Below the pieces are notes generated by a model. That model ran no database searches. It saw nothing but the letters and a program-made list of their open reading frames with translations, and was not told the origin of the DNA. 64,000 nt of DNA. Origin: a bacterium. GTDB lineage: Bacteria > Patescibacteriota > Minisyncoccia > UBA6257 > Colwellbacteraceae. This document shows positions 1 through 64,000 of the stretch, in pieces (positions within the stretch are counted from its first letter, which is position 1; each line of letters begins with the position of its first letter). Where the stretch lies: contig JAJYME010000006.1 of assembly GCA_021787205.1 (NCBI GenBank), forward strand, positions 15,644 through 79,643. Reading direction: 5' to 3'. The position numbers were made by a program, and so were the translations under genes.

Positions 1-831
1 TGTTTTCTTCGTTTCCGTCTTTTTCTTTGTTGTCCCTCTCTTCACCTCCTTAGCCGGCTTCGTTTTTGCCGGAACTTCTTTGTGAACTACGGGATAGATA
101 TCGCCATTCAAGTTGTTCATGATCTTTATGATCTTGGCGATCTTCTCAGAGACCAAAGACGCCCCGCCGACAAGCAACCCGTCTATTTCCGGCTGGTTCA
201 GGAAATCAGAACAGTTGTTCTCGTCGACTGATCCTCCGTATAAGACATTCACCCCAAAAAGACCTAGCGATTCGGCAGTCGATTTTATCAGCTTGGCGCG
301 CTCATTGATATCAGTCGGATTCGGAGTCTCCCCTGTGCCTATTGCCCAGATCGGCTCATAAGCGACCGTAATCTTTCCCGATCTTTTAGGAGGAATGCCG
401 GACAGAGAATTAATGACGTCTCTTCTTATGGTCCTGCCGGCCATCATTGTTCCTTCCTCTCTCTCCCTTTGACTCTCGCCGATGCAAATGATAACTGACA
501 AACCGAAATCAAGGGCCGCTTTTGCTTTCTGGACGATCAGTTCGTCAGTCTCTCCGAAGTAAATCCTTCTCTCCGAATGACCAAGAATCACGCTTTTCAC
601 TCCGGCTTTGACAAGCTGTCTCGAAGAGACCTCACCGGTAAAGGCGCCGTTGTCCAGGAAAGCGTCTTGAGCCCCGAGCTGCGCATAGGTCAGCTCTTTT
701 CCAAGGTGTAAAAAAAGATACGGAGCGGCAATGACGACGTTCTTTTTGTCGGAGATTCCAAAAAGCTTTTGCGCTTCCTGGGAACTCTCCGGATTGCACT
801 TCCAATTTGCGACAATAATTTTCGGTTTCAT
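1..831 (-). CDS. tpiA: Triosephosphate isomerase (3' end runs off the window start; Lys-rich C-terminal tail after the GGASL motif)
   Basis: Reverse-strand translation gives MKPKIIVANWKCN at the start, the AYEPIWAIGTG active-site signature, and LVGGASL near the end. No stop codon occurs before position 1. Confidence 0.85.
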   Translation of the reverse strand, partial: MKPKIIVANWKCNPESSQEAQKLFGISDKKNVVIAAPYLFLHLGKELTYAQLGAQDAFLDNGAFTGEVSSRQLVKAGVKSVILGHSERRIYFGETDELIVQKAKAALDFGLSVIICIGESQREREEGTMMAGRTIRRDVINSLSGIPPKRSGKITVAYEPIWAIGTGETPNPTDINERAKLIKSTAESLGLFGVNVLYGGSVDENNCSDFLNQPEIDGLLVGGASLVSEKIAKIIKIMNNLNGDIYPVVHKEVPAKTKPAKEVKRGTTKKKTETKKT

Positions 832-840
832 ATTTGTTTA

Positions 841-2727
841 TCAGTCTTTTTTAATAATCCTGTTGTTATAATACCATTCGAAGACATCTTTGGCGATTGG
901 AACGGCGTTCAACCCTCCCTCCTTGGCGTTCTCCACCAAGACCAGGACGCAAACTTCCTTGGGCGCGTTTTCTTCTGCGGTTATTTTCTCCTTTGGCACC
1001 GAATTGTAATTCGCGCATCCGACAAAGAAGGCGTTGGTCTTTTTGTTGTTTTGGATCTGGGCGCTTCCCGTCTTCCCGTAAACATCGAAGGGCAGACTGT
1101 CCAAAAGATGGGCCGTGCCGTAGTCCTTGGTGACCGCGTCTCTCATTCCGATTTTTGCCTCGGCGATATAACTCGCCAGATTCGTATCATCTTTGAGCAC
1201 CTGTTTGTCTTTGAAAGACAAGTGAGGGGTATAGACGGTTCCGCCATTGTAAATGGCTGAAATGGCCGAAATAAGGGAAATAGGGGTCACTACCATATCG
1301 CCCTGGCCGATCGAAGTGATGTAGGTATCGCCTATCGTCCAATCGATCCCGGTTCTCTTTTTCTTAGCTTCCGGAGTCGGGATTATCCCGACATTTTCAG
1401 AAGAAAGCTCTATCCCTGTTTTTGTATCCAATCCGAACAAAGAATAATATTTCCCCAGCCTTTCGATTCCTAATCCTTTGACTACCCCACCCCATCCTTT
1501 GAATAGGTCGGGGTTTTGGAGCAAGCCTCCTCCGGCTGCATAAAAATAAATGTTTGATGATCTCGCGATCGCAGAGTGAAGATCAACCCAACCGTGGGCC
1601 TTCCAGTCGACAAAACGAGTCGGATTGTCCGGATTGTACTTGTTGGGGATGTACATTTTTCCGGCCGAGTATACCTCATCATCGACTCTCATTACCTTCT
1701 CCGCCAGGACACCCGTAGCCACGATCGGCTTGATTGTCGATCCTGGAGAGTAAAGCCCTGAGATGGCGCGGTTCAGGAGCGGATGGTTTTCATCGATCAT
1801 CGACTTAGCGATATCTGAAGATGAGAATGAGGGCGCGGATACCAGCGCCAAGACCTCGCCATCGGTTGGATCAAGGGCTATTCCGACCGCTCCTGGACCG
1901 GATCCGATCCGCTTCATCAAATCAAGCAAGGATTGATAGAACTCATTTGTCAGACCGGCATCAACTGTCGTTTGCAAATCGTCGCCTTTTTTCGGCTCGC
2001 TGAAATTTCTCTGACCCAACTCTTTGCCCAAGGAGTTCCTGTAAGAGATTATCTTTCCGCTCTCGCCCCTAAGGGTCTCGTCAAAAAGATATTCCAGATT
2101 GGTCTTGCCGACGGTGTCTGACGGGGTGATCTTCTTTGAACTAAGATCTTCCTTTGTGGGAAGTCCGGTATATCCGACCACGTGGGCAAAGGGCGGCTCA
2201 AAAACTCGCTTCACATCCGTCCTCACTGAAAGTGAAGACAGGTTTAATGACTCTATGCTTATGGCTTCTTGTTTTGTCAGGTCTTTCTTTAGAAGGATCC
2301 CGTCTGAAGAAGCTCCGAACTTTGAAACGATTTCCGAAAACTCGGATTCGGTCATATTTATTAAGGGCAGCGCCTTTAAGACGGCCGGAGCTTCATTATT
2401 GGACACGGCTGACGAAGGATAGAAATAAACGGAAAGCGCCGCCTCGTTCTTGACGATAGGAGTCCCGTACCTGTCTCTTATTATTCCACGCTCAGCCGGG
2501 GTAATGATTACCCGATTGACATTGGATTCCGCTCTCGAAACATAGTAATCGTGTTTTATAAGAGAAAGATAAGCGACTCTTCCGATAACGATAAGGACAA
2601 TGACCCCAAAGAACGCAGCCAAGAAGCCAAAACTGCGTTTTTCAAGAGGACGCTCTACCCCGAATGCTTGCATATATTCCAGAGTGAATTCGTCAAAATC
2701 AAGGTTGTACTTTCTTCCGTGTTTCAT
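841..2727 (-). CDS. mrdA: Penicillin-binding protein 2 / peptidoglycan D,D-transpeptidase
   Basis: 628 aa with an N-terminal TM segment. Has the STIKP (SxxK), SSN and KTGSA motifs. Sits immediately downstream of mreBCD. Confidence 0.8.
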   Translation of the reverse strand: MKHGRKYNLDFDEFTLEYMQAFGVERPLEKRSFGFLAAFFGVIVLIVIGRVAYLSLIKHDYYVSRAESNVNRVIITPAERGIIRDRYGTPIVKNEAALSVYFYPSSAVSNNEAPAVLKALPLINMTESEFSEIVSKFGASSDGILLKKDLTKQEAISIESLNLSSLSVRTDVKRVFEPPFAHVVGYTGLPTKEDLSSKKITPSDTVGKTNLEYLFDETLRGESGKIISYRNSLGKELGQRNFSEPKKGDDLQTTVDAGLTNEFYQSLLDLMKRIGSGPGAVGIALDPTDGEVLALVSAPSFSSSDIAKSMIDENHPLLNRAISGLYSPGSTIKPIVATGVLAEKVMRVDDEVYSAGKMYIPNKYNPDNPTRFVDWKAHGWVDLHSAIARSSNIYFYAAGGGLLQNPDLFKGWGGVVKGLGIERLGKYYSLFGLDTKTGIELSSENVGIIPTPEAKKKRTGIDWTIGDTYITSIGQGDMVVTPISLISAISAIYNGGTVYTPHLSFKDKQVLKDDTNLASYIAEAKIGMRDAVTKDYGTAHLLDSLPFDVYGKTGSAQIQNNKKTNAFFVGCANYNSVPKEKITAEENAPKEVCVLVLVENAKEGGLNAVPIAKDVFEWYYNNRIIKKD

Positions 2728-2741
2728 TTCGGGTTTGTTTT

Positions 2742-3059
2742 TTATCTGGCAATAAGGGAAACCAGGAACGATAAAAAGGAGAATAAGGCGAGCGATAGTA
2801 TTATCGCCGAAGCCAGGTTTATTCTCTTATCAAAAGGCATCTTCACAAAAACAGCCGCTCCAATCGCGGCTGAGATAATGAAAGCAATATTTGCCAAATC
2901 AACGCCGGGATAGAATTTTAAAAGCAGGGCAGCGATGATTATTGGAATGATTTTATATTCAGGCTTCCTGATATAGGTCGTGATGATCACGACTGCGATG
3001 AGCGTCGCCGTGCCGAGATTGAAGAGCCAATGCAGGCTATTTAATAACGACTGAAACAT
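2742..3059 (-). CDS. mreD: Rod shape-determining protein MreD-like small polytopic membrane protein
   Basis: 105 aa and entirely hydrophobic. Lies between mreC and mrdA, the canonical mreD position. No sequence motif is available, so the call rests on synteny. Confidence 0.4.
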   Translation of the reverse strand: MFQSLLNSLHWLFNLGTATLIAVVIITTYIRKPEYKIIPIIIAALLLKFYPGVDLANIAFIISAAIGAAVFVKMPFDKRINLASAIILSLALFSFLSFLVSLIAR

Positions 3060-3702
3060 CTCTTAAAGTTTTTAGGTCCAATATCGACTCTATTCCGGCA
3101 GTTTTGAGCAATTCCCCATTCATACTCTTCGTCTTGCCCAATCCCAATCCGTATGGATAATCGGCCGCCGCTGAGACGACTAATTCGCAACAAGGGAGGG
3201 CATCTTTGGTGTCTATCATCTGCAAGCTCGGTTCCAACCCGCCGACATAAAGGGCGTCTATTTCATTCTTCCCGATTCTCACCGGAAGTTTGAACGTCCT
3301 GTCAAAGATGGTCTGGACGGAGCTGGTATTCTTAAAAACTTTCACCACCCTTCCTACAAGGAGATTGTCGGAAACGACGATATCGCCCTCCTTCACTCCG
3401 TTTCCTGAGCCGATATTGATTGTTACTTGGGATCTGTCTGAAAAGGGATAAGAGGAGAAGACTTTCGCCTTGATCGAATTATGCTTCTCCTCGGAAAGGG
3501 AGATAGCCGCTACTGACTTCAACCTCATATTCTCGACTTCCAGCTGTTTGTTCTTTTCTCTCAGCAAGTCTAACTCGCTCACTCCACTGACCTTGTCGGC
3601 CACATAGGCAAAGACGACGCCTTTTCCGGCGATAAACCATTCGCCGGAAAGGACAACATAAAGCAAAAGGGATAAGATTAGCGGAACAATCGTTTTCTTC
3701 AT
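3037..3702 (-). CDS. mreC: Rod shape-determining protein MreC
   Basis: N-terminal TM segment, then the coiled coil LREKNKQLEVENMRLKS, then a beta-rich domain. Lies directly after mreB. Confidence 0.75.
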   Translation of the reverse strand: MKKTIVPLILSLLLYVVLSGEWFIAGKGVVFAYVADKVSGVSELDLLREKNKQLEVENMRLKSVAAISLSEEKHNSIKAKVFSSYPFSDRSQVTINIGSGNGVKEGDIVVSDNLLVGRVVKVFKNTSSVQTIFDRTFKLPVRIGKNEIDALYVGGLEPSLQMIDTKDALPCCELVVSAAADYPYGLGLGKTKSMNGELLKTAGIESILDLKTLRDVSVVIK

Positions 3703-3864
3703 TTTTTTGATTCCAAATGATTTGTCTGAATTCTAACAAAATTTCTCAAAAATATAAAGAGAACGACACAAAAACAAAAATAAGTAAACACCTCCCTGCC
3801 TTCCCTGAACCTTTACCAGGCTCCAAGCATAAGGTATTTACTTATTTTATTGATGCTATGCCGT

Positions 3865-4908
3865 TTATAAGGTGACTTCCCTCGGTCTCGCCTGGCTGGC
3901 CAGCATCCTTTCATACTTGTCAAAATCCTCAACGATATCTCCCAAGCCCCTGATAACACAGGTTTGCGGCTCAGCGATAAGATTAGTTTTGACGGTTGTT
4001 TCCTTTTCGATATGGCGTTCTATGCCACGAAGCAAAGAGCCGCCCCCCGAGAGATAGATTCCCTTCTCGAGAATATCTCCGACAAGTTCCGGCGGACATT
4101 CTTCTATGAGACCTCTCGCCGCATCAGCAATCGTTTTCAATGACTTCGTGATTGCCAATCGGACATGGGAGTTTTTAACCATTACCTCCTTCGGCAATCC
4201 GGAGCTCAAGTCTCTTCCGCGGATAGTCATCTCAAGCTTTTCATCAACGGTGATGGCCGAACCGATCCTGATCTTTATCTCTTCCGCCGTCGGTTCTCCA
4301 ATCGCCAGATGAAACTCATCTTTGATGTATTTGATGATATCCTCGTTCATTTTGTCTCCGGCAACCTTCAAGCTCCTCGAAGTGACTGAACCGCCGACGG
4401 AGATTATTGCCATTTCGGTCGTTCCTCCTCCGATGTTTATGATCATATTTGCCGTCGGTTCGTTTATCGGCAAGTTTGCTCCCAGAGCTGCGGCGATAGG
4501 AATCTCAACAAGATACACCTTGGAAACTCCGGCCGAGAGAAGGACGTCCTCAGCCGATTTGCGCTCGACTTCGGTCATGTTTGAAGGAACTGCCAGGACC
4601 GCCAGACCGCATCTTGAGAAAAATCCGTTTTTGAGTTTCTCTAGGTGGTGCTTCATTATCTCCCCGGTCATTTCAAAATCGGAAACGACTCCTCCCTGGA
4701 TGGGACGGACAACGGTGATATGCTGCGGAGAACGGTCTAACATCCTCTTCGCTTCCGCTCCCACGGCTACGATTTGCCCAGTCTTGTTGTTGATGGCGAT
4801 AATCGTAGGTTCGGAGACGATGATTCCGGAACCCTTCAGATAAACCAAGGTATTGACCGTTCCCAAATCGACTCCTATTTGATAATTAAAGTTTTCGAAT
4901 ATCTTCAT
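3865..4908 (-). CDS. mreB: Actin-like rod shape-determining protein MreB
   Basis: Has the GIDLGTVNTLVY phosphate-1 motif and the LSGGGSLLRG phosphate-2 motif. 347 aa. Confidence 0.9.
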   Translation of the reverse strand: MKIFENFNYQIGVDLGTVNTLVYLKGSGIIVSEPTIIAINNKTGQIVAVGAEAKRMLDRSPQHITVVRPIQGGVVSDFEMTGEIMKHHLEKLKNGFFSRCGLAVLAVPSNMTEVERKSAEDVLLSAGVSKVYLVEIPIAAALGANLPINEPTANMIINIGGGTTEMAIISVGGSVTSRSLKVAGDKMNEDIIKYIKDEFHLAIGEPTAEEIKIRIGSAITVDEKLEMTIRGRDLSSGLPKEVMVKNSHVRLAITKSLKTIADAARGLIEECPPELVGDILEKGIYLSGGGSLLRGIERHIEKETTVKTNLIAEPQTCVIRGLGDIVEDFDKYERMLASQARPREVTL

Positions 4909-6100
4909 AATTCAGTATTTCAAGTTCTTCTTTTGCTCGGCGCTTTACTTCTATTTTATCACCAAGTTTCTCACTGACAACCAGACGGATCGGAAGCCCT
5001 AAGAGGTCCGCATCGGCGAACTTCTCTCCAGCGGAGACATCCCTGTCATCATAAAGGACGGACATCCCCTCTCCCGTCATCTTCTCATACAACTCTTGTC
5101 CAAGACCCCTCTTTGTCTCAATCAGGTGGAATTTGAACGGCGCCACGCCTTCAGGCAAGATTATACCCTTATCATCATGGCTAGCCTCGACGATTGCTCC
5201 TAAGAGACGTGAGACGCCAATTCCGTAACAACCCATGATTGCCTCTTTGGTTTCCCCATTCTGGTCCTTGAATTTCATTTCGAAAGCCTTTGAGAATTTG
5301 GTTCCAAGCTTGAATATGTTTCCTACTTCCGCCGCCTTTATCGGCTGCAGATTCTTCTCGCCGCAAACGGGACAAGTATTTTGTTCTTCATAAATCTCGT
5401 CATTGACGGCAACGTGGCATTTCTCGCACAAATGGATCAGGTCTTCTCCAGCATCGGTTATCATCTGGAATTCATGAGAATATTTGGCGAAAGTCCCTCC
5501 GGACGCATAGGTCAAGACTGTCTTGTCGCCAATTCCCAATTCCTGGAAAACGGCCGTGTAGGCCTTGGTCATCTTTTCGTAATAATCATCCAAGTCTTCC
5601 TGGTTGGTGTGGAAGGAATAGAGATCTTTCATATAAAATTCCCTTCCTCTCATCAATCCCGATTTGGCTCTCTTCTCATCCCTGAATTTCCATTGGAATT
5701 GGAATACGGAAATGGGCAAGTCCCTGTATGAAGAAACGTTGGCTTTCACAAGCGGAGTGACTATCTCTTCATGGGTAGGACCCAGGACATAATCAGTTCT
5801 TGAGTAAAAGCTGGTGAAGCGGAACAGGACATCGAGCGTATCATACCTTCCGGTCACTTCCCAAGCAGACTTTGGATGAAGGGCACTCATATAGATCTCC
5901 GATCCTCCGGCGGCAACCATGTGCTTTCTGATGATGTTTTCGATATTCTTTAGAGCCATCAAACCCAAGGGAAGATAGCTATAAACTCCAGCCATGATCT
6001 TGTAGACATAGCCGGCGCGCAAAAGGAGCTTGGCATTCAACGATTCCTCATCCTGCGGATTGAACTTTTGGGTTTTTGAAAAAAGTGATGATTGTTTCAT
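4886..6100 (-). CDS. proS: Prolyl-tRNA synthetase, short form (404 aa)
   Basis: Class II aaRS with the motif-2 sequence RAKSGLMRGREFYMKDLYSF, typical of ProRS. The N-terminus aligns with ProRS (LLLRAGYVYK...LPLGL). Confidence 0.8.
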   Translation of the reverse strand: MKQSSLFSKTQKFNPQDEESLNAKLLLRAGYVYKIMAGVYSYLPLGLMALKNIENIIRKHMVAAGGSEIYMSALHPKSAWEVTGRYDTLDVLFRFTSFYSRTDYVLGPTHEEIVTPLVKANVSSYRDLPISVFQFQWKFRDEKRAKSGLMRGREFYMKDLYSFHTNQEDLDDYYEKMTKAYTAVFQELGIGDKTVLTYASGGTFAKYSHEFQMITDAGEDLIHLCEKCHVAVNDEIYEEQNTCPVCGEKNLQPIKAAEVGNIFKLGTKFSKAFEMKFKDQNGETKEAIMGCYGIGVSRLLGAIVEASHDDKGIILPEGVAPFKFHLIETKRGLGQELYEKMTGEGMSVLYDDRDVSAGEKFADADLLGLPIRLVVSEKLGDKIEVKRRAKEELEILNYEDIRKL

Positions 6101-6102
6101 GT

Positions 6103-7101
6103 TTATTTTTTGATTAGGTTGACGACGTCTTTGGCCGTTGCCAAAAACATCAGCGCCAAAAGGATAAAGAACCCTAAAGTATTTATTATCCCGACCACTT
6201 TCTGACTCAAAGGGCGTTTTTGGATCTTCTCTATTGCCAGGAATAAAAGATGTCCGCCATCAAGAGCCGGAAAGGGCAGGAAGTTGATCACGAACAAGTT
6301 GACGGAAACCACAGCCAGAAGCTGCAGAAAATAAACCGCCCCCATGCTTTCCGCCACCGATACGGCGCGGAACACCGCCACCGGACCAGAGGCTCCGGAA
6401 AAATCAACGGATGTAAACATGTGGATCAAGGCCTGGATGATGTAAGAAACGGTTTCGGTCGTTCTCATAAATCCTTCTCCAATCGCGGAGAAGAAGGGTT
6501 GCTTCTCAATCCCGCCCTCTTGCAGGGCCACTCCGATTTTTGCCTTGCCGGTCTCATCGATTCTTGGGGTGACTCTTGCTGTTATATCTTTCCCTTCGCG
6601 CGAAAGATTCAAGGATATCTCCTTGTCGGGATTTCGTCCGATATATTCAGTCAGCTCCTTGATAGTCTCAAAATCACGGACCGAGTCATAACTCTTTATC
6701 CCGGCCGCTGCCGCCGGAGATCCCGGCAAGACCGCTTCGACATAGACCGTCTGTTTTATCCCGATCAAGAAGATGATCGAGAAAGCGACCCAGGCAATCA
6801 AGAAATTCATGAATATCCCGGCGACAAAGACGACAAGTCTCTTCCAAGCCGGCGGCAAGCGATGCATATCCTCGCCTTCTCCAGGAACCAACCCTTTTAC
6901 TTTTACAAATCCTCCGAAAGGAATGGCATTTATGGAGTATATCGTTCCTTTTATCTTCTTGCCGAATATCCTCGGGGGTAAACCAAAACCGAACTCTTCA
7001 ACTTCAAAACCCGCCTTTTTGGCGGCGATAAAGTGACCGAATTCATGTCCTAAGATTAGGATCGCAAAGAAAAAAAGAATTAACAGGCCTGTTAAAAGCA
7101 T
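6103..7101 (-). CDS. rseP: Site-2 protease RseP-like (M50 zinc metalloprotease with a PDZ domain)
   Basis: HEFGHF (HExxH) in TM1, a central PDZ-like segment, and a C-terminal LDGG motif. Confidence 0.8.
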   Translation of the reverse strand: MLLTGLLILFFFAILILGHEFGHFIAAKKAGFEVEEFGFGLPPRIFGKKIKGTIYSINAIPFGGFVKVKGLVPGEGEDMHRLPPAWKRLVVFVAGIFMNFLIAWVAFSIIFLIGIKQTVYVEAVLPGSPAAAAGIKSYDSVRDFETIKELTEYIGRNPDKEISLNLSREGKDITARVTPRIDETGKAKIGVALQEGGIEKQPFFSAIGEGFMRTTETVSYIIQALIHMFTSVDFSGASGPVAVFRAVSVAESMGAVYFLQLLAVVSVNLFVINFLPFPALDGGHLLFLAIEKIQKRPLSQKVVGIINTLGFFILLALMFLATAKDVVNLIKK

Positions 7102-7105
7102 AATG

Positions 7106-7639
7106 TTATTGGTTGAGTTCTTCTATTTTTTGGGCAACGAGAGAATCCACTTCCGCATTAAACTTATCAACGATCTTTTGCAAACCGTCTTTGGCTCGGA
7201 ACTTCTCATCCTCATCGGCGATGGCATTTACCGCCTTTATATATTTGTCCCTGTTGGACCTCATCTTGATGCGGTTCTCCTCGGCAATTGATTTTACGAG
7301 TTTTATAAGCTCGTCTTTTCTTTCAATGGTCAGTTCTGGCATTGTGAGGCGGACTCCCGTTGAATCGGCGACGATTCCCAATCCCAGATTCTCCGATTCG
7401 ATAGCCTTGGTAATGGCCGGAATCGCGGCCTTATCCCAAGGGGTAACGATGATATCGCGAGGGGCTTGGATGGAGAGGCTGGCCACCTGGTTAAGCTCCA
7501 AGTTGGTCCCCATATAATCTACCTTCACGCGCTCGACCAGCCTTGTCGTCGGCCTGTTTGAGCGGATTTTCATGTATTCTTCCTTGAGCCACGAGATAAT
7601 TCCCGCGGTCATTTGTTCCATTTCTTTTAAAGGATCCAT
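7106..7639 (-). CDS. frr: Ribosome recycling factor
   Basis: 177 aa aligning along its full length with Frr (…VERVKVDYMGTNLELNQVASL…). Confidence 0.9.
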   Translation of the reverse strand: MDPLKEMEQMTAGIISWLKEEYMKIRSNRPTTRLVERVKVDYMGTNLELNQVASLSIQAPRDIIVTPWDKAAIPAITKAIESENLGLGIVADSTGVRLTMPELTIERKDELIKLVKSIAEENRIKMRSNRDKYIKAVNAIADEDEKFRAKDGLQKIVDKFNAEVDSLVAQKIEELNQ

Positions 7640-8397
7640 GGTGTTGATTTTAATTGAAGTTTTTTATTTAAGTTGAATTGTTTTGAAAGATAATAACGAT
7701 GAAGCGATTCTTTCAGGTTCTGATAACTCTTTTCCTCCGAGTTATATAGGTCAAGCAGTGATTTCAATATGAACTTGTCATACTCCGCCTCCGTTTCGAA
7801 TTTAAGATCTTTTGGAGCTTTGATCTTTTGCCAGTCTTCGGACAAGATAGCCTTCGCCAGTCCCGGCCGGCCGAGAGAAATTCTCGCCAGGCTTTCCGCT
7901 TCCTTTTCCGGAAGTTTGCATTCCTCAATCAGCCAGCTTCTCATTATTTCCATCTGGACTCTTGGAAAGTATATTTTCCTGAGCCTCGAAGCGAGGGTCG
8001 GCAAGATTGACTCCGATGAATTCACCGTCAAGATGATCAAGGAATGGATTGGCGGCTCCTCAGTTATCTTCAAGAAGGCGTTTTGGGCCTCCCTTGTCAT
8101 ATTTTCCGCGTCACGGACGATGACCGTCCTATAATCGGAAGCTACCGGAACGACGGCTAAGAAGTTTTTTATCTCTCTTATCTCATCGATTCCGATCGTA
8201 TTCCTTTCCGGGTCAGGACTGATTATGAAAGCATCGGACAAAACCGAAGGATTCTTCTCTAAGGAATTCGCCAGCTCAAGAGCAAAGGCGAACTTCCCTG
8301 TCATCGGTTCTCCGAAGAACAGATAACTGCCCCCGAGAGTTCCCGACTCCCTCATTTTTGTTATGATTGCTTTTTCTTTTTCCCGACCTATTAACAT
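7627..8397 (-). CDS. holB: DNA polymerase III delta' subunit-like AAA+ clamp-loader protein
   Basis: Degenerate P-loop GEPMTGKFAFALELA, a DAENMT Walker B-like box, and the sensor TLASRLRKIYF (an SRC-like motif). 256 aa. Confidence 0.6.
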   Translation of the reverse strand: MLIGREKEKAIITKMRESGTLGGSYLFFGEPMTGKFAFALELANSLEKNPSVLSDAFIISPDPERNTIGIDEIREIKNFLAVVPVASDYRTVIVRDAENMTREAQNAFLKITEEPPIHSLIILTVNSSESILPTLASRLRKIYFPRVQMEIMRSWLIEECKLPEKEAESLARISLGRPGLAKAILSEDWQKIKAPKDLKFETEAEYDKFILKSLLDLYNSEEKSYQNLKESLHRYYLSKQFNLNKKLQLKSTPWIL

Positions 8398-8421
8398 TTT
8401 ATTTTAAAAATTATACAGATG

Positions 8422-8544
8422 ACGCAAACACTCTCGCAGCGTTATCTGCAGCGATTCGGCCCGGTCGGCGCCACGGGCGACGCGAATCGCGAAGCCATTC
8501 GAGTGAGCGCCGGCTCACGAGATTAGCGAGAGAGTTGTTTGCGT
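8422..8544. ncRNA. Copy A of a ~120-nt structured intergenic element (see findings); strand unknown
   Basis: Terminal inverted arms CGCAAACACTCTCGC and GCGAGAGAGTTGTTTGCG enclose two hairpins; hairpin 2 has a GCCG loop, the GCYG-loop counterpart of copies B and C. Related copies lie at 10699-10825 and 45811-45930. Confidence 0.45.
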
Positions 8545-8564
8545 TGTTTGTAATTCGCTCGTAA

Positions 8565-9641
8565 TTAGAATTTATTAAGCAAAGTTTTCTTATAAACATC
8601 CAAATGATTCAAGATCATGCTCGAACCCTTGGCGACGCACATTATCGCTTCCGGAGCGGTATACGCTTCCACTCCCAGGATGCGCTTCAGGAAATCAGCG
8701 ATGTTTCTGAGGTTGGCTCCTCCGCCGGAAACTATCACTCCTTTTTCCATTACGTCCGCCACTAACTCTGGCGGTGTCTGGTTGAAGACTCCTTGGATGC
8801 TCGAAGCGATTTCCAAAAGCAGTGGATTCAAAGCTTCGGCGATCTCGTTCGAATTGATGGTGATGTCTTTTGGAAGACCCGTCGTCAGGTCTCTTCCGCG
8901 AATTTCGAATTCGATCTTATTCTTCATCGGAATTGCCGAACCGGCGTTTATCTTCGCCAACTCCGCGGTCTGCTCTCCAATGGATAGGGAATACTTCTTC
9001 TTGATGTATTCTATGATCGCATTGTCGAACTTGTTTCCGGCAACTCTAAGAGAAGACCAGCAAACGACGGAACCTAGGGCGATTACAGCCACCTCAGAAG
9101 TTCCTCCGCCGATGTTAACAATCATATTTCCAGAAGACGAGTTGATCGGGATTCCAGCGCCTAAGGCAGCCATTAATGGTTCCTTGACGATATAGGCGGT
9201 CTTAGCTCCTGCTTCTTCCGCCGCTTGGACGATAGCGCGTCTTTCGGTTGCCGTAATTCCAGCCGGACCGGAGACAACCACATCAGGACGCCAGATATTA
9301 AATGTGCCAATAGCCTTTCTGATAAAATAGGTCAGCATTGCTCGAGTGATATAATAGTCGGCAATGACGCCATCCTTAAGCGGACGGTAAGCGGCGATGT
9401 CTCCGGGCGTGCGACCAACCATTTCTTTCGCCTCCCTTCCGACAGCCAAAACTTTGTTAGTTGATAAATCAAGCGCAACGATTGTTGGTTCATTGATTAT
9501 GAAACCCTTGTCCGGAGTGTAGACCACGGTATTTGTCGTTCCCAAATCAATCCCTATCTGACGCGTAAACATAATTAATATATTAACATAAAATACCCCA
9601 AAGTCTAACCCGCTTTGATTGACAAAACGCCCTAAATTCAT
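8565..9641 (-). CDS. Second MreB/Mbl-family actin-like protein
   Basis: Has [12 protein letters not shown] and GGGTSEVAV motifs. 358 aa. A paralogue of the 3865-4908 gene. Confidence 0.8.
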   Translation of the reverse strand: MNLGRFVNQSGLDFGVFYVNILIMFTRQIGIDLGTTNTVVYTPDKGFIINEPTIVALDLSTNKVLAVGREAKEMVGRTPGDIAAYRPLKDGVIADYYITRAMLTYFIRKAIGTFNIWRPDVVVSGPAGITATERRAIVQAAEEAGAKTAYIVKEPLMAALGAGIPINSSSGNMIVNIGGGTSEVAVIALGSVVCWSSLRVAGNKFDNAIIEYIKKKYSLSIGEQTAELAKINAGSAIPMKNKIEFEIRGRDLTTGLPKDITINSNEIAEALNPLLLEIASSIQGVFNQTPPELVADVMEKGVIVSGGGANLRNIADFLKRILGVEAYTAPEAIMCVAKGSSMILNHLDVYKKTLLNKF

Positions 9642-9702
9642 TATTGGAAATATCTAAAATTAAAGCGAAAAATGGCCGCCCCTCCCCTCTCTTCATGATC
9701 CG

Positions 9703-9743
9703 CTAAAAACTAAAAGAACCCGACGGTTAACGTCGGGTTCTTT
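9703..9743 (-). terminator. Intrinsic terminator downstream of map
   Basis: Perfect stem GAACCCGACG/CGTCGGGTTC followed, on the minus strand, by a TTTTAGTTTTT tract. Confidence 0.5.
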
Positions 9744-9840
9744 ATATGTTTAAGAATTTTATGCCTTTCATCCCTCACATGAAAAACTTCAATTCTATGT
9801 CCTCTATTATAGCATATATACCAAAAAAGCAAAAGGTTTC

Positions 9841-10668
9841 TTAGGTCAAAATGACCGGTCCGGATTTGCTGATGCTGATCGTATGTTCAAAATGGGCCGC
9901 AATCGATCCGTCTTCAGTCGCGTATGATCCATCAGAAAGAGAAACGATTTCCCCCTCCCCCAAGGCGAACATCGGTTCGATCGCCAAGACCATTCCTTCT
10001 CTCAGTTTCATTCCGGTTTTCGGATTGCCGAAGTTCCAAACGAAAGGATCTTCATGGACAGCTAATCCGACGCCGTGTCCGGAGAGTCCTTCAGCGATCG
10101 AAAGCTTGAACTTGTTCGCCGTTTTCTCTATTGCCCAACCGATGTCCCCAAGGCTATTTCCGATTATAGAAACCTTGATTGCCTCTTCCAAAGCGATTTT
10201 CGTTCCGTCAATCAATCTCTTTATCTCCTTCGGCATTTCTTTTTCATCCCCGACGAATACCGTCGTAGCCGAATCGGAAAAATAACCGTCGAGATTGACC
10301 CCAAGATCAAGCTTCAAGACATCGTGAGCGCGCAAAACGTAATCCCTAGGTATTCCGTGGACAACGATATTGTTTACTGAGGCGCAAATCGAAGCCGGAT
10401 AAGGCTCACTTGCTCCTTCCGGCCTATAATGGAGAAAGGAAGGGACTCCACCCTCGTCAGTGATCAGGTCGTATGCCAGCTTGTCCAAAAAAGAGAGTTT
10501 TACCCCTTCCTTGGCTGCCTTCTGAAGTCGCCCCAAAGCCCTGTTGAGAATCGCCCCGGAGGCGGCGATACCCTCGATCTGCTCCTCGGTTTTTATTAGA
10601 TTTTTATTCGTATTTTTACTCAATTTGCAACTTAATAACCAAACCTTTGTGTGGTAGCAAATTACCAC
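9841..10668 (-). CDS. map: Methionine aminopeptidase type I
   Basis: Pita-bread metal-ligand pattern (D..D..H..E..E) and the typical position after adk. Confidence 0.9.
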   Translation of the reverse strand: MVICYHTKVWLLSCKLSKNTNKNLIKTEEQIEGIAASGAILNRALGRLQKAAKEGVKLSFLDKLAYDLITDEGGVPSFLHYRPEGASEPYPASICASVNNIVVHGIPRDYVLRAHDVLKLDLGVNLDGYFSDSATTVFVGDEKEMPKEIKRLIDGTKIALEEAIKVSIIGNSLGDIGWAIEKTANKFKLSIAEGLSGHGVGLAVHEDPFVWNFGNPKTGMKLREGMVLAIEPMFALGEGEIVSLSDGSYATEDGSIAAHFEHTISISKSGPVILT

Positions 10669-10698
10669 AATATCCAGTAAATATCAATTTATTTAAAA

Positions 10699-10825
10699 AA
10701 GCATCATATATCTTCATAGCGGCTTTTGAGGCATTTTGGCACGGTCCGACAAAGTCGGCAAAATGCCGAAACCTCGGAGGATGTCGCTGGACGTCCGAGA
10801 ATGAGCGAGAAGATATATGATGCTT
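10699..10825. ncRNA. Copy C of the structured intergenic element
   Basis: 17-bp terminal inverted repeat AAGCATCATATATCTTC and GAAGATATATGATGCTT, with an internal hairpin of AAA loop and a second hairpin of GCTG loop. Confidence 0.45.
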
Positions 10826-10833
10826 ATAAAGGC

Positions 10834-11529
10834 CTACTTGTTAAATTCCTTCCACACCTTCATCACCTCCTTGTGAATATTCTTAGGCGTATTCATCGCA
10901 TCGATTTTTACCACCTTGACGCCCATCTTTTTCATTCTCTGGACTATGGGTAAAGTGAGCCGCTTATATTCCTGGCAACGGATCCTGATTGTCTTCGGCT
11001 CATCCAGTCCCGGTCTCCCTCGAAGGGAATTTCTCTTGACTGATTCTGCGACCGGAATATTGAACCAGATGACGATCATATTCTCCAACCCGTAATACTT
11101 TTCAAGCAAGGCTACCGTCCCTTTTTTTCCATTCATGCCAAAAGCCTCTCGAGGAGTCCTCGGACTGCCGGAAAAAATCAACCCGTGACCGACTCGGGAA
11201 AAATCCTTGATAGGGTCATCGATGATTGAGATTACCCATTCCGGGGAGCAAAGCTTCCCGCTCATGAAGAGCTTTCGTTGTTTTTGGACGATCGGTTTTT
11301 TAAGAGCCTCGGGGTCGTTGATTATCTTTTCGATATGAGTCCCCGTATCGAATTGGGAGAACTTGTCCGTGCCGACCGTCTCCAAGAACAACTTCGCCTG
11401 AGTCCCCTTTCCCGATCCTGGCGGGCCATAAAAGATTACCGCCTTAGGAATATCCTTTCTTTTTATCTTAGTCTCCTTCTCCGCCTTCGTTTCCTTTTTG
11501 GCAGTTTTAACTGAAGTCGTCTTTTTCAT
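10834..11529 (-). CDS. adk: Adenylate kinase
   Basis: IFYGPPGSGKGTQAKLF P-loop. 231 aa with a Lys-rich N-terminal extension. Confidence 0.9.
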   Translation of the reverse strand: MKKTTSVKTAKKETKAEKETKIKRKDIPKAVIFYGPPGSGKGTQAKLFLETVGTDKFSQFDTGTHIEKIINDPEALKKPIVQKQRKLFMSGKLCSPEWVISIIDDPIKDFSRVGHGLIFSGSPRTPREAFGMNGKKGTVALLEKYYGLENMIVIWFNIPVAESVKRNSLRGRPGLDEPKTIRIRCQEYKRLTLPIVQRMKKMGVKVVKIDAMNTPKNIHKEVMKVWKEFNK

Positions 11530-11596
11530 TTTTTTATTATCTTGATTATATCACAAAATAAAAAATAAAGGCGGAAGCCCCGCCCTTATTTCCAGT

Positions 11597-12757
11597 TTAT
11601 TTGACATACCAGCGCATCACGAATTGTCCGGCGTCGCTGCTCGAACAAGAAGTGTTGTAATAGAGCGCCCCGTTGTACCCAGTCCACTTAAAAACCCAAT
11701 CTAGCTTGAGTCCGGTCATATCGGTGGCGCTGCAGCAAGGATTTGCCCAAACGCCATCAGCCCAGTTACACATTCCAAAACTGGTATAAGAACCGCCGTA
11801 TGGAGGATTGTAGTAGCCCGTCGAACCGCCGCCGATGCTGGAACACTGGAGAATGCTCGTCGTCCTGTGCAACAAGGTGGTCACATTATTATAGGGTATC
11901 TTTACCGAAGTGATATCATATTGTTTCACGTTGACGCTGCAGCTTGTTCCGTAACCGGTTCCGACAACATCCGATCCGTTCCAGGCAGCCGTCCCTTTAT
12001 TAACGACAATGCTTGCCAGATTGGCATTAAGCGCCGTCCAACCGCCACCATCCGAAACCATATCGCAATCGACGGCAATGATCGGTTCTATGCCGGTTCC
12101 GTCAACGTCTATCCAATATTGGCCGCTCGCCGCCTGGGAGTATTTCGTCTTGATATCGAGACAACTTGTCCCTTTAGCTACATTGGGGGCGACTGTCAGT
12201 GAGTTCCCCATCTCAAAGACGGCTCCATTATCTCCCCCGTCCTTAGCTGCCGAATCAAAGAATTTCGCCGATTCCACCGCCGCGTCAATCTCAAAGCCTC
12301 CGGCGGCCGCCGCATAAACATAATAGGATCCGGTCGAACCATCGTTCTTAGGATCGATTGGTAAGACCGAAACCGGCGATCCTCCTTTTATATTTCTGAA
12401 ATCTGTCGGCATCCAGCCCGTACCGTCAATCTTGCGGAGATTTGCGGTTGTCACGCATCTGTAAGTCCATCCTGAAGGCAGGGCCGGCAGGCCGGTTATG
12501 TTGGCGCAGGTCGCGGATGTATCCGGGATGGAGATATAGGCGACATTGGCCGCCCCAAGGGAGGTGGCGGGACTGTCGGCGATCAAAAGCATTGTCGCAT
12601 CATCGATTGATTTGATGTCTGTCTTCCTGCTTGAATCCCTTGATTGGGCTAAAAGTTCCGTCGGATTGAGGACTAAGACCGTTGCCGACCCCAAAACGGC
12701 GACGATCGCAATCACTATAAGAAGTTCTATTAAAGTGAAAGCCCGAATACGAGACAT
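11597..12757 (-). CDS. Type IV pilin/pseudopilin-like protein with a large Cys/Gly/Thr-rich C-terminal domain
   Basis: N-terminus RAFTLIELLIVIAIVAVLG is a class III prepilin signal carrying the conserved Glu5. 386 aa. Its own terminators sit on both sides. Confidence 0.6.
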   Translation of the reverse strand: MSRIRAFTLIELLIVIAIVAVLGSATVLVLNPTELLAQSRDSSRKTDIKSIDDATMLLIADSPATSLGAANVAYISIPDTSATCANITGLPALPSGWTYRCVTTANLRKIDGTGWMPTDFRNIKGGSPVSVLPIDPKNDGSTGSYYVYAAAAGGFEIDAAVESAKFFDSAAKDGGDNGAVFEMGNSLTVAPNVAKGTSCLDIKTKYSQAASGQYWIDVDGTGIEPIIAVDCDMVSDGGGWTALNANLASIVVNKGTAAWNGSDVVGTGYGTSCSVNVKQYDITSVKIPYNNVTTLLHRTTSILQCSSIGGGSTGYYNPPYGGSYTSFGMCNWADGVWANPCCSATDMTGLKLDWVFKWTGYNGALYYNTSCSSSDAGQFVMRWYVK

Positions 12758-12856
12758 TATGAGAAATATTTTAACAAAAAAGAGCCTGATACAAAAACAG
12801 CCCGAGTGTCTTTCGACACTCGGACGGTTTTTGTTTGAAATATTTCGTTTTCAAAT

Positions 12857-14137
12857 CTAAGCTGATTCGTATTCGCTGACTTTAAGCTGTGATTCGATTT
12901 GTTGCATTGAATCCAAGGCAACGGAAACGACAATTAAAAGCGTCGTTCCTCCGAAGGTGAAATTCTGCTTGGTTATCACCTGGGTGACAATCGGCAGGAT
13001 TGCCAATACCGCCAGGAATAAGGCGCCGAAGAAAGTTGTCTTTCCGGTGATGTTCCCGAGATAGTTGGCGGTCGGATCTCCAGGACGGATTCCGGGGACG
13101 AATCCACCGGAGTGTTGGAGATTTTTCGAAATTTCATTCGAATCGAAAACAACGGCTGTATAGAAGTAAGTAAAGGCAAAGACAAGGACGAAATAAATGG
13201 CGCCGTAAATGAGCTGATTGCTCATAAATGTCTTGACGGCCCCGTTTATCGCTTGGATGCCCGGAATCGAAGTCAGGGAGAGGAACGCCAGAACCATTTG
13301 CGGCAGCGACAAAAGCGCAATCGCAAAGATTATCGGAATGACTCCCGCCTGAGTTACCTTGATAGGCAAATAACTGTCGACTCCCGCCATTACTCTTCCG
13401 CCCCTTATCCTTTTCGGATAAGTGACAGGAATCCTCCTTTCGCCGGAGCTGATGAATACCACTCCGCCGACGATCAGGACGATCAAAACGGCGAAGACGG
13501 CAAAGACATCAATGCCTAAGGCCCCATCTGAAAGCTTTGAAAAAGCACTCATGATCTGGTTAGGCAATCCGGCGACGATACCGGCGAAGATGACGAGAGA
13601 AACACCGTTTCCGATCTTTTTCTCGTCAATCAATTCGCCGACCCACAAAAGGATCATTGTTCCGGCTGTGGCAACTGCAATGTTGATCCACAAATCCGGA
13701 GACAAGAGACCCATTTTAGGAATAACTTGTTGGGCAGCGAGGAGTTTTATGTAACTGAACGTCTGGATTACAGCCAAAGGAATAGTGATCAATCGGCTGA
13801 TCCTGTTGAATTTGGCGCGTCCAGCCGAACCGTCTTCATAATACATTTCCTTGAGTGATGGGAAAATCATAGTCAAGAGCTGCATTATGATGGTTGCGGT
13901 GATATAAGGGCCTACGCCCAACATCGCCACGGAAATTTTATCCAAACTTCCGCCGGAAAAAACGCTCCAGAAACCCAACATTTGGTTGTTGGCATAAAAC
14001 GCCTTCAAAGCTTCGACGTTTACGTTAGGCAGGACGACTGCCGCAAGCAAACGGAAGAATACGAGAAGGCCCAAGACCACTAGGATCTTGTTCCTTAACT
14101 CTGTCGAACGAAATATTCTCAAAAAGCGTTTAAGCAT
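12857..14137 (-). CDS. secY: Preprotein translocase subunit SecY
   Basis: 426 aa with 10 TM segments and the canonical SecY N-terminus. Confidence 0.95.
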   Translation of the reverse strand: MLKRFLRIFRSTELRNKILVVLGLLVFFRLLAAVVLPNVNVEALKAFYANNQMLGFWSVFSGGSLDKISVAMLGVGPYITATIIMQLLTMIFPSLKEMYYEDGSAGRAKFNRISRLITIPLAVIQTFSYIKLLAAQQVIPKMGLLSPDLWINIAVATAGTMILLWVGELIDEKKIGNGVSLVIFAGIVAGLPNQIMSAFSKLSDGALGIDVFAVFAVLIVLIVGGVVFISSGERRIPVTYPKRIRGGRVMAGVDSYLPIKVTQAGVIPIIFAIALLSLPQMVLAFLSLTSIPGIQAINGAVKTFMSNQLIYGAIYFVLVFAFTYFYTAVVFDSNEISKNLQHSGGFVPGIRPGDPTANYLGNITGKTTFFGALFLAVLAILPIVTQVITKQNFTFGGTTLLIVVSVALDSMQQIESQLKVSEYESA

Positions 14138-14318
14138 GCTTTCCTCTTAATTTTGGCAAGCGCTGAATCATATCTCTTTCAGCAGGGCGGATACGATGAC
14201 CCGAACGGGACTTCTGTCCCTTCTGGCCTTTACCTGAAGTTGTACCACGCTTTCCGCCGCGACCGACGCGCTGTGCGTCTTTATTTTCGTGAATTGCTCT
14301 AATTTCGTGAAGTTGCAT
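14130..14318 (-). CDS. rplO: Ribosomal protein L15, N-terminal domain only (62 aa)
   Basis: GRGGKRGTTSGKGQKGQKSRSG…QRLPKLRG aligns with the first ~60 aa of L15. A stop follows, and the ORF overlaps the secY start by 8 nt. Confidence 0.7.
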   Translation of the reverse strand: MQLHEIRAIHENKDAQRVGRGGKRGTTSGKGQKGQKSRSGHRIRPAERDMIQRLPKLRGKHA

Positions 14319-14325
14319 AATGAGA

Positions 14326-15144
14326 TTACTTTACGGATTTAAGCTGCTTTAAGGCGGCGACGGTAGCCATAGCATTGGTTAATTTGTTCTTGGTTCCTCC
14401 AAGGCACTTTGCAGTGACATCTTTTACTCCTGCGAGCAAAAGAACGGAACGAACAGCTCCACCAGCCATAAGTCCGTGTCCGGGTTTAGCCGGGCGGATA
14501 ATGACTTGGGCGGCAGAGAACTTGGCTTTTGTCTCGTGAGTGATAGTTCCCTCTACGATCTTAAAGGTGACAAGTTTCTTCTTGGCAGCGGTCTTTGCCT
14601 TGGAAACAGCTGACTGGACGTCAGCCCCCTTAGCAACACCGACACCGATGGTTCCTTTTCCATCTCCGATTACAACAGTAGCTCGGAAGCGGAAGCGCTT
14701 TCCACCGGCGACGACACGAGTGACGCGGCGAAGGTCAAGAACAGATTCATTGAATCCATCTCTTTCTTTTTCGACTTCCTTTCTGAAAGGACGTCCACCT
14801 CTTCTGTCTCCGCCTTGAGAGCGGAATCCTCCCTCACGCTTTTCTCCAGGCTTGAAAGGACGGCGAGGTCCGCCAAATGAAGGGCGGGTTCCCTCTTGTC
14901 CTTGAGGACGAGGAGTGAACGGTCGGGAGCCTGCTGGTCTGGGCGTAAACGGCCTAGATCCGGCAGGACGAGAACCTTGTTGTCCGGCAGGACGAGGAGT
15001 GAAAGGACGGGAGCCTGCTGGTCTGGGCGTAAACGGCCTAGATCCGGCAGGTCTCGCGCCAGCGGGTCTTGCGCCAGCCGGTTTAGCGCCGGTGGGACGA
15101 GGAGACGAAGCTGGTTTGGTTGATTGTACTTTTTGTTCTTCCAT
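14326..15144 (-). CDS. rpsE: Ribosomal protein S5 with a ~120-aa Pro/Arg/Gly-rich repetitive N-terminal extension
   Basis: The C-terminal 150 aa form the canonical S5 (RVTRVVAGGKRFRFRATVVIGDGKG…). The N-terminus carries PAGSRPFTPRPAG repeats encoded by an 84-bp tandem DNA repeat. Confidence 0.9.
   Translation of the reverse strand: MEEQKVQSTKPASSPRPTGAKPAGARPAGARPAGSRPFTPRPAGSRPFTPRPAGQQGSRPAGSRPFTPRPAGSRPFTPRPQGQEGTRPSFGGPRRPFKPGEKREGGFRSQGGDRRGGRPFRKEVEKERDGFNESVLDLRRVTRVVAGGKRFRFRATVVIGDGKGTIGVGVAKGADVQSAVSKAKTAAKKKLVTFKIVEGTITHETKAKFSAAQVIIRPAKPGHGLMAGGAVRSVLLLAGVKDVTAKCLGGTKNKLTNAMATVAALKQLKSVK
14906..15052. repeat. In-frame tandem repeat (two ~62-nt near-identical units spaced 84 bp apart) inside the rpsE 5' region
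   Basis: GGACGAGGAGTGAAnGGnCGGGAGCCTGCTGGTCTGGGCGTAAACGGCCTAGATCCGGCAGG appears at 14906-14967 and again at 14990-15052. Confidence 0.8.
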
Positions 15145-15148
15145 TTCC

Positions 15149-15502
15149 TTATATGTTGATGCCGGAATTTCTTAAGGCTTCGGCTACACCTTTTACTCTG
15201 CCGTGATAACGATAGCTTCCTCTGTCAAAAACCATAGCGGCAACGCCCGCCTCCTTGGCTTTTTTCGCGAGAAGTTCGCCTACAAGCATCGACTTTTCGA
15301 CCTTAGTTCCCTTTTTTTCTATTTCGTGAGTGGAAGCGGAAAGAATGGTCTTTCCCAACTCGTCATTTATAAGCTGAGCATAAATGTGTTGGTTGGAGCG
15401 GAAAATTGAAAGTCTGGGGCGTTCCGCGGTTCCGAAAAGCTTGGCTCTTGTGCGCTTCGCTCTTCTCTCGGCTCTAATATTGTTTTTTATTATTTTATTC
15501 AT
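15149..15502 (-). CDS. rplR: Ribosomal protein L18
   Basis: 117 aa in the conserved position between L6 and S5. Confidence 0.9.
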   Translation of the reverse strand: MNKIIKNNIRAERRAKRTRAKLFGTAERPRLSIFRSNQHIYAQLINDELGKTILSASTHEIEKKGTKVEKSMLVGELLAKKAKEAGVAAMVFDRGSYRYHGRVKGVAEALRNSGINI

Positions 15503-15514
15503 TGCCTTTAACTA

Positions 15515-16069
15515 TTATTTTCCAGCGACCTTCTTACCGGCCTTTCTTCTGATTACCTCGTCAGAGTAAGCAATACCGGATCCCTTATAAGGTTCAGGTT
15601 TGCGAACGGCGCGGATGGTAGCAGCGAAAGCTCCGACTTGTTCTTTGTTCATTCCAGAAACTTTGACGACGTTCTTATCAACCGCAACTTTCAATCCCTC
15701 AGGGATTTCAAGATTGACAGGATGAGAATATCCGACAGTCAAGGTTAAAGTGTTTCCAGAAACGGCAGCGCGATAACCGACTCCTTGGATCGTGAGATCC
15801 CTTGAGAAATCAGTTTCGACTCCCGATACGGCGTTCTGAGTCAAAGCTCTCATAGTTCCCCAATTGGCGCGAGTCTGTCTCTCTTCGTTTAAAGCGACGA
15901 AAGAAAGCTCATTTCCTTCCATTTTGGGGGAAATACCCTTCAAAACGGGAACTTGGATAGTTCCATTTTTTCCGGTGACGGAAACAGTCTTGTCTGAGAT
16001 TTCAACTTTGACTGAGGCCGGGACGATTATTATTTTCTTACCTACCTTAGACATATTACCAAATTTCAA
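15515..16069 (-). CDS. rplF: Ribosomal protein L6
   Basis: 184 aa with two L6 repeats. Confidence 0.9.
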   Translation of the reverse strand: MKFGNMSKVGKKIIIVPASVKVEISDKTVSVTGKNGTIQVPVLKGISPKMEGNELSFVALNEERQTRANWGTMRALTQNAVSGVETDFSRDLTIQGVGYRAAVSGNTLTLTVGYSHPVNLEIPEGLKVAVDKNVVKVSGMNKEQVGAFAATIRAVRKPEPYKGSGIAYSDEVIRRKAGKKVAGK

Positions 16070-16436
16070 ATAAGAGTTCTCCGCCGACCTTTTGTTTCTT
16101 AGCTTCCCTTTCAGTCATGACTCCTTTCGGAGTGGTCAAGAAATAATTTCCGTATCCTTGCTTTGAAAGACGGATATCCCTGTAACCCTTATAGATCCTC
16201 TGGGAAGGCTTGCTCACGATGCGAAGATCGGAAATCGCAGGGACTTCCCCTTCGTACTTGAGCTCAATATCGATTATTTTCTTAATGCTTCTGCCTTTCT
16301 TTTCAGCCGAAGCGATATACCCGGATTTGACGAGAGCGTCTACTATTTCCATATCAAACTGAGCATATGGAACCTTAACCCTCTTTTTTCCTGCGAGAAT
16401 CGCGTTCTTAATCCTGGTTAACATATTAATATACAT
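16056..16436 (-). CDS. rpsH: Ribosomal protein S8
   Basis: 126 aa and conserved position. Confidence 0.9.
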   Translation of the reverse strand: MYINMLTRIKNAILAGKKRVKVPYAQFDMEIVDALVKSGYIASAEKKGRSIKKIIDIELKYEGEVPAISDLRIVSKPSQRIYKGYRDIRLSKQGYGNYFLTTPKGVMTEREAKKQKVGGELLFEIW

Positions 16437-16448
16437 ACGCGTAAGTTT

Positions 16449-16634
16449 TTACCAAGAAGCTTTTTTTACACCCGGGATAAGGCCATTCGACGCAAGTTCC
16501 CTGAAGCAAATTCTGCAGATACCGAAGTCGCGCATATATCCATGCTTACGACCGCACTTGAAACAACGGTTAACTGATTTAACCTCATGCTTTTGTTTTT
16601 TTCTCGCTCTCGCGATTACTGATGTTTTAGCCAT
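16449..16634 (-). CDS. rpsZ: Ribosomal protein S14, zinc-binding type Z
   Basis: 61 aa with CFKCGRKHG…CRIC (C4). Confidence 0.9.
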
Positions 16635-16643
16635 AAGTATATA

Positions 16644-17144
16644 TTAGTCGACTAACGGTAATCCTTTTTCGCGATAGAAGGCGATGGCCTCTTCGCGATC
16701 CCTGATATTCGACACAAGGGTAATCTCCAAGCCAAAGTTATACTTTGAGGCTTCGGGATTGATTTCAGGGAAGACAGATTGATCTTTGAATCCGATGGAA
16801 ATGTTTCCATTTCTATCGATGTGTTTTGCAGAGATTCCTTTGAAATCTCTGACACGAGGCAAAACGGCAGAACCAAGTTTGGTTAAGAAATCATTCATTC
16901 TTCTACCACGAAGTGAAGCGACGATTCCGACAGCTTCTCCTTCTCTAACCTTGAATCCTGCAACGGACTTTTTTGCTCTGGTGATAGCCGGAGTCTGTCC
17001 AACGATTGAAGCAAACTCCTTGACGATCTCAGGCAAAACTTTGTCCTCAAATTGAGCGTTTTGCAATCGCATCTTACCAAGGCCGCTTGAGACGACAATC
17101 TTTTGGAGCGTCGGGCTTTTGGATTGTGCTTTGTTTTTTGACAT
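16644..17144 (-). CDS. rplE: Ribosomal protein L5
   Basis: 166 aa and conserved position. Confidence 0.9.
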   Translation of the reverse strand: MSKNKAQSKSPTLQKIVVSSGLGKMRLQNAQFEDKVLPEIVKEFASIVGQTPAITRAKKSVAGFKVREGEAVGIVASLRGRRMNDFLTKLGSAVLPRVRDFKGISAKHIDRNGNISIGFKDQSVFPEINPEASKYNFGLEITLVSNIRDREEAIAFYREKGLPLVD

Positions 17145-17157
17145 TTAAATTAAATAT

Positions 17158-17463
17158 TTAGAAAGAGCCTCCGCACTTTTTGCAGACTCTTTTTTTCTTG
17201 TCGCCTTCCGTAACGGATCCGACGCGGGTCGGTTTGCTGCATAATGGGCAAACGATCATCGCGTTTGAAGCGTTAAGAGGGGCGGCAACGGAAACGATTT
17301 GTCCGGTTTCTCCCATCTTTTTGGGCTTGACGGCGCGCTTCATAATGTTCAATCCCTCAACCACGATGCGGTTTTCTTTCGGATTGACTGAAGCGACCTT
17401 ACCGCTTTTCCCGGAATCCTTTCCCTTAGTTATTAAAACTTTGTCTCCTTTTTTGATATTCAT
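17158..17463 (-). CDS. rplX: Ribosomal protein L24 with a C-terminal C4 zinc-ribbon extension
   Basis: KOW motif KKGDKVLITKGKDSGKSGKV. The C-terminus carries CPLC…CKKC. Start placed at the internal Met (MNIKKGDKV). Confidence 0.85.
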   Translation of the reverse strand: MNIKKGDKVLITKGKDSGKSGKVASVNPKENRIVVEGLNIMKRAVKPKKMGETGQIVSVAAPLNASNAMIVCPLCSKPTRVGSVTEGDKKKRVCKKCGGSF

Positions 17464-17470
17464 ATTAGTA

Positions 17471-17839
17471 TTAGACAATGTCTTCCGCCAAAGAAACGAT
17501 CTTTTCAAATCCTTTTTCTTTGAGTTCTTTGGGGATTGGCCCGAAGATGCGGGTTCCGACCGGTTCTTTCTTGGGATTCAAGATGACGGCGGCATTATCA
17601 TCGAAACGGACATAAAGTCCTCCCTTACGACGCATATTCTGCTTCGTGCGGACGATGACAGCTTTGACGACATCTTTCTTCTTAACCGACTTTCTCGGTT
17701 CAGCAACTTGGACGGAAGCAACGATGATATCGCCAACGCGGGCATATCTTCTCTTTGAACCTCCCAAGATGCGGAAACAACGAATGGTTTTGGCTCCTGA
17801 GTTGTCGGCAACTCTTAAAATTGATCTTTCCTGTATCAT
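17471..17839 (-). CDS. rplN: Ribosomal protein L14
   Basis: 122 aa and canonical. Confidence 0.95.
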
Positions 17840-17848
17840 AGGTCTGAA

Positions 17849-18106
17849 TTATTTTTCGATCTTGCCGGAAACCTTGAATCTCTTATCTTTCGAAAGAGGG
17901 CGGGTTTCTTCGATTACAACTTTATCGCCGACCTTGTATTCGTTATTTTCATCATGCGCTTTGAAGCGCTTTGAAACGTAGAAATACTTTTGGTACTTCT
18001 CGTTTTTGATATGGCGTTTGACTTCGACAACGACGGTTTTATCCATCTTGTCAGAGACGACGACGCCTTCTAACTTTCTTACTTGTTTGTCAGTTCCGGT
18101 AGTCAT
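17849..18106 (-). CDS. rpsQ: Ribosomal protein S17
   Basis: 85 aa with an OB fold (KTVVVEV…). Confidence 0.9.
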
Positions 18107-18107
18107 T

Positions 18108-18518
18108 TTATTTTTTAATGATTTTAGTTTTTACCGGAAGTTTATGACCGGCAAGACGGAAAGCGTTTTCAGCGGTTTGGGCTGAGACACCATCCATCTC
18201 GAAGAGGATGCGACCGGGCTTGATCGGAGCGACATAATGGTCGACCGCGCCTTTTCCGGCGCCCATTGTAACTTCAGGCGGCTTTTTGGTTATTGGTTTA
18301 TCAGGGAAAATCCTGATCCAAATCTTACCTTCTCTTTTGATGAAATTGGTAAGAGTGCGACGAGCGGACTCTATTTGGGCTGAGGTGAGCCAGGCAGGTT
18401 CGAGAGCTTGGATTCCGTATGAACCGAATGCAAGATCCATTCCTCTGGTTTCAACTTCACGCTTAAGAGAACGTCCCTTCTGCATCTTTCTATGTTTTAC
18501 TTTTTTAGGAATAAGCAT
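18108..18518 (-). CDS. rplP: Ribosomal protein L16
   Basis: [11 protein letters not shown]…[14 protein letters not shown] aligns with L16. Start placed at the internal Met after the S3 stop. Confidence 0.9.
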
Positions 18519-18523
18519 AGCAA

Positions 18524-19219
18524 TTATTTTTCTGATGTGTTCTCTTTCTTGTTGAAGACTTCGCCCTTGTAGATCCAAACCTTGATACCGATAGCGCCAT
18601 AAGTGGTGCGAGCGGTAGCTTCGCCATAATCGATATCGGCGCGGATAGTGGTTAAAGGAAGAGATCCGGCTGATAAGGATTCGGAACGGGAGATTTCAGC
18701 TCCATCCAAACGTCCTCCAACCTTGATTCTGACTCCCTTGACGCCACGCATAGCGCTGACTTCTTCGATGTATTTCTTGACAACTCTTCTGAACTTGAAA
18801 CGCTTTTCAAGATCAAAAGCGATGCTTTGAGCAGTCACCTTTGCGGAGACTTCATTTCTGGCAAGCTCGGAGACATTAAGATTGATTGAGGGAACGGGTT
18901 CTTTGATACCGTCTCTCTTTCTCATCTTGGTCATCTCTTTAATGATGGCTTTGGTGATATCTTCTATCCCCTTTCCACCTTTTCCGATGATGAGTCCCGG
19001 GCGGGCAGCCTTGATGAAAACTCTGTAAGCATTGGCAGTGCGCTCAATGTCAATATAGGCAATTCCCGCAGCGGAGATCTTATCGGTTATAACCTTGCGG
19101 ATGATAACGTCCTCCTCGAGGAATTGGGCGCGCTTTTCTCTAGAATCGCTAAACCACCTGGAGCTCCAGTTCTTTAAAATTCCAATACGGAAAGAATTCG
19201 GTTTTATTTTGTGTGCCAT
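18524..19219 (-). CDS. rpsC: Ribosomal protein S3
   Basis: 231 aa with a KH domain. Confidence 0.9.
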
Positions 19220-19225
19220 AGTGGT

Positions 19226-19777
19226 TTAAACGGCTTTTCTTCTGAACATTTTCTTGGGATTCGACTTGGCTTCAGTATCAATCTTGGCTTCTTTTTTAGT
19301 TTCTGCCTTGACCTTCTTCGGCTTTATTTCCCCAGTTTCTTTTTTAGGCTTTTCGGCTTTGGGCGCTTTAGTTTCTTTGCTTTCAGCCTTTGCAGGCTTC
19401 TTGGCAAAAGCGATCTTGCCGGGAGTAAACCTTGATTTGACTCCTTCTTTTTCTTCCAAAACGATAATAACGTTGGAAAAATCTTTGTGTAATGGTGTTG
19501 CCATTCCTCTTGCGCGAGGAAGGTAGCGCTTCAAGCGGATACCTTTGTCGGCGGAGGCTTGTTTGACGACCAAGGTCTCAAGATTCAATCCTTTGACTTT
19601 GGCGTTAGCGATTGCGGAACGCAAAAGCTTTAAAACGGGCTTTGCGGCGCGTTCGCGTCTGAAAGCAAGCTGGACTTCCGCTTCTCCGGCTGGAAGGCCT
19701 GAGATAAGGTGGGTTATAGCCCTAACCTTTCTCGGAGCAACATCCAATCTGTTTAATTTTGCTCTAACTTCTGCCAT
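19226..19777 (-). CDS. rplV: Ribosomal protein L22 with a Lys/Glu-rich C-terminal extension
   Basis: Canonical L22 core of ~110 aa, then about 70 aa of KAEKPKKET low-complexity tail. Confidence 0.9.
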   Translation of the reverse strand: MAEVRAKLNRLDVAPRKVRAITHLISGLPAGEAEVQLAFRRERAAKPVLKLLRSAIANAKVKGLNLETLVVKQASADKGIRLKRYLPRARGMATPLHKDFSNVIIVLEEKEGVKSRFTPGKIAFAKKPAKAESKETKAPKAEKPKKETGEIKPKKVKAETKKEAKIDTEAKSNPKKMFRRKAV

Positions 19778-19782
19778 TTTGA

Positions 19783-20088
19783 TTATTTCTTAGGAGCAGC
19801 TTTAGGAGCGGCCTTTGAGGCAGCTTCCGCTTGCTTTTGCAATTTACCGCCGTGGCGAACGAACTTTCTCGTAGGAGAAAATTCACCAAGACGATGCCCG
19901 ACCATTTCCTCGGTAACTCTGACGTCAATGAAATTCTTTCCATTGTGGACGGAGAATGTGACTCCAACCATTTCCGGAGAAATCTCACTGGCTCTTGACC
20001 AAGTCTTTATAGGTGTCCCATTGGACTTGGCGATTTTTTCAAGCAATCTTTGGTCAACGTAGGGACCTTTTTTAGAACTTCGGCTCAT
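19783..20088 (-). CDS. rpsS: Ribosomal protein S19
   Basis: [12 protein letters not shown]…HNGK is canonical. A short Ala/Lys tail follows. Confidence 0.95.
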
Positions 20089-20091
20089 TGT

Positions 20092-20931
20092 TTATTTTTT
20101 CTTTTTATTTCTTCTTTCAACAATAACTACGTTCGACCATTTCTTCTTGTTTCTGGTCTTTCTTCCGCCAGTAATGTTTCCCCAAATATCCTTAGGCTTT
20201 CTGGTGCCTCTCGGCTGTCTGCCTTCACCACCACCATATGGGTGATCGACTGGGTTCATAGCTGATCCGCGGACGGTAGGACGAATGTTCATACCTCTTG
20301 CGCGTCCGGCTTTACCGATGACGACAAGGCGCCAATCGGGGTTTGAAACCTGGCCGATAGTAGCGAAGCAGTCCCAGAGAACCTTTCTGACTTCTCCAGA
20401 GGAGAGCTTGAGATAGGTGTATCCGGCGTCTTGCGCTTGGACTTTGGCGAATGATCCGGCTGAGCGGATGATTTGTCCGCCTTTTCCGGGATTCAATTCG
20501 ACATTGAAAACTGATTGTCCGACAGGGATGTTTCTGAGCTTCATTCTGTTTCCAGGGGCTACTGGAGCAGTTTCGGCAGTCAAAAGGACATCACCTTTCT
20601 TGATATCAGACGGTGCCAATGCGTAACGGCGTTCTCCATCGCGATAGACAAGCTTCATGATGAAAGCTGTGCGATAGGGATCGTATTCAACGGTCTCCAC
20701 TTTCGCGGGAACGTTCATTTTGTCGACGGCGACAAAGTCAACCAAACGATATGCTCGCTTGTTGCCAGCGCCTTGATGTCTCATCGTGATGCGTCCGGTA
20801 TTGTTGCGACCGGCGTTCTTCGGAAGAGAAATCATAAGTCTCTTGTCAGGCTTGTCTCCGGTGAGCAGTTTTGAATACTCAGGGACGGTCATATGACGGC
20901 GAGACGGTGTAGTCGGCTTATATTTTTTCAT
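20092..20931 (-). CDS. rplB: Ribosomal protein L2
   Basis: 279 aa and canonical. Confidence 0.95.
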   Translation of the reverse strand: MKKYKPTTPSRRHMTVPEYSKLLTGDKPDKRLMISLPKNAGRNNTGRITMRHQGAGNKRAYRLVDFVAVDKMNVPAKVETVEYDPYRTAFIMKLVYRDGERRYALAPSDIKKGDVLLTAETAPVAPGNRMKLRNIPVGQSVFNVELNPGKGGQIIRSAGSFAKVQAQDAGYTYLKLSSGEVRKVLWDCFATIGQVSNPDWRLVVIGKAGRARGMNIRPTVRGSAMNPVDHPYGGGEGRQPRGTRKPKDIWGNITGGRKTRNKKKWSNVVIVERRNKKKK

Positions 20932-21175
20932 TGATAGTTGATCCGGGCTTCAAAGACACGATGGCCTTTTTGCCCTTTTTGGTTCGAACGATATTAACGC
21001 CCAAAACTTCGACCTTTAATTCTTTTGATACGAATTTTTTGATTTCGTTTTTATTCGCCTTTAAAGGAACAGCGAAAACATATTTGTTTTGCGCTTTCAA
21101 TCTCTCTGCTTTCTCGGAGACGGCGACTTTCTGTACCGGTTTGTTAGATTGCATGGTAATGATTATCGATTGCAT
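20918..21175 (-). CDS. rplW: Ribosomal protein L23
   Basis: 85 aa and conserved position. Confidence 0.85.
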   Translation of the reverse strand: MQSIIITMQSNKPVQKVAVSEKAERLKAQNKYVFAVPLKANKNEIKKFVSKELKVEVLGVNIVRTKKGKKAIVSLKPGSTINEKI

Positions 21176-21770
21176 CTACGGCGTCCTTCTCAACCAAGAT
21201 GTTCTTGTATTTGAGGAGTTCGTAAACGTTTAGTGACCTTGGATCGAGAGATTTTACTTTTTCGATATTCGCAGCGGCGCGGTAAATATTCTTATTTTCC
21301 GTTCCGGGAATGATCAAAGTGCTGTTTCCTGAAAGATTGGAAACGATTTTAGCAGCTTCTTTTGTCTTCGCCTCTTTCAAAGCCAACGAGTCGACGAATT
21401 TTACTTCGCCTTCCGCGAGCTTCTTGGAAAGGATGGAGAAGATTGCAGCCTGCTTCATCTTTTGGTTTATCTTCTTAGCGTAAACAGTTTCCTTGTTAGG
21501 ACCATGAGCAACACCACCACCGACCCAAATCGGTGAACGGGTTGAACCGTGTCTCGCGCGGCCTGTGCCTTTCTGGCGCCAAGGTTTCTTTCCTCCTCCG
21601 GAAACTTCGCCTCTGCCTTTGGCATGAGCGAGATTGTCTCTGTCGGAAGCGACTTGAGCGTCAAGAGCAAATTTCACGAGATCAGGATTCCACGGAGCGT
21701 TCCAAACGCGATCCGAGAGCTCAATCTTGTCTGTAGTTTTAGCCTCTATATTATATAAATTGACAGTCAT
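21144..21770 (-). CDS. rplD: Ribosomal protein L4
   Basis: 208 aa and canonical. Confidence 0.9.
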   Translation of the reverse strand: MTVNLYNIEAKTTDKIELSDRVWNAPWNPDLVKFALDAQVASDRDNLAHAKGRGEVSGGGKKPWRQKGTGRARHGSTRSPIWVGGGVAHGPNKETVYAKKINQKMKQAAIFSILSKKLAEGEVKFVDSLALKEAKTKEAAKIVSNLSGNSTLIIPGTENKNIYRAAANIEKVKSLDPRSLNVYELLKYKNILVEKDAVDAIDNHYHAI

Positions 21771-21782
21771 TGGTTGATCTCG

Positions 21783-22208
21783 TTACTTTGTGTAAATTAA
21801 AACTTTCGAACCGGAACGACCGGGAAGAGAGCCTTTGATGGCAACAACCTTCTTTTCTTCGTTCCATTCGACGACCTTTAATTCTTTTAGGGTTTTTCTA
21901 TCAGAGCCCATGCGGCCCGCCATTTTGCGGCCAGGGATGACACGCTGGGGGGCGGTTGGACCCAAAGATCCCGGAGCCCTCAGACGATTCTTTTGACCGT
22001 GGGAGCCAGGTCCCCCGGCAAAACCGTGGCGTTTGACGACACCCTGGAAGCCTTTTCCTTTGGAGATGCCGACAACTTTTGAGAGTATGTCGCCAGCTGC
22101 GAAGGTAACTTCCGGAGTAGTGATGGCGACCCAGGTTACTGGGACGATATCGTCACCGATGAAGATTTGATCCATCTTCATCTTTTGCCCGTTTATCGGA
22201 TTAGTCAT
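21783..22208 (-). CDS. rplC: Ribosomal protein L3, shortened form (141 aa)
   Basis: GKGFQGVVKRHGF…GRKMAGRMG aligns with the L3 core. About 60 internal residues present in E. coli L3 are missing. Confidence 0.85.
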   Translation of the reverse strand: MTNPINGQKMKMDQIFIGDDIVPVTWVAITTPEVTFAAGDILSKVVGISKGKGFQGVVKRHGFAGGPGSHGQKNRLRAPGSLGPTAPQRVIPGRKMAGRMGSDRKTLKELKVVEWNEEKKVVAIKGSLPGRSGSKVLIYTK

Positions 22209-22502
22209 TCGTTTTTGTTTTTGTTTATCTTTGTTTTTTCATAAAAAATAACCGATAGCCCTCGGTTATTTTTTATAAGCTGTAAGCTTGTAGGCTATAC
22301 AGGGTTAATAATACATTAAAATCAGGCTTATGTCTAGCCCCGAATATAGATAAAACCTTGCTTTTTCCGACCTGAAGGACACCAAAATGGAGCCTTTTGC
22401 CTTCGGTTCTTACCAGGTTGCCAACCGGGCGCCTTTTTGCGAGGCATCCGCCAAGTCCTCATAAACTCCTTTCCTTCAAGGCAAGGACCTGACGTTCCAA
22501 TT

Positions 22503-22532
22503 AAAAAACAACCGTTTTCACGGTTGTTTTTT
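22503..22532 (-). terminator. Perfect hairpin with flanking T/A tracts immediately after the rpsJ stop (bidirectional terminator-like)
   Basis: AAAAAACAACCG-TTTTCA-CGGTTGTTTTTT. Confidence 0.45.
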
Positions 22533-22538
22533 AAGAAA

Positions 22539-22844
22539 TTACATCATCTTGACTTCGATATCTACGCCAGCCGGCATATTGAGTTCGGACAATGATTCCA
22601 TAAGCTTTTGACTCGGATTAAGAATATCAATGATGCGTTTATGGATTCTCATCTCGAACTGTTCGCGGCTGTTCTTGTAGATGAATGACGAGCGGTTGAC
22701 GGTGTACTTTTTGAATTCTGTCGGAAGCGGAGACGGACCAGAAATCTGGGCGTTGGCGCGTTCCAAGACATCAACGATCTGGCGGCAAGAATTATCTATA
22801 AGCCTTTGATCGTACGATTTGATTCTTAATCTTAATTTGTCCAA
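22539..22844 (-). CDS. rpsJ: Ribosomal protein S10
   Basis: 101 aa: RIKSYDQRLID…. Confidence 0.9.
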   Translation of the reverse strand: MDKLRLRIKSYDQRLIDNSCRQIVDVLERANAQISGPSPLPTEFKKYTVNRSSFIYKNSREQFEMRIHKRIIDILNPSQKLMESLSELNMPAGVDIEVKMM

Positions 22845-22855
22845 AGCTTCAAAAA

Positions 22856-24049
22856 TTATTTATTGATCTTAGTAACTGCACCGGCACCGACGGTCTTTCC
22901 GCCTTCGCGAATAGCGAAGCGCTGCTGCTCTTCAAGAGCGACAGGGGCAATAAGTTTTACCTTGATGGTAACTGTGTCTCCAGGCATGGCCATTTCCATT
23001 CCTTCCGGAAGGCTGATATCTCCAGTAACGTCAGTAGTACGGATGTAGAACTGAGGCTTGTATCCGGAGAAGATCGGGCTGTGGCGTCCACCTTCTTCCT
23101 TGCTCAAGAGGTAAACCTGAGCTTCAAATTCGGTATGAGGGGTGACGGAACCCGGCTTGGCAATAACCTGACCGCGTTCGACGTCTTCTTTCTTAACACC
23201 GCGGAGCAAAACTCCGACGTTGTCTCCAGCTTGACCTTCATCGAGCTGCTTGTTGAACATTTCAACACCAGTGATGACAGTCTTCTGAGGATCGCGAATA
23301 CCGATGATTTCGGCTTCGTCGTTGACATGCATAGTTCCTCTTTCGATACGTCCGGTAACAACAGTTCCGCGACCTTCGATAGTGAAGATGTCTTCGATAG
23401 GCATAAGGAAAGGCTTGTCAGTCTCTCTCTTAGGCTCAGGGATGTATTCATCCAAAGCGTGGATGAGTTGCATGATGGGCTCCAAGGCCGGATCGTCAGC
23501 AGAAGTGGCTTCAGAGGCCTTCAAAGCGGATCCGCGGATAACCGGAGCATTGTCTCCGTCGTACTGGTACTTGGAGAGAAGCTCGCGAACTTCAGCCTCA
23601 ACGAGGTCGATAAGTTCAGGATCATCAACCATGTCGCACTTGTTCAAGAAAACGACAAGCTTAGGAACACCGACCTGGTGAGCCAAAAGGATGTGCTCTC
23701 TGGTTTGAGGCATAGGACCATCAGTAGCGGCAACGACCAAGATCGCGCCATCCATCTGAGCGGCACCGGTGATCATGTTCTTGATGTAATCCGCGTGTCC
23801 GGGAGCATCAATGTGAGCATAGTGGCGCTTTTCAGATTCGTATTCTGAGTGGTGCAAAGAAATGGTGATACCACGAGCTTTTTCTTCAGGAGCGTTGTCG
23901 ATTTGGTCGACAGCTTCTCTCTTTTTAGCCAATCCCTTCAAGAAAAGGGTGTTGGTGATAGCCGAGGTTAAAGTGGTCTTACCATGGTCGACGTGACCGA
24001 TGGTTCCAACGTTAACGTGCGGCTTTGTTCTTTCGAATTTTTCTGCCAT
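22856..24049 (-). CDS. tuf: Elongation factor Tu
   Basis: [18 protein letters not shown] and NKCD GTPase motifs. 397 aa. Confidence 0.97.
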
Positions 24050-24134
24050 TTGTTTTGTTGTATTTTTTTGTTTTTAAAACGACTTAATTTTAACTTTTTT
24101 TAAGTTATATATCAATAATTTTGTCTAGGAGCGA

Positions 24135-26240
24135 TTATTTCTTTCCGCTGATAACCTCAGCTTCAGCGCTCTTAGGCAAAGTTTCGTAATGATCGAATTC
24201 CATAGTGAACGATCCTCTACCTTGGGTCATAGATCTGAGCTTCGTCGCGTAACCGAACATTTCGGAAAGCGGGATAAAGGTATCGATGACCTTGATATTG
24301 GCGCGATCGACAATGGCGTCGATCCTTCCTCTCTTGGAGGAAACATCACCGGTGATATCACCCATGAACTCGGCCGGGGCCAGGATCTGGACCTTCATGA
24401 TCGGTTCAAGGATAACAGGCTTCGCGGCACGAGCAGCATCCTGGAAGGCCATTGAAGCGGCAATCTTGAAAGCGGCTTCTGACGAGTCGACTTCGTGGTA
24501 AGAACCATCGTATAAGGCGACAGCAACGTCGACGACCGGGAATCCGGCGACGACACCTTTGGTCAAAGCTTCCTTGATACCCTTTTCAACAGCTGGAATG
24601 TATTCGCGAGGAACGACACCTCCCTTGATTTCATCGATAAATTCAAATCCTTTACCGGATTCAAGAGGAGAAAGTCTGATACGGACGTGTCCGTATTGTC
24701 CGCGACCTCCAGATTGCTTGATGTATTTGCCTTCGGCTTCGGCGGTCATCGTGACGGTTTCCTTGTAGGCAACCTGAGGACGTCCGACCTGGGCTTCAAC
24801 ATTAAATTCGCGCTTCATACGCTCAACCAAGACTTCGAGGTGAAGCTCACCCATACCCCAGATGATGGTTTCCCCGGTTTCGGGGTCACCAGCGACTCTG
24901 AAGGTAGGATCTTCTTCCGCCAAACGGCGAAGAGCAATACCCATCTTTTCCTGGTCTACTTTTGAAGCCGGAGAAATCTTCTGCGAGATAACCGGTTCCG
25001 GGAAAGTAATCTTTTCCAGAATGATTGGGTTATTAGGATCGCAAAGGGTATCTCCTGTGGTGGTTGATTTAAGTCCGACCAAAGCGCCGATTTGTCCAGC
25101 ATGGAGTTCATCAACTTCTTCTCGAGTGTTGGCGTGCATGCGCAAAATGCGTCCGACGCGCTCAGACTCGTCTTTGGTCGCGTTTAAGATATAGCTTCCC
25201 TTGGTGATCTTTCCGGAGTAAACGCGGAAGAAAGTAAGGGAACCGACAAACGGGTCGGCGGCAATCTTGAAGGCAAGGGCCGTAAACGGCTCGTTGTCAT
25301 CAGGATGTCTTTCGATTTCCGATTCATCCTTAGGATCGTGTCCCTTTACAGGCGGCAAATCCATCGGAGAAGGCAAATAATCGATAACGGCGTCCAACAT
25401 GAGCTGGACTCCTTTGTTCTTATAGGCAGAACCGGTAAGAACGGGGATGATATCGAGGCTTAAAGTCGCTTTTCTCAAAGTCTTCTTCAAATCCTCGACT
25501 GAGATCTCTTTTCCTTCGAGATAATCGTTCATCAACTTTTCGTTGTTTTCAACGATTCTCTCTACGACCTCGGCGTGACGCTTTTTGGCTTCATCCAAGT
25601 ATTCAGCGGGAATTTCCGCTTCAACGATCTTTTCTCCTCTATCCCCTTCAAAGTAATAGGCCTTCATTTTGATAAGGTCGATAATACCTTTAAGGTCGGA
25701 CTCCAAGCCAATCGGCATTTGGATGCCAAGGGCTTTGGTAGTCAAACGGTCTTTGATCGATTGGAATGATCTGTCAAAAGAAGCGCCGGTTCGGTCAAGC
25801 TTGTTAATGAAGCAGATTCTGGGAACACCATACTCGTCGGCATAATGCCAGTTAGTTTCAGACTGAGGTTCGACGCCTGAGACACCATCAAAAACGACGA
25901 CTGCGCCGTCCAAGACGCGCAAAGCGCGCTTGACTTCGACAGTGAAGTCGATGTGTCCCGGAGTATCGATCAAGTTGATGCGATGCTCATAGGCCTTGTC
26001 CCCATTTCTGTAGCTGGGAGTCCAAAAACAAGTAGTAGCCGCGGAAGTAATAGTAATTCCGCGCTCACGTTCCTGATCCATCCAGTCCATAACCGCCTCT
26101 CCTTCATGGACTTCCCCGATTTTATGGGAAACTCCAGTGTAGAAGAGAATGCGTTCGGAAGTAGTGGTCTTACCGGCATCAATGTGCGCGGTAATACCGA
26201 TATTCCTGGTTTTTTCAATCGGATAGAACTTATTTTCCAT
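24135..26240 (-). CDS. fusA: Elongation factor G
   Basis: [17 protein letters not shown] and NKLD motifs. 701 aa. Confidence 0.97.
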
Positions 26241-26259
26241 AAATTAGTAAGGTTAAAGA

Positions 26260-26724
26260 CTATCCGGCAAAGTGAGCGAAGGCGCGATTACCTTCAGCCA
26301 TACGATGGATATCTTGTTTTTTCTTGATAGCCGCTCCTTCATTGTTTGAAGCAGCAAGCAGTTCATCGGCCAATTTTTCAGAGATCGCCTTACCCTTTTT
26401 AGCTCGGGCGGCGGCAATAATCCATTTAGAAGCAAGCATGAATTGACGTTCCGGACGAACCTCGCGGGGAACCTGATAGTTGGCTCCTCCAACGCGCTTC
26501 GACGTAACTTCCATCAACGGCTTAACATTCTCAATGGCTTTTTCGAAGGTCTCCAAGGCGTTTTTCTCGCCTTTTTCGATTATGTCGAAAGCGCCATAAA
26601 GATTATTCTCAGCTATTGAACGCTTTCCATCGTACATCAAGTAGTTGGTAAAGCGGCTTATAGCGATACTGTTATACTTATGATCGGGATTGATGTCCCT
26701 TTTGTAATTCTTTTTTCTTCTCAT
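26260..26724 (-). CDS. rpsG: Ribosomal protein S7
   Basis: 154 aa and canonical. Confidence 0.95.
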   Translation of the reverse strand: MRRKKNYKRDINPDHKYNSIAISRFTNYLMYDGKRSIAENNLYGAFDIIEKGEKNALETFEKAIENVKPLMEVTSKRVGGANYQVPREVRPERQFMLASKWIIAAARAKKGKAISEKLADELLAASNNEGAAIKKKQDIHRMAEGNRAFAHFAG

Positions 26725-26734
26725 CTAGGATTGT

Positions 26735-27154
26735 TTATTTTGCAGCTTTAGGTCTTTTAGCTCCGTATTTGGAACGCTGCTGTTTTCTATTGGCTACACC
26801 GGTCGTGTCAAGAGTTCCACGAACGATGTGATAACGAACACCCGGCAAATCTTTAACGCGACCGCCACGGATCATGACGACGGAGTGTTCCTGAAGGTTG
26901 TGTCCGATTCCCGGAACGTAAGCAGTTACTTCCATTCCGTTAGTCAGACGAACCCTCGCGACTTTTCTTAAGGCAGAGTTTGGCTTTTTAGGGGTAGTTG
27001 TGAACACCTTTAAGCAAACTCCTCTTTTGTGTGGCGATTCAGAATCGACCGGTTTATTTTGGAGAACGTTAAAATAACGGCCAAGAGCCGGTGATTTAGA
27101 CTTTTTTTCGCTTGTTTTTCGCCCCCTCTTGAGGAGCTGATTCATCGTAGGCAC
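26735..27154 (-). CDS. rpsL: Ribosomal protein S12 (GTG start)
   Basis: [12 protein letters not shown]… with the conserved [11 protein letters not shown] motif. Confidence 0.95.
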
Positions 27155-27273
27155 GATAATAATTTATCAATAATCACCCCATCTTGTCAATATTTAGCGC
27201 CTAAAATCGCCAGGCAATCCTTTTCCATATTTTAAACAAAAACAAAGCCCGTGGCTTTGTTTTGCTTTGTCGC

Positions 27274-27876
27274 TTAAAAAATTGTCGGAATAATACTCAC
27301 AAGAAGCTTGAATAATACCTGGACCGGGTAAGAAACATTGACGAAAAGAAGCAAGATTAAGACGCCAATAATGCCATATTGCTCGAATAAGACTCTCTGC
27401 CTCAGAGTCAGGAAGGGATAAAGGAATTTGGAGCCATCAAGCGGCGGGATCGGCAGAAGGTTGAAGACCATGAGCGACAAATTGACGTAAGCGGCCAGAT
27501 AAGCGAATTCTCTGCCTGGAATGAAGGAAAACAAGCCATAAGCCAAGATGATGATAAAAGCGACGGAGAAGTTTGCTATCGGTCCGGCTGCCGCTACCTT
27601 TATCTCATCCCTTACTCCCCCTTTAAGATTGTTCGGATTATAAGGGACCGGGCGCATCCAACCAAAGTAGGTTCCGGAAGTCAGAATTAGCGTCAAAGGG
27701 ATGATTATGCTTCCGAAGATGTCCAGATGGGCTAAAGGGTTCAAGGTAAGTCTCCCAAGCCTCTTTGCGGTCTCATCCCCGCATTCATTGGCTATGAAAG
27801 CATGCGAATACTCGTGAATGGTGGCGGAAACCACAATAACAACAAACAAGAAGATTTTCGTAAAGATAGGATCCAT
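27274..27876 (-). CDS. Small M50-family (site-2 protease-like) membrane zinc metallopeptidase
   Basis: HEYSHAF (HExxH) in TM1 plus NLLPIPPLDGSK. 200 aa with no PDZ domain. Confidence 0.7.
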   Translation of the reverse strand: MDPIFTKIFLFVVIVVSATIHEYSHAFIANECGDETAKRLGRLTLNPLAHLDIFGSIIIPLTLILTSGTYFGWMRPVPYNPNNLKGGVRDEIKVAAAGPIANFSVAFIIILAYGLFSFIPGREFAYLAAYVNLSLMVFNLLPIPPLDGSKFLYPFLTLRQRVLFEQYGIIGVLILLLFVNVSYPVQVLFKLLVSIIPTIF

Positions 27877-27988
27877 TATTGGCTTAATGATATACCAAAA
27901 GGAAGAATCTTCCTATTCTCTACCCAACCAGTTTCCGGACCCGATGCCCGGTACTAGGCACCCCTAATCAGGAACCGGTAGCCATTCC

Positions 27989-28016
27989 TTGCCAAAATGG
28001 GTAATTCGTTATAACA
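27989..28016 (+). promoter_or_regulatory. Putative sigma70-type promoter for rpmB, with almost no 5' UTR
   Basis: TTGCCA, a 15-16-nt spacer, then TATAAC or ATAACA, ending ~8 nt before the ATG. Confidence 0.35.
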
Positions 28017-28023
28017 TATAGCA

Positions 28024-28233
28024 ATGCGTCAGTGTGAAATCTGCGGGAAGGGATCAATAGTCCGCGGACAAAGAATTAAGCTCCGCGGTAATTACAACCC
28101 GACGCCCAAATCAAGAAAGCAACCAAATCTCCAACCAACTAGAATCTTAGGTAGAAAAGTTGAAGCTTGCACCAAGTGCATCAAAAGCTTGAACAGAATG
28201 AGAACGGAAATCAATACCGCCAAAGTTGCTTAA
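28024..28233 (+). CDS. rpmB: Ribosomal protein L28
   Basis: MRQCEICGKGSIVRGQ…NLQPTRI…ACTKC matches the L28 family. 69 aa. Confidence 0.8.
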   Translation: MRQCEICGKGSIVRGQRIKLRGNYNPTPKSRKQPNLQPTRILGRKVEACTKCIKSLNRMRTEINTAKVA

Positions 28234-28263
28234 AAGACATAGATGGGCAACTAAAGTTGTCCA

Positions 28264-28335
28264 TCTTTTATTACGGGCTGTAGTATAACGGCAGTATATA
28301 CCCTTGGGGTGGGTACGACCCGGGTTCAATTCCCG
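28264..28335 (+). tRNA. tRNA-Pro (anticodon GGG); CCA not encoded
   Basis: C1-G72 acceptor CGGGCTG/CAGCCCG, anticodon arm TACCC-TTGGGGT-GGGTA, and T-arm CCGGG-TTCAATT-CCCGG. Confidence 0.85.
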
Positions 28336-28346
28336 GCAGCCCGACA

Positions 28347-28380
28347 TAATAAATAATCCCTACCGTAAGGTGGGGGTTAT
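28347..28380 (+). terminator. Intrinsic terminator after tRNA-Pro
   Basis: CCCTACC-GTAA-GGTGGGG hairpin followed by TTATTTTTATT. Confidence 0.5.
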
Positions 28381-28514
28381 TTTTATTCATAAGGGCCGGG
28401 AATTGAAAAGGGATGGGGTCGGAAGGGAGACGAAGGTATCCCTTCCGTATTGGAAGCTCGCGAAACGGAAGTTTCGCGGGAGCGAGCCGCGCCTCGCGAC
28501 GTGAAATAGCGAAG

Positions 28515-28590
28515 CGTCCCGGCAGCCCGACATAATAAATAATCCCTACCGTAAGGTGGGGGTTATTTTTATTCATAAGGGCCGGGAATT
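28515..28590 (+). repeat. Direct repeat of the last 15 nt of tRNA-Pro plus the 60 nt downstream, including the terminator hairpin
   Basis: 28321-28395 is repeated nearly exactly at 28515-28590. The two copies are separated by a ~120-nt GC-rich insert. Confidence 0.85.
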
Positions 28591-28929
28591 GGAGACATAA
28601 AAAGCCGCGTTATATACAACGCGGCTTTTCTAACCCGACTTTAAGTTAGACTCCCGGCTAATGCCAGATTGGCAGTCCTCAATTTTAACCCACGGGTTAA
28701 AAAAATGTTGGATAGCCTTAAAAAATTATTTGATCCGGAATCTAACTTGTCGGATAATTTTATTATATATGACTGTTAAGAACAGTAAATATCAAAAAAT
28801 AAAAGACTTTTTTCAGACTTGACACTCATTCACTTCCTAAGACCTAAAATGATTTTTAACGCAAGAGGACTTATTCACAATCAGCATAAAAAAACAGCAA
28901 CTTAAAGCTGCTGTTTTCATATTTGACTT

Positions 28930-29532
28930 CTATTCCAAGATTCCATCGAGATTGACATCATACAAAAGCGATTCGGAAATAAGCTTATAAGCAATCAACT
29001 CGTTCTCCGAGAACCAAAGCATAATTTCCTTCTCCGCCTCTTCAACCGATCCGGAAGCATGGACAATATTTCTAACCGCCCTGCTGTCAGTATCTGCCAA
29101 GATGTAAGAGTCGATAGTCAAATCCCCCCTGATGGTTCCGACATCAGATGAAGCCGGCTCAGTGCTGCCGACAATCTTCCTGGTCGTTGTGACTGCTCCG
29201 ACTCCTTGCCAAACCATGGCAACGACCGGTCCGGCTGTAAAGTACTTGATCAAACCGTCCAGGACTCTCTTTCCAGCTTCTTCCGGATTTTTATTCGGGG
29301 CCTCTAAGCCCTTCTTCTCATAAGCAGAAATAGCCTTATTGCCGACTTTGACCAACCATTCTGGATCGATCAAGTAATGCTTGTTTACCAATTCGCTGGT
29401 CGGAACGATCATCTTGATGGCAATCAACTTCAAACCGACTCTCTCAAATCGGGAGATTATCTCTCCTATCAAAGCCCTTTGGACTCCCTCTGGCTTTACT
29501 ACCACTAATGTTTTTTCCTTCTTGATATCCAT
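28930..29532 (-). CDS. ndk: Nucleoside diphosphate kinase with an insertion and a C-terminal extension
   Basis: VVVKPEGVQRALIGEIISRFERVGLKL, GPVVAMVWQG, TIRGD and NIVHASGS (active-site His) motifs. Confidence 0.85.
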   Translation of the reverse strand: MDIKKEKTLVVVKPEGVQRALIGEIISRFERVGLKLIAIKMIVPTSELVNKHYLIDPEWLVKVGNKAISAYEKKGLEAPNKNPEEAGKRVLDGLIKYFTAGPVVAMVWQGVGAVTTTRKIVGSTEPASSDVGTIRGDLTIDSYILADTDSRAVRNIVHASGSVEEAEKEIMLWFSENELIAYKLISESLLYDVNLDGILE

Positions 29533-29555
29533 AGTAAATGAATTATATCACAATA

Positions 29556-30953
29556 TTATTTTTGAATCTTTAAATGAAGCTCCTTTAACTGCTTCTCTTC
29601 CACTTCCGCCGGAGCGGACATCATGAAATCCCTGCCATCTCCCGTCTTCGGGAAGGCCATTACCTCTCTGATATTCGGTTCGTTTTCCAAAATCATCATC
29701 AAACGGTCAAAGCCGAAAGCTAATCCGCCGTGTGGCGGGGTGCCATAATCAAAGGCTTCAAGCATATGCCCGAAGTTGTTTGATATCCTCTCCTCGGCAT
29801 AACCCATGATTTCAAAAACCTTTCTCAGCGCCGCCGATTGGTGATTCCTGATAGATCCGCCTCCTATTTCGAAACCGTTCAAGACGATATCGTATTGGGT
29901 AGTCAAGATTTCCGGAATGTTTTTCTTATTCATCAAATCTTCCATGAACTCTGGCTTAGCTGCAGAAAACGGGTTGTGAGTGAAAGTCCATCCCCCTTCA
30001 TCGGCTTTCTCGAAAAACGGGAAATCAATGACCCAGCAGAAAGCCAAAAGGTTTGGATCTTCCTTGTTCTCCCTGATATCCGGCCTGTCGGTTCCATACT
30101 TTTCCATCGCCTCCTTATAAGTGATCTTCGGGAAGGGCATTTGTTGGATTTTCTTTTGGGGATAAACCTCTTGGACGAATTTGATAAGAGCGCCTTCAAT
30201 CATCTCCATGACATCCTCCCTGTTCACAAAGCTCATTTCGAGGTCGAGCTGGGTAAACTCCGGTTGTCTGTCGCCTCTAGTATCTTCATCTCTGAAACAC
30301 TTGGCGAATTGATAATATCTCTCGAGTCCAGCCGCCATCAGAAGCTGCTTGTATTGCTGGGGAGATTGGGGCAGGGCGTAAAAATTGCCCGGATAAACTC
30401 TTGAAGGCACAAGATAATCGCGCGCTCCCTCCGGAGTTGATTTGGTTAGGACCGGGGTTTCCACTTCGGTGAAATCATTTGCCGCCAAAAAATCTCGGAA
30501 GAACTTGAAGGTCTTTGCCCTGTTCCTCATATTCTTGGCCATTCTCGGACGTCTGAGGTCGAGATAGCGGTATTTCATCCTGATATCCTCATTTATATCC
30601 TTTCCATCAGTCGTGACGTCGATCGGAGGAGTAAGAGACTCATTTAAGATTTCCAACCCTTCGACCTGCATCTCCACCGTTCCGGTGACGATTTCCTCAT
30701 TGACCATCGAAGCCGGTCTCTCGGAAATCTTGCCGGTAAGCTTCACCACCCATTCGTTACGCAAGTTCTTGGCAAGCTCGTAGACGGAATTGTCTCCGTC
30801 TTTCTTGGGGAAGAAAACGGTCTGAATGATCCCGGTTCGGTCGCGAAGGTCGATGAAAATCAACTTACCGTGATCGCGTCTGGAATCAACCCAGCCCATT
30901 ACCTCTACCGTCTCCCCTATTTTTTTTACTGTATCCTTGATTAAGGTACGCAT
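29556..30953 (-). CDS. aspS: Aspartyl-tRNA synthetase, short form lacking the GAD insertion (465 aa)
   Basis: Class II motif 2 FRDEDTRGDRQPEFTQLDLEMSF, plus an N-terminal OB anticodon-binding domain. Confidence 0.85.
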   Translation of the reverse strand: MRTLIKDTVKKIGETVEVMGWVDSRRDHGKLIFIDLRDRTGIIQTVFFPKKDGDNSVYELAKNLRNEWVVKLTGKISERPASMVNEEIVTGTVEMQVEGLEILNESLTPPIDVTTDGKDINEDIRMKYRYLDLRRPRMAKNMRNRAKTFKFFRDFLAANDFTEVETPVLTKSTPEGARDYLVPSRVYPGNFYALPQSPQQYKQLLMAAGLERYYQFAKCFRDEDTRGDRQPEFTQLDLEMSFVNREDVMEMIEGALIKFVQEVYPQKKIQQMPFPKITYKEAMEKYGTDRPDIRENKEDPNLLAFCWVIDFPFFEKADEGGWTFTHNPFSAAKPEFMEDLMNKKNIPEILTTQYDIVLNGFEIGGGSIRNHQSAALRKVFEIMGYAEERISNNFGHMLEAFDYGTPPHGGLAFGFDRLMMILENEPNIREVMAFPKTGDGRDFMMSAPAEVEEKQLKELHLKIQK

Positions 30954-30956
30954 TTT

Positions 30957-31191
30957 TTATTTTTTATTATTAACCTTTTGTTACTAAAAACGCCCTCACA
31001 CACTCAAAAAAATGAGTATGTAAGGGCGAGTGAAAGTTTCGCGGTACCACCTTACTTTCCATAAGCTTTTAATTACAAGGCAATCTTTCTTATGGCTTTA
31101 TCGAAGCGTTAACGGGCTTCTCCCGTGAAGTTCTACTCTCCCAAAGGATTTCTTCTTCAAGCTCGGCTGTGTTGGCAGCGTCACGGCTTAT
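30957..31191 (-). promoter_or_regulatory. T-box riboswitch leader with intrinsic terminator, upstream of aspS
   Basis: Minus-strand AAGGTGGTACCGCG T-box sequence (plus 31040-31053), immediately followed by the terminator hairpin CGCCCTTACATACTC…GAGTGTGTGAGGGCG and TTTTT. Confidence 0.7.
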
Positions 31192-31198
31192 TGGTTGA

Positions 31199-31227
31199 TT
31201 TATACCATAAATCAATAAAACCCGCAA
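31199..31227 (-). promoter_or_regulatory. Putative sigma70-type promoter driving the T-box/aspS transcript
   Basis: Minus strand TTGCGG, a 17-nt spacer, then TATAAAT. Confidence 0.4.
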
Positions 31228-31232
31228 ATTCC

Positions 31233-32072
31233 CTATTTCTCTAACTGGATATCCCCCTCATAATCCGTCCTTCTGATCTTGGCTCCGGCAAGAATCAATC
31301 TCTGCAGCGTCTCTTTTGCCGGATGTCCGTAGAAATTCTTTCCGACAGAGATTATCGCGAGCTCCGGCCGCACGTATTTGAGTAACCTGTCCCCAGTTGA
31401 GGACTTTGCTCCATGATGGGCCACCTTCAAAATATCAGCTCTCAAAAGCTTTCCGTATTTTCGCATCAGCTTCTCTTCTGCCTTTTGGCTTATATCCGCC
31501 GCAAACAATATCCTCTTGGGCTTGGCAATCGCGAAAATCACGATGGAATTGTCATTATCACCCTTAAGCTTCATCCTGATGTCCGGAGATAGGATTTCCA
31601 ACTGCTCTTCACCAAAATCGATCTTTGTTCCGGAGGTGACCGCCGTTACCCTTGTCCCTCTAGCCCTCGCGATATTCATTGCCTCGAATAATTCATAAGG
31701 CATTGAAGTCGTATCGGGGTAAGTTTTTCCATCAGCAGAAGGAAAGACTAAGGCGCCTATTTCATATCTCTTGGCAATTTCCAAAGCTCCGCCGGAGTGG
31801 TCTTTGTCATAATGGCTTATAAAGACGACATCGAGATATTTCCTTCTGCCCAAATACTCTCCGATCTTCCTGACAATTCCTCCTTCCGGCCCGGTATCAA
31901 CGAGATAAATATGACTCCCCGATTGGGATAGCGCCGCATCTCCTTGCCCGACATCCATAAAGACATATCTCTTGGGAGTTGGGGCAATCATAAGAGCTGA
32001 TACCGCATTAAAGAATATCAGCAAAATAAGCAATGGTTTTGATTTCATAATGTAAAAGGATATTTGCGACAA
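31233..32072 (-). CDS. comEC: ComEC/Rec2 C-terminal metallo-beta-lactamase domain protein (separate ORF)
   Basis: DVGQGDAALS and ISHYDKDHSGG (HxHxDH-type MBL) motifs. An N-terminal hydrophobic segment is present. Overlaps the upstream ORF by 65 nt in a different frame. Confidence 0.7.
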   Translation of the reverse strand: MSQISFYIMKSKPLLILLIFFNAVSALMIAPTPKRYVFMDVGQGDAALSQSGSHIYLVDTGPEGGIVRKIGEYLGRRKYLDVVFISHYDKDHSGGALEIAKRYEIGALVFPSADGKTYPDTTSMPYELFEAMNIARARGTRVTAVTSGTKIDFGEEQLEILSPDIRMKLKGDNDNSIVIFAIAKPKRILFAADISQKAEEKLMRKYGKLLRADILKVAHHGAKSSTGDRLLKYVRPELAIISVGKNFYGHPAKETLQRLILAGAKIRRTDYEGDIQLEK

Positions 32073-33342
32073 AAGAGACGAACCAAGAAACGATTCCCAA
32101 CTTATCTCCGATAAGCGAGGTCAGAAAAACGAATAAGTAAGTGATGGGGATAAGGGAGATTATTGCCAGATTGGCGATGAGCCCGATCGGGGCCACGGTT
32201 ATGCCGTTCCAGAGGATCACCGGTGTGACCGCCAGTTGGGCGGAGACGGTTTCTGAAAAGCCCATTTTGTTGATTATTTTTCCGACGGAAATCTTGTCGA
32301 CTGCTTTTGAAATTCCCCCAGAAAAGGTCGCAAGGCCTAGGATTGCCGCAAAGGAGAGTTGGAAACCCAGATCGCCGGAAACCCCCGGGTCAAAAAGGCT
32401 CATTGTGAAAGCGGAGAAGGCAAGCGCGTTTCTAAGCGAATACTTCTTTCCAAAGAACGCGGCTAAAATAAAAACCGATCCCATTATCACCGACCGCAAA
32501 AGAGAGGCGGAATATCCGGCCAATAACCAAAGTATCAAAATCAATATGATTGAGAAAAACAAGGCTGAACGCCGCTTTAAGAATATCCCCAGTATTGAGA
32601 TCGAGACCGTCATTAAAATCATCACGTTCCAACCGGAGAGAGCGACGATATGGCTTGTCCCCGTCTTTCTTAAATCATCCTTGAATTCCTTGGAAAATCC
32701 GGAAGTGTCACCCAGAAGCAAACCGTTGGCCAGTGCCGCCTCAGACGCCGGCAGCGACCTCCCTATGTTTTCAAAGAGCCAATCTCGGACAGTCTCAACT
32801 AGCAATCCCGTTTTGTTTTTTGAGTGCTCGACTAATGTGATCTTTTGCTTGTTAAGATACGCCCCGGCGCTCCTAATCTGGTAAACAACTCCCTCGATTC
32901 TGACCCTATCACCGATATGAAAATCCCCTCCATCAGTCAAGATATTAAAGTCACCCTTATCTGTCCTGACCTTAACCAGGATATAAGACGGAGAATTATG
33001 AATAAAATCCTTGATTGTACCGATTGCCTTTATTTTCTCCCCGACTAAAAAAACCGCCCGGTAATTGGCTTGATGGATCCAGGCATAGCCGGAAAAGACC
33101 GCCAAAGAAATGAAAATGATGCCAATGACTTCCCTGAAGACCTTTTCTTGGAAAATAAGAAATGACCCGATCATAATTGCCGCCAAAGAAAAAGCCGCCC
33201 AATGCAAATTGAAGTTAACCAGGCTCATCCCTATAAAACCAAAGAGGAAGAACACAAAGACGGCATCATATGCCACCAACTTTCCCCGCTTCAAAGACGG
33301 CAATATTTTTGAAAAATCAAAAAGACGCATCGTGTTTATCAA
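32008..33342 (-). CDS. comEC: ComEC/Rec2 N-terminal part (DUF4131-like OB region and polytopic competence membrane domain)
   Basis: 444 aa with VKVRTDKGDFNILTDGG…RVRIEGVVYQ, then more than 8 TM segments typical of the ComEC competence domain. Confidence 0.7.
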   Translation of the reverse strand: MINTMRLFDFSKILPSLKRGKLVAYDAVFVFFLFGFIGMSLVNFNLHWAAFSLAAIMIGSFLIFQEKVFREVIGIIFISLAVFSGYAWIHQANYRAVFLVGEKIKAIGTIKDFIHNSPSYILVKVRTDKGDFNILTDGGDFHIGDRVRIEGVVYQIRSAGAYLNKQKITLVEHSKNKTGLLVETVRDWLFENIGRSLPASEAALANGLLLGDTSGFSKEFKDDLRKTGTSHIVALSGWNVMILMTVSISILGIFLKRRSALFFSIILILILWLLAGYSASLLRSVIMGSVFILAAFFGKKYSLRNALAFSAFTMSLFDPGVSGDLGFQLSFAAILGLATFSGGISKAVDKISVGKIINKMGFSETVSAQLAVTPVILWNGITVAPIGLIANLAIISLIPITYLFVFLTSLIGDKLGIVSWFVSFVANILLHYEIKTIAYFADIL

Positions 33343-33373
33343 TGCGCCTCTTTGTGCGTCTTAATACCTTATA

Positions 33374-34453
33374 TTATACTATGACCCCGCCGCCCACCAT
33401 CTCTCCTTGCTCGCTGTAAAAAACGGCTGATTGCCCTTTGGCAATGAATTTCTGCGGCTCTTTGAAATCAAGTCGCCAATTCTTCTCGCCTTGGATTAAT
33501 GTTGCCGGGAAAAGGGGTTGACGATAACGGACTCGCGCCATCACTTCAATTGGTCTGTTTGGAATCTCCTTCGAGGTGAAGTTTATCTCTGCCAGGTTGA
33601 CTCCTTCCGAGAATAAGGCCGGATTATCACCTCCCTCCGCCACTATCAAGGAATTCGTCTTGATATCCTTATCAATCACATATCTTGCGATTGTTGGCTC
33701 ATTCCCCTTCTTTCCCGTCACCACCTTTACTCCCAGATGTCTCTGACCGATGGTATAGAATGATAATCCTTCGTGCTCACCGATTACCCTTCCCTCCGTC
33801 GTGACAATCGGACCGGGATCGGTCTGGATATAAGCCTTCAAGAAATCTCTCATAGAGACGTCTCCTAAGAAGCAGATTCCCTGGGAATCTTTCTTGTTAG
33901 CCGTCGGCAAATGGGCAAATGAAGCAAAGGTCCTAATTTCAGACTTTTGATAAGGACCGACTGGAAAAAGGGATCTGTTTATCTGGTCTTGGGATAAGGT
34001 CCATAAAAAATATGTCTGGTCCTTATTCAGGTCGTTGGCGATAAATAGCTTGCTGTTTCCTCCAGACTGTTTTTGAAGGACATAGTGACCGGTCGCAATG
34101 TAGTCCGCCCCCATCTCCATTGCCTTTCTCATGAAGAGTCCGAATTTTATTTCCTTGTTGCACATAACGTCGGGATTGGGGGTGATCCCGTTCTTATAAC
34201 TGGAAATCATGTAGTCCACGACTGCCCTTTTATATTCTTCTTCCATGTTCCAGACGTAGAAAGGAATTTTCAAGACTTCTGCCGAGCGTCTGGCATATTC
34301 CGCGTCTATGTCTCCGCAACCATCGACATTGTAGCCTCGGATATGGACACCGATAACCTCATACCCGGCGCGAAGCAAAAGCAAAGCCGCGACTGAAGAA
34401 TCAACTCCGCCGCTCAATCCAACAAAAACTTTTTGTCTCCCGTTCTGAATCAT
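33374..34453 (-). CDS. mnmA: tRNA-specific 2-thiouridylase MnmA
   Basis: VGLSGGVDSSVAALLL PP-loop and catalytic Cys residues. 359 aa. Confidence 0.85.
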   Translation of the reverse strand: MIQNGRQKVFVGLSGGVDSSVAALLLLRAGYEVIGVHIRGYNVDGCGDIDAEYARRSAEVLKIPFYVWNMEEEYKRAVVDYMISSYKNGITPNPDVMCNKEIKFGLFMRKAMEMGADYIATGHYVLQKQSGGNSKLFIANDLNKDQTYFLWTLSQDQINRSLFPVGPYQKSEIRTFASFAHLPTANKKDSQGICFLGDVSMRDFLKAYIQTDPGPIVTTEGRVIGEHEGLSFYTIGQRHLGVKVVTGKKGNEPTIARYVIDKDIKTNSLIVAEGGDNPALFSEGVNLAEINFTSKEIPNRPIEVMARVRYRQPLFPATLIQGEKNWRLDFKEPQKFIAKGQSAVFYSEQGEMVGGGVIV

Positions 34454-34499
34454 TTTATAAGCAAAAGGGCCCGCGATTGCGAGCCCGCATTGATGCCAA

Positions 34500-34802
34500 T
34501 TATTCTTCGGCTTTGGGTAAGATGATAATCATCCGTTCGCCAGCAACTTTCGGGTTATTCACTTCCCTGCGCTCCTCGCCCTTGGCTTCCATGTCCAGGA
34601 CAATCTTAAGCCAGGGGTTCGCTTCGGTAATCTCAAGAGTCTGGATCCGGTCGGCCGGGTCAGGCTCCTCGGGGCAGTAAAAGGTTACCGTCCGAACAGC
34701 CACGCACTTCTGGCCGATCTCGATGGCAATCCTCATTACCTCCTGCTCATGGATGCTCAGAGTCATCTCCAAGATTTTTTCATTCGTCCCTTCGCTACTC
34801 AT
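34500..34802 (-). CDS. Hypothetical protein (100 aa)
   Basis: Clean ORF in an operonic position between efp and mnmA. No recognisable motif. Confidence 0.3.
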   Translation of the reverse strand: MSSEGTNEKILEMTLSIHEQEVMRIAIEIGQKCVAVRTVTFYCPEEPDPADRIQTLEITEANPWLKIVLDMEAKGEERREVNNPKVAGERMIIILPKAEE

Positions 34803-34941
34803 ACAACAAACACTCTCCTTCTTCGAAAAATATTTGGCTTTAAAGAGCCAGTATCCCGAATTCCTTTGGGATGTCTAATCATATTAACACATATTTCAAA
34901 TTTAGTCAAAATAAAACCGCCTTTTGGGCGGTTTTATTGGT

Positions 34942-35520
34942 TTAGATATTCTTTGAGGTGGAAATACGCTCAACATAAGTATTGGTTTCCGTATTTACCT
35001 TGATGACATCCCCTTCGTTAATGAACAAAGGCACGGTCACTTTGGCTCCACCCTCGACGGTGACAAGCTTGTCTCCGCCCTGGGCAGTATTGCCCTTTAA
35101 GGCTGGGGGCGCTTCCGTCACCATCAAATCCATCTTGACCGGAAGAGTAATCTTAATCGGTTCGTCGGATATGGTGAGGATATTGACCGGGGTATTAGCT
35201 TTAAGATATTTTCCGGCATCTCCGATCAGCGTTTCGCTCAAAGAAAAGCGAGTCTTCGGATTTCCCGGTTCTTGGAACCAATATTCCCCACGGTTTGCGT
35301 AAAGGAAAGTGAATTCCTTTCTGGAATACTCCGCTTCCTCGATGTGGTCGGATGCCTGCCAGGTTCGGTCGACAACCTTTCCGGTTTTGAGTTGCTTCAT
35401 CCTGGTCGTCACCGTCGCCTTTCTCTGTTGCATTCTCATGAATTCAACGTCAACGATTTCGTACGGTTCATTGTTCCAGATGATGATCATCCCTTTTTTA
35501 AGTTCGGTATATGAAATCAT
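34942..35520 (-). CDS. efp: Elongation factor P
   Basis: 192 aa, with KPGKG replaced by KTGKV in loop I, and three OB/KOW-like domains. Confidence 0.85.
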   Translation of the reverse strand: MISYTELKKGMIIIWNNEPYEIVDVEFMRMQQRKATVTTRMKQLKTGKVVDRTWQASDHIEEAEYSRKEFTFLYANRGEYWFQEPGNPKTRFSLSETLIGDAGKYLKANTPVNILTISDEPIKITLPVKMDLMVTEAPPALKGNTAQGGDKLVTVEGGAKVTVPLFINEGDVIKVNTETNTYVERISTSKNI

Positions 35521-35522
35521 AG

Positions 35523-37013
35523 TTATTTTTCAGTTTGTTCTTCTTCGGTTATCGGACTGCCCGTGTGATTGATCGAATCCACTTTTTTGGATTCGGCGGA
35601 CTCCTCTTTCGATTTTAAGAGATCCGATAGGGCGTCTCTTAAATCATGAAGTTCTTCTTCGGTCTTTTCCTTTTTAACCGGTTTCAAAATGTCCTTGGGA
35701 GAAACCTCGTTTCTTCTTACTGCCCGGGACTCAACCGATTCTTTGGTTTCCCACTTCTCGGCGACTTGTTTCTCAACAGTCGCTCTGGGCAAAGTGTAAT
35801 TTCTCCTTGAGTTCTCGATTATGAGATCAGTAAAGGTCTCCTCGGGAGCTCTTAAGAAGGGCATATTTTGGGCTGAAAACGGACGCGAAGCGACACCGTC
35901 TATCATCAACTTGAGATAAACGTTGTGCTTGGCCGTATTTACCAGGTCTTCAGCGGTGATTTCCGGAGAGAATTCTTTCTCCAAGCTCTCCGCGTCCTCC
36001 GCTCCGACCCTGAAAGCGACAATCGTTCCTACGTTACCGAAGACGGCGCCGCGGACAGAGTCGCTTAATTGTTCGATATATTGGTGGGCCAAGATCAGTG
36101 ACAGATGGTATTTTCTGGCTTCTGACAAAATGACCGCGAAAGAATCGGTTGAGAAGTTTTGGAACTCGTCGATATACAAGAAGAAGTCCTTGCGGTCTTT
36201 CTCCTGGATATCGATTCTGGACATCGCCGCTTGTTGCAACGTCGTGATAAGCATTGCTCCCAACAAGGCGGAATTGTCCTCTCCGACCCTTCCGTGCGAA
36301 AGGTTGGCAATAAAGATCTTCTCAGAGTCCATGATCTCCCTCATGTTGATGGAAGATTTGGGTTGCCCGATTATATTCCTGATCAAAGGGTTGGCAATGA
36401 ATTGCCCGACTTTGTTCTGGATGGCCGCCACCGCTTCTGCGGCGTAGCGGTCAGAGTATTTTCCAAATTCGTTTACCCAGAAGTTCTTGACCATCGGGTC
36501 TTCGATCCGGCTGACGATGTCATTTCTGAATTTCTCGTCAGAGAAAAGTTTCATGACATCGAGCAAGGTCGTTCCCGGAAATTCGATCAAGGCCAAAAGG
36601 GCGTTGTTCAAGATATATTCCATTCTGGCCGACCAGGCGTCAACCCAGATTTTCTTGAAGACTCCCATGATCCCGGAAGCCACCAAGTGGCTCCTGGATT
36701 TGTCGGTGACCTCAAGAGGATTGAATCCTATCGGGTAATCGATATCGGACGGATTGAAGTAGACTACGTCTTGGATTCTTTCCGCCGGGACGAAATCAAG
36801 CATCTTTTCGGCAAATTGCCCGTGAGGGTCAATAAGTCCCACTCCTCGGCCGGAACGGATATCGTCTACTATCATGTTCTCCATCATAGTAGTCTTTCCC
36901 GTACCAGTCTTACCGATCAAATACATATGGCGCCTACGGTCGTCGGTCTTGATTCCGAAGGTGGTAAGCTTGTTTCTGAAAGTTGTTTGTCCAAAAAAAT
37001 TGATATCGCTCAT
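35523..37013 (-). CDS. Soluble TraG/TraD/VirD4-like (FtsK-HerA superfamily) P-loop ATPase with an acidic C-terminal tail
   Basis: Walker A LIGKTGTGKTT, Walker B FFLYIDEFQNF, then ILAHQYIEQLS (the TraG-D_C-like DEF…Q..QL pattern). The last 60 aa are Glu/Ser/Lys-rich. No TM segment. Confidence 0.6.
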   Translation of the reverse strand: MSDINFFGQTTFRNKLTTFGIKTDDRRRHMYLIGKTGTGKTTMMENMIVDDIRSGRGVGLIDPHGQFAEKMLDFVPAERIQDVVYFNPSDIDYPIGFNPLEVTDKSRSHLVASGIMGVFKKIWVDAWSARMEYILNNALLALIEFPGTTLLDVMKLFSDEKFRNDIVSRIEDPMVKNFWVNEFGKYSDRYAAEAVAAIQNKVGQFIANPLIRNIIGQPKSSINMREIMDSEKIFIANLSHGRVGEDNSALLGAMLITTLQQAAMSRIDIQEKDRKDFFLYIDEFQNFSTDSFAVILSEARKYHLSLILAHQYIEQLSDSVRGAVFGNVGTIVAFRVGAEDAESLEKEFSPEITAEDLVNTAKHNVYLKLMIDGVASRPFSAQNMPFLRAPEETFTDLIIENSRRNYTLPRATVEKQVAEKWETKESVESRAVRRNEVSPKDILKPVKKEKTEEELHDLRDALSDLLKSKEESAESKKVDSINHTGSPITEEEQTEK

Positions 37014-37021
37014 ATGTTATT

Positions 37022-38449
37022 TTATTCGATTGGCAGGTTGACTGGAGGAGGCGTCTTCTTGGTCTCAACGGGAGCCAAGCCAGAGGCCTGTGATTTGCGA
37101 TTGACTGGAGGATGGAAAAGGGTCGCTAGCTCCTCCGCGTTCAAGATGAACGGTTCCGGAAGGTTCTTTTTATATTTTATTTCCAGGAACTCGATCTTGA
37201 AAAGATTCATGAAAGATACTCTCAGATTGTCGAACATATCCTCGACATTGCTGTAAGGATAGATCGTCCTCGCCTTGTAGTATCTGTACATCGTGTGTTT
37301 CCTCTGATCCAAGATCTCCTTTTTTCTGAAGAAGCGGCTCGGCTTGGTAAAGGTCGGGCCAGGTCTCAGGAAGTTAAGATGTTGGGTGTTAAATTGCTGG
37401 AAAGAAGACATCATTGCCGGGAAGTTAGTCTTGTCAAAAGACGCTTTCTTGTCGATGTAAATCATCCTGATGGATGTCTTGAAGGCTGATTTGCTCGCTT
37501 TCCTGTCGATGTTCCTTAAAACTTCGATATCAACCGGACTCAACTGTTCGTCTTTCTTGGCTTCTGGCTTTGCAGGCGCTTCCCATTCGGGGTGCGTTAT
37601 TGCCGCCATCATCAAATTCTTCCCGAATTCGGCTGAAGTTCCGGCGATACTCTCAAGAGCTCCTTTCTTCGCCTCAGCTTCCTTCTTATCCTTGAGGATT
37701 TTCTTAGTTATCTTCTTGACCGCATCCTTCAAATCTCCGGCTGAAGGAGAGATGACAATTTGGATGCACATCCTCTCCTCGCTGGACTTAAGTCCGGACA
37801 TGACTTCCGAAAGATGGGAAATCGGGTCTATTTCGTACTCCTCGAATTTTCTTTCTCCAAAGAAGTATGAATATGTTTTCAGCGGATAGGCGCTATCCTT
37901 TCCCAAAATCAAGTCGGTTCCTAAGATATCGTATTCGGAGTCAGGAAGGTCAGCCGGAAAATCACTGAGATAATCATTGGCTTCGACTATTTCCGTTTCC
38001 GGATATTGGGAGAATATCGCTTTTTCGAAAAGGGTTCTGTATTTCTTATTGACGCGGATGAAGAAGCGGATTCCCTCTTTCGAGGAAACCATCTCCAGCG
38101 CGGCTGATTCTTCGAACTGACCGGCAAGATACTTCTTCTCGGGCATGATTCCGAAGCTGTAAATCTGATAAAAGGCGGAAAAGACGTTTTCCATCGCCTT
38201 AGGAAACACTTCGTTGTTTCTCGGAAACTTCAATTCCAAGAAAATCCAGTTGAATTCTTTGTCATAGAACCTTTCCTGAGCTTCATCTAACCACCAATTA
38301 TGAAGGAAGGAGAACAAAAATTTTGCCAGGATGAAGGCTAGGACAAACCAGATAACAATGGAAAAAATCGGCTTTATGACACCGATTGTTTCCTTAACTA
38401 TATTCCAAAAATTGACGGTAAATAAATCAAAAATATCAAAGGCAGACAT
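37022..38449 (-). CDS. Single-pass membrane protein of unknown function (475 aa), partner of the ATPase
   Basis: N-terminal TM IFSIVIWFVLAFILAKFLFSF, then a large soluble domain with a Lys/Glu-rich central linker. Start and stop lie within 15 nt of the flanking genes. Confidence 0.5.
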   Translation of the reverse strand: MSAFDIFDLFTVNFWNIVKETIGVIKPIFSIVIWFVLAFILAKFLFSFLHNWWLDEAQERFYDKEFNWIFLELKFPRNNEVFPKAMENVFSAFYQIYSFGIMPEKKYLAGQFEESAALEMVSSKEGIRFFIRVNKKYRTLFEKAIFSQYPETEIVEANDYLSDFPADLPDSEYDILGTDLILGKDSAYPLKTYSYFFGERKFEEYEIDPISHLSEVMSGLKSSEERMCIQIVISPSAGDLKDAVKKITKKILKDKKEAEAKKGALESIAGTSAEFGKNLMMAAITHPEWEAPAKPEAKKDEQLSPVDIEVLRNIDRKASKSAFKTSIRMIYIDKKASFDKTNFPAMMSSFQQFNTQHLNFLRPGPTFTKPSRFFRKKEILDQRKHTMYRYYKARTIYPYSNVEDMFDNLRVSFMNLFKIEFLEIKYKKNLPEPFILNAEELATLFHPPVNRKSQASGLAPVETKKTPPPVNLPIE

Positions 38450-38464
38450 TAGGATAGGTAGTTG

Positions 38465-39289
38465 TTATTTTCTTAACGAGTAGGTTCCGCGACCGGTCAG
38501 AACGAAGCGATCATCTTTGATGAGTTCGTTGTGGACGGTGGGAGCATGCGATCCGATCGCTTTTGCGATGTCGGAGAAATGCATGGGGACGCCGACTTTT
38601 TTAAGCAGAAGATAAGCCTTGGCGCGAACGGTTTTGGGATTGATCTCTTCCCATTCCGTAAGGCCGATATCGCCATAAGGTCCGACTCCGATCTTTTTGG
38701 AGACGGAAAGGTATGAAACGGCGACGTGCTCGTTGATCGAATGCTTCTTGATGATTTCCTTTAAGATTTCATTAAACTCCTCAGAATTCGTGATTCTGGA
38801 AATTATGTCATCGTGGAGCCTGCCCATTTTTTCTTTCGCCTCGTCAGAGTCATACCAGAAGTTGTGGTAGATCTCGTTGTTTTCCGAAAGAATCGGATAT
38901 TTGATGAGTTTTAAGACAAAATGGATGCGGTTTCCGAAAGTTGAAAGATTATCTTCCGATTTCATTAAGTTATAAAAATCGGAAATAAGATAGTTATCAA
39001 GCCTTACTCCACCGACATTTTCGATGTATCTCTTGAGAAATTCGTGAATTACATTGATTTCTTCGATTGAAAAGATGTCATCCCTAATCTCAGTCATTGC
39101 CTGACTTTCAATTTGACGGACGCGCTCTCTCGTTATTTTAAAACGATTGCCAAGTTCCTGAAGAGTGGTCTGCCTGAATGAATCAACCCCGAAACGGCCT
39201 CTGATGATAGCCTGGGTGCGTTCATCCAAATTAGACCTCTCAATGAGATGATCAATGGTTTTGTTAATTTTTATCTGATCAAGGGTCAT
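38465..39289 (-). CDS. Protein with an N-terminal sigma-70 region-4-like HTH and an uncharacterised C-terminal domain
   Basis: AIIRGRFGVDSFRQTTLQELGNRFKITRERVRQIESQAMTEIR matches the sigma70 r4.2 consensus. A second HTH-like segment occurs near the C-terminus. 274 aa. Confidence 0.5.
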   Translation of the reverse strand: MTLDQIKINKTIDHLIERSNLDERTQAIIRGRFGVDSFRQTTLQELGNRFKITRERVRQIESQAMTEIRDDIFSIEEINVIHEFLKRYIENVGGVRLDNYLISDFYNLMKSEDNLSTFGNRIHFVLKLIKYPILSENNEIYHNFWYDSDEAKEKMGRLHDDIISRITNSEEFNEILKEIIKKHSINEHVAVSYLSVSKKIGVGPYGDIGLTEWEEINPKTVRAKAYLLLKKVGVPMHFSDIAKAIGSHAPTVHNELIKDDRFVLTGRGTYSLRK

Positions 39290-39301
39290 TTTTGAGGTAG
39301 T

Positions 39302-40210
39302 TTACAATTTTTTTCTTTTTATGTCAAGCTGGTAGGCTGCGACAAGGAGCGGGCTTGCCAGGAAGATCGAGGAATAAGTCCCGAAAAACATCCCTACAAG
39401 CATCACTATAGCGAAATAATGGACTGAAATCGGCCCAAAAACGGCTATTGCCAAGAGCGCTAACATAATTGAAAGACTGGTATTCAAGGAACGCATCACG
39501 ACCTCATTAAGGCTTCTATTGACGATTCCAGGCATATCTACCCCCTTTTCCCTATGACCGGCAAGGTTCTCCCTGATCCTGTCGAAGACAACGATCGTGT
39601 CTTGAGCTGAGAATCCGGCGATGGTCAGCAAGGCGACGATGAAATTGGTATCTATTGTCATTCCGCTGAAACGGCCAAGGACGGCGGCGGCGCCGGCAGC
39701 AATGACGACATCATGCGCCAAGGCCACAATAGTGATTATTCCGTATTTCCAGGATGGAACCGGGTAAGAGACTGCTTTGAAAGTAATGGTGATATAAATC
39801 GCCATGACTGCGAGGACAGCCACTATCAACATCATCGACTTGTTTTTGAGCTCATTCGAAATGGAGGGAGTGGTAAGCCCGAAGTCGAGCTCTTTGAAAT
39901 TGCCAAACTTTGCTTTCAAAGAATCGGCGTATTGAGCTTTTTGCTCATCGGTCATCATCGGCATCACGATAGAATAAGAGTTGCTGGCAGAATCATAAGA
40001 GACAATCGGATCTTCGATTTTCAAGTCGTTCTTCAGATAAGCGCTAAGATCCCTTTCCGAAGCCGGAACTTCGATCTGCCATGATGAACCGCTCTTAAAA
40101 TCGATTCCGGGCTTAAGGCCGAAGATGGCGAGGGCGGCGATAGAGACGCTTACAAAGATAACGGATAAAAGGATAAATATGGTTTTATGTTTGATAAACT
40201 GAAATTTCAT
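39302..40210 (-). CDS. secF: Protein-export membrane protein SecF
   Basis: 302 aa with 6 TM segments and the SecF topology. Adjacent to secD. Confidence 0.85.
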   Translation of the reverse strand: MKFQFIKHKTIFILLSVIFVSVSIAALAIFGLKPGIDFKSGSSWQIEVPASERDLSAYLKNDLKIEDPIVSYDSASNSYSIVMPMMTDEQKAQYADSLKAKFGNFKELDFGLTTPSISNELKNKSMMLIVAVLAVMAIYITITFKAVSYPVPSWKYGIITIVALAHDVVIAAGAAAVLGRFSGMTIDTNFIVALLTIAGFSAQDTIVVFDRIRENLAGHREKGVDMPGIVNRSLNEVVMRSLNTSLSIMLALLAIAVFGPISVHYFAIVMLVGMFFGTYSSIFLASPLLVAAYQLDIKRKKL

Positions 40211-40221
40211 GGTTTTTATTC

Positions 40222-41526
40222 TTATTTTGAAGCGACTCTTGTTTTCCTTCTATAAATCGTTCGCAGAATATTCCTGGTGACGGTATAGGTCAGGATTAAG
40301 TTGATGGCCATGCCGACGAGCAAGGTGAGGGCAAATCCCTTCACGAAGCTTGAGGAGAAGAAATAAAGCATCAAGGCGATAATCATCGTGCTGACGTTTG
40401 AATCTCTTATCGAAACCCAAGCGTGTCTGAAGCCGTTCTCGATGGCGGCATATCTTGAGGCCCCTTTCTTTTCTTCTTCCTTAGCTCTTTCAAAAATCAG
40501 GATGCTAGCATCAACCGCCGAGCCGATAGAAAGGATGAATCCGGTGATTCCGGCCAATGACATGGTGAATCCCGGTGTGATCTTGAATATGGCAAGGGTG
40601 GTTATTATGTAAAATATCAAGGCTAAAGCGGAAGCGATTCCTGAGACGCCGTACATGATGACCATGAAGACGATGATAAGAATCGTGCCGACGCATCCAG
40701 CGATCATTATTTTAAGCAAAGAATCGGACGCTGCTGTGGCATTGACGGTTCTGCGGGATTCGAGTGAAATCGGGGCGCCAAGGGCTCCGGCGTTGAATCT
40801 CTCCGCCAGCTGTTTGGCTGACTCGATCGTTATTCCCTGTCCCGAGATTTGGGCTTTTCCGCCAGCAATTTTCTCATTGACGATGGGAGCGCTGATTATA
40901 TTGTCATCCAAAAAGATCGCCAGCGGCTTTCCGACATTTCTTTCGGTAAGCTTTTCAAAAATCTTTGCCCCCTCTTCATTGAACTCGATATTGACTTGAG
41001 GTGATGAGAATCCTTGGTTGGCATAACCCCAGGTGGCTGATTTTACATATCTTCCGGTGAGCTCGGTCGGAGCGCAAGCCAGGAGATCTCCCTGATTAGT
41101 CTTTAATGTCTGACAGTTTTCACGGAACTCAAGCGTGGGCGTGTCTCCGATTTCTTTTACTGCTTTCTCGACATCTTTGATTCCGGCCAACTCAACCAGG
41201 ATCTGTCTTTGGTTTCCCTTCTCAATTATGCGGACTCTCGGTTCGGAAACTCCGTAAAGATTAACACGTTTTTCAATGACATCTTTCAAACCGTTAGTCA
41301 CCGCTGCATAATCCTGCGGCTTTACGTTTGAGAGATCGACGTTATAAACCAGTGACGATCCTCCGACTAGATCCAAACCAAGTTTCCAATTGGAATACCG
41401 GTTGAAAAATAAATCTGGAGACTTTTGATTGCCGTAAAGGATTTCTCCCGGTTTTGGCAAAACGAACGTCGCGCCTAAAAGGAATACTAGCAAGGCGGTG
41501 ATTAGAAATAACGCTTTGTGTTTCAT
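40222..41526 (-). CDS. secD: Protein-export membrane protein SecD
   Basis: 434 aa with a periplasmic domain followed by a C-terminal 6-TM bundle. Confidence 0.85.
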   Translation of the reverse strand: MKHKALFLITALLVFLLGATFVLPKPGEILYGNQKSPDLFFNRYSNWKLGLDLVGGSSLVYNVDLSNVKPQDYAAVTNGLKDVIEKRVNLYGVSEPRVRIIEKGNQRQILVELAGIKDVEKAVKEIGDTPTLEFRENCQTLKTNQGDLLACAPTELTGRYVKSATWGYANQGFSSPQVNIEFNEEGAKIFEKLTERNVGKPLAIFLDDNIISAPIVNEKIAGGKAQISGQGITIESAKQLAERFNAGALGAPISLESRRTVNATAASDSLLKIMIAGCVGTILIIVFMVIMYGVSGIASALALIFYIITTLAIFKITPGFTMSLAGITGFILSIGSAVDASILIFERAKEEEKKGASRYAAIENGFRHAWVSIRDSNVSTMIIALMLYFFSSSFVKGFALTLLVGMAINLILTYTVTRNILRTIYRRKTRVASK

Positions 41527-41630
41527 TGTTGTATTTGACTTTAACTGTACTAATATTGCAATTATTTTGAGGTTTTAGCAAGCCCCGAAAATCGCCGTAT
41601 TTATTGTCAGAATTGACGAAAAAAAGAGCC

Positions 41631-41664
41631 AAAAAATAAAAACATCACAATGAGATGTGATGTT
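41631..41664 (-). terminator. Intrinsic terminator downstream of tRNA-Lys
   Basis: 9-bp perfect stem AACATCACA/TGTGATGTT followed, on the minus strand, by TTTTTATTTTTT. Confidence 0.55.
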
Positions 41665-41674
41665 TGTTGTCTTG

Positions 41675-41746
41675 TCCGCTCGGGAGGGCTCGAACCTCCA
41701 ACTTACTGCTTAAAAGGCAGCTACTCTACCATTGAGTTACGAGCGG
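41675..41746 (-). tRNA. tRNA-Lys (anticodon UUU)
   Basis: Minus-strand CCGCTCG-TA-ACTC-AATGGTA-GAGT-A-GCTGC-CTTTTAA-GCAGT-…GGAGG-TTCGAGC-CCTCC-CGAGCGG-A. Confidence 0.85.
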
Positions 41747-41806
41747 ATAAGAGCCGGCGCTTTTAAGGGCGCGGCGCTTACACAATATTGTCCCTATATA
41801 ATACTA

Positions 41807-42868
41807 CTATATTTCGCTTCTTTCAAGTAATTCCTTCAATTGCTTATCCGGTTTCTTGGGAGATTTGATATCAAAAAGGATGAACAAGTCTGCCGAAGGC
41901 ACAACCCCCTCGCCCTTGACCTTCACCTCTTTTCTCAGGCTGTCTCCTGGCTCTACGGCCACCGAAACGGTTTTCCCTGAGATAGTCTTGATGTCTATCT
42001 TGTTGCCAAGAACGAAGTCCTTGAGAGAGATCTCCTTGCTCATCACGAGATCGTCTCCCCTTCGCGTAAATACCTTGTGAGGGGCCATCTTGATCCTGAT
42101 ATAAAGATCACCGGGTCTGCCACCGTGTCTCGCTGCCTCCCCCTCTCCGGCAAACCTGATGACATTGCCGTCATTGACGCCCTTCGGAAGCTTTATCTCG
42201 ACCGTCTTCTCGCTCATGATCCTTCCCTCTCCGGAACACTTCTTGCAATTCTCATTCGGTATCTCGCCTCTGCCATTGCAGGTCTTGCAGGTAACAACCG
42301 TTTGGAAGGCTCCCAATATGGTTCTTTTGACCTCTTTTACCCTTCCGTCACCATTGCAGACAGCGCACTTTTTCACTCCCTTCTCCTTGTTGTAGCCACT
42401 GCCGGAACACTCCGGACACTTTACCTTGGTCCTGAAACTTATCGGAATCTTCCTCTCTTCCCTCACATCCTCAAGCTGGACAGTGACAGAAACCTCGACG
42501 TCATTTCCTCTTTCTTCTCTCGGCGCTCCGCCGGCCGCTGAAAAAACCGTTTCAAATATATCGCCCAAGTCACCGAATCCCCCTTGGAATCCTCCTTGGA
42601 ATCCGCCGAAGTTGGAAAAATCAAAAGACGAAGGATCGAATCCTCCGAATCCGCCCGCATTTCCGTCCGCTGTTCCGAAACGGTCATACTGGGCTCGCTT
42701 TTGCTTATCTGACAAGACCTGGTAAGCCTCGTTTATCTCCTTGAATTTTTCGGCATTTCCAGTTGGCTTGTCGGGATGATACTCATGGGCTTTCTTTCTA
42801 TAAGCCTTCTTTATTTCATCATCCGACGCCCCTTTTTCAACGCCTAAGACCGAATAGTAATCTTTCAT
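41807..42868 (-). CDS. dnaJ: Chaperone DnaJ
   Basis: J-domain with HPD (YHPDK), a G/F region, and four CxxCxGxG zinc-finger repeats. Confidence 0.95.
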
Positions 42869-42943
42869 CAGCTAATTAATAATTTCAATAAAGAAATCTT
42901 ATTTGCAAACTAGGCAAAAATCAACCCTATGATTCTTTCCGTC

Positions 42944-43831
42944 TTAAAGATTAATCACCTCCTTATCTCTGGGCTCATAAGTCCTTTTGACAAACTTGGA
43001 TATGACAAGCAATTCGAAAATAGCCGTACCCAGCACCGTTACCGCAAAAGCGATCAAGGGACTGATGGTTGAGATGGTTAAGAATACCAGGACCGCCAAG
43101 CCGATTGAAATATAAGTAGGATCGATCTGCTTCAAAAATTCGGAGATCTTAGTCTTAGTCACATCTTCAATTTCAGAAACCACCGTCTTATCTCCCTCGA
43201 TCTTGACTCCATAACTCTCCTCGACTTGTTTGATTGACTTCATCACCGCTTTTTCCAAAGTGTCGTTCTTGATCTTTTCGGAAAGATTGTCGAATCCGGT
43301 TATCGTCTTTCTCGCTGTCTCCAAGGCGGCATTCTCAAAAAAATCCCCAACCTTCGTTTGGGCGGTAAAAGACGGATAGTAAAACCTAAGCACGCTAACG
43401 GATGTCTTGCCGGCCGTCTGGGACAGATAGTCGGCAATCCTCCCCGCTGGATTTGATCCAAACCCGTAAAACAAGGCTAAGAAAAGGGCCAAGCCGGTCA
43501 CTGATTTTCCAACTACCGACTTTGCCACATCGTTAAAGTTTATCTTGATCGTATTCTCAGCTGAGTTGTTTCCCGCCATCTGGCCAAGAAAAAAGAAAAT
43601 TGAGGAAACGATAAAAGTTCCGAACATGACGGAATACCCAAGGCCCTGGTCAACATAATAGGCCACCCCGCAAAGCGTTATCGAATACGCTACTGAAACC
43701 AGGAGCATCCTCGTCCATCCGAGGTCAAACATTGATTGGATGACAAGAAGCACCAAAAAGATCATCGAACCGATCAATGTCTGGAGATAATTCCCGCTGA
43801 CAAAAGAAAAAGCCGCAAAGCCCGCCATAAT
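42944..43831 (-). CDS. Polytopic membrane protein of unknown function located between dnaK and dnaJ
   Basis: At least 6 hydrophobic helices. Start placed at an internal Met to avoid a 110-nt overlap with dnaK. The ORF track extends it to 43969. Confidence 0.45.
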   Translation of the reverse strand: MMAGFAAFSFVSGNYLQTLIGSMIFLVLLVIQSMFDLGWTRMLLVSVAYSITLCGVAYYVDQGLGYSVMFGTFIVSSIFFFLGQMAGNNSAENTIKINFNDVAKSVVGKSVTGLALFLALFYGFGSNPAGRIADYLSQTAGKTSVSVLRFYYPSFTAQTKVGDFFENAALETARKTITGFDNLSEKIKNDTLEKAVMKSIKQVEESYGVKIEGDKTVVSEIEDVTKTKISEFLKQIDPTYISIGLAVLVFLTISTISPLIAFAVTVLGTAIFELLVISKFVKRTYEPRDKEVINL

Positions 43832-43859
43832 GGCGGTTGCGGCTATGAAAAACAGGCTC

Positions 43860-45752
43860 TTAATTAGAATTCGTAGATTCTGAACCACTATCCTCTCGGG
43901 TTTGTTCTCCTCTACCGGGCTCATTTGTATTTGCATTGGCGTTGTCTTTATTGTACATAATTTCGCCAATCTTTTGAAGCTCGGTCGACAATGCTTCGAA
44001 TTTCGATTCTATGTTTTTTTCGTCATCGCCCTTCAAGGCGTCACGAAGATCGGTAATCTTGTTTTCGATGGAAACCCTAAGCTCAGAAGACACTTTTTCT
44101 CCGGCGTCCTTAAGGGACTTCTCGGCGGTATAGATCAGGTTTTCTGCCATATTTCTCTTTTCTGCCAGATCTCTGATCTTCTTGTCGGCTTCGGCCGCTT
44201 CGGCCGCCTCCTTCTTCAAGCGCTCGATTTCATCCTTGGACAATGAGGTTTTGGCCTCGATCCTGACTGATTGTGACTTTCCGGTCGCCTTATCGGCGGC
44301 TTTGACGTTCAAAATTCCGTTGGCGTCAATGTCAAAAGTGACTTCGACTTGCGGGACTCCTCTCGGTGATGGCGGGATTCCCTCTAGGACGAACTTGGCC
44401 AAGGTTTTGTTATCGGCAGCTCTCGCTCTCTCTCCCTGGGTAATATGGATTTCAACTGACGTCTGGTTGTCCGAGGCGGTGGAGAATATTTGCGACTTCG
44501 CAAAAGGAATGGTCGTATTCTTCTCAATCATCGGAGTGGCGATCCCACCCATTGTTTCAATCGAAAGGGTCAAAGGAGTGACATCGAGCAACAAGACGTC
44601 TTTGACATCTCCTTGGAAGATTCCTCCCTGGACAGCTGCTCCTAAAGCGACAACTTCGTCAGGATTGATTCCCCTGTGGGGATCCTTTCCAAAAATGCTT
44701 TTGACGGATTCCTGGATGGCTGGCATCCTGGTCTGTCCTCCGACCAAAATGACTTCGTCGATATCCGAGATCTGAAGCCCGGCTTCCTTGACGGTCGCCT
44801 TAGTCAGCTCTCCGGCTCTTCCGATCAGATCCGCAACAAGCTCCTCGAGCTTGGAACGGGTAATTTTCATCTCCAAGTGTTTCGGACCTTCAGCGATATA
44901 AGGAAGATTGACGGTGGTCTCGACAGCGGACGAAAGTTCATGCTTGGCGCGCTCGACCGCTTCCTTCAAACGTTGTAAAGCGAGTGAATCCTTGGAAAGG
45001 TCGACTCCTTCGGTCCTTTTATATTCGGCAATGACGTATTCCTGGAGTTTTGTATCCAAGTCGTCTCCACCCAAATGGGTGTCGCCTCCGGTTGAAAGGA
45101 CTTTGACATCTCCTCCCAATGAATCGAAATCGACTTCCAAGACGGAAACGTCAAAAGTTCCTCCTCCAAAATCATAAACGACGATTTGTTCGTTCTTTTG
45201 CTTGTTCAATCCGTAAGCTAAAGCGGCAGCCGTCGGTTCGTTGATGATTCTTTTGACGGTCAATCCGGCGATTTCTCCGGCGTTCTTAGTCGCTTGTCTT
45301 TGGGCATCGTCAAAGTAGGCCGGGACGGTAATGACCGCTTCGGTGACTTTCTCGCCCAAGCGCATCTCGGCATCCGCCTTAAGCTTGGCCAAGACCATGG
45401 CGGAAATTTCTTCCGGAGCATGCCATTTGTCTCCTAACTTTATCTCGACACCGCCGTTTGCCGACTCTCTGATGTCATATGGCAACAAGGCTTTGTCCTT
45501 CTGGACTTCCGCGTCGGTCCATTTGCGTCCGATAAGACGCTTGACCGAAAACAGAGTATCCTTCGGGTTGGTGACCGCTTGGCGTTTAGCCAAAAGGCCG
45601 ACCAGTCTCTCATTTGTTTTTGAAAGCGCGACGATGGAAGGAGTTGTTCTCGCTCCCTCGGCGTTTTCAATAATAGCTGGTGATCCATCGGATCCGACAA
45701 CCGCCACGGCGGAATTAGTCGTTCCAAGATCGATTCCTATTACTTTTCCCAT
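43860..45752 (-). CDS. dnaK: Chaperone DnaK (Hsp70)
   Basis: [17 protein letters not shown] and [11 protein letters not shown] motifs. 630 aa. Confidence 0.97.
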
Positions 45753-45810
45753 AGTTACATATAATAATGAATTTATTTACAAAATTAAAGAGCTTGAAAA
45801 TAAACAAAAT

Positions 45811-45930
45811 AAGCATCACTCTCGCAGCGTTGTCTGCAATATTTTGGCACGGTCGGCATAAAATGCCGCAAAATACGAAGCCATTCAAGCAAATCGCTGG
45901 ATTTGCTTGATCAGCGAGAGAGTGATGCTT
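45811..45930. ncRNA. Copy B of the structured intergenic element (between grpE and dnaK)
   Basis: Terminal arms AAGCATCACTCTCGC and GCGAGAGAGTGATGCTT. Hairpin CGGCAT-AAA-ATGCCG. Hairpin CAAGCAAATC-GCTG-GATTTGCTTG. Confidence 0.5.
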
Positions 45931-45944
45931 ATTTTTGTATATTT

Positions 45945-46466
45945 CTAATTTTCTTTTCCTTTGGAAACGACGACTCTTGCGGGACGAATTAACTTTCCGT
46001 CAAGCATATAACCGCGCTCGATTTCATCAACGACGGTATTCTCCGGCAAATCAGAGGGGACGGAAGCGATCGCTTCATGCAATTCAGGATTGAACTGGTC
46101 TCCTTTTGTCGAATTGATTTTTTCCAAGCCCTTTTTCTTAAGAGCGTCCTCAAGCTGGGTCTTGATCATCTGGACCCCCTTCAACAATTCAGGATCGGCG
46201 TTCTTCGATAAGGAAATCAGCGACAAATCGAAACTGTCGAGGACGGGTATCAATCCGCCGATGAAATCATAGGCATTCATGCGAGAGAAATCCCTCAGCC
46301 TGTTTGATTCCTCGTTCTTGTAATTGATGAACTCCGCCTTTGCCCTCTTCCATCCGTCGAGGTACTCATCCTTCTCTTTCATCAAAGCTTCAAGCTCTGT
46401 TTTCTTTATCGAGACCACCTCTTCATTATTTTGTTCCGATGTGGTTTCTTTGTTCTCTTCCTCCAT
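45945..46466 (-). CDS. grpE: Nucleotide exchange factor GrpE
   Basis: 173 aa with a coiled-coil N-terminus and a GrpE C-terminal beta domain (…MLDGKLIRPARVVVSKG). Confidence 0.85.
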   Translation of the reverse strand: MEEENKETTSEQNNEEVVSIKKTELEALMKEKDEYLDGWKRAKAEFINYKNEESNRLRDFSRMNAYDFIGGLIPVLDSFDLSLISLSKNADPELLKGVQMIKTQLEDALKKKGLEKINSTKGDQFNPELHEAIASVPSDLPENTVVDEIERGYMLDGKLIRPARVVVSKGKEN

Positions 46467-46549
46467 AGTTTTTATTGTTTGGTTTTAATACGCCTATTCT
46501 AACCAATAAAAAAAGAAAAGTCATCCCTTTTTCGGGATGACTGGTTCGG

Positions 46550-46891
46550 CTAGGCGCCGCAGGAAAGATCTTCCAAACTGATCCTTCTCCTTGCATTCTC
46601 TTTCTTTCTGTTCATGACGGTGGCTTTGATTTCCTCCTTCGCCAGCTCGGCTTCCAGTCTCTCCTTAACACCAGGCGCTTGCGATTGTGGCAGCGTCAGC
46701 TGGTGTCTGAGATCCGCAATCCTCTGTTCTATCTTGCCGGCGGCCCTGAGCAGCCTTGCATAATACATGGCGCTATAAAAGGCGTTATACCCTTCTCCTC
46801 CCTGAGTCGGGACTTTCTGCATGCGAACACCCCCATTCACAAAACCAATTGGATCTGCTTTCAAATTACAACTTTTCAGGTCTCTAGTCAA
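46550..46891 (-). CDS. Hypothetical small protein
   Basis: 113-aa ORF upstream of grpE followed by a terminator hairpin at 46520-46548. No motif found. It is not HrcA. Confidence 0.3.
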   Translation of the reverse strand: MTRDLKSCNLKADPIGFVNGGVRMQKVPTQGGEGYNAFYSAMYYARLLRAAGKIEQRIADLRHQLTLPQSQAPGVKERLEAELAKEEIKATVMNRKKENARRRISLEDLSCGA

Positions 46892-46926
46892 TTATTTCTC
46901 CACCGAAAATCCACATCTTCTTCACT

Positions 46927-46955
46927 TTGCCGCCAAGTCAAAACCTGGTTATAAT
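46927..46955 (+). promoter_or_regulatory. Putative sigma70-type promoter for cysS, giving an apparently leaderless transcript
   Basis: TTGCCG, a 17-nt spacer, then TATAAT. The ATG of cysS begins 7 nt after the -10. Confidence 0.5.
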
Positions 46956-46961
46956 CAACTT

Positions 46962-48422
46962 ATGCTAAAGATCCTAAATACCCTTTCGGGAGGAAAAGAA
47001 GAGTTTAAACCGATATCCGATAAAGTTGTTGGGATCTATTCCTGCGGACCGACAGTCTATGGCAGGGCCCATATCGGCAACATGCGCTCTTATGTTTTTG
47101 CCGATATTTTGCACAAAACGCTTGAATACCTCGGCTATAGGGTTGAGCACGTGATCAACATTACCGATGTCGGACATTTGGTCAGCGACGAAAACGAAGG
47201 CGAGGATAAGATGGAGAAAGGCGCCAGACTGGCGGGCAAATCGCCGTTTGATATCGCAAGGGAATACGAGAACCTCTTTTGGAACGATCTTCGCGAGCTT
47301 AATATCGAGAAGGATGAGTTTTGGAAGACTCCTAGGGCGACCGAACACATCAAAGAACAACTGGGGATGATCAAAACCCTGACCGAGAAGGGCTTCACCT
47401 ACGAAACCTCGGATGGGATTTATTTTGACACTTCCAAATTCAAGGATTACGGCAAGCTCTCGAAACAGAACCTGGAAGAAAAGTTGTCCGGCGCCAGAGT
47501 TGAGGCGAAGGGTGAAAAAAAGAACCCGACCGACTTCGCCCTTTGGAAGTTCTGCGTCGGGGAAAATTCCGACCATATCATGAGGTGGGACTTTGAGGCT
47601 AATGATTTGCACGAAGCGCCCCGTCTATCAGAAGAGGAAAATCGAGCGAAAAAGATCGGTTTTCCGGGATGGCATATCGAATGTTCGGCTATGAGCACCA
47701 AGTACCTGGGCGAAAGGTTTGATATCCACACTGGCGGCATCGACCACATCCCCGTCCATCATGAGAACGAAATCGCCCAATCCGAAGCCGTTTTTGGCCA
47801 CCCCTTCGTCAATTATTGGATGCATAACGAATTTGTCCTGGTCGATAATGGCAAGATGTCCAAGTCCTTGGGAAACGTTTACACTTTGGACGATCTTAAG
47901 GAAAAGTTTGACGTCTCGCCTCTCGCCTTCCGTTATCTCTGCCTTCTTACCCATTATCGCACTCCCCTGAACTTCACCAAGGAAGCAATCGAAGCCGCCG
48001 GAATCGGACTGTTCAATCTCAGACATCAAGTCCTCTTGTTGGCCAATGAGGATGGCGTTAATGACCTTCACCTGGAAGCTGTCAAAAAATACCAAAAAGA
48101 ATTTGCCGACAATATTGAGAATGATCTCAATACCGCCGAAGCTCTGGGAACCTTATACGGAGCCCTGGCTGACAATACCCTTTCCGCCAAAGAAAAACTG
48201 TCTCTTTGCGTCGAATTCGATAAGGTCCTCGATCTTGACCCGACCAACCTTATAAAATCTGCTGATGACCCCAAAGTCACGACCTTGATGCAGCAGAGAG
48301 AGGAATACCGAAAATCAAGGCAGTTTGACAAAGCGGATGAAATGAGGCTTGAGCTTGAAAAAATGGGCTATATAGTAGAAGATACAGCCAAAGGGACGAT
48401 AGTATATAAAAGAATGGAATAA
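46962..48422 (+). CDS. cysS: Cysteinyl-tRNA synthetase
   Basis: HIGN (HIGH) and KMSKS motifs with a Zn-binding Cys (CGPTVY). Start placed at MLKILNTL. Confidence 0.9.
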   Translation: MLKILNTLSGGKEEFKPISDKVVGIYSCGPTVYGRAHIGNMRSYVFADILHKTLEYLGYRVEHVINITDVGHLVSDENEGEDKMEKGARLAGKSPFDIAREYENLFWNDLRELNIEKDEFWKTPRATEHIKEQLGMIKTLTEKGFTYETSDGIYFDTSKFKDYGKLSKQNLEEKLSGARVEAKGEKKNPTDFALWKFCVGENSDHIMRWDFEANDLHEAPRLSEEENRAKKIGFPGWHIECSAMSTKYLGERFDIHTGGIDHIPVHHENEIAQSEAVFGHPFVNYWMHNEFVLVDNGKMSKSLGNVYTLDDLKEKFDVSPLAFRYLCLLTHYRTPLNFTKEAIEAAGIGLFNLRHQVLLLANEDGVNDLHLEAVKKYQKEFADNIENDLNTAEALGTLYGALADNTLSAKEKLSLCVEFDKVLDLDPTNLIKSADDPKVTTLMQQREEYRKSRQFDKADEMRLELEKMGYIVEDTAKGTIVYKRME

Positions 48423-49789
48423 TGAATACAAACGATCTGCGTGTTCCTCCGCAAGACATTGAGGCAGAACAATCTGTTTTAGGCGCCATCATGACCGAAC
48501 CCGACGCCATAAGTCAGATTGCCGATACCTTAGCCGAGGAAGATTTTTATGACAGACGACACGGGATAATCTATGGCGCGATGCTTAAGCTTTGGGAAAG
48601 CCGCTCTCCGATAGACATCCTGACCGTCTCCTCCGAACTTAAGAAGGGAGACTTGATCAACTCCATCGGCGGCACCACCTACTTGGCCGATTTGGTCAAT
48701 ATGGTGCCCTCGGCTGCCCACATCGCCCACTATGCCTCTATCGTCAAAGAGAAAAGGATCTTGAGGGAACTCATCTCCACTTCGAGCTCGATTACCGAGA
48801 GCGCCATGGACCAGTCCGACGATTTGGAAATCCTGCTTGATACTATCGAGCAAAAAGTCTTTTCCATCACCAACCAATCTGCCACCAGAAAATTTGTCTA
48901 CGTTCCTGATGAAATCCCGAAGGCTATCGAAAGAATGGAGAAGATGGGACAGCACGACGGCAGCATGCGCGGCGTCCCGACCGGATTCCATAAGCTCGAC
49001 AATCTCCTCTCCGGTTTCCAAAAATCAGATCTGATCATTCTTGGAGCCAGACCGTCATTCGGTAAGACCTCCTTGGCGCTAGACATTGCAAGACACGTCG
49101 GCACCAAAGCCGGCAAGGGAGTTGGCATCTTCTCTCTCGAAATGAGCCGCGACCAAATCATTGACCGCATGATCTCAGCCGAATCGAAAGTCAGCCTTTG
49201 GAAGCTCCGCACCGGCAATGTCAAAGACCCGGTCGAGTTCGAACTTTTGCAAGGCGCTTTAGACAAGCTTTCCCGAGCCCCGATTTATATCGATGATACC
49301 CCCTCTCCAAATATTTTGGAGATCCGCAGGATGGCTAGAAGGCTGCAGGCCGAACAAAAAGACCTGGCTCTGATCGTCATCGACTATCTCCAGCTCATCA
49401 TGCCCCGCAAGAACTCTGACAACCCGGTCCAGCAAATCACCGAAATCTCCAGAGGTTTGAAATCGATTGCTCGTGAGGTCAATGTTCCGATCCTGGCTCT
49501 GTCTCAGCTTTCTCGCGGTGTCGAACAAAGAGACAATAAGGTTCCCAAGCTTTCTGACTTGAGAGACTCCGGATCAATTGAACAGGATGCGGACGTTGTC
49601 ATGTTCTTGCATCCGGCCTGGAAGTACAATTCATCGGTTGACACCCCTGAAGAGGAGTACATCACCGAAATCCACGTTGCCAAGCACAGAAACGGCCCCT
49701 TGGGCGTTATCCCGCTGAAGTTTGACCGCGATTCCGCCAGCTTCCAAAATATCGACAATACTTACGATGAAGACTCCCAATTCAATTAG
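48422..49789 (+). CDS. dnaB: Replicative DNA helicase DnaB
   Basis: N-terminal PQDIEAEQSVLGAIM. RecA-like domain with GARPSFGKTS Walker A and IVIDYLQLI motifs. TAATG overlap with cysS. Confidence 0.95.
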   Translation: MNTNDLRVPPQDIEAEQSVLGAIMTEPDAISQIADTLAEEDFYDRRHGIIYGAMLKLWESRSPIDILTVSSELKKGDLINSIGGTTYLADLVNMVPSAAHIAHYASIVKEKRILRELISTSSSITESAMDQSDDLEILLDTIEQKVFSITNQSATRKFVYVPDEIPKAIERMEKMGQHDGSMRGVPTGFHKLDNLLSGFQKSDLIILGARPSFGKTSLALDIARHVGTKAGKGVGIFSLEMSRDQIIDRMISAESKVSLWKLRTGNVKDPVEFELLQGALDKLSRAPIYIDDTPSPNILEIRRMARRLQAEQKDLALIVIDYLQLIMPRKNSDNPVQQITEISRGLKSIAREVNVPILALSQLSRGVEQRDNKVPKLSDLRDSGSIEQDADVVMFLHPAWKYNSSVDTPEEEYITEIHVAKHRNGPLGVIPLKFDRDSASFQNIDNTYDEDSQFN

Positions 49790-50369
49790 AAATCTTGCCG
49801 ATTCTCTGGCAAAGCTCCCCGGAATAGGTCCGAGACAGGCTTTCCGCATCGCCTACTTCTTGGCCGGCAAGGGTAAGGACAACGTCCTCCCTATGGCCAA
49901 GAACCTGGCGGAGATAGTCAAGCTAAAAACTTGCTCCAAGTGTTTCTCTTCCTACGAGGAAGAATCGAAGCTTTGCCCGATTTGTTCTGACTCACGTCGC
50001 AATTCGGGAATCATCGCCATCGTTGAGAAGGAAACGGATGTCGCCTCCATCGAATCAGCCGGAAATTACACCGGGATTTATTTCATCATTGGCGAGATTA
50101 AGAAAACTGGCGGTTTGAATCCGGAAGAAAGAAGAAGGTTGGATAGCTTCAAAGAAAATCTTCAAAGGGATTATCCGGAAGGCGCCGAAGAAATCATAAT
50201 AGGTTTTAATAATACCGCTTATGGCGATATTGGCCGAAGCCTGATCTTGAAAGAACTCAAGCCCTACGCTAAAAAAATAACCTCTTTGGGAAGAGGTATC
50301 CCCACCGGCGGCGAAGTCGAATTTGCTGATCCGGAAACTTTGGCCGAAGCCTTGAAGGGAAGAAATTAA
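49767..50369 (+). CDS. recR: Recombination protein RecR
   Basis: LPGIGPRQAFRIAYFL HhH motif, C4 zinc finger (CSKC…CPIC) and a Toprim domain. Start placed at the internal Met. Confidence 0.9.
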   Translation: MKTPNSIRNLADSLAKLPGIGPRQAFRIAYFLAGKGKDNVLPMAKNLAEIVKLKTCSKCFSSYEEESKLCPICSDSRRNSGIIAIVEKETDVASIESAGNYTGIYFIIGEIKKTGGLNPEERRRLDSFKENLQRDYPEGAEEIIIGFNNTAYGDIGRSLILKELKPYAKKITSLGRGIPTGGEVEFADPETLAEALKGRN

Positions 50370-50380
50370 ATTTCAAATAA

Positions 50381-50410
50381 AAAAACCGCCAAAAGGCGGG
50401 TTTTTTATTT
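50381..50410. terminator. Bidirectional intrinsic terminator between recR and rplU
   Basis: AAAAAACCGCC-AAAA-GGCGGGTTTTTT. Confidence 0.6.
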
Positions 50411-50415
50411 TTTTC

Positions 50416-50721
50416 TTAGATGTTGGTTATTTCAACTTCTGTGAAATATTGGCGGTGGGTTTTTTTCTTGTCAAAGCGGTTCTTTGAGTGGAATTTGAAA
50501 ACGATCTTTTTGTCGTCTCTTCCGTTCTTCAAGACTTTAGCTTCAACTTTGGCGCCCTCTACATAGGGCTTTCCGATTTCAACTCCGGACTCCTTTTCAC
50601 GGAAAAGGACTTTGTCAAAAGTGACAGTTTTGCCTTCTTCAACTTCGAGCTTTTCAACTCTTAATTTTTCTCCGAGAGTGGCAATATATTGCTTTCCGCC
50701 TGTTTCTATAACAGCAAACAT
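50416..50721 (-). CDS. rplU: Ribosomal protein L21
   Basis: MFAVIETGGKQY… canonical L21, about 102 aa. Confidence 0.9.
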   Translation of the reverse strand: MFAVIETGGKQYIATLGEKLRVEKLEVEEGKTVTFDKVLFREKESGVEIGKPYVEGAKVEAKVLKNGRDDKKIVFKFHSKNRFDKKKTHRQYFTEVEITNI

Positions 50722-50731
50722 GATATGGATA

Positions 50732-51040
50732 TTACCATAATGTCCTGAAAAATGCAACCTTCATAAAGACAGTAAAAACGGCTGCCAGATTCAAAAAGAC
50801 CAGGATGTAGGCTAAGAGCCGGTCGCGATAGAAAAGGTAGCTGGCGATAAAAAAATTAAATCCGATGAGGGCTAGGGTGCCTGCAGAAAGCTTCAAAATG
50901 GCCGCCTTGCCCCATTCCGAGCTTCCGACGATATAATAGCCGTCCGGAGCTAAAAGGGCCAAAATAGCCGCGAAAAGAACCAAGGCCAGGCTAAGAATCA
51001 AAGCCGTGGAATATAATGGATGCTTTTTGATGAAAAACAC
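50732..51040 (-). CDS. Hypothetical small membrane protein (3 TM segments)
   Basis: 102-aa hydrophobic ORF with no motif. Confidence 0.35.
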   Translation of the reverse strand: MFFIKKHPLYSTALILSLALVLFAAILALLAPDGYYIVGSSEWGKAAILKLSAGTLALIGFNFFIASYLFYRDRLLAYILVFLNLAAVFTVFMKVAFFRTLW

Positions 51041-51041
51041 G

Positions 51042-51114
51042 CAGCCCCAAGGGAAATCGAATCCCTGTTTTCAGGATGAGAACCTGACGTCCTAGGCCAC
51101 TAGACGATGGGGCC
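51042..51114 (-). tRNA. tRNA-Glu (anticodon CUC)
   Basis: Minus strand GGCCCCA-TC-GTCT-AGTGGCCTA-GGAC-G-TCAGG-TTCTCAT-CCTGA-AAAC-AGGGA-TTCGATT-TCCCT-TGGGGCT-G. Close to E. coli tRNA-Glu apart from C34. Confidence 0.85.
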
Positions 51115-51219
51115 AAAATCAATATTAGGGATTATACATAAAAATCCAAGCAAGAGCAATAATGAAAAATTGTTTTTCATTACACATAAAAATCCGCCAG
51201 CTTAAAGAGATTGGCGGAT

Positions 51220-52086
51220 TTATTTTTTGCTTTTGGACTTTGAAGCCGACGTCTCCCTCGTCTTTGTCTGGCTATTAAGTCTCGCTGAAGATTTTGGGAA
51301 CTTTACCTTCTTCGCGATGTCAGTCGTCAGCTTGATGAATCCCGGGAATCTTATCGGCTCCCTTATTTCCTTTTGAGTTTTGGAATAGATCTTCCCCCTC
51401 TTCACAACCAAAAAACACCTGGTCAGTTGGACGGATAATTCTTTGACGGCATGCGCGGCAGCAACAATCTTTGTCTCATATCCGCCGCTATACCTCCTGA
51501 AGGAGGTGATTACGTAAATCTGGGGATCGAATTCGATCTTTCCGTGTTGTCTTATCCTTTTTGAGAGGTCGATGTCTTGCCCCCAATTTATTTCAGTGTT
51601 GAATCCTCCGACTAAGTCGTAAATCTCCTTCTTGACTGCCATATTGACGCAAGGAAGAAGAGTTGGCGCCACCTTCTTATAGATCCTGAAGACAAATTGC
51701 TTCATAAAAAAGTTTATGGCGACGTCGGCATCGTAAAAAAGATAAGGTCCGCCTATGGCATACAGGTTCTTGTCTTCTTCGAATTTCTTATTTATCTTCT
51801 CGATCCAGTCAACCGGCAACTCCGTATCGGCATCGGTGAAGACCAAGATCTCCCCCGTCGCTTCCGAAACCCCTTTGCGCAAGGCATAGGAAATTCCCTT
51901 CTGAGGCTCATCAACCACCCTCACCCCATAACTCTCCGCCACCTCTTTGGTATTGTCGGTCGAGGCGTTATTGGAAACGATTATTTCCAAAAAGCCTTTG
52001 TAATTCTGGCGCTTAAGCGATTCAAGGCATCTTCCTATGTATTTTTCCTCGTTGTAAGCAGGAATGACGACTGAAAATCTGTACAT
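51220..52086 (-). CDS. Family 2 glycosyltransferase
   Basis: VVIPAYNEEKYI…DADTEL (DxD) GT-A fold motifs. Confidence 0.8.
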   Translation of the reverse strand: MYRFSVVIPAYNEEKYIGRCLESLKRQNYKGFLEIIVSNNASTDNTKEVAESYGVRVVDEPQKGISYALRKGVSEATGEILVFTDADTELPVDWIEKINKKFEEDKNLYAIGGPYLFYDADVAINFFMKQFVFRIYKKVAPTLLPCVNMAVKKEIYDLVGGFNTEINWGQDIDLSKRIRQHGKIEFDPQIYVITSFRRYSGGYETKIVAAAHAVKELSVQLTRCFLVVKRGKIYSKTQKEIREPIRFPGFIKLTTDIAKKVKFPKSSARLNSQTKTRETSASKSKSKK

Positions 52087-52136
52087 ATGTTTCTTTATCT
52101 CGAATTATACAACAAAAAAACGGATAAATATATCCG

Positions 52137-53426
52137 TTAATTTGAAAGCCATCTGCCATACTGACGAACCAGCAGGTCCCTGGCCATCTCCGGCTCCGCC
52201 ATCAAAGAATAGGTTATTTTTTCCATTCTGGCGGATTGCGATCCCTTTATCAATATCAGGTCGTTCGGACCGGCGACTGAAGGAATGTATTTTTGAGCCT
52301 CGATCAGATTGCTGAATTTTTTTATTTTCTTGTCATCCATTCCCGCCGCGATCGCTCCTTCGGCGATCTTGTAGGATTTCTCCCCGACCAAGAACAGAAG
52401 GTCGATCTTTTTCTCAGCTAACGATTTTCCAACCTCCCTATGGACCTCGTCAGCTAGGCTTCCCAATTCGGCCATATGGCCGAGGACGGCAATCTTCCTA
52501 TCAAGCTTGGTTTCAGCCAAAGCCTCGATAGCTCCGAACATCGCCGCCGGAGAGGCGTTATAGGTATCATCGATCAACCATGACCCCCTGATGCCTTTTA
52601 TGATATTGGCCCTTCCCGGGAGTGACTTGAAGCCCTGCAAGGCTTCCTTGGCGGCGAAAATATCGAAACCAAGAATCTCCGCTACTGCGATCGCCGAAGC
52701 AAAGGCATAGCTTTGAGCCTTCCCCAAGACTCCGGCAAGCTTTATCGGCAAAATCTTGTTTTCCGAAACCAGCTTGAAAGAGATTCCTTTAGGTACTCCT
52801 CTCTCGATATCATTCTCAAAATCATTGATGCAGACATCCGATGACTTGTAAAATCCGAAGGAGACCGTCACCGCCTTAGTCTCTTTCCCGAGGAACTTGG
52901 TAAACTCGTCATCCGCATTGATGACGGCAAAATCGTTCTCCGAGAGACATCTTATCAATTTCGATTTTTCCCTAACCACCTCCGTTGGCGAAGCATAGTA
53001 TTCGACATGGACCGGATATTTGGATATTCCCGAAATTACCGAAATATGAGGCTTGGCGATATTTATCAGATAATCAAGGTCTCCCGGCTTGTCGGCCGCG
53101 TATTCCAGGACCAATATCTCCGGATAATCGGTTTTTAACAATATTGTCTTGATCCCGGTCAACACCACCTTGATCCAAAACAATTTTCCAGAAACTTGTT
53201 TGAAGTCACCGATGATCGCCAAGGGGAATCCCAATTCGTTGTTGAAATTACCGTAAGCAGTTCGGCTCTTCTTGAATTTGGAGACAACCGCATAGATCGC
53301 CTCCTTGGCAGAACTCTTGCCATAACTGCCGGTAATCCCTACAATCGTCGGATTATATTTTTTTATTATTTTTACTGAAAGACTCCTTAAAGTCCTCTCT
53401 AGCAGTTTAATGAGCGCTTGTTTCAT
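52137..53426 (-). CDS. murF: Mur ligase, most likely UDP-MurNAc-tripeptide--D-Ala-D-Ala ligase
   Basis: GITGSYGKSS P-loop of Mur ligases. 429 aa. Lies downstream of ftsI in a dcw-type cluster. Confidence 0.65.
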   Translation of the reverse strand: MKQALIKLLERTLRSLSVKIIKKYNPTIVGITGSYGKSSAKEAIYAVVSKFKKSRTAYGNFNNELGFPLAIIGDFKQVSGKLFWIKVVLTGIKTILLKTDYPEILVLEYAADKPGDLDYLINIAKPHISVISGISKYPVHVEYYASPTEVVREKSKLIRCLSENDFAVINADDEFTKFLGKETKAVTVSFGFYKSSDVCINDFENDIERGVPKGISFKLVSENKILPIKLAGVLGKAQSYAFASAIAVAEILGFDIFAAKEALQGFKSLPGRANIIKGIRGSWLIDDTYNASPAAMFGAIEALAETKLDRKIAVLGHMAELGSLADEVHREVGKSLAEKKIDLLFLVGEKSYKIAEGAIAAGMDDKKIKKFSNLIEAQKYIPSVAGPNDLILIKGSQSARMEKITYSLMAEPEMARDLLVRQYGRWLSN

Positions 53427-55173
53427 TTTCGATTCTGTCTGGGACTACGTTATAATATACCAACAAAAATTCGGCTAATTCGCGGAAGGCGGGGACTATT
53501 GTCTGCCCTGCCAAGGGCGCGCCCTCCGGTTCATCCATTCTTAGAAGTATCGAGAACTTAGGGTCTGAGGCCGGCGCGAAACCGATATAAGTATTGATGA
53601 CGTCCTCCGTATATCGTCCGTTCTTCGGAACCAATGCCGTTCCCGTCTTTCCCGCCACTGAGTAATTCTTTATGTGGGCGATTCTAGCCTTATCGACGGC
53701 GGAAATCATTATTTTCTTAACGGTTTCAGCTGATTCCTTGGTGATTGGTTGGCCCAACTCCTCTTCTTTCGTTCCAGCGATTATGAATGGTTTCATCATT
53801 ATGCCTCCGTTTGCTACCGCGTTAACCGCCGTCAGCATCCTAAGGGGCGTAACGGAAACTCCATGGCCAAAAGAAGCCGTAGCGAAATTTACCGGTACCG
53901 CGTTCTTTTCAAGCCCGGAGATGTCTCCCCTGACCTCGCCAGGCAATCCGGCGACATCAAGCTTCTTATCAAAGCCAAACTTCTTGATATAGCCGAGGAA
54001 AGTCTGACCTCCCATCTGCTGTTCCATAAAGATGGTTCCGGTATTGATTGATTGTTCGATGACCTCAGCCATCGTTAAGGTGCCGTGCGCCTTGTTATCC
54101 CAGTTCTTGATCGTCCTGCCGTTGATGGTGGCCGACCCGGAATCATAATAAGTCGTGCTCGGTGTAAATGAGTGGGAGTCAATTCCTGCCGAAACTGTCA
54201 CAATCTTGAATACCGAACCCGGCTCATATGTCGTCTGGACAGTCCTGTTAAGATAGTTGGCCATTTCCGATTTGCCATAATCGTTCGGATCATAAGTCGG
54301 AGTGCTTGCCATTGCCAGTATTTTCCCTGTCTTTGGCTCCATTACGATTACCTGCCCTTCCTTGGCCTTGAACTTAGTCACCAGATTGGTAAGGATTTTC
54401 TCGGATTGGGCTTGGACGGTTGGATCGATTGTCAGGTTTATATCTTCTCCGACTCCAGTCACATCATTCTTTCCGCTAAGCTCATCATCGTAAAAAGCCT
54501 CAAGCCCATACTTGCCCTCGCCCTCCTTGGAGACAAAACCGAGCACTTGGCTCGCGAGCGTTCCGAAAGGATAAAACCTCCTTTTGTCGTTCGATATATA
54601 GATCCCCTTCATATTCCAAGAATCGATTTCGGTGACGACGCTTTCCGGAACATTCTTCGCCAATTCCTCATACTGTCTCTTCGGGTTAGATATCTTGGCA
54701 TAGATCTCGTCAGCGTTGTCCGTGCCCAAAACTAAGGCGATGTTACTGGATAGCTCCTTCAAGTCCCGACCCTCTCTTGCGAGAGCCTCCGGGTTGGCCG
54801 CCAGATTCGGATACTCCTTGTTTGAAGCTGCCGGAATCAAAGTGTTGTTCTTGTCGGTAAAGTTGATTACTCCGCGAACCAGGTTTTTTGTCAGATCTCC
54901 GGTCGAAGCATTAGCATTTGAAGCGATGCTGCGTTCGATTTGAAGGCTATAGAGATGGACTCCCAAGCCGCCATATAAAACCAAAAAGAAGCCGATCGCC
55001 AAAACGAAGCGATAGCTTTCTTTTAACCTTGCTGCAAAATAACCGACTGTTTTTGTGATCAAGTTATAAAGACTTCTTGAGTTACATCGAGGCAAAAACC
55101 CATCTTGGGTTCTTTTCCTCAACCAGACCTTTTTCAGTGGCAACTTGAGACGCGCGATTCGGATCGATCGCAT
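53407..55173 (-). CDS. ftsI: Cell-division penicillin-binding protein (FtsI/PBP3-type transpeptidase)
   Basis: SVFK (SxxK), SIN (SxN) and KTGTA motifs. N-terminal TM segment. Lies in the dcw position after ftsL. Confidence 0.85.
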   Translation of the reverse strand: MRSIRIARLKLPLKKVWLRKRTQDGFLPRCNSRSLYNLITKTVGYFAARLKESYRFVLAIGFFLVLYGGLGVHLYSLQIERSIASNANASTGDLTKNLVRGVINFTDKNNTLIPAASNKEYPNLAANPEALAREGRDLKELSSNIALVLGTDNADEIYAKISNPKRQYEELAKNVPESVVTEIDSWNMKGIYISNDKRRFYPFGTLASQVLGFVSKEGEGKYGLEAFYDDELSGKNDVTGVGEDINLTIDPTVQAQSEKILTNLVTKFKAKEGQVIVMEPKTGKILAMASTPTYDPNDYGKSEMANYLNRTVQTTYEPGSVFKIVTVSAGIDSHSFTPSTTYYDSGSATINGRTIKNWDNKAHGTLTMAEVIEQSINTGTIFMEQQMGGQTFLGYIKKFGFDKKLDVAGLPGEVRGDISGLEKNAVPVNFATASFGHGVSVTPLRMLTAVNAVANGGIMMKPFIIAGTKEEELGQPITKESAETVKKIMISAVDKARIAHIKNYSVAGKTGTALVPKNGRYTEDVINTYIGFAPASDPKFSILLRMDEPEGAPLAGQTIVPAFRELAEFLLVYYNVVPDRIENETSAH

Positions 55174-55384
55174 AAAAGAGTTTGCTCTTTATTTCGGTGT
55201 TCCTGGCGTTCTCCTCATCGATTTTTTGCTCAATCTGCGCTATTTCATATTTTATCCCGGTATAGTTCGCATAGCAAATGGCGACGGGGATGAACGTCGA
55301 AAGCACAAGAGTGCCGGTTATCACTGAAACGGCTATTGCATTTCTTCTCTTTCTTTCGTTGTTAGGCCTTATTAAAAGTGTCAT
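55082..55384 (-). CDS. ftsL: FtsL/DivIC-like cell-division protein
   Basis: 100 aa with a single TM segment followed by a coiled coil. Sits between rsmH and ftsI. Confidence 0.5.
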   Translation of the reverse strand: MTLLIRPNNERKRRNAIAVSVITGTLVLSTFIPVAICYANYTGIKYEIAQIEQKIDEENARNTEIKSKLFYAIDPNRASQVATEKGLVEEKNPRWVFASM

Positions 55385-55395
55385 GGTTTATTTTA

Positions 55396-56301
55396 TTATT
55401 TAGCTCTTTGTGCGACCCTGATTTTTGCGGATCGGGCGCGTGGGTTTTGTTTTTGTTCTTCGTAAGAAACTGGGATCGGCTTTTTGGTCAGGATCTCGAT
55501 TTCACCTGCCTTGTTCAAAGCCTTGAATTTTTCCTTTACCTCCCTGTCTTCAAGCGACTGGAAAGTGATTATGACCGCCCTTCCTCCTGGGGCCAGTATC
55601 TCAGGCAAGTCATCGAGCACCTTTCTTAGATGTTCTATTTCCTTATTGGCAAAGATTCTGAATGCCAGAAAAGTCCTGGTCGCGGGGTTGATCCTTCCTC
55701 CTTCATATTTTTGAGGCAGGGTAGATTTTATTATCTCCACCAGTTCCCCGGTGGTCTCTATCTTTTTCTTCCTTTCGGCTTTCCAGATGGCTTCAGCGAT
55801 CTTTCTTGAATATCGCTCTCCCGAATAGTTATAGATTACGTCCGCTATCTCCTGTTTGGACATCTGCCTCAAGAGATTCTTCAACGGCTCTTCATTGTCA
55901 GAGTATGTCATTAAGAGCGGCTCGTCTTTCTGGAAGCTGAATCCCCTGCCTTCTTCAAGTTGCAAGGAGGAGAACCCGAGGTCAAGGAGGATCCCGTCAG
56001 CCTTAGGCAGCTTCTTCGATTCTAATGTTTCCCTGATTTCCGAATAATTGGCAAAGGCGGCGTGGGTCTTTATGCCTTTCGGCTTGAATGCCTGCGCCCG
56101 CTTATAAGCCGTCTCATCCCTGTCTACCAAAAGCATCATTCCATCCCCTTGCAGGGCCTCAGCAATCATCCCCGAGTGTCCGCCGCCGCCGAAAGTCCCG
56201 TCAATGATGAATTCTCCCGGTTGGACTGAGAGATATTCCATTACTTCCTTCGGCATTACTGAGATATGTCCTTGTTGTTTTTCGGTATTGTCGTGTGTCA
56301 T
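55396..56301 (-). CDS. rsmH: 16S rRNA (cytosine1402-N4)-methyltransferase RsmH/MraW
   Basis: DGTFGGGGHS SAM-binding motif. 301 aa. Confidence 0.9.
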   Translation of the reverse strand: MTHDNTEKQQGHISVMPKEVMEYLSVQPGEFIIDGTFGGGGHSGMIAEALQGDGMMLLVDRDETAYKRAQAFKPKGIKTHAAFANYSEIRETLESKKLPKADGILLDLGFSSLQLEEGRGFSFQKDEPLLMTYSDNEEPLKNLLRQMSKQEIADVIYNYSGERYSRKIAEAIWKAERKKKIETTGELVEIIKSTLPQKYEGGRINPATRTFLAFRIFANKEIEHLRKVLDDLPEILAPGGRAVIITFQSLEDREVKEKFKALNKAGEIEILTKKPIPVSYEEQKQNPRARSAKIRVAQRAK

Positions 56302-56735
56302 ATTCCCAAATCAGTCATTTGTTCCGCGATTCTGTCCGACTCAGCTTCGGTTCTTGTCTTGTATTCATCCCAAGACTTCGAATCCCAAATTTCAATCCTG
56401 CTGTAAACTCCGGCCAGAACGATGTTCTTCTCCAAGCCGGCATACTTTCGCAAATAGTCCGGTATCAATATCCTTCCTTGCGAATCTATCTCGCATTCCG
56501 AGGCGCCGGAAAGCATCAGTCTTGAAAAAGCTCTGGCGTTAGAGGCTGTCATCGGCAACGCAGAAATCTTCTGCGCCAAAATCTCCCATTCCTCGCCGGT
56601 AAATACAAAAAGACAGCGGTCAAGTCCGCGTGTAACGACCGCGCCGGAAGATAAACTGTTTCTGAACTTTGCGGGAATCGCCAATCTTCCTTTGGCATCA
56701 AGGTTGTGCTCGTATTCGCCGATAAACATCTCCAC
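56298..56735 (-). CDS. mraZ: Transcriptional regulator MraZ
   Basis: Two DxxxR-containing repeats, LDAKGRLAIP and IDSQGRILIP. Confidence 0.85.
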   Translation of the reverse strand: MEMFIGEYEHNLDAKGRLAIPAKFRNSLSSGAVVTRGLDRCLFVFTGEEWEILAQKISALPMTASNARAFSRLMLSGASECEIDSQGRILIPDYLRKYAGLEKNIVLAGVYSRIEIWDSKSWDEYKTRTEAESDRIAEQMTDLGI

Positions 56736-56851
56736 TTTTCCCCACTTTTACCCACCTATACTCTTAATTGTACTTATTTTGGTCTCAGCGTCAAAGCGAG
56801 TTATGCACAGGTAATAAAAAAGACCCGTTTTCACGAGTCTTTTGATTTCTA

Positions 56852-57985
<1,134 letters not shown>

Positions 57986-58074
57986 TTATTCCATAAAGCC
58001 TACTAGAAACCAAGCCAAAAGTAAAACTTGGTTTGTAAATCAAAACACCCCCCGAGGGAGTGTTTTGATCATTA

Positions 58075-58986
58075 TTATTGATGTTTGAAATATTCTTCAA
58101 GAGGCGGGACAATCTGCTTCTTTCGAGACATCAATCCCGGGATATAGATAGACCTCTTTCCTTCCGGAATGGAGACTCCGAAAGCTTTCTCGACTATCGT
58201 TTTGTCTCCTGAGAAGAAGAGCTCGCTTCCCTCGTTGACGATATCAGTCGCGGCGAAGAAGACGATTCTGTGTCCATCTTTCTGCATTATGCCGTCAAGA
58301 TAAGAAACGATATCGTTATATTTCTCTACCAGCTCGCTCATATCGACGACTTCCGTCTGACCGATGCCGACTGAATTTCCAGCCATATCAAAATCCTTGT
58401 AATCAGCCTTGACGATCTGTTCGATTGTCTTGTCTTTCAATGAGGCATTAGCCTTCTTCACCTCAAGACCAAAAGCCTGGATATCGGTTATTCCGGCAAT
58501 CTTTGCCAGGTTCCCGGCAATCAACTTGTCTTCGTCGGTCGTCGTCGGTGATTTGAAGATTACCGTATCGGATAAGAGCGCTCCGAGCAAGGCTCCGGCC
58601 AGATTGGGATTGTTTTCCAACTGTCCGATATAGAGCTTGCCGATGATTGAGGCGGTCGAGCCGACCGGTTCAAAGTGAAGGTATACCGGCTTTGATGTCG
58701 AAAACTGGATCTTATGGTGATCGATGACCCCCACGATCTCGGCATTTTCTATTCCGTCCACGATCTGGGTCTGCTCGTTATGATCGACCAAAAAGACCTT
58801 GTTTCCGGAAATGTCGGTCACGAGCTCCGGAACCGGCAGGTTGAATCTATTCAAGACGAATTCAGTCTCCTTGTTCAACTCCCCCGCCCTTGCCGCCTTG
58901 CATCTCATGAGCTCAGCGAGAGCGACGGCGGAAACAACGGAATCGGTATCCGGGGATTTATGACCTATTACTATTACTTTTTCCAT
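58075..58986 (-). CDS. ppaC: Manganese-dependent inorganic pyrophosphatase (family II, DHH)
   Basis: IGHKSPDTDS, LVDHNE, GVIDHH, LKSPTT and SRKKQIVPPL all align with PpaC. Confidence 0.85.
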   Translation of the reverse strand: MEKVIVIGHKSPDTDSVVSAVALAELMRCKAARAGELNKETEFVLNRFNLPVPELVTDISGNKVFLVDHNEQTQIVDGIENAEIVGVIDHHKIQFSTSKPVYLHFEPVGSTASIIGKLYIGQLENNPNLAGALLGALLSDTVIFKSPTTTDEDKLIAGNLAKIAGITDIQAFGLEVKKANASLKDKTIEQIVKADYKDFDMAGNSVGIGQTEVVDMSELVEKYNDIVSYLDGIMQKDGHRIVFFAATDIVNEGSELFFSGDKTIVEKAFGVSIPEGKRSIYIPGLMSRKKQIVPPLEEYFKHQ

Positions 58987-59036
58987 TTTGTTATTGTCTC
59001 TTATATTACATTAAATTGCCTTTCTTTCAAACGCTG

Positions 59037-59747
59037 TTAGAACCTGAGATACTTGTACCAGTATTCGTAAAGCTTGGCCGTTGAGACGATATCCCTGGCG
59101 TTGTATTCGGCTATTTCCAAGCACCTGCCGTCGCGGAACATCTGATGGACCGCCGCGCCGTCGACATCTTCTGTCTTCGGACTCTCGATTCCAAAAGCGT
59201 GACACCAGAGATTCAAAGAGCCCCTATACCTGGCCGCGCCGTAAAAAGAAAGCTGGTCAAAAAGATCGACATGCCGCATTTCGTATTTTTGGGAAGATAT
59301 GTATCTGTTTGAAAGCAGATCCTTCGAGGGACGGATGCCGTGGATCGCCGAGCGGATCATGACATAGGGCGCGTCAAACATTCTTGAATTGAATCCGACA
59401 AGCTCGTCCACTCCGCGAATCAGCTCCCAGAACTTGAGAAGGATATCCTTCTCGCTCATCGAGATGTACTTGATCCCCTCCTTCTCCTCGTTGTAAACCT
59501 TGTCCTTGGATTGGAAATAAACGGCCCCTTTCTTGTTGTCCGGGTCGTATACGCCCAAGGCGACGATTTCGCCGGTGGCCGGAGAAAAACCTAACTCGTC
59601 TTTCTTCTGTTGGAGGATGGTCTCGAAATCTTCTCCGTTCAATGAGGCTAATTCTTTGGCTTCAGCCTCCAATTTCTTTTTTGTTATCAAATCGACTTCC
59701 TCGTAAGGCATTGAGGTCGTCTCGAGGTCAAATACTAATTTTGGCAT
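59037..59747 (-). CDS. Predicted 3'-5' exonuclease of the RNase H-like/DEDD (PolB-exo-like) fold
   Basis: N-terminal LVFDLETT Exo I motif, with additional D and E residues downstream. 236 aa. Confidence 0.55.
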   Translation of the reverse strand: MPKLVFDLETTSMPYEEVDLITKKKLEAEAKELASLNGEDFETILQQKKDELGFSPATGEIVALGVYDPDNKKGAVYFQSKDKVYNEEKEGIKYISMSEKDILLKFWELIRGVDELVGFNSRMFDAPYVMIRSAIHGIRPSKDLLSNRYISSQKYEMRHVDLFDQLSFYGAARYRGSLNLWCHAFGIESPKTEDVDGAAVHQMFRDGRCLEIAEYNARDIVSTAKLYEYWYKYLRF

Positions 59748-59767
59748 GTTGTTTTTGTTTTTTCTTT

Positions 59768-61042
59768 TTATTTGTTCTTTTCTTTGAAATATTTGCGTCC
59801 GAGAAGCTTGTCAGGAAGATAGGTTTGCTCGATCGGGCCGTCATAATCAGGATTATATTTATAACCCTTGCTGTAGCCGATCTCCTTCATCAATTTTGTT
59901 GGCGCGTTTCGCAAGTGAAGCGGCACTGGCAAGTCTGGTTGGGATTTAACATCCGCCATTGCCTCGTTGAACGCCTTGTAGACCGCAATCGACTTCGGAC
60001 ACTTCGCCATATAGACGACCGCCTGCGCCAGATTCACTCCGCATTCCGGCATCCCGATAAATCGGGCGGCATCATAAGCGGCCAAAGCTTGGGTCAAAGC
60101 CGCCGGATTGGCTAGGCCTATATCCTCGGAGGCGAACCTGATAACCCTTCTCGCGATATAGAGAGGATCTTCTCCGGCCGCCAGCATCCTTGTGAGCCAA
60201 TAGATCGAAGCGTCAGCATCGGAACCTCTCATCGATTTATGAAGGGCTGAGATAAGATTATAATGACCCTCGCCATTCTTATCATAAATAAAATGGGATT
60301 TCTGAAATGCCTCTTTGGCCCTTTCAAGGTCTATGACTAACTCGCCCTTCTCGTTCTCCTTGTAAGACTTCACGGCGAATTCCAGGGAATTCAAAGCGGT
60401 TCTTGCGTCGCCATTGGCGGACATTGAAAGGAATCCGATAGCGTCTTCATCTATTCTTATCTTGAAGTTTCCCAAACCTTTCTTTTTGTCCTCCACCGCC
60501 CGAAGTATTATATTCTTGACGCTGTCTTCCTCAAGGGAGTTAAAAACGAAGACCTTGCATCGTGACAATAACGCCGAGTTGACCTCAAAGCTGGGATTCT
60601 CCGTCGTCGCCCCGATCAAGGTGATGGTCCCGTTTTCAACAAACGGCAAGAAAGCATCTTGTTGGGATTTATTAAACCTGTGAATCTCGTCGACAAAAAG
60701 GATCGTTCTCTGTCCGGTGGCTATGTTCCTCTTGCTGGCTTCCTCGATTATCTCACGAACTTCTTTGACCCCTCCGGCTACTGCCGAGAATTGGACAAAG
60801 ACACTTTCGGTCGTTTCGGCAATGATCCTTGCCAAGGTCGTCTTGCCGCAGCCTGGAGGACCCCAGAAGATCATCGAAGGAATATCGTCCCTCTCTATCG
60901 CCAGGCGTAAGATCTTCCCGTCCCCGATAATATCGAATTGACCCTCAAAATCAGCCAATGTTTTTGGCCTCATTCTTTCGGAAAGCGGTACTAGTTTTGA
61001 GTCGTCAAAAAGGCCCATCGATTTACCGTTATGATAACCCAT
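59768..61042 (-). CDS. rarA: Replication-associated recombination protein A (AAA+ MgsA/WRNIP family)
   Basis: FWGPPGCGKTTLARIIAE Walker A, a VDEIHRFNK Walker B region, and the MgsA C-terminal helical domain. Confidence 0.9.
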   Translation of the reverse strand: MGYHNGKSMGLFDDSKLVPLSERMRPKTLADFEGQFDIIGDGKILRLAIERDDIPSMIFWGPPGCGKTTLARIIAETTESVFVQFSAVAGGVKEVREIIEEASKRNIATGQRTILFVDEIHRFNKSQQDAFLPFVENGTITLIGATTENPSFEVNSALLSRCKVFVFNSLEEDSVKNIILRAVEDKKKGLGNFKIRIDEDAIGFLSMSANGDARTALNSLEFAVKSYKENEKGELVIDLERAKEAFQKSHFIYDKNGEGHYNLISALHKSMRGSDADASIYWLTRMLAAGEDPLYIARRVIRFASEDIGLANPAALTQALAAYDAARFIGMPECGVNLAQAVVYMAKCPKSIAVYKAFNEAMADVKSQPDLPVPLHLRNAPTKLMKEIGYSKGYKYNPDYDGPIEQTYLPDKLLGRKYFKEKNK

Positions 61043-61120
61043 TTGCCATAAAAATGAAAAAGCCGGACTTGACAGTCCGGCTTATTTTTTGCGTTCGTGA
61101 TTGGATATGCTGCAGCACTC

Positions 61121-61483
61121 TTACGCGATCGTATGACGCGATCTTTGGATGCACTTCAATATATTCGCGGGAGATTCTCCGCAGCGAAGCCTCTCGGTGT
61201 ATTCGAGGACAGAAAGGAATGAGCCAATCTGGTTGTCAGTGTTCGTGGCCACCATAAGGATCAACGCCCTTCCCTCCGGAGCCAGATCGAGCGGATAGAC
61301 AAGACGCTCAAGAAACGACACCCCGTCGATTCCGTAGAGCCCCGCTATCTGACAAGCCGCTTGAGGTACTGGATTTGACCTTCCGATAATCGATTTCAGC
61401 TGCCTTCTTTGCTCATCCGTGACATTTTTTCCGTATAGCATGTTGGCAAGCGCATCAACTTCATTTCTCTGATGTCTCACCAT
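61121..61483 (-). CDS. Hypothetical protein (120 aa)
   Basis: Clean ORF followed by a strong hairpin terminator at 61063-61095. No motif. Confidence 0.3.
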   Translation of the reverse strand: MVRHQRNEVDALANMLYGKNVTDEQRRQLKSIIGRSNPVPQAACQIAGLYGIDGVSFLERLVYPLDLAPEGRALILMVATNTDNQIGSFLSVLEYTERLRCGESPANILKCIQRSRHTIA

Positions 61484-61569
61484 GAGATCACACCCCTTTT
61501 CAAATTATTGGAACGATGGATTCTGATTAAAGATTACTCCCCTTGGCTCCCCAAAGTCAAATAAGGCTC

Positions 61570-62496
61570 TCAGAACCCGTTCCTCCTGGCAACTCCCTCC
61601 GCTTCCTCCGGGCCGAATAATTCCAGCTCTTTCTTAAAGAAGCCGCCGCAAGATTCATATTTGGAACAATCGAGGCACATCGGGATATAAGCCTTGTGAA
61701 CATCCTGATAAACATCGCCCTCCTTCTTATACTTTCCGTCCACTCCTTTCACGTTCCATAACTCCATTTTTGATTTGGTGTCAAAGAAAAATACATGCTT
61801 AGGAAGCTCTTGGGGCAGATAACATCGGGGAAAATTAAAAATGCTGACATTAGCAACCCCCATAAATACAGGAACGGTCTCGAGAAGCGATTGCTCTTTT
61901 TCCCTTGGAGAAACACAAAGCTCCTCATAAATATCCTTAGCCCTTCCATCGGGAATCAGATCGGAAATGGCCCAAAAGGAAACTCTGATATCAAGAAGCA
62001 GCTCCCCTATCTTATGAAATGTCTGGTGATTGAACCGGTTCATGACCGAAGCAACCGAGACCGTCGCTCCCGTCGCTAACAAGTTCTTTATGCCTTGGAC
62101 GCCCTCCTCAAAAGATCCTTTCGCATCGGTCATTTTCTCGTGCGTTTCAGCATCATGCCCGTGGACGGCGATTGTCGCATAGTTCAACCCGGCGCCAACC
62201 AAGGCATCGGAATATTCCTTGTTCGCCAACCTCCTGCCGTTAGTGCTGATCCCTATCTGTTTGTAGCCGCACTCCTTGGCAAACTTTATCAAATCAATCA
62301 CCCCCTCTCTCACCGTCGGTTCGCCTCCGGTAAACTCGATATGGCGGTGATCAGGAGCGTTTTTCCTGATTTGTTCCTTCGCCTCTTCAAAAGTCAGCTC
62401 CTCCGCCCTGTCCGCACCCGAATGAACACTGCACATAACGCAGCGGTTGTTGCACTTGTTTGCCCACCTTATGATCGTGACTGCATTCTCATTCAT
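61570..62496 (-). CDS. Radical SAM protein of unknown specificity
   Basis: CNNRCVMC (Cx3Cx2C) at the N-terminus, GGEP, and a C-terminal Cys cluster (CLDCSKYESCGG, SPASM/twitch-like). Confidence 0.75.
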   Translation of the reverse strand: MNENAVTIIRWANKCNNRCVMCSVHSGADRAEELTFEEAKEQIRKNAPDHRHIEFTGGEPTVREGVIDLIKFAKECGYKQIGISTNGRRLANKEYSDALVGAGLNYATIAVHGHDAETHEKMTDAKGSFEEGVQGIKNLLATGATVSVASVMNRFNHQTFHKIGELLLDIRVSFWAISDLIPDGRAKDIYEELCVSPREKEQSLLETVPVFMGVANVSIFNFPRCYLPQELPKHVFFFDTKSKMELWNVKGVDGKYKKEGDVYQDVHKAYIPMCLDCSKYESCGGFFKKELELFGPEEAEGVARRNGF

Positions 62497-62553
62497 ATTT
62501 ATAAAATTAGCATATTCTCATTGACCTGTCATTGATAAACTTACCGCTTCCTC

Positions 62554-63846
62554 TCAATTTGTAACTTCAATTATCCCGTTTACCATACCCATCCAGCACG
62601 AGAAGCGGTATCTTCCTGGCGTCGGAGCTACAAATTCCTTGATAACCGTCTTATTCAACGGTAGATCGACCTCGCCATTCCAAAGACTAGGCGAGATTAT
62701 GGCATTGGCGCATCCGGCGCCAAATTCGTTCGTTATCTCGAACCTGACTTTTGAGCCGGTCTTTACGGTCAGCTTGTTGGGCGAGAAACCGTATTCAGTT
62801 ACCCTCATCCTGATCGTCTCCTCCTCTCCAACCGGATTTTGGGCAAAGTCTCCCGCCTTTGCTTTCCTTATTAAAAGGTCAGCCTGAGAATAAATATTCC
62901 AAACTGAAAAAGCGATAATCAAAACGGCAACCGCCTTTGAGATAATTCCAAGCAACTTTCCGGTTCCGCTTATCTTTTGTCCGAATATAGAAATCAGGAA
63001 AAGCGGTATCAAGGTTCCTAAAGCGAAAAAGGTCATTATAAGGAGCCCCTTTATCGGGCTTCCTGATCGCAAAGCAAACATCTGAGCGGCAAAGGTAAAT
63101 CCGCAAGGAACGAAGAAGCTGAAAGCCCCGATTGCCGCCGGCTCGAAACGGCTTATTTTGCCATCCTCAACCAAGGAGAATTTATTCCTGAACAGTCTTA
63201 TCCCCGGGAAAGGGATATTCACCCCCAAGATATTCAGTCCAGATACAAGAATCATGATTGAGACAATGATCGTAAGATATGACGATATGGCTGGAATTCT
63301 GGAAACATAACCCCCAAGAACTCCTAAGACTCCACCGCCGACCATAAAACCCAAGACCCTTCCCAAACTGAAATAGGCCGCGGGAACGGCGGCAGACTGG
63401 TCTTTAAAAATCCTGGCCCATCGGGCGGAAACTGAAATCAATAATCCTCCAACCAAAGCTGCGCAAGTCGAGAATCCGGCTAAAATCCCGAATCCGAAAA
63501 AAGACGCCAGGGAGCTGTCTGAGGTGACACTGGCGAAAGATTTAAGCTTTGGATAGGCTACTATCGCCGCGATTATTGTCGCCGCCATCAAGATATATAA
63601 AGCCGCTTTTCTTCCCATCTCCCCCTCCGCTGGCTTTTCTTCGGCAAAACGATATTCGACGTCCTCGAATATTTGGTTGAGAGCTTTTGAGTCTATCTCG
63701 CTGTCATTCTCCTCGATTGTCAGGATTTGGTCATCGAGAGAAACATTGGCTGACTCGACTCCCTTCATTTTCTTGACCCGTTCCTCGATCAGTATTCCGC
63801 AAGAGGAACAATGCATTCCCGAAACATAAAATATTTTTTTATTCAT
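62554..63846 (-). CDS. HMA (MxCxxC) domain, then a polytopic permease with intramembrane Cys pairs, then a C-terminal cupredoxin-like domain
   Basis: N-terminal YVSGMHCSSCGILIE. A TM region with GFSTCAAL and FFVPCGFTF. A C-terminal beta-sandwich segment with Cys…C…M (FSCWMGM). Confidence 0.65.
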   Translation of the reverse strand: MNKKIFYVSGMHCSSCGILIEERVKKMKGVESANVSLDDQILTIEENDSEIDSKALNQIFEDVEYRFAEEKPAEGEMGRKAALYILMAATIIAAIVAYPKLKSFASVTSDSSLASFFGFGILAGFSTCAALVGGLLISVSARWARIFKDQSAAVPAAYFSLGRVLGFMVGGGVLGVLGGYVSRIPAISSYLTIIVSIMILVSGLNILGVNIPFPGIRLFRNKFSLVEDGKISRFEPAAIGAFSFFVPCGFTFAAQMFALRSGSPIKGLLIMTFFALGTLIPLFLISIFGQKISGTGKLLGIISKAVAVLIIAFSVWNIYSQADLLIRKAKAGDFAQNPVGEEETIRMRVTEYGFSPNKLTVKTGSKVRFEITNEFGAGCANAIISPSLWNGEVDLPLNKTVIKEFVAPTPGRYRFSCWMGMVNGIIEVTN

Positions 63847-63850
63847 CCGG

Positions 63851-64000
63851 CTATTTGGCCTCCTTGATTACCATTTGGGCGACTTTTATTATCTCTTCCG
63901 CCATCTCCTTTTGCCTCTTGACGTTCTTTGATTCCACCGCATCTTTGAAACAAGTATTCAAATGATTCTCCATCAACTGCCTATGGGCCGATCTCAAGAG
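63851..64000 (-). CDS. C-terminal end of an unidentified protein (partial at the window edge)
   Basis: Minus-strand reading frame is open to the window end and terminates at TAG (63851-63853). Confidence 0.3.
   Translation of the reverse strand, partial: LLRSAHRQLMENHLNTCFKDAVESKNVKRQKEMAEEIIKVAQMVIKEAK

Follow-up and report, generated by a model that had tools for sequence, protein, structure and literature searches.

We describe a family of structured intergenic elements, about 120-190 nt long, found in the 64-kb stretch of DNA analysed here (the window) and, in further copies, in other Patescibacteria and beyond. The family crosses phyla, its helices covary strongly, and it has no match in the databases. 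The elements are DNA inserted in operon junctions, and they turn over between strains that are about 99% identical. The best explanation, to which we give about an even chance, is that they are an undescribed family of mobile, MITE-like repeats comparable to the ERIC and Correia elements, in which the folded core is the selected part. An earlier reading of the window (the first-pass annotation) had set a structured RNA against a transposon-like repeat. That reading is partly supported: the structure is under selection, and the elements are inserted and variable between strains.

Three copies with one architecture

Reading the letters directly, we found the same architecture in three intergenic stretches of the window, called A, C and B in order of position (Table 1). 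On the + strand, each copy consists of a 5' arm of 15-17 nt, the arm P3, the hairpin P2, and a 3' arm complementary to the 5' arm. The terminal arms are ACGCAAACACTCTCGC/GCGAGAGAGTTGTTTGCGT in A, AAGCATCACTCTCGC/GCGAGAGAGTGATGCTT in B, and AAGCATCATATATCTTC/GAAGATATATGATGCTT in C. Copies A and B have in common the block AGCGTTRTCTGCA, the junction GAAGCCATTCRAG, and a small hairpin, GCAG-CGTTRT-CTGC. The apical loop is AAA in B and C, and the P2 loop is GCCG in A and GCTG in B and C. The domains encoded on either side are DNA_pol3_delta2 (holB) and MreB for A, Peptidase_M24 (map) and ADK for C, and HSP70 (dnaK) and GrpE for B, all on the minus strand, in agreement with the earlier placement of the copies within minus-strand operons of housekeeping genes.

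Table 1. Positions of the copies and their parts in the window. The + sign marks the better-folding strand of each copy and does not denote a proven transcript.
Feature	Position	Strand	Details
Copy A, whole	8422..8544	+	between mreB (stop codon 8565-8567) and holB (start 8397); 108.9 bits, E 6e-31
A 5' terminal arm P1	8422..8437	+	partner 8526-8544
A small hairpin P4, GCAG-CGTTAT-CTGC	8436..8449	+	A/B subtype only; 62% paired family-wide
A arm P3	8451..8490	+	stem GCGATTCG (8451-8458) / CGAATCGC (8483-8490)
A P3 internal loop, 8 nt, GCCCGGTC	8459-8466	+	opposite G8482; apical hairpin 8467-8481
A arm P2, GTGAGC-GCCG-GCTCAC	8503..8518	+	
A 3' terminal arm P1	8526..8544	+	
Copy C, whole	10699..10825	+	between adk (stop codon 10834-10836) and map (GTG start 10668); 98.1 bits; arms perfect over 17 nt
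C arm P3	10728..10775	+	stem GAGGCATTTTG (10728-10738) / CAAAATGCC..CCTC (10759-10775)
C P3 loop GCACGGTC	10739-10746	+	opposite G10758; apical hairpin CGAC-AAA-GTCG (10747-10757)
C arm P2, GGATGTC-GCTG-GACGTCC	10779..10796	+	includes a T.G pair (+ strand), equivalent to C.A on the minus strand
Copy B, whole	45806..45935	+	between grpE (stop codon 45945-45947) and dnaK (start 45752); 132 bits, E 4e-38
B arm P3	45839..45876	+	stem ATATTTTG (45839-45846) / CAAAATA (45869-45875)
B P3 loop GCACGGTC	45847-45854	+	opposite G45868; apical hairpin GGCAT-AAA-ATGCC (45855-45867)
B arm P2, CAAGCAAATC-GCTG-GATTTGCTTG	45886..45909	+	

The three copies fold far better than their shuffled versions (z of -3.8 to -7.6, with none of 200 shuffles as good). 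We used two covariance models, R1, built from A, B, C and a fourth copy from a related strain, and R2, built from 20 copies. R1 recovered A, B and C from the 64-kb window at 98-132 bits (E 1e-27 to 4e-38), and across the models their E values ranged from about 1e-23 to 1e-38. With filters off, the next-best match in the window under R1 was the reverse strand of B (E 0.04), and there was no fourth copy; R2 agreed, and with neither model did another match in the window reach an E better than 0.04 (the weaker figure for a next-best match being 0.5). Direct reading, folding and model scores thus bear out the three copies of one architecture proposed in the first-pass annotation, whose arms, shared A/B blocks and loops correspond to the letters almost exactly.

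One of its details needed revision. The helix called hairpin 1 was drawn from parts that are not homologous, the apical CGGCAT/ATGCCG of B having been compared with the basal stem GCGATTCG/CGAATCGC of A. The homologous basal stems of P3 are that stem in A, ATATTTTG/CAAAATA in B, and GGCATTTTG/CAAAATGCC in C, and once the copies are realigned, both the basal and the apical helix covary. The most conserved feature of the element, a one-sided internal loop in P3, had been overlooked, as had the outward extension of the inverted repeat. In B this repeat is perfect over 18 nt, with further pairing that gives the limits in Table 1, and a weaker inverted repeat around A reaches out to about 8408-8553.

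A conserved core within variable arms

Further copies were sought with the pattern TCCAGCGA-N(30-60)-GACCGTGCCAAA, in which the P2 and P3 loops are read on the minus strand. There were 36 matches in species-representative genomes and 74 in JGI metagenomes, numbers close to the chance expectation, and true copies were told from noise by the covariance model and by the complementarity of their stems. Matches in L078 and in Poribacteria were false positives, lying within coding sequence and lacking the stems. Six matches in viral contigs were likewise due to chance, none being a member of the family, and the plasmid and phage collections contained no similar DNA.

About 19 further copies were obtained from other Patescibacteria, from Omnitrophota and Planctomycetales MAGs, and from metagenomes; this spread over phyla rests on MAG binning, which is no proof of phylum, and the flanks of the copies differ throughout. 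The Patescibacteria MAG REEB161 has four copies on three contigs, a Lloydbacteria, an Omnitrophota and a Planctomycetales MAG have one copy each, and metagenome contigs supplied about a dozen, including three contigs from one sample. L062 has one inverted adjacent pair of copies. Read by eye, the neighbours outside the window are also housekeeping genes (recA, gyrB, rodA/ftsW, proC, and MTAP). Copies within one genome are only about 60-70% alike, which argues against a recent burst.

The core shared by these copies consists of the two arms P3 and P2, enclosed by a long terminal inverted repeat that varies in sequence between copies. The P3 stem ends in ..TTTG/CAAA.. (bracket ..TTYG / CRAA..) and is capped by an apical hairpin of free sequence. 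The conserved P3 loop is an 8x1 internal loop, GCMCGGTC, that is, GCACGGTC (GCCCGGTC in A), with a single G on the opposite side. P2 is a stem of free sequence closed as T-C[GCYG]G-A. Because the search pattern prescribed both loop motifs, part of their conservation is imposed, and the unbiased copies are only A, D (the copy from the related strain) and L062b; these keep the loops as CCGGCG and GACCGGGC in A, TCCAGCGA and AGCCGTGC in D, and CCGGCG and GACCAAGC in L062b.

Covariation was examined in an alignment of 20 distinct copies fitted to the covariance model. In this alignment, 87.8% of the pair cells form standard pairs, compared with 58.0% when partners are shuffled and 33-46% when the partner is slid by 1-3 columns. 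Cells changed on both sides number 220, against 69 with shuffled and 24-56 with slid partners, and double changes occur in 33 of the 38 pairs. The supported helices are the terminal stem (93% and 87% paired), the upper part of P2 (90%), P3 (98%), and the apical hairpin of P3 (95%). The small hairpin of A and B (62%) and the lower part of P2 (63%) are not general to the family. The claim that pairing is under selection, made from three copies, is therefore upheld by massive compensatory change in 20. The absence of conserved reading frames over the copies, also claimed then, holds as well: the spacing between the P2 and P3 motifs takes all residues modulo 3, and no frame stays open across copies, which excludes a peptide as the conserved product.

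The arms and the core have had different histories. L012 and L062 have cores of about 100 nt that are about 96% identical, within arms of about 20 nt that are unrelated. In L023 and L019, from the same MAG, the cores are identical except for one loop, and the arms are about 60% alike, with each difference compensated. Every copy has terminal inverted repeats, with arms of 15-45 nt, which are conserved only within subtypes and are unlike across them, although many start with (A/G)GCA. Within one subtype, about 30 nt at the terminus are conserved, TGAGGACATTGTG.. (TGAGGACATTGTGTTTTC.. / ..GGAAATACAATGGCCTCA); several metagenomes, the Omnitrophota MAG and the Planctomycetales MAG contain this TGAGG-type terminus.

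In four of the five aligned TGAGG-type copies, TA stands directly outside both ends and is followed by unrelated DNA; a sixth copy of this type, L085, has AA/TA flanks. In copy B, TA (45810-45811 and 45930-45931) directly flanks AGCATCAC...GTGATGCT, inside an A/T-rich outer repeat, and L064, L100 and L117 also have TA...TA flanks. Such flanks are lacking in A, C (on one side), D, L023 and L019. TA duplication is a trait of IS630/Tc1-type elements, Correia, and RUP. Here the TA flanks may represent a target-site duplication, a suggestion and no more, as TA is its own complement, the surrounding DNA is rich in A and T, the repeat weakens outward without a sharp end, and several copies are without TA.

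No known RNA class accounted for the elements. With Rfam 15 at the gathering threshold, the whole window gave three tRNAs only. At E values up to 10, nothing overlapped A or C, and B, L036 and L023 gave only chance-level matches far below the gathering scores (uxuA, 17 bits against 67; Actinomyces-1, 17 against 39), the best being a microRNA hairpin model on the arms of L023 (E 0.0027). The Rfam search proposed with the first-pass annotation has thus been made on five copies, and none fell into a family. The Rfam ribozyme classes (hammerhead, twister, twister-sister, hairpin, pistol, and hatchet) gave no match even at E = 10. Compared by eye with consensus sequences, hammerhead, K-turn, hairpin-ribozyme loop A, group II domain 5, 5S rRNA, and TPP box did not fit. 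A riboswitch or other cis-regulatory leader was rejected, as the downstream genes are unrelated (holB, map and dnaK in the window; recA, gyrB, proC and others elsewhere), the orientation varies, and the element is absent at orthologous junctions. A CIRCE operator, suggested by the dnaK context and a resemblance to TAAGCA..CACTC, was rejected because those ends are also found at adk|map and relatives lack the element.

The elements are inserted in operon junctions and turn over between strains

In strain ERZ27237050, the genes flanking the copies are 98.8-99.5% identical to those in the window. Its adk|map junction is without copy C. At mreB|holB, a different member of the family, D, replaces A exactly; the flanks are identical up to the borders, and D and A can be aligned only at the motifs. 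Copy B is unchanged at grpE|dnaK in this strain and in four other contigs (five strain-level contigs). A short sequence at the adk|map junction of ERZ27237050 (L002) matches GCCGCTCAT, and may be a remnant or footprint of an element, a match that is suggestive only.

Homologues of GrpE and Map bear names such as Colwellbacteria, Wolfebacteria and Parcubacteria, which places the window in a Patescibacterium of the Parcubacteria/Paceibacteria type. Two sister species were also compared (GrpE 84% and 72% identical, Map 87% and 77%), the better assembled of which has the same gene order. Their mreB|holB junction is TAAaactttATG, 6 nt, and their adk|map junctions are 20 and 28 nt long. The grpE|dnaK junctions are 120 and 89 nt long, and have a plain terminator (A-tract, stem, and T-tract) at the position of B. 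The covariance model found no copy of the family in about 49 kb of DNA from the sister species. As the mreB|holB and adk|map junctions of the sister species are too short to have held an earlier hairpin, A, C and D were added to them. For the same reason, pre-existing palindromes were ruled out as the source of the variable arms of A/D and C; at grpE|dnaK such a source is possible.

The contrast between a structured RNA and a transposon-like repeat is therefore not supported. The elements are inserted, absent in the sister species, and variable between strains; unrelated arms and loci surround one core, some MAGs have several copies, several phyla are represented, and the orientation varies. 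Covariation does not separate the two readings, since repeats whose active form is a folded RNA or single-stranded DNA, such as ERIC, Correia, REP, and attC, should show it as well.

Nature of the elements

The copies have several traits of MITEs: they have terminal inverted repeats, are small and non-coding, occur in multiple copies, and have both filled and empty sites. They also resemble several known repeat families in their general features. Like ERIC/IRU of Enterobacteria, which are imperfect palindromes of about 127 nt, they are intergenic, lie in operons in either orientation, and vary in presence between strains; ERIC elements are co-transcribed as a long RNA hairpin and show compensatory changes between copies. 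Like Correia (CREE/NEMIS) of Neisseria and RUP of pneumococcus, they are gene-adjacent and non-coding (100-160 nt in Correia and RUP), with terminal inverted repeats; Correia and RUP also have TA flanks, for which the evidence here is suggestive only. In transcripts of Correia and RUP, the hairpins are cleaved by RNase III, which alters mRNA stability. The differences lie at the ends. ERIC, which is restricted to Enterobacteria and Vibrio, has a consensus that is conserved along the whole element and at both ends, whereas here the ends vary and the core alone is conserved. The termini of Correia and RUP are fixed over about 26 nt, and RUP is matched by an IS630-type partner, whereas our family has variable termini and no partner that we found. 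In short, ERIC, Correia, and RUP keep their ends and drift inside; the present family keeps its internal fold and leaves its ends free.

Under the mobile-repeat reading, the folded core, as RNA or single-stranded DNA, would be a cis-acting module recognised by the machinery that copies or moves the element. Recognition of the core would account for its conservation and for the lack of it in the termini. The copying or moving activity would be supplied in trans, because no copy carries or adjoins an enzyme gene: reading the neighbours by eye, we found no transposase, integrase, reverse transcriptase, HUH or tyrosine recombinase gene next to any copy. A transposase or TnpB was considered for the ORF between the two L035 copies and rejected, since its product resembles proteins of the RodA/FtsW type. 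When an element within an operon is read through, a hairpin of -50 to -70 kcal/mol would form between cistrons that nearly abut in relatives. It could serve as a site of processing, of mRNA stability, or of partial termination, incidentally to the spread of the element; such a hairpin effect is known for Correia and ERIC elements.

Some observations do not sit easily with a mobile repeat. Unlike those of ordinary MITEs, the termini lack conservation when the whole family is compared. No autonomous partner with the same termini and a transposase was found among the neighbours, in about 1 Mb of DNA examined, or in the viral, plasmid and phage searches; that 1 Mb yielded no transposase or reverse transcriptase, nor any longer element that shares the termini. 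The evidence from the TA flanks is weak, and there was no recent burst. The cross-phylum conservation of the loops, the excess of G.U pairs on one strand, and a tandem G.A in P2 fit a functional RNA at least as well.

The main alternative, which is possible and which we consider somewhat unlikely, is that the core is a structured RNA that serves the host (a small RNA, a protein-binding module, or a small ribozyme) with several paralogues per genome. The terminal stem would then merely hold the fold, and the patchy spread would reflect gene transfer and loss. As no Rfam model matches, it would be a new class. Orphan Rfam motifs (three-way-junction RNAs and small ribozymes; compare hammerhead and twister) likewise have fixed loops, covarying stems, multiple copies, and a patchy spread, but they differ in that none of the Rfam models matches our family and no hammerhead core can be read in it. 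Fixed loops and junctions, with covariation in all supported helices, are as in classical RNA families; the junction blocks of A and B are almost identical while their stems are entirely different, and A, D and L062b, the unbiased copies, keep the loop motifs.

The strand data also speak in part for a host RNA. Folding of the whole element is better on the + strand of the window in 15 of 19 copies, by up to 21 kcal/mol, and there are 81 G.U pairs on that strand against 42 on the other. Six copies, drawn from different subtypes, have a recurrent 2x2 mismatch in P2. On the + strand it is a tandem G.A (CGAGTC-GCTG-GACGAG), which is stable in RNA; on the other strand it is pyrimidine-pyrimidine. 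Part of the G.U signal, however, is due to wobble positions that one subtype has inherited together with its shared terminus, and among the core pairs the two counts (26 against 19) do not differ significantly, so that core wobble pairs were rejected as a basis for calling the strand.

Other evidence weighs against a host RNA. Neither the gene neighbourhood nor the orientation is constant, and the strand that would be co-transcribed with a neighbour is not the same one throughout. All eight copies of the window lineage and its look-alikes have their better-folding strand antisense to the operon; one simple reading is that, within operons, only the orientation with the weaker mRNA hairpin survives. 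In the other subtypes, the better-folding strand is usually that of an upstream gene, often in a convergent gap. The copies of the window lineage contain no convincing promoter: a sigma-70-like match, TTGGCA-17-CAAAAT, occurs in C only, with varying spacing in other copies, and a sigma-54 promoter suggested by TTGGCACGG was rejected, there being no TTGC at the needed spacing. The element is absent in the sister species, and is dispensable or replaceable between near-identical strains.

A distinctly unlikely alternative is that the core is a new kind of self-spreading structured nucleic acid, either an RNA, perhaps a catalytic one or one that a reverse transcriptase recognises, with an RNA intermediate in its movement, or a DNA substrate recognised by its fold. 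Each copy would acquire arms of its own on insertion, inverted copying being one possible way, and would not inherit them.

It is quite improbable that the fold is used as single-stranded DNA, as a substrate for recombination or transposition like attC, REP/RAYT, or the ends of IS200/IS605. Those systems, too, are recognised by their fold, and covariation is hence expected in such DNA elements. A conserved structure with free sequence, variable termini, and the replacement of one copy by another at the same site (A/D) would suit such a substrate, and the asymmetric unpaired segment could mark the strand, as the extrahelical bases of attC do. However, integron attC sites were rejected, because RYYYAAC/GTTRRRY (R''/R') core sites and cassette arrays are absent; the ends read AAGCATCA, ACGCAAAC, or TGAGGAC, and the copies are solitary between housekeeping genes. 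REP/REPIN were rejected by size (120-190 nt, against 20-40), by the three-way core, and by the lack of a GTAG-type motif. Ends of the IS200/IS605 type have subterminal hairpins without a terminal inverted repeat, unlike the present elements. No gene for an HUH protein or tyrosine recombinase was seen beside the copies. GC skew is negative on the + strand across the whole window, so that this strand is probably the leading-strand template and not the strand exposed at the fork.

Finally, elaboration in place of immobile intercistronic terminators or RNase III hairpins, which could draw on the plain terminator of the sister species at the site of B, on the T-rich runs that follow the terminal stem of B (both strands) and C (gene strand) and are absent in A and D, and on the frequency of long unique hairpins in the intergenic DNA of Patescibacteria, is very improbable for the family, since one core occurs at unrelated loci in different phyla and a terminator scan found no canonical terminator at the elements. 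Two of the three window sites rule such an origin out, their ancestral junctions being only 6 nt and 20-28 nt long, with no hairpin to elaborate.

In the literature that we searched, by sequence strings, accession and topic, small mobile repeats or multi-copy structured intergenic elements have not been described in Patescibacteria. The genomes of these bacteria are usually seen as streamlined and poor in mobile DNA; here, hairpins of 120-190 nt are wedged in junctions that are otherwise 6-28 nt long, beside essential genes (mreB/holB, adk/map, and grpE/dnaK). Because they stand in such tight junctions and vary between strains that are about 99% identical, they probably cause differences in operon expression between strains, and are useful for marking strains. 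A conserved internal fold with free termini does not fit ordinary MITEs, and the defined consensus makes recognition of the fold testable. Should the core prove to be self-spreading, the family would represent a mobile element defined by its internal fold and not by its ends, shared among ultra-small bacteria of several phyla.

Genes and repeats in the window

The 386-aa pilin-like gene lies between secY and adk, within the ribosomal-protein/secY/adk/map cluster. In the sister species, one or two such genes occupy the same secY/adk place and another is found between map and mreB. With a bidirectional terminator separating map from mreB, adk-map and mreB-holB are predicted to form two distinct transcripts.

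The tandem duplication falls within the gene for ribosomal protein S5, as placed by mapping from the strain ERZ27237050 sequence (L002), and constitutes an in-frame repeat of 28 aa in an essential ribosomal protein. At tRNA-Pro, the first copy of the direct repeat starts within the 3' end of the tRNA gene and includes the downstream hairpin; a G+C-rich spacer of 111 nt separates it from the second copy. This repeat looks like an attL/attR-type duplication, the trace of an integrated element of which hardly anything is left.

Features of the window and of related DNA stretches
Location	Strand	Feature
window 3777-3848		further intergenic hairpin element; 17-nt arms AAAATAAGTAAACACCT/AGGTATTTACTTATTTT
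window 9713-9743		bidirectional terminator, 13 bp, between map and mreB
window 11597-12757	minus	386-aa gene; weak N_methyl (type IV pilin-like) signal
window 12763-12846		terminator hairpin nested in longer inverted repeat rich in A/T; lies between secY and pilin-like gene
window about 14311-15144	minus	ribosomal protein S5 gene; 277 aa, unusually long
window 14881-15048		tandem duplication, 84-nt unit, 87% identical
window 28274-28345		tRNA-Pro
window 28331-28405, 28517-28591		direct repeat, 75 nt, perfect
L062:1028-1146	+	family member
L062:1172-1290	-	family member, opposite orientation
L019:3122-3236, L019:4608-4722, L035:1540-1637, L023:7001-7085		REEB161 long hairpins

Pattern matches outside the window

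The search pattern also matched in six other sequences (L011, L017, L021, L022, L029 and L033), five of them from Poribacteria assemblies and one from a MAG whose only label is 'uncultured bacterium'. All six share a single 68-nt spacing and near-identical sequence, and the stems are absent from every one; the matched segment is most likely conserved coding sequence and not a member of the family. The two family members in L062 are separated by a gap of 26 nt; the second, which scores 28.7 bits, has diverged strongly and carries the loop variants CCGGCG and GACCAAGC.

Other intergenic hairpins

In the hairpin at 3777-3848, the first 8 nt of the arms are identical to the outer arm of copy B, the family member between grpE and dnaK, and the 38-nt centre is of unrelated sequence. 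The minus strand gives the better fold (-34.8 vs -20 kcal/mol). Many further long hairpins, unique in their arms as well as in their centres, occur in the Patescibacteria MAG REEB161; the arms measure 21-35 nt and the centres about 45 nt, with z of -4 to -11. Long inverted repeats specific to each copy appear to be typical of the intergenic DNA of REEB161 in general.

Follow-up and report, generated by a model that had tools for sequence, protein, structure and literature searches.

The spacer between map and adk in this window (the whole 64-kb stretch of DNA that was analysed) is occupied by a 127-nt sequence with two perfectly complementary ends. The first-pass annotation had described this sequence as copy C of a structured element found three times in the window, and had singled out a change in both of its arms as the clearest compensatory change of the family, with the implication that selection acts there on a structured RNA belonging to the spc-type operon. 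The question raised by the locus is what kind of sequence carries such arms, an RNA element that serves the operon or a palindromic piece of DNA that happens to reside in it. Copy C probably belongs to a family of small, non-autonomous palindromic DNA repeats in candidate-phyla-radiation (Parcubacteria-type) bacteria, and the best-supported reading of the element is that it is selfish or at least dispensable.

The position reported earlier, between map and adk within an spc-type operon, was confirmed, with map, adk and secY all on the minus strand. Copy C begins 9 nt downstream of the adk stop codon and its end lies about 75 nt upstream of the likely map start. The features of the locus are as follows, with scores from two models of the family, R1 and R2.

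9841-10668, minus strand: map (M24 peptidase), likely TTG start at 10624
10699-10825: copy C, palindromic element of 127 nt (R1 119.6 bits; R2 82 bits, E 3.4e-24)
10699-10715: left terminal arm of copy C, helix P1, AAGCATCATATATCTTC
10721-10773: long helix P3
10721-10725 with 10769-10773: lower stem of P3
10730-10738 with 10759-10767: main stem of P3, GGCATTTTG with CAAAATGCC
10739-10745: GCACGGT, a one-sided internal loop in P3 and the family's most conserved unpaired block
10746-10758: apical hairpin of P3, CCGAC-AAA-GTCGG
10774-10800: hairpin P2, GGATGTC (10779-10785) with GACGTCC (10790-10796)
10786-10789: P2 loop, conserved GCTG
10797-10808: conserved junction block from P2 to the right arm, GAGAATGAGCGA (in the copies inside miaA, GAGAATGAG)
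10809-10825: right terminal arm of copy C, helix P1, GAAGATATATGATGCTT
10834-11529, minus strand: adk (ADK)
12857-14137, minus strand: secY

A repeat search of the window returned the two arms (10699-10715 and 10809-10825) as 17 nt each, 100% complementary and spaced by 93 nt, and every pair of P1, from 10699-10825 through 10715-10809, is Watson-Crick, which bears out the earlier description of perfectly complementary 17-bp arms. By our own estimate, fewer than 0.001 perfect 17-bp inverted repeats within 200 nt are expected by chance per 64 kb. Copy C folds at -58.2 kcal/mol on the plus strand (z -6.95) and at -49.9 kcal/mol on the minus strand (z -5.96), and none of 200 shuffles folded equally well; copies A and B likewise outdo their shuffles by a wide margin. 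The same spc-type gene cluster also encodes, between secY and adk, a 386-aa protein with an N-terminal prepilin-type methylation motif (11597-12757, minus strand). This placement of a pilin-like gene, the half-megabase contigs that encode the same proteins and the relatives of the element are the grounds on which the host is taken to be a candidate-phyla-radiation (Parcubacteria-type) bacterium.

Two further copies of the element are present in the window.

8421-8546 (about): copy A, between mreB (8565-9641, minus strand) and a holB-like gene (7627-8397, minus strand)
45806-45935 (about): copy B, between grpE (45945-46466, minus strand) and dnaK (43860-45752, minus strand)

The three copies measure 120-127 nt each, and no others were detected in roughly 8 kb added beyond the window ends. 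Copies A, B and C share a conserved core and are all scored by R1 within 116.3-119.6 bits (A 116.3, B 118.5), and the proposed three-copy family stands. The arms of copy A are ACGCAAACA-CTCTC / GAGAG-TGTTTGCGT, and those of copy B are AAGCATCACTCTCGC ... GCGAGAGAGTGATGCTT; in copy B, arms and flanks together give an 18-nt perfect pairing (45806-45823 with 45918-45935). As had been noticed, copy C keeps the ends of copy B, the outer 8 bp AAGCATCA/TGATGCTT being common to both, and its inner arm is changed relative to B on both sides with complementarity intact. Copy B, which is identical in sequence in five related assemblies, is a mosaic with outer arms like C and inner arms and junctions like A, and this make-up suggests exchange between copies. 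All three copies are intergenic, lie in operon spacers and have the same orientation as their flanking genes. GC skew is negative on the plus strand across the window, so the three share one orientation relative to both genes and replication, an agreement that says little at n = 3.

Several other repeats and insertions were seen in the same window. A 72-nt spacer sequence at 3777-3848 has 17-nt arms of 94% complementarity, AAAATAAGTAAACACCT / AGGTATTTACTTATTTT; these start with AAAATAAG, as does the extended arm of copy B, and the interior is unrelated to the core. This sequence may be a reduced relative or else a palindromic element of another kind. At 28331-28405 and 28517-28591 there is a perfect 75-nt direct repeat, which begins in the 3' end of tRNA-Pro(GGG) (28274-28345) and takes in the downstream hairpin. 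The 111 nt separating its two copies are hairpin-rich, e.g., CGCGAAAC...GTTTCGCG, and the arrangement resembles an att-type duplication of the kind that a small element leaves on integration or excision. The gene for ribosomal protein S5 (14326-15144, minus strand) contains an 84-nt tandem duplication (14881-15048), 87% identical and with 28 aa per unit; Pfam S5 domains begin only at residue 131, which places the repeat in an N-terminal extension. The nucleoside diphosphate kinase ORF (28930-29532, minus strand) is 200 aa long and matches Pfam in two stretches, the best from residue 84, a pattern that suggests an N-terminal extension or an internal insertion.

Joint folding of the copies, which had been put forward with the first-pass annotation as the way to check the family, recovered a common structure. 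When A, B, C and one homologue were folded together with RNAalifold, 30 pairs emerged, of which 21 show double changes. The structure is a three-way junction of P1, P3 and P2, and its core can be folded on either strand. P1 is the terminal stem formed by the arms, 15-21 bp long in units of 120-145 bp. P3 is a long helix with the conserved one-sided internal loop (GCACGGT on the window plus strand) and a variable apical hairpin, and P2 is a short hairpin with the GCTG loop, next to which lies the conserved GAGAATGAG junction. The conserved blocks of the family are these unpaired loops, flanked by variable stems. What sets the element apart is that its structured core is conserved while the arms vary freely and stay complementary.

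The relationship of the window copies to more distant relatives was assessed with covariance model R2, which was built from seven copies inside miaA with no window sequence included. In a search of the window it yet matched copy C at 82 bits and copy B at 49 bits (49.4 bits, E 1.7e-13), which ties the window copies to the family non-circularly. Copy A gave no R2 match at E<=1 and is tied to the family via its clear similarity to B and model R1. In a 10-member alignment, which had itself been fitted to the model, 94.6% of cells were standard pairs and 35 of 53 pairs were changed on both sides; none of 500 shuffles reached the observed values, and sliding the partners by 1-3 columns lowered pairing to 37-51%. 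Two-sided changes affect five of the seven pairs of P2 (helix 7).

The composition of the pairs bears on whether the fold belongs to RNA or to DNA. A census of the consensus counted 468 Watson-Crick, 18 G-U, 10 A-C and 18 other pairs, and in the minimum-energy folds of 11 copies the G-U pairs number 19 and 18 on the two strands. The window plus orientation folds 1-13 kcal/mol better in 9 of the 11 copies. Folding energy was considered as a guide to the strand and was dropped, since the wobble census traces the difference to loop and stacking terms and not to G-U pairs. Rare wobble pairs, the lack of strand asymmetry and the variable orientation to host transcription together make the element look like a DNA palindrome and not like a one-strand RNA.

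Gain, loss or replacement of the element at fixed sites distinguishes strains that are nearly identical. Strain ERZ27237050 has flanking genes 98.8-99.8% identical to those of the window, and two of the three sites differ between these ~99%-identical strains. At site C, on the contig that encodes the window's Adk (L002), copy C is absent and 28 unrelated nt replace window positions 10688-10832, with flanking genes 98.8-99.0% identical. At site A, the mreB-holB spacer (L059 1162-1345), there is a strongly divergent relative with arms CATCAGCTT.../...AAGCTGATG, a P3 helix of the same kind, GGCGATTTG...GCCGTGCCAAATCGCC, and an extra hairpin. R1 gives this variant no more than 12 bits, its neighbouring genes to either side are 98.9-99.5% identical to the window, and GAATTAC stands directly before the element in both strains. 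Site B, the grpE-dnaK spacer (L056), is identical to the window. The absence of copy C and the very different variant at site A, both in a ~99%-identical strain, speak against the reading implied earlier, in which the compensatory change points to a structured RNA kept by selection in the spc-type operon.

The borders of the differing sites show how far this polymorphism speaks for transposition. At sites A and C the entire spacer differs between the strains, with no clean insertion, so spacer-allele exchange by recombination is as possible as transposition. The borders of A, B, C and the miaA copies, where the flanks are AT-rich and partly extend the palindrome, show no evident direct repeat that would indicate a target-site duplication. 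The 28 nt in place of copy C (L002 3698-3725) contain GCCGCTCAT, which is like both element junction motifs, TCGCTCAT and GCCGCTAT; this could be a remnant, a footprint or chance.

Relatives outside the window were found inside miaA, a gene that is itself absent from the window. A scan of a genome collection with the pattern TCTCGCT...GGYTTCG...GACCGNGCCRAA returned 23 loci, 22 of them chance matches in GC-rich genomes; the sole true one, L006 (Candidatus Giovannonibacteria, MFIM01000012.1), was matched partly by luck. A metagenome scan returned 21 loci, of which three were real (L027, L032 and L039). The patterns of both scans were too strict for the family's true diversity, and six more miaA loci were obtained via MiaA homologues. 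In L006, L027, L032 and L039 the element lies inside the miaA ORF, just upstream of the conserved ILW(L/I)G...PEELKKRI, and the ORF is open and in frame through it. Each miaA locus (~12-21 kb) holds a single copy, sense to miaA in L027, L047, L052 and L053 and antisense in L006, L050, L051 and L048.

The miaA copies are apparently read through as protein. Across 51 MiaA homologues, the linker from RAIEI to ILWLG has 22-36 aa in many and 47-98 aa in others, and the long linkers contain translations of the element in several frames and both orientations. In L027 the native linker is replaced by the element. Protein P0016 switches the frame of the element and then switches back, so that the overall frame is preserved. 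In an AlphaFold model of P0001 the mean pLDDT is 82.8 and falls below 50 only at residues 176-229, which are the insertion, placed by the model between a helix and a core strand. Taken together, the replaced linker, the frame switching and the low-pLDDT insertion argue that the miaA copies are translated in frame as a disordered loop and not removed.

Searches at the protein level point to miaA as the only known intragenic site, within the one of six frames that was searched. A 48-aa element peptide run with HMMER against 1.84 billion cluster representatives matched only P0036 (a MiaA) and P0129, a 225-aa protein matched at residues 174-218, which are MiaA-like positions. A 1131-aa six-frame concatenate and a 142-aa three-frame query gave no protein-database match, though P0001 has an identical peptide, and this result is not evidence of absence.

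The nucleotide sequence of the element is better conserved than that of its host gene. Seven miaA copies average 78% pairwise identity within the element, against 63-64% in the miaA coding DNA (300 nt each side), and the elements of L006 and L027 are 87% identical despite opposite orientations. The arms of the miaA copies differ at several positions, and the opposite arm changes to match. Either the nucleotide sequence of the element is more constrained than the enzyme gene, or the element has entered repeatedly at the same site after the gene had diverged.

The miaA linker is a hot spot for such insertions. In L047 a second, different palindromic insertion (~10660-10785) directly follows the first in the same linker, with arms GGCGAAGAATGGCCCTC / GAGGGAGCATTCTTCGCC, and the stretch 10645-10800 folds at -70 kcal/mol. 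The linkers of other MiaA homologues carry further recurrent insert types, RRGVDFAGFEASEHG...EESKINTAA and ENLAQRDGASRAIRQQANMRVFEKN. In L048 (10554-10735), ~36 extra nt form an additional hairpin in place of the P2 loop, and the outer arms are decaying.

A mobilising enzyme or parent element was searched for in several places. A tblastn search of the window found no Y1 transposase, no IS or transposase was seen in the window or adjoining the copies, and neither a recombinase nor an autonomous parent element turned up for the family. BLAST against phages and plasmids and one scan of viral contigs gave no true match to the element. One of the miaA loci, L052, encodes a 223-aa Y1/HUH transposase-like protein (1874-2586; Pfam Y1_Tnp), which scored a weak 44.5 bits against NF047646 (REP-associated tyrosine transposase; cut-off 80). 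Three copies of a 25-nt hairpin, ATGTTAGACACCGAGTGTTTAACAT, lie upstream of, inside and at the end of this RAYT-like gene. The gene was considered as the mobiliser of the element and was rejected, as it has its own, unrelated hairpins; gene and hairpins together resemble a separate system of REP/RAYT type that resides in a candidate-phyla-radiation genome. A search of the literature found no description of such palindromic elements in the candidate phyla radiation.

Among known systems, the closest organisation is that of the Rickettsia palindromic elements (RPEs), a precedent for in-frame palindromic repeats both in spacers and within genes (PMC10969869). RPEs, like the present element, are palindromic repeats of ~100-150 bp in a reduced genome, with several copies per genome, which sit in spacers and in frame in housekeeping ORFs, are translated as an extra peptide and have no known transposase. 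In the present family the in-frame insertion is seen in the miaA relatives, whereas the three window copies are intergenic. The hosts belong to an unrelated phylum, copy number is low and a single intragenic site (miaA) compares with dozens for RPEs; moreover, the peptide is not conserved here, the same DNA being read in several frames and both orientations. The element may thus be described as analogous to RPEs, by organisation and not by comparison of sequence with the RPE families, and it is not called a member of them.

MITE-type repeats such as Correia, ERIC and RUP are likewise small and non-coding, carry terminal inverted repeats, occupy operon spacers, are co-transcribed and vary between strains. 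In MITEs, however, the terminal repeats are conserved, match those of a parent IS and are flanked by target-site duplications, whereas in the present element the arms are the most variable part and the core is conserved, with no duplication or parent IS seen. Conserved termini shared with a parent IS are not found in this family, as the arms differ among A, B, C and the miaA copies.

REP, BIME and REPIN sequences (RAYT, Y1/HUH) are also palindromic repeats that fold as single-stranded DNA hairpins, in which structure outweighs the sequence of the arms, and REP/BIME sequences have side effects on mRNA stability. REPs are 20-40 nt long with a GTAG or CGTC head and flank a RAYT gene, whereas the present element has ~125 nt, three helices and no such head, its arms starting with AAGC, ACGC, GGAG or AAAAC. 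A RAYT gene flanked by the same repeats was not found: the window has none, and the hairpins of the RAYT-like gene in L052 are unrelated to the element. Integron attC sites (57-141 nt) resemble the element in their variable complementary arms and conserved unpaired bases, and would share with it a recognition based on structure, but they form a single bulged hairpin and not a three-way junction. Identity with attC was rejected, as the arms lack RYYYAAC/GTTRRRY core sites. No cassette array or integrase was present among the Pfam-annotated genes around the copies, and the neighbours checked were housekeeping genes.

These observations have to be weighed against readings in which the fold serves the host. 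The element could act in cis as a structured RNA within polycistronic operons, whether by marking a processing site, by stabilising the mRNA or as an attenuator or partial terminator, with its fold under RNA selection and its variable arms the product of compensatory evolution at the RNA level. Such a role would fit the placement of all window copies in operon spacers in the orientation of the flanking genes, the very stable folds and strong covariation, and the conservation of the core between distant lineages. It would also fit the TTTTTT that follows the downstream arm of copy C in gene orientation, but the stem of copy C is long, AT-rich and branched, and a scan for terminators does not call the element. 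We consider this reading unlikely, given that a 99%-identical strain lacks copy C, that wobble pairs make up 3.5% with no strand bias, and that no Rfam family matches (at the gathering threshold the whole window yields three tRNAs only). The miaA relatives weigh against the RNA selection implied by the first-pass annotation as well, being located in a coding region, in both orientations and translated, with pairs that are nearly purely Watson-Crick. A self-cleaving ribozyme or a gene for a small RNA, expressed independently and present in several genomic copies, would account for the three-way junction, the conserved unpaired blocks and the tetraloop, and is nevertheless highly improbable. Rfam scans of copies C, B and L006 at E<=10 returned nothing above chance level, promoter and terminator calls offer nothing striking, neither strand is preferred, and the miaA copies are translated. 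A hammerhead or other ribozyme core was rejected on reading the sequence, in which hammerhead core motifs are absent, and Rfam agrees.

Symmetry between the strands is expected if the element is instead an orientation-independent DNA site with a host function, that is, a cruciform or hairpin bound by a nucleoid protein, a topoisomerase (as at BIMEs), a recombinase or a replication-linked factor, and kept by selection on double-stranded DNA symmetry. Watson-Crick pairing valid on both strands, either orientation at the same miaA position, nucleotide conservation above that of the host gene and conserved unpaired loops amid variable stems, as expected for protein recognition, all agree with such a site. 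The element is dispensable at site C, however, its copies are few, the coding region of an enzyme is an odd location, and no partner protein was found; we would give a host site little credence. The mobile repeat has evidence against it as well. Low copy number (three in 64 kb), a single intragenic site and the lack of any parent element or target-site duplication count against it, and the polymorphism could have arisen through homologous exchange of alleles, with no transposition involved. The common orientation of the window copies with their operons is also predicted by a function at the transcript level, and a host function could also account for the strong conservation at the nucleotide level and for the pairing being retained.

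If copy C is a member of a mobile palindromic DNA repeat family, its mode of maintenance can be outlined as follows. A folded single-stranded or cruciform DNA core, and not the ends, would be recognised by a trans-acting enzyme or recombination process. The complementarity of the arms would be kept through arm-to-arm correction or inversion, besides selection; perfect complementarity can be maintained by such DNA-level processes as well as by RNA selection. Seen in this light, the description of copy C as the clearest compensatory change of the family keeps its factual part, the two-sided change of the arms being real, and loses its implied cause, as DNA arm-to-arm correction or inversion explains the change at least as well as RNA selection does. 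The adk-map transcript would contain copy C simply as a passenger. By analogy with REP/BIME, ERIC and Correia sequences, the very stable structure that it would form directly 3' of adk could slow 3' exonucleases or partly terminate transcription, and an influence on mRNA decay or read-through would then be a side effect and not the reason for the existence of the element.

A more specific version of the mobile repeat is offered tentatively, as a possibility that we regard as rather doubtful. The element may be a structure-specified mobile or recombination module, in which an enzyme recognises the core of the three-way junction, including the unpaired blocks GCACGGT and GAGAATGAG, presumably in the form of folded single-stranded DNA, and in which the termini are not the recognition site. 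Such a module would arrive time and again, in one orientation or the other, at a small number of favoured sites, namely the miaA linker and spacers just after stop codons. If true, this would account for the higher conservation of the element relative to its host gene, and it would represent a new kind of recognition by structure, comparable in principle to that of attC or REP and different in architecture.

Small palindromic repeats are well studied in proteobacteria, and their in-frame versions mainly in Rickettsia. Candidate-phyla-radiation genomes are tiny and are generally regarded as poor in selfish DNA. The family described here shows that small palindromic repeats are present in the candidate phyla radiation, and that one of them is tolerated inside an enzyme gene, in either orientation, with the gene unbroken. 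Its conserved core and variable arms are the reverse of the usual MITE pattern and, together with conservation above that of the host gene, point to a folded structure recognised by a partner. For the annotation of such genomes, the family is a caution that a covarying intergenic structure is not always a regulatory RNA.

Follow-up and report, generated by a model that had tools for sequence, protein, structure and literature searches.

On the minus strand of the 64-kb stretch of patescibacterial (CPR) DNA analyzed here (the window), the aspartyl-tRNA synthetase gene aspS is followed by ndk and preceded by a leader RNA that is a tRNA-sensing T-box riboswitch, the architecture of which is not the textbook one. 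The features of the locus were the following.

28930 to 29532, minus strand: ndk, nucleoside diphosphate kinase (Pfam NDK), 23 nt downstream of aspS
29556 to 30953, minus strand: aspS, bacterial-type aspartyl-tRNA synthetase (AspRS) of 465 aa (NCBIfam, Pfam, and PDB alignments)
about 31192 to 30986, minus strand: T-box leader RNA of about 207 nt that begins near the transcription start and ends with the U-run of the terminator
30986 to 31028, minus strand: intrinsic terminator (terminator scan)
31020 to 31055, minus strand: antiterminator (alignment A2, 13 leaders)
31059 to 31095, minus strand: Stem III, CCAUAAG/CUUAUGG, 7 bp with a 23-nt apical region (RF00230 alignment and fold)
31103 to 31125, minus strand: Stem IIA, CGGG/CCCG at 31125-31113 (hairpin aligned by RF00230), with a proposed IIB pseudoknot
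31126 to 31159, minus strand: Stem II with S-turn, base helix UGAAG/CUUCA
31160 to 31188, minus strand: ultrashort Stem I (covariation in alignment A1 and RF00230 alignment)
31170 to 31173, minus strand: specifier codon AAC (Asn; 31173-31171) and the conserved purine A31170 (leader comparison)
31199 to 31227, minus strand: putative sigma-70-type promoter, read from the sequence and promoter by presumed function

The assignment of the synthetase as AspRS was firm, as its score was 651 bits with the NCBIfam aspS equivalog (cut-off 443) and 149 bits with the asnS model (cut-off 414). The absence of a GAD domain from this 465-aa protein, claimed in the original prediction, was borne out by the alignment of residues 11-298 with residues 14-298 of T. 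thermophilus AspRS and of residues 304-463 with 419-577, which skips the insertion. The gene order aspS-ndk was conserved in the related loci L161 to L168, and ndk is probably co-transcribed with aspS and hence would be under the same control. Among the ORFs of the 64-kb window no AspRS paralog of class IIb (AsnRS or LysRS) was identified, in agreement with the earlier statement that no asnS is seen there, and neither were GatA and GatB. A gene pair of 496 and 475 aa considered as gatB/gatA encoded a TrwB/TraG-like ATPase and an ORF without a Pfam match, and the ORFs between T-box and aspS considered as GatC in L009, L010, L026, L034, L060, and L089 were unrelated small ORFs.

The canonical T-box sequence that had been noticed on the minus strand, AAGGTGGTACCGCG, was present at 31053..31040 and unique in the window. 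In the RNA it constitutes the 14-mer core AAGGUGGUACCGCG with the bulge UGGUACC (consensus AGGGUGGNACCGCG), for which the chance expectation in 64 kb is 0.10 even with two mismatches. The Rfam T-box model RF00230, proposed as a check in the original prediction, matched 31193..31019 over its full length (positions 1-219) at E = 2.2e-10 and a score of 51.2 bits, below the gathering score of 93; the match therefore surfaces only under E-value thresholds, and a scan of the whole window at the gathering threshold reported no T-box. Stem II, IIA, Stem III, and the T-box were all aligned and only Stem I was collapsed, with 4 nt standing for 74 model positions, which is the reason for the low score. 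The leader had a fold z-score of -4.8. A second T-box was looked for upstream of cysS and none was found.

The putative promoter comprised a -35 element TTGCGG (31227-31222), a 17-nt spacer, a TG at 31207-31206, and a -10 element TATAAA(T) at 31204-31199, directly 3' of the stop codon TAG (31235-31233) of the upstream MBL-fold gene. All the parts named in the original prediction (TTGCGG, 17-nt spacer, and TATAAAT) were thus in place, while a consensus promoter scanner gave no call at this site, where the -35 element agrees at only three of six positions. The promoter was conserved in the relative L161, and promoter-like sites occurred at the equivalent position in L163, L023, and L070.

The antiterminator was composed of helix A1 (GUAAGG/CCUUAC), the 7-nt bulge UGGUACC, helix A2 (GCGA/UCGC), and a 9-nt loop, so that its 5' side is the conserved T-box sequence with a 7-nt bulge opening with UGGN. 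Across the 13 leaders of alignment A2, 95.3% of cells were paired and 14 were changed on both sides, a score that none of 500 shuffles reached. The terminator stem expected after the T-box was found at 31028..30991 as a hairpin of CGCCCTTACATACTCA and TGAGTGTGTGAGGGCG, forming 16 bp (31028-31013 with 31006-30991) around the 6-nt loop UUUUUU and followed by UUUUU at 30990-30986. The U-run had been placed 5 nt before the aspS start; the actual gap is 32 nt, from its last T at 30986 to the ATG starting at 30953. In its 5' arm (31028-31020) the terminator shares nucleotides with the antiterminator, where they serve as the 3' strand, and only one of the two folds can form at a time; the predicted stabilities are -28.1 kcal/mol for the terminator and -7.5 kcal/mol for the antiterminator. 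The terminator hairpin has a GC-rich base and makes no pairs with the start region, so that no Shine-Dalgarno sequence is sequestered. An equivalent terminator of -18 to -34 kcal/mol with at least five U residues was identified in 18 of 18 leaders analyzed.

Within the T-box bulge, UGGU (31049-31046) would pair with the NCCA 3' end of the tRNA. Whatever the codon, the window shares a U as fourth base with L161 and L028, and the remaining relatives have C, a pattern compatible with G73; UGGU would imply A73 in the cognate tRNA or a wobble with G73, and Trp T-boxes commonly have UGGU opposite G73 (PMC7778990). No genes for tRNA-Asn or tRNA-Asp were found in the window or in any related locus examined.

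The part of the leader that departs from the textbook form is Stem I. It comprises a K-turn, made of the C-stem AGC/GCU, the bulge CGU, and tandem G.A pairs (31182-31181 and 31164-31163). On top of the K-turn stand a 4-bp helix, GCUG/CAGC, and an apical loop of 6 nt, CCAACA (31175-31170). Neither the RF00230 alignment nor the sequence displayed a specifier side-bulge or internal loop, its S-turn, the AG bulge, or the distal loop that serves as tRNA-elbow platform. The short stem was strongly supported by alignment A1, in which all cells of the 11 leaders were paired and 23 were changed on both sides, giving a covariation score of 0.818 vs 0.187 in shuffles (0 of 500 reaching 0.818) and at most 0.11 in slid controls. 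The 3-nt bulge and tandem G.A of the K-turn were invariant across leaders and the C-stem covaried (AU, GC, GU, and UA pair types). An alternative pairing by RNAalifold of the 5' AAGC with a distal GCUU instead of the K-turn C-stem was rejected, as the distal pairing is invariant and the proximal one covaries across the wider family. The original description as a textbook T-box was therefore upheld for the competition of antiterminator and terminator upstream of a GAD-less aspS and revised for Stem I, which is ultrashort with the codon in its apical loop. By making the call depend on a significant RF00230 hit and on a Stem I with a specifier loop and a distal AGAGA/GA motif, the original prediction had set requirements that would wrongly have rejected this T-box, which has no side-bulge and no distal platform.

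The elements between Stem I and the T-box retained their usual form. The S-turn of Stem II has the purine string AAGAAA on its 5' side (31154-31149) and AGUAGA on its 3' side (31137-31132), with the apical UCC-UUU-GGG above, and 13 of the 18 leaders examined first bore its signature. Pairs were counted directly for this stem, since the MAFFT alignment A3 had mis-registered the strands and was set aside; all 52 cells of the helix flanking the S-turn were paired, by nine different sequence pairs, compared with 13-36 of 52 in shifted registers. Four of the five base pairs of the base helix showed changes on both sides among the close relatives of the window, and RNAalifold on four close relatives returned the same Stem II helices. 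The Stem IIA hairpin was invariant in the clade of the window. Its loop GAAG(C) (31120-31116) may pair with GCUUC at 31107-31103 to form the IIA/B pseudoknot, and L028 has GGC:GCC between the loop and the downstream strand where other leaders have AGC:GCU. Stem III, followed by AA at 31058-31057, had hairpins of unrelated sequence at its position in the relatives (CACGUACC/GGUAUUGUG in L162 and UUCUC-UCCGGC/GCCGGA-GAGAA in L163), and L161 differs from the window there by a 13-nt indel in the loop.

In total, 21 related aspS leaders of common design were identified from Patescibacteria, each of them with a terminator; covariation was strong in the antiterminator and in Stems I and II. None of 17 related loci reached the T-box cut-off in an Rfam scan in gathering mode, and a relaxed motif sweep of 145 loci gave no convincing further members. 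Stem IIA/B and Stem III are lacking from L010 and L026, and L023, L025, and L070 seem to be without Stem II too, leaving little else than a codon-bearing hairpin and the discriminator.

The specifier of the window is AAC, a result that the original prediction had allowed for in asking whether this T-box reads GAC or AAC. In the 18 leaders with an apical-loop specifier, all of them upstream of aspS, the position was occupied only by GAC (11 leaders) or AAC (7 leaders) with a purine next to it each time, and in 15 of the 18 the codon stood at positions 3-5 of a 6-nt loop (chance expectation 0.017 per sequence). An Asn rather than an Asp codon ahead of aspS makes sense only with an AspRS that charges tRNA-Asn as well. 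The specifier of the nearest relative, L161, is GAC vs AAC in the window, with AspRS enzymes that are 95% identical and an identical discriminator and terminator; GAC is likewise the specifier of L162 and AAC that of L163. Clustering by AspRS similarity interleaved AAC and GAC leaders, and AAC recurred in at least four separate AspRS lineages. Because the codon of orthologous leaders switches between GAC and AAC even among enzymes so closely similar, the AspRS is most likely non-discriminating, charging both tRNA-Asp and tRNA-Asn, and either tRNA would then report its activity.

The anticodon-binding domain of the AspRS carries a histidine, His28, at a position that we take to be tied to tRNA-Asn recognition, in line with the claim made for H31 of P. 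aeruginosa. This residue aligns with the His of a solved Asp/Asn ligase (4wj3), and the Asp-specific enzymes of E. coli and T. thermophilus have Leu there. As a determinant of the specifier it was discarded: initially His was seen with six of eight AAC leaders and none of nine GAC leaders, and then L161 and L162 combined His with GAC. The AAC-type L010 and L104 carry Gln at this position, and His28 was thus retained as a faint hint of non-discrimination.

Sensing of tRNA-Asn by the leader of an ordinary, discriminating AspRS is improbable; it would mean that Asn starvation raises AspRS or Ndk indirectly, or that an AsnRS exists and the AAC codon is a cross-regulatory quirk. Such an arrangement gains some room from the His28 marker, which is not diagnostic, and from a view of the genome that spans 64 kb. 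A T-box, however, normally reports the tRNA charged by the enzyme under its control, and it is difficult to see why enzymes identical in their anticodon-binding segments should have leaders alternating between GAC and AAC unless tRNA-Asn is a substrate; the recurrence of AAC in separate AspRS lineages also argues for a non-discriminating enzyme.

It is very improbable that AAC is a recent neutral or harmful G to A change of GAC, which would leave the leader mis-specified or permanently “off” and Asp sensing as in L161 as the functional state. This history would suit the GAC of that nearest relative, identical in the rest of the discriminator, and the finding that most close AspRS relatives are without any T-box, so that the element is dispensable in the lineage. 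Yet among the nine single-base neighbors of GAC only AAC occurs, and it does so in seven apical-loop and two side-bulge leaders from several lineages with the 3' purine always kept. The leader itself also stands in the public assembly record, and as no second aspS is seen in the window, permanent termination would probably kill the cell.

A conventional Asp-specific T-box, with either the GAC at 31182-31180 (GUGACG) as specifier or a longer Stem I that includes upstream sequence, is hardly credible. The gene is aspS and this GAC does lie 9 nt upstream of the loop, but its GA belongs to the tandem G.A of the K-turn and the next base is C, A, G, or U in the relatives, so that GAC is not conserved. 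The approximately 45 nt from the upstream stop codon to the K-turn are filled by the promoter and offer no space for a long Stem I, for which RF00230 also has only its 4 nt. Translational control by sequestration of the ribosome-binding site, with the hairpin not acting as a terminator, would accord with the ultrashort-Stem-I T-boxes described in the literature examined, all of which act on translation, but is barely tenable for a 16-bp hairpin with a GC-rich base and U5 that stops 32 nt short of the ATG, leaves the start region uncovered, and is kept with its U-run in all 18 relatives analyzed. Hence, we hold with fairly high confidence that the T-box leader governs aspS, and probably ndk, by transcription attenuation and that the AspRS is most likely non-discriminating.

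Among known systems, actinobacterial ileS T-boxes that act on translation and have an ultrashort Stem I were reportedly described by Sherwood and colleagues in 2015. By description, the window leader shares with this type an apical-loop specifier on a very short Stem I with a K-turn at its base, the S-turn purine string of Stem II, the IIA/B pseudoknot (a proposed one in the window), Stem III, and the UGGN bulge, as well as the absence of a distal double-T-loop platform and hence of contact with the tRNA elbow. Representatives come from M. smegmatis, M. tuberculosis, and N. farcinica, and the structures 6UFG and 6UFM are cited in PMC7583486. In these RNAs Stem II docks onto the codon-anticodon helix, and apical-loop specifiers are known with Stem II making up for the absent elbow contact (PMC7583486; PMC11297988). 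Unlike the actinobacterial T-boxes, which hide the Shine-Dalgarno sequence, the window leader and 18 relatives end in an intrinsic terminator; they also belong to Patescibacteria rather than Actinobacteria, precede aspS rather than ileS, and display AAC or GAC rather than AUC. The canonical transcriptional T-box (RF00230; tyrS and glyQS of B. subtilis) has in common with the leader the 14-mer, the 7-nt bulge, helices A1/A2, and the competing terminator, together with the K-turn and Stems II, IIA/B, and III, and differs in the specifier internal loop, S-turn, AG bulge, and distal loop of Stem I. The closest known arrangement is therefore the decoding module of the actinobacterial translational ileS T-boxes joined to a terminator of the Firmicutes type.

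In C. acetobutylicum, a T-box that responds to tRNA-Asn precedes the transamidation operon with gatCAB and a non-discriminating aspS (Saad et al. 2012, 2013, cited in PMC4052509 and PMC4206432). It resembles the window leader in having an Asn-codon specifier over an enzyme of the indirect Asn-tRNA-Asn pathway. It differs in being a Firmicutes leader with two overlapping codons (Asn and Glu) in the specifier loop, compared with the single apical-loop codon of the window, and in controlling an operon of several genes, in a genome that encodes three AspRSs, compared with aspS-ndk. No mention of T-box regulation in Patescibacteria was found in the literature searched.

In the mechanism that we propose, transcription would start about 7-10 nt past the TATAAA box and the nascent RNA would fold the small decoding module first, its K-turn and 4-bp helix showing AAC and the 3' purine in the 6-nt loop. 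Stem II would form next, with the S-turn purine string and the IIA/B pseudoknot as a brace. The anticodon of tRNA-Asn (GUU, possibly QUU) would pair with AAC, while the tRNA elbow would stay uncontacted for want of a distal Stem I platform. If the tRNA is uncharged, as on starvation, its NCCA end and the UGGU bulge would stabilize the weak antiterminator and RNA polymerase would read through; with any aminoacyl group on the tRNA, the 16-bp terminator would form and transcription would halt 32 nt before the ATG. A point against this mechanism is that the RNA would have to capture its tRNA before the polymerase gets to the terminator and has no platform to do so.

Transcriptional T-boxes are held to need an elbow-binding platform for fast tRNA capture before the terminator, and a short Stem I is regarded in reviews up to 2024 as a trait of translational switches (PMC7583486; PMC11297988). 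The chances are about even that Patescibacteria hold an unrecognized class of minimal, transcription-terminating T-boxes without a tRNA-elbow platform, the specifier of which flips freely between Asp and Asn codons and would thereby be a natural in vivo sign that the GAD-less CPR AspRS is non-discriminating. If true, this class runs counter to the working rule by which a long Stem I is required for transcriptional T-boxes. A covarying family composed of a short decoding module and a terminator suggests that the elbow-platform rule is not general, or that transcription is slow or pausing, or that a substitute contact exists. Very small tRNA-responsive terminators are also attractive as engineering parts. 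Since the family scores under the Rfam threshold, T-box regulation in Patescibacteria is probably under-counted in annotation. For the organisms themselves, the alternation of GAC and AAC is a cheap sequence marker of which tRNA reports on AspRS, and it indirectly supports a role of the GAD-less enzymes in the indirect Asn-tRNA pathway in these reduced genomes.

The minus-strand spacer from the stop codon of the MBL-fold gene (TAG, 31235-31233) to the ATG (30953) of the 465-aa aspS ORF comprised 280 nt with the following elements:

31227-31199, minus strand: putative promoter, TTGCGG, 17-nt spacer, and TG-n-TATAAA (read from the sequence)
Between promoter and T-box 14-mer, minus strand: structured stretch (read from the sequence)
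31053-31040, minus strand: T-box 14-mer AAGGUGGUACCGCG (read from the sequence)
31028-30991, minus strand: 16-bp terminator hairpin, then UUUUU at 30990-30986 (sequence and terminator scan)
Between U-run and aspS ATG, minus strand: A-rich 32 nt (read from the sequence)

The 14-mer occurred once in the window compared to a chance expectation of 0.10 matches with two mismatches tolerated. The original prediction had placed a promoter here, and its TTGCGG, 17-nt spacer, and TATAAA were present, but a consensus promoter scan called none at 31227-31199 because the -35 agrees at only three of six positions. The terminator hairpin expected after the T-box sequence was recovered by the terminator scan (16 bp plus UUUUU), and the U-run lay 32 nt before the start codon rather than the 5 nt first given. 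An identical leader was found in GCA_027339325.1 (contig DAHWOP010000007.1).

A whole-window Rfam scan at gathering thresholds reported three tRNAs and no T-box. The proposed RF00230 match emerged for the leader alone with E-value thresholds (E = 2.2e-10, full-length model positions 1-219), but its 51.2 bits fell below the gathering score of 93 bits. Stem II, Stem IIA, Stem III, and the T-box/antiterminator aligned well, and the shortfall was due to the collapsed Stem I, where 4 nt stood in for 74 model positions. None of the 17 related leaders scanned reached the gathering score.

Stem I had a K-turn at its base, built from a C-stem, a 3-nt bulge, and tandem G.A pairs; above it came a 4-bp helix capped by an apical loop of 6 nt. 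Across 11 leaders, standard pairs occupied 77/77 cells of both helices with double-sided changes in 23, and the covariation score was 0.818 compared to 0.187 when shuffled; no shuffle out of 500 reached 0.818 and slid registers scored at most 0.11. The loop codon of the apical-loop leaders (n = 18) was only GAC (11) or AAC (7), always followed by a purine and located at positions 3-5 of the 6-nt loop in 15 of them, a pattern with a chance rate at fixed register of 1.7% of sequences, while both loop positions preceding the codon varied freely. Given this fixed register, the choice between GAC and AAC posed in the original prediction very probably falls to AAC (31173-31171) in the apical loop, an asparagine codon with A31170 as the 3' purine. 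A GAC within GUGACG (31182-31180) was rejected as specifier, since it lies in the K-turn and relatives do not conserve it as a codon. Two loci from other genomes, L009 (1300-1345) and L034 (2225-2275), had an "intermediate" Stem I with AAC-A in a 3' side bulge under a tiny distal hairpin, a form suggesting how apical-loop and side-bulge Stem I interconvert.

The Stem II signature, 5' A(A/G)GAA and 3' (A/G/U)UAGA, was present in 13 of the 18 leaders first analyzed, and its flanking helix was paired in 52/52 cells by nine different sequence pairs compared to 13-36/52 in shifted registers. It is the S-turn purine string, which reads the codon-anticodon helix in actinobacterial ileS structures (PMC7583486). 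As read from the sequences, the loop of the Stem IIA hairpin (CGGG/CCCG) is complementary to a downstream GCUUC, with which it would form the IIB pseudoknot; the complementary segments were GGC:GCC in L028 and AGC:GCU in the others. AAGC and GCUU each occur twice in the leader (31189-31186, 31162-31159, 31119-31116, and 31107-31104), and the assignment followed here places them in the K-turn C-stem and the IIA-loop pseudoknot. RNAalifold instead joined the 5'-most AAGC to the 3'-most GCUU, a long-range pairing that may arise while the leader folds. Stem III was found in the window's clade with sequences unrelated between members.

The antiterminator helices A1 and A2 flanked the 7-nt bulge UGGUACC, and among 13 leaders 95% of antiterminator cells were paired, 14 with double-sided changes, a score reached by 0/500 shuffles. 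RNAalifold on four close relatives recovered Stem I, the Stem II base (double-sided changes in four of five pairs), Stem IIA, and the antiterminator. Nucleotides 31028-31020 are common to antiterminator and terminator, which are therefore mutually exclusive, with stabilities of -7.5 kcal/mol for the antiterminator alone versus -28.1 kcal/mol for the terminator. An equivalent terminator was present in all 18 leaders analyzed, with stabilities from -18 to -34 kcal/mol, a tail of five or more U, and a start 17-44 nt past the T-box motif. Sequestration of the ribosome-binding site was rejected as the hairpin makes no contact with the start region, which together with the U-tailed terminators argues for transcription attenuation. 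The leader is almost certainly a functional T-box attenuator judged from its sequence, and the original T-box reading was correct, supported by the RF00230 alignment, covariation, and competing folds.

In a search set of 160 loci encoding AspRS relatives, 17 had aspS preceded by a T-box in the same orientation, and a relaxed sweep of the collected loci gave no further T-box leaders. Contigs of closer relatives (L161-L168) came from a later protein search and had in common the gene order ComEC, MBL-fold gene, leader, aspS, and ndk; the close relatives were all Patescibacteria/CPR (Paceibacteria, Parcubacteria, and Colwellbacteria).

AspRS identity to the window, leader status, and Stem I loop.
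Window: loop CC-AAC-A
L161: 95%, leader present, loop CU-GAC-A
L162: 81%, leader present, loop CC-GAC-A
L163 and L164: 76%, leader present, loop UU-AAC-A (L163)
L165: 76%, leader cut off by contig end
L166-L168: 72-73%, no leader, aspS preceded by only 27-45 nt

At 95% AspRS identity, the window and L161 shared a 100% identical discriminator and terminator, and a compensatory change at the Stem II base (GAAG/CUUC to GAGG/CCUC) pointed to selection acting on both leaders. L104 (AAC) nested among L046 and L028 (GAC) at 72-73% AspRS identity, and a separate clade (L009, L010, L026, L034, and L089) had AAC throughout. This interleaving indicates that the specifier switched several times.

The aspS ORF scored 651 bits against the NCBIfam aspS equivalog (cut-off 443) versus 149 bits against asnS (cut-off 414), and residues 11-298 and 304-463 aligned with T. 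thermophilus AspRS 14-298 and 419-577. By profile and PDB alignment, the AspRS (29556-30953, minus strand) classifies as bacterial-type without the ~120-residue GAD insertion, and the T. thermophilus alignment gap bore out the GAD-less 465-aa enzyme initially described. This insertion serves to define bacterial-type AspRS (PMC4206432). About 150 Patescibacteria AspRS relatives were likewise short (about 450-495 aa), and the long form was kept in the Verrucomicrobia matches and also in L071 and L073. The ndk gene lies 23 nt downstream of aspS.

As first noted, the window has no asnS, with no AsnRS paralog among its ORFs, and neither GatA nor GatB was found among the ORFs of this 64 kb of the genome. 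In the alignments, the residue opposite His28 was His in the Asp/Asn ligase of the solved structure 4wj3 and Leu in the E. coli and T. thermophilus AspRSs, both Asp-specific; among relatives, His28 did not track the leader specifier. For the repeated GAC/AAC switch, the simplest reading, indirectly supported and probably right, is the non-discriminating AspRS already suggested, charging both tRNA-Asp and tRNA-Asn, in which case either uncharged tRNA would be a valid signal of low AspRS activity. A tRNA-Asn-responsive T-box is known from the C. acetobutylicum transamidation operon (PMC4052509) and provides a precedent for controlling the indirect pathway through Asn.

Regardless of the codon, the T-box bulge of the window, L161, and L028 had the sequence UGGU, and the remaining relatives had UGGC. 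Bacterial tRNA-Asp and tRNA-Asn typically have G73 as discriminator base, and the pattern would fit since C pairs and U wobbles with it. The U-G situation likewise occurs in 46% of Trp T-boxes in TBDB (PMC7778990). No tRNA-Asn or tRNA-Asp gene was found in the window or the collected loci. A tRNA-guanine transglycosylase (TGT) gene is located at 56852-57985 (minus strand), and therefore these tRNAs may carry queuosine at position 34, whose base pairs with the specifier's C (in AAC or GAC). Other synthetase genes in the window were cysS (46821-48422, plus strand) and a class II gene with an HGTP anticodon domain (4886-6100, minus strand); neither had a T-box, leaving aspS as the sole T-box-controlled gene in the 64 kb. 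Elsewhere (35523-38449, minus strand), a TrwB/TraG-like type IV coupling ATPase (496 aa) adjoins a 475-aa ORF without a Pfam match.

Smaller aspS leaders were observed in L023 (2770-2930), L025 (2170-2330), and L070 (2810-3000), consisting of promoter, one hairpin with a 7-nt loop (CUGACAU or UUGACGC), ~30 nt, T-box, and terminator, and lacking the Stem II S-turn signature, Stem IIA/B, and Stem III. The L112 leader has all of these stems, and its AspRS is 90-92% identical to those of the three loci. According to published work, a short Stem I barely binds tRNA without Stem II. The L010 (2620-2760) and L026 (2140-2290) leaders kept the K-turn, short Stem I, and Stem II without Stem IIA/B or Stem III before the T-box and are intermediate steps in the family size series. 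Six loci had unrelated ORFs between the T-box terminator and aspS (L009 1515-2972, L010 2752-2970, L026 2285-2989, L034 2515-2859, L060 1338-1799, and L089 1709-2471), which would therefore fall under tRNA control. Labeled by eye from their translations, they included DUF1653-like (72 aa), HD-like (200 aa), CxxC (53-58 aa), and HIT-like ORFs, and none of the translations read from the six loci resembled GatC.

Reviews and recent single-molecule papers distinguish two classes: in transcriptional T-boxes, Stem I is long and ends in a distal platform that stacks on the tRNA elbow and is said to be essential, and translational T-boxes, mostly of actinobacterial ileS, form a second class (PMC7583486; PMC11297988). 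The aspS leader shares the expression platform of the former but lacks the long Stem I with its platform, and shares the decoding module of the latter but differs in expression platform. Published surveys place T-boxes in Firmicutes, Actinobacteria, Chloroflexi, Deinococcus-Thermus, and a few Deltaproteobacteria. A literature search covering part of the primary T-box literature found no report from CPR/Patescibacteria, and an earlier description is possible. The leader is a T-box of the terminator type whose ultrashort Stem I carries its specifier, an Asn codon, in the apical loop; the gene that follows encodes an AspRS without GAD, and the phylum is one where, as far as the search reached, T-boxes are not described. 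The most interesting point is how so small an RNA would capture tRNA before the terminator forms.

Follow-up and report, generated by a model that had tools for sequence, protein, structure and literature searches.

Results

The window considered here is the whole stretch of DNA that was analysed, 64,000 nucleotides in length. Between secF and efp, it carries three genes, all on the minus strand, encoding a helix-turn-helix (HTH) protein, a membrane protein of the DUF8128 family, and a P-loop ATPase (Table 1). The ORFs match exactly the coordinates in the preliminary description, which had put the gaps at 15 nt or less; they are 12 nt (secF/HTH), 15 nt (HTH/DUF8128), 8 nt (DUF8128/ATPase), and 2 nt (ATPase/efp). 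Co-transcription with the housekeeping genes had been thought probable, and a terminator scan from secD to efp indeed gave no convincing candidate; secD, secF, the cassette, and efp probably share one transcript. Transcription probably ends at the first strong hairpin below the gene string, which follows a small ORF located after efp. The gene comEC lies about 2 kb downstream of the cassette. No integrase, transposase, or repeats were found near the cassette, no compositional anomaly at it, and, in keeping with the original remark that none was nearby, no other T4SS gene anywhere in the window.

Table 1. Features of the cassette and its surroundings (aa, residues of the encoded protein)
Feature	Position	Strand	Remarks
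secD	40222-41526	-	upstream neighbour; ORF
secF	39302-40210	-	upstream neighbour; ORF
HTH protein gene	38465..39289	-	274 aa
Sigma region 4, aa 20-69	39083..39232	-	Sigma70_r4 50.4 bits
C-terminal HARE-HTH-type winged helix, aa 220-273	38471..38632	-	
DUF8128 (PF26449) membrane protein gene	37022..38449	-	475 aa
Single TM helix of DUF8128 protein, about aa 20-51	38297..38392	-	Kyte-Doolittle 19-residue window peak 2.62
DUF8128 C-terminal motif and tail, EELATLFHPP...PPVNLPIE, aa 438-475	37025..37138	-	candidate docking/linker peptide
T4CP-type P-loop ATPase gene	35523..37013	-	496 aa; TrwB/VirD4/TraD family
ATPase core	aa 1-420	-	
ATPase variable tail	aa 421-496	-	
Walker A, G34-K-T-G-T-G-K-T41	36891..36914	-	read from sequence
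Walker B, I281-D-E-F-Q-N-F287	36153..36173	-	D282-E283 within YIDEFQNF; read from sequence
efp	34942..35520	-	downstream neighbour; starts 2 nt past ATPase stop codon
Intrinsic-terminator-like hairpin	34467..34486	-	8 pairs, 7 G-C, then T-run

The ATPase

The ATPase had been placed in the coupling-protein (T4CP) branch of the FtsK-HerA superfamily, and three Pfam models agree, all above their cut-offs: TrwB_AAD_bind (46.6 bits, cut-off 20.5), TraG-D_C (22.1 bits, cut-off 22), and DUF87 (23.8 bits, cut-off 23.2). T4CPs (TrwB of R388, VirD4, TraD/TraG; PF10412, PF02534, PF12696) are among its closest known relatives. It can be aligned over the full nucleotide-binding core of TrwB (BLASTP E = 5e-7, aa 24-318) and TrsK (E = 0.004, aa 28-348), but with the VirB4 proteins TrwK and TrsE over the P-loop only. 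The Walker A and B motifs and the downstream boxes are kept, GKTGxGK being at least 90% conserved in 71 ATPase sequences and DEFQNF at least 90% conserved in the family. Sequence comparison thus largely establishes the protein as a T4CP (TrwB/VirD4-type) and not a VirB4-type ATPase.

It differs from T4CPs in having no N-terminal transmembrane domain (no TM segment was found in it, as had been reported) and in having no relaxase or Mpf genes nearby. The acidic tail, once likened to that of TraD, is present in this protein (net charge -4) but specific to it: among orthologues, column conservation falls from 0.73 in the core to 0.26 in the tail, and the last 60 residues have a median net charge of +3. 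Median identity among orthologues is 59%, and conservation of the ATPase exceeds that of SecD, SecF, or EF-P; purifying selection on it is stronger than on its housekeeping neighbours.

The DUF8128 membrane protein

The second protein has the single N-terminal TM helix originally described and no second hydrophobic segment. In 72 orthologues, lysines and arginines flanking the helix average 0.43 on the N-terminal side and 2.64 on the C-terminal side (p = 2.5e-12), so by the positive-inside rule, the short N-terminus is outside and the large alpha/beta domain cytoplasmic. The preliminary description called the fold of this domain unknown, which no longer holds. In predicted structures, its only strong structural neighbour is TrwK, and the modelled fold is like that of the VirB4 N-terminal domain, which we take to be the region aligned. 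The relationship rests on predicted structure, because similarity was not detected at the level of sequence: hhalign gave probabilities of 0.1-0.2% against VirB4 or TrsD, the Pfam families for the VirB4 N-terminus gave nothing, and there was no PDB profile match. A tblastn search found no phage match, and no paper mentions DUF8128.

The VirB4 N-terminal domain is membrane-embedded, joins protomers in pairs, and makes contact with VirB3 and VirB8 (PMC12857230). It mediates both membrane attachment and oligomer contacts. The DUF8128 gene also lies immediately upstream of its ATPase gene, as trsD, the gene of a small VirB4-N-terminal-like protein, does of trsE in pGO1. It differs from VirB4 (TrwK of R388) in that DUF8128 has a TM helix of its own and a partner of the T4CP type.

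At the C-terminus of DUF8128, two motifs reach at least 90% conservation, EELAT..H.P and, at the very end, P..LP, within a tail modelled with low pLDDT (57-62). A motif of the EELAT type directly precedes the ATPase domain in fused proteins of Embleya, Shouchella, and Streptomyces, and the motif and tail are a candidate peptide for docking on, or linking to, the ATPase.

The HTH protein

The first protein was described as having sigma region 4 alone, with a second HTH-like segment at its end, and both parts were recovered, the latter as a HARE-HTH-type winged helix. The Pfam HARE-HTH match is weak (E = 0.004, below cut-off, aa 220-245), TIGR04567, a model of the N-terminus of RNAP delta, gives E = 3e-4, and many orthologues carry a precomputed PF05066 assignment. 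The AF2 model (pLDDT 95) combines sigma region 4 with three winged-helix-like units, an architecture enriched in Patescibacteria. The last domain resembles the N-terminal domain of RNAP delta, but the protein lacks an acidic delta-like tail.

The N-terminus is 27-40% identical to domain 4 of sigma A/sigma70. When residues 20-70 are aligned with residues 550-600 of E. coli sigma70, the recognition helix (T53-R-E-R-V-R-Q-I-E61) places R54/E55/R58/Q59 at sigma70 R584/E585/R588/Q589, the residues with which sigma70 contacts the -35 element. Among 83 homologues, R54, E55, R56, R58, and Q59 do not vary. No sigma region besides region 4 was found in the protein, and a role as a sigma factor was rejected, since regions 1-3, and in particular regions 2 and 3, are absent.

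Conservation in Patescibacteria

The cassette family is present in at least 530 genomes, and gene order was counted in 80 species-level loci. The preliminary description had let its proposal hang on whether the three genes occur together elsewhere, and they do so strongly: in the order HTH-DUF8128-ATPase, the HTH gene is adjacent in 72/80 loci and the ATPase gene in 77/80, and divergent members of the family retain the order. There are exceptions. In two lineages (L064 and L074) the ATPase gene stands apart from the DUF8128 gene, and in at least two loci (L040 and L073) secF and the DUF8128 gene lie too close together for an HTH gene to fit between them. On the upstream side, secF precedes the HTH gene in 54 loci and secD in 51, so that secDF precedes the cassette in about two thirds of loci, the most divergent ones included. 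Downstream the context is looser: efp is near the cassette in 25/80 loci, on either strand, and comEC is within the flank in 14/80, several genes off and usually past efp, mnmA, and others.

The cassette is a vertically inherited, near-core module of the ultra-small Patescibacteria (CPR), chromosomally fixed in housekeeping synteny. In this it differs from plasmid T4CPs, for its ATPase is chromosomal, near-universal in the phylum, and conserved to a far greater degree (about 59% identity between classes). Nonetheless, conserved gene order in genomes this streamlined is poor evidence for functional coupling, because adjacency to secDF is kept almost as well as adjacency to the HTH gene. Mirror-tree analysis gave partial r of 0.37-0.42 among the three proteins, no stronger than the residual correlation with SecD (0.32-0.44).

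Published counts put VirD4-like T4CPs in 2,918 of 3,035 Patescibacteria genomes, rarely near virB4, and VirB4 in 2,417; the excess of genomes with T4CPs is an argument that these have at least some role independent of the T4SS. The T4SS of Patescibacteria is of monoderm MPF-FATA ancestry, according to published work. The 2025 survey of Patescibacteria T4SSs only remarks on "orphan" T4CPs, and the combination described here does appear unstudied, as was first supposed.

Relatives outside CPR

Outside CPR, DUF8128 was detected by HMM only adjacent to, or fused with, this type of T4CP, in conjugative clusters of Bacillota and actinobacteria and on a haloarchaeal plasmid. The two modules come in the same order in Shouchella clausii, Priestia megaterium, Embleya/Streptomyces, and Natrinema plasmids. 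They are fused in Shouchella (E = 4e-17), Priestia (E = 3e-21), and Embleya (hhalign E = 2.4e-4 over 287 columns, the DUF8128 match ending at residue 401 and the T4CP domain beginning at 415), and in Natrinema DUF8128 is a separate upstream gene (E = 1e-10), split as in the cassette. A junction motif, (E/D)ELAxxxH(L/I)P, is common to the cassette and to all the non-CPR fusions and pairs, and the Embleya and Priestia fusions have a single N-terminal TM helix, as does the DUF8128 protein of the cassette. These findings largely establish DUF8128 plus T4CP as one evolutionary unit, fused in Bacillota and actinobacteria, split on the haloarchaeal plasmid and in the Patescibacteria lineage considered here.

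The non-CPR copies lie on plasmids, in the company of VirB4-type ATPases and relaxase-like (Replic_Relax) genes, and the Shouchella and Embleya fusions are within such clusters. The Patescibacteria unit, by contrast, has largely been shown to stand outside any T4SS/relaxase context. The CPR copy has gained housekeeping synteny and the sigma-region-4/HARE-HTH neighbour, which none of the non-CPR modules examined possesses.

Orthologues in S. epibionticum

In S. epibionticum (Saccharimonadia), SEML1_0294 (Sigma70_r4 plus HARE-HTH, with PF05066) lies directly upstream of SEML1_0293, a protein of 921 aa with a T4CP domain at residues 361-795, which we infer to be a DUF8128-T4CP fusion. Both belong to core families flagged as enriched in Patescibacteria. 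Around them (SEML1_0292-0298) are genes for a GNAT protein and a hydrolase, together with topA and dprA, but neither secDF nor efp. According to published Tn-seq, the HTH orthologue is essential and the 921-aa protein is dispensable, its normalised reads dropping only about 4-fold in outgrowth; the T4SS of the organism is essential. It follows that the motor is not needed for the essential function of the T4SS and that the HTH protein does not act only through the motor.

Discussion

The cassette is perhaps best regarded, with a probability of about 0.55, as a chromosomally fixed, split coupling-protein motor of the monoderm type, a membrane-anchored T4CP made of two polypeptides, with DNA the leading guess for its substrate. 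DUF8128 would hold the ATPase to the membrane from the cytoplasmic side and organise the ATPase oligomer, presumably a hexamer, and the EELAxxxHxP...PPxNLP peptide would probably dock on the ATPase. ATP hydrolysis might then drive the delivery of a substrate, nucleoprotein or protein, into a conduit in the membrane, most likely the monoderm-type T4SS still found in most Patescibacteria. There is a partial precedent in pIP501, where the TM-less T4CP TraJ has TraI as a proposed membrane anchor in trans (PMC12857230), again a soluble coupling protein with a separately encoded membrane protein. TraI, however, is small, with two TM segments and no large cytoplasmic domain (PMC12857230), while DUF8128 has about 430-475 aa and a domain like the VirB4 N-terminus. 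The HTH protein may be a DNA-binding (or RNAP-binding) adaptor, like TrwA or TraM beside T4CP genes; besides this, it must perform an essential function that is separate from the motor. Just upstream of trwB in R388 is a gene (15652-16017) that we take to be trwA, so the cassette would parallel trwA-trwB in having a gene for a DNA-binding protein just upstream of its motor genes.

It may instead be that gene order was simply inherited and that two independent functions are involved, the HTH protein being an essential, Patescibacteria-specific transcription factor or RNAP-associated protein and DUF8128 plus ATPase something separate. The contrasting Tn-seq phenotypes suggest as much, as do the loci with no space for the HTH gene, the lack of an HTH neighbour in non-CPR modules, the absence of specific co-evolution, and the ease with which secDF synteny persists (51-54 of 80 loci) without obvious functional link. 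Yet adjacency of HTH to DUF8128/T4CP extends from Paceibacteria-like lineages to Saccharimonadia, where all other neighbours differ, and to outlast every other neighbour is a classic signature of functional linkage. Moreover, in Dtr operons, T4CP genes as a rule have genes for DNA-binding accessory proteins directly in front of them. On balance, complete independence seems unlikely, though it deserves serious consideration. An association with SecDF, for example as an ATP-driven motor for protein translocation or extraction working with the Sec machinery, would fit the probable co-transcription, the prevalence of secDF upstream, and an ATPase better conserved than SecD or SecF. T4CPs are also able to translocate proteins. 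But Saccharimonadia lack the linkage, no Sec-interacting domain was detected, and both the DNA-binding neighbour and the conjugative relatives point to nucleic acid, making a role in envelope or protein biogenesis quite improbable.

The preliminary description also raised a tie to comEC. If the anchored ATPase pulled DNA through ComEC, it would replace the ComFA helicase of Gram-positive bacteria, and S. epibionticum is indeed naturally competent with ComEC and DprA but without ComFA (neither K02240 nor the name occurs); dprA lies five genes away from SEML1_0293, and both comEC and the motor are non-essential by Tn-seq. Against this, the linkage to comEC (close by in the window, within the flank of 14 loci) is loose and usually interrupted, the non-CPR relatives belong to conjugative export clusters, and reads of SEML1_0293 fall about 4-fold during outgrowth while those of comEC stay flat. 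We know of no T4CP that acts with ComEC. A competence motor is therefore doubtful. Still less can be said for anti-phage defence, toxin export, or the remnant of a mobile element, the first two of which had been suggested at the outset. PADLOC does match the ATPase partially to mad8 (E = 6.8e-13), DndH (8e-9), and HerA (9e-7), and the sigma region 4 is similar to the one in MzaA, but what matches is confined to generic portions, the P-loop and sigma region 4, and not one partner gene from these systems is present. The fixed housekeeping context, the breadth of the family, the strong purifying selection, the unremarkable composition, the lack of nearby mobility genes or repeats, and the lack of phage matches to DUF8128 all make such origins very improbable. 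One might also see in the anchor, the hexameric motor, and the sequence-reading winged helix (FtsK-gamma-like) an FtsK/SpoIIIE-like segregation translocase split over three genes, all of them core and conserved. However, the match to Pfam FtsK_SpoIIIE, at 13.7 bits, falls short of the cut-off of 24. In S. epibionticum, moreover, an FtsK that is both canonical and essential (SEML1_0096; 4TM, alpha, gamma) exists beside the dispensable SEML1_0293, and that dispensability already suggests that the nucleoid segregates and the cell divides normally without the motor; the parallel can hardly be credited as more than one of design.

The cassette is not peculiar to this locus but is kept across hundreds of CPR/Patescibacteria species, and the DUF8128-T4CP unit at its heart also exists, fused or split, on conjugative plasmids of monoderms and archaea.

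Genomic setting of the cassette

Reading the open reading frames from the sequence puts all three genes of the cassette on the minus strand, exactly where the preliminary description had placed them (see the table). The gaps around and within the cassette are small: 12 nt between secF and the HTH gene, 15 nt between the HTH and DUF8128 genes, 8 nt between the DUF8128 and ATPase genes, and 2 nt between the ATPase gene and efp. Since a tRNA-Lys gene and then a hairpin lie upstream of secD, and the string of genes has run out before the first strong terminator-like hairpin is met, it is plausible that secD through efp form a single transcription unit. A candidate promoter, recognized by consensus match only (10 of 12 positions), sits at the extreme end of secF, about 10 nt ahead of the start codon of the HTH gene. 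If it is real, the three cassette genes would be expressed from a near-leaderless transcript.

Composition shows no break across the window, which is ordinary core chromosome. It encodes penicillin-binding proteins (PBPs), SecY, EF-G, two MreB proteins, aminoacyl-tRNA synthetases, ComEC, MnmA, DnaK/DnaJ, DnaB, a Mur ligase, TGT, and RsmH, and an Rfam search of it returned three tRNAs only. No gene for a relaxase, type IV secretion system (T4SS, including VirB4 and mating-pair-formation proteins), integrase, or transposase was found within the 64 kb, which bears out the earlier remark that the cassette has no T4SS genes for neighbors.

Coordinates of the cassette and other features within the window
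Feature	Position	Strand	Length or remark
MreB/Mbl paralogues, two, full-length	3865-4908 and 8565-9641	-	
Protein with type IV pilin motif	11597-12757	-	386 aa
secY	12857-14137		
comEC region	31233-33342	-	two ORFs overlapping by 65 nt
comEC, ORF two	31233-32072	-	279 aa, apparently metallo-beta-lactamase part
comEC, ORF one	32008-33342	-	444 aa, membrane/competence part
Terminator-like hairpin	34486-34467	-	first strong one past gene string
ORF without family	34500-34802	-	100 aa, acidic
efp	34942-35520	-	downstream of cassette
ATPase gene	35523-37013	-	496 aa
DUF8128 membrane-protein gene	37022-38449	-	475 aa
HTH gene	38465-39289	-	274 aa
Candidate promoter	39327-39299	-	TTGACA, 17-nt spacer, TAAACT
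secF	39302-40210	-	upstream of cassette
secD	40222-41526	-	upstream of cassette
ORF between dnaK and dnaJ	42944-43969	-	341 aa

Several other features of the window deserve mention. The acidic ORF between efp and mnmA, directly before the terminator-like hairpin, has no counterpart by tblastn in 80 related loci. The division of comEC into two ORFs could reflect a frameshift, a sequencing error, or a true split of ComEC. In the protein adjoining secY, residues 1-25 form a prokaryotic N-terminal methylation motif and Pfam matches nothing else; for a pilin or pseudopilin, its size is unusually great. The MreB/Mbl paralogues, less than 5 kb apart in a reduced genome, lie near genes for PBP2-like and RseP proteins. 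The ORF between dnaK and dnaJ has no Pfam match; several hydrophobic segments are apparent from its sequence, and, counted from the listed TTG start codon, it overlaps the end of dnaK. Almost every gene of the window lies on the minus strand. Cumulative GC skew drops almost monotonically, flattening only around 12-26 kb, a pattern that would fit a single replichore with strong co-orientation.

The ATPase is of the coupling-protein type

The T4CP (type IV coupling protein) and DUF87 profile matches expected of the ATPase were found by Pfam search: PF10412 (TrwB_AAD_bind) at 46.6 bits (cut-off 20.5), PF12696 (TraG-D_C) at 22.1 bits (cut-off 22), and DUF87 likewise at its cut-off. Most orthologues carry precomputed PF02534 and PF12696. 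NCBIfam matches are to T4CP and VirB4 models, all below threshold. The closest solved relative by sequence is TrwB, the T4CP of plasmid R388, which BLASTP aligns with residues 24-318 (about 300 aa, E 5e-7), and the T4CP of pGO1, TrsK, aligns pairwise over residues 28-348. The VirB4 proteins of the same two plasmids, TrwK and TrsE, align at the P-loop only. By this difference in alignment, the ATPase is of the coupling-protein and not the VirB4 type. Nor was a VirB4-type C-terminal ATPase domain found (TIGR00929 at 22.5 bits, cut-off 643). Alignment extends through the region of the TrwB all-alpha domain (residues 78-250 with TrwB 180-326), at about 20% identity only.

Five motifs are at least 90% conserved in 71 ATPase sequences: GKTGxGK (Walker A), DPHG, DEFQNF (Walker B), LSEARKY, and FGNxGT. 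Past residue 420, conservation ends. The acidic C-terminal tail, which had been likened to that of TraD, is not shared among orthologues, and acidity is no trait of the family. In some divergent Patescibacteria (locus L084, 5084-6787, and record P0110), a C-terminal zinc finger, PF23477 (zf_Tbcl_2), takes the place that the variable tail has in the window protein.

A typical T4CP has its transmembrane domain at the N terminus of the ATPase chain itself, but the ATPase of the window has no anchor of its own: a scan that finds two transmembrane segments in TrwB finds no transmembrane or hydrophobic segment here, and the anchor is probably a separate protein, that with DUF8128. T4CP genes would also be expected in association with those for relaxase or VirB4, an association that the window lacks.

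The DUF8128 protein and the fold of VirB4

The membrane protein had no match at E≤1 in our local copy of Pfam, from which PF26449 is absent. The protein itself bears a precomputed PF26449 tag, a family named DUF8128 in context look-ups, and no mention of that name was found in the literature searched. It has one transmembrane helix. The mean number of lysines and arginines beside the helix is 0.43 on the N-terminal side and 2.64 on the C-terminal side (p 2.5e-12), and by the positive-inside rule the large domain is predicted to be cytoplasmic.

An AF2 model built from 103 sequences (pLDDT 89.8, pTM 0.83) was compared with solved structures by Foldseek, and 13 chains of TrwK rank first, with probabilities of 0.92-0.99. 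Since DUF8128 lacks a P-loop, and since RecA/ASCE ATPases other than TrwK are missing from the matches, we infer from the model that the cytoplasmic domain has the fold of the N-terminal domain of VirB4. That domain embeds in the membrane, links protomers, and contacts VirB3 and VirB8 (PMC12857230, T4SS review 2025). The likeness, as modeled, is one of structure only and does not extend to sequence families. Homology at the sequence level to VirB4 or to TrsD, the small VirB4-N-terminal-like protein of pGO1, can be set aside (hhalign probabilities 0.2% with TrwK and 0.1% with TrsD). The DUF8128 profile has no similarity to PDB chain sequences, and the VirB4 N-terminal families CagE_TrbE_VirB and TraC_F_IV gave no Pfam match to DUF8128 at E≤1.

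The C-terminal end of the protein, EELATxxHxP...PPxNLP, is strongly conserved; the model gives it low confidence, and some longer members have it twice, behavior typical of a docking peptide.

Conservation across Patescibacteria

Members of the DUF8128 family turned up in at least 530 species-representative genomes, and those among the matches listed are essentially all metagenome-assembled genomes (MAGs) of Patescibacteria. An exhaustive profile search gave 3,922 cluster representatives at E≤1e-3. In a species-level comparison of 80 loci, the ATPase gene lies directly downstream of the DUF8128 gene on the same strand in 77, and the HTH gene lies directly upstream in 72. The three genes thus do occur together in other genomes, where the lack of such co-occurrence had been named as grounds for abandoning the idea of a cassette. 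Farther upstream are secF (54/80) and secD (51/80), and nearby are efp (25/80), mnmA (28/80), and comEC (14/80). Most exceptions to the cassette order are at contig ends. In two lineages (L064, 5368-6914, and L074, 6307-7902), the DUF8128 gene is followed instead by genes that look, from sequence alone, to encode an MltG/YceG-like protein and then a DnaQ-like exonuclease; there, the ATPase gene must be elsewhere or lost. Even the most divergent DUF8128 members keep the order SecD-SecF-HTH-DUF8128-ATPase. The family is thus conserved vertically across the phylum beside a sigma-region-4/winged-helix gene, and conservation of this breadth, together with the order in the 80 loci, excludes a strain-specific island.

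Median identity to the proteins of the window is 58.9% for the ATPase, compared with 51.6% for MnmA, 47.9% for EF-P, 47.0% for SecD, and 39.4% for SecF; the motor is therefore more constrained than its housekeeping neighbors. The figures for the HTH and DUF8128 proteins are 33.3% and 31.5%. Mirror-tree co-evolution is uninformative: the Mantel permutation is significant, yet no stronger than that of the SecD control.

Many TPA "binchicken" MAGs titled "uncultured Candidatus Saccharibacteria," "Bdellovibrionales," or "Gammaproteobacteria" have this Paceibacteria-like syntenic block at 30-50% identity, and the organism labels of these records look unreliable.

Relatives on plasmids and in other phyla

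Outside Patescibacteria, DUF8128 is found joined to T4CPs or encoded beside one. In an 883-aa protein of a Shouchella clausii plasmid (E 4e-17), DUF8128 occupies residues 61-320 and the ATPase begins at about 325. A similar fusion on a Priestia megaterium plasmid (E 3e-21) is in a disrupted gene. An 812-aa T4CP of Embleya has DUF8128 at residues 94-401 and the T4CP domain from 415 (hhalign E 2.4e-4, 287 columns). On a Natrinema plasmid, the domain is a separate 395-aa protein (E 1e-10) whose gene overlaps the start of a T4CP-like gene. All four have (E/D)ELAxxxH(L/I)P at the junction of DUF8128 and T4CP. In Shouchella and Embleya, the genes belong to conjugative clusters that also encode VirB4-type ATPases, Replic_Relax proteins, and a PrgI/VirB3-like product. 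In evolutionary terms, DUF8128 plus T4CP is thus one module of the conjugation systems of monoderms and archaea, fused in some and split in others, and it spans four phylum-level groups. This Rosetta-stone pattern, drawn from sequence comparison, gives the strongest support now available for joint action of the two window proteins. It fits the conclusion of a 2025 survey that the T4SS of Patescibacteria derives from monoderm MPF-FATA machinery. Within the phylum, no DUF8128-ATPase or HTH-DUF8128 fusion was found in the 80 loci or in the best 150 of the 3,922 representatives.

A tblastn search of plasmids with DUF8128 gave no match, a failure of sensitivity, as the HMM search then found the plasmid relatives; the same search of phages was also negative, and R388 and pGO1 gave no match. 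The N-terminal half of an orphan T4CP from Bradyrhizobium proved not to be DUF8128. A plasmid of Sulfitobacter mediterraneus (NZ_CP081110.1; locus L085, 6983-8170) carries an orphan 395-aa ATPase that is 40% identical to the Patescibacteria ATPase, far closer than other plasmid matches. It has transposases on either side and no DUF8128 partner, and may be a horizontally acquired fragment.

The HTH protein

The HTH protein matches Pfam Sigma70_r4 at 50.4 bits. Neither Pfam nor NCBIfam finds any other sigma region in it, including the region 2 required of a sigma-70 family sigma factor, so it is not one; NCBIfam sigma models match residues 7-77 only, with scores far under their cut-offs. Its model (pLDDT 95) has region 4 followed by three winged-helix-like units, the last of them HARE-HTH-like, which is below threshold in the window protein and annotated in many orthologues. 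The recognition helix, TRERVRQIE, aligns with residues 583-591 of sigma70, and R54, E55, R56, R58, and Q59 are invariant across the family. Since these correspond to the sigma70 residues that we take to read the -35 hexamer, binding to -35-type DNA has likely been retained, to judge from the alignment. The protein has no similarity to the Replic_Relax partners of the plasmid relatives.

The counterpart genes in S. epibionticum

The counterparts of the cassette in S. epibionticum (Saccharimonadia) are listed in the tables of Wang et al. 2023, whose text discusses neither. SEML1_0294, the HTH orthologue, is 349 aa long, with Sigma70_r4 at 27-72, HARE-HTH at 225-283, and a domain parse of "tri-helical, winged, winged, winged." It is directly upstream of SEML1_0293, a 921-aa protein with a T4CP domain at 361-795 and no assignment for its first 360 residues. 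Since 921 aa is about the sum of a typical DUF8128 (about 430 aa) and ATPase (about 490 aa), SEML1_0293 is presumably a DUF8128-ATPase fusion. Both belong to families marked as core and as enriched in Patescibacteria. By Tn-seq, SEML1_0294 is essential, and it is distinct from RpoD (SEML1_0063); SEML1_0293 was called non-essential, although its normalized reads fell from 5817 to 2940 to 1372. A second T4CP/FtsK-like ATPase, SEML1_0142 (1019 aa), is essential and Patescibacteria-enriched (Wang et al. 2023, Tables S1/S2). Its P-loop domain begins only at about residue 381, its N-terminal half being likewise without assignment, and it may be the coupling ATPase for the essential T4SS function.

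Possible functions

The observation with which the preliminary description began, a compact cassette with a translocation-type ATPase, is confirmed, and its interpretation is upheld in part: the motor is of a known kind, a T4CP, split in two, with a DUF8128 anchor whose predicted domain is like the VirB4 N terminus. Its relaxase and mating-pair-formation context has been lost, and it is now fixed in the chromosome, in a near-core and probable operon that also encodes the sigma-region-4/HARE-HTH protein. DUF8128 would use its C-terminal peptide to anchor the ATPase at the membrane and organize it there, and the motor would hand on a substrate, with DNA the foremost candidate, to a conduit in the membrane, for which the T4SS of Patescibacteria is the most plausible choice. 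The HTH protein may serve as an adaptor to DNA or RNA polymerase (RNAP).

Tn-seq limits this reading: the motor is not required for the essential T4SS function, and the HTH protein has an essential role beyond the motor. That the HTH protein functions independently of the motor is less likely, but since SEML1_0293 is dispensable in S. epibionticum and SEML1_0294 is not, the idea must be taken seriously. More doubtful still is a housekeeping machine of Patescibacteria that works apart from any T4SS, in which the essential sigma-region-4/RNAP-delta-like HTH protein is coupled to the membrane-anchored T4CP-type translocase. There, the HTH protein would bind promoters or RNAP, and what the machine could tether or move at the membrane is DNA, whether from the chromosome or from the host, or else complexes of DNA with RNAP engaged in transcription. 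Such a machine is kept in view because T4CP homologues are in more genomes than VirB4, because conservation of the ATPase exceeds that of SecD, SecF, and EF-P, and because the adjacency of HTH gene and motor persists across classes while all other neighbors change.

Progressively less likely, in this order, are a motor for ComEC, a link to Sec, a role in defense, and an FtsK-like role. S. epibionticum has a dispensable ComEC, no ComFA, and a canonical essential FtsK (Wang et al. 2023). The defense module entertained earlier is rejected: in PADLOC, the ATPase has partial matches only (mad8, DndH, HerA), the HTH protein matches sigma region 4 of MzaA, and no partner genes of these systems are present; genomic context also argues against defense. 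As for FtsK/SpoIIIE, the score with PF01580 (13.7 bits, cut-off 24) and the separate FtsK of S. epibionticum speak against either identity or replacement.

Returning to the split coupling protein, orphan T4CPs of Patescibacteria, a phylum that accounts for a large share of bacterial diversity, had been noticed before. The 2025 survey found VirD4-like T4CPs in 2,918 of 3,035 genomes (about 96%) and VirB4 in 2,417, with 148 of 5,713 T4CPs near virB4, and explicitly left open the role of the orphans. What is new here is the partner domain, the gene order, the fold relationship, and the plasmid relatives. The orphans thereby gain an anatomy: an obligate partner or fused domain, DUF8128, previously of unknown function, a conserved order, and an essential sigma-region-4/HARE-HTH gene upstream. 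They are also linked to a previously unremarked subclass of T4CP in conjugative elements of Bacillota, Actinomycetota, and haloarchaea, whose VirB4-like two-domain layout bears on the divergence of coupling protein and VirB4. S. epibionticum is the one genetically tractable system, with SEML1_0293 and SEML1_0294 as the genes to work on. If the housekeeping machine proves to be real, it would be a case of exaptation, with a motor of conjugation turned to a core process of the cell in episymbionts of ultra-small size.
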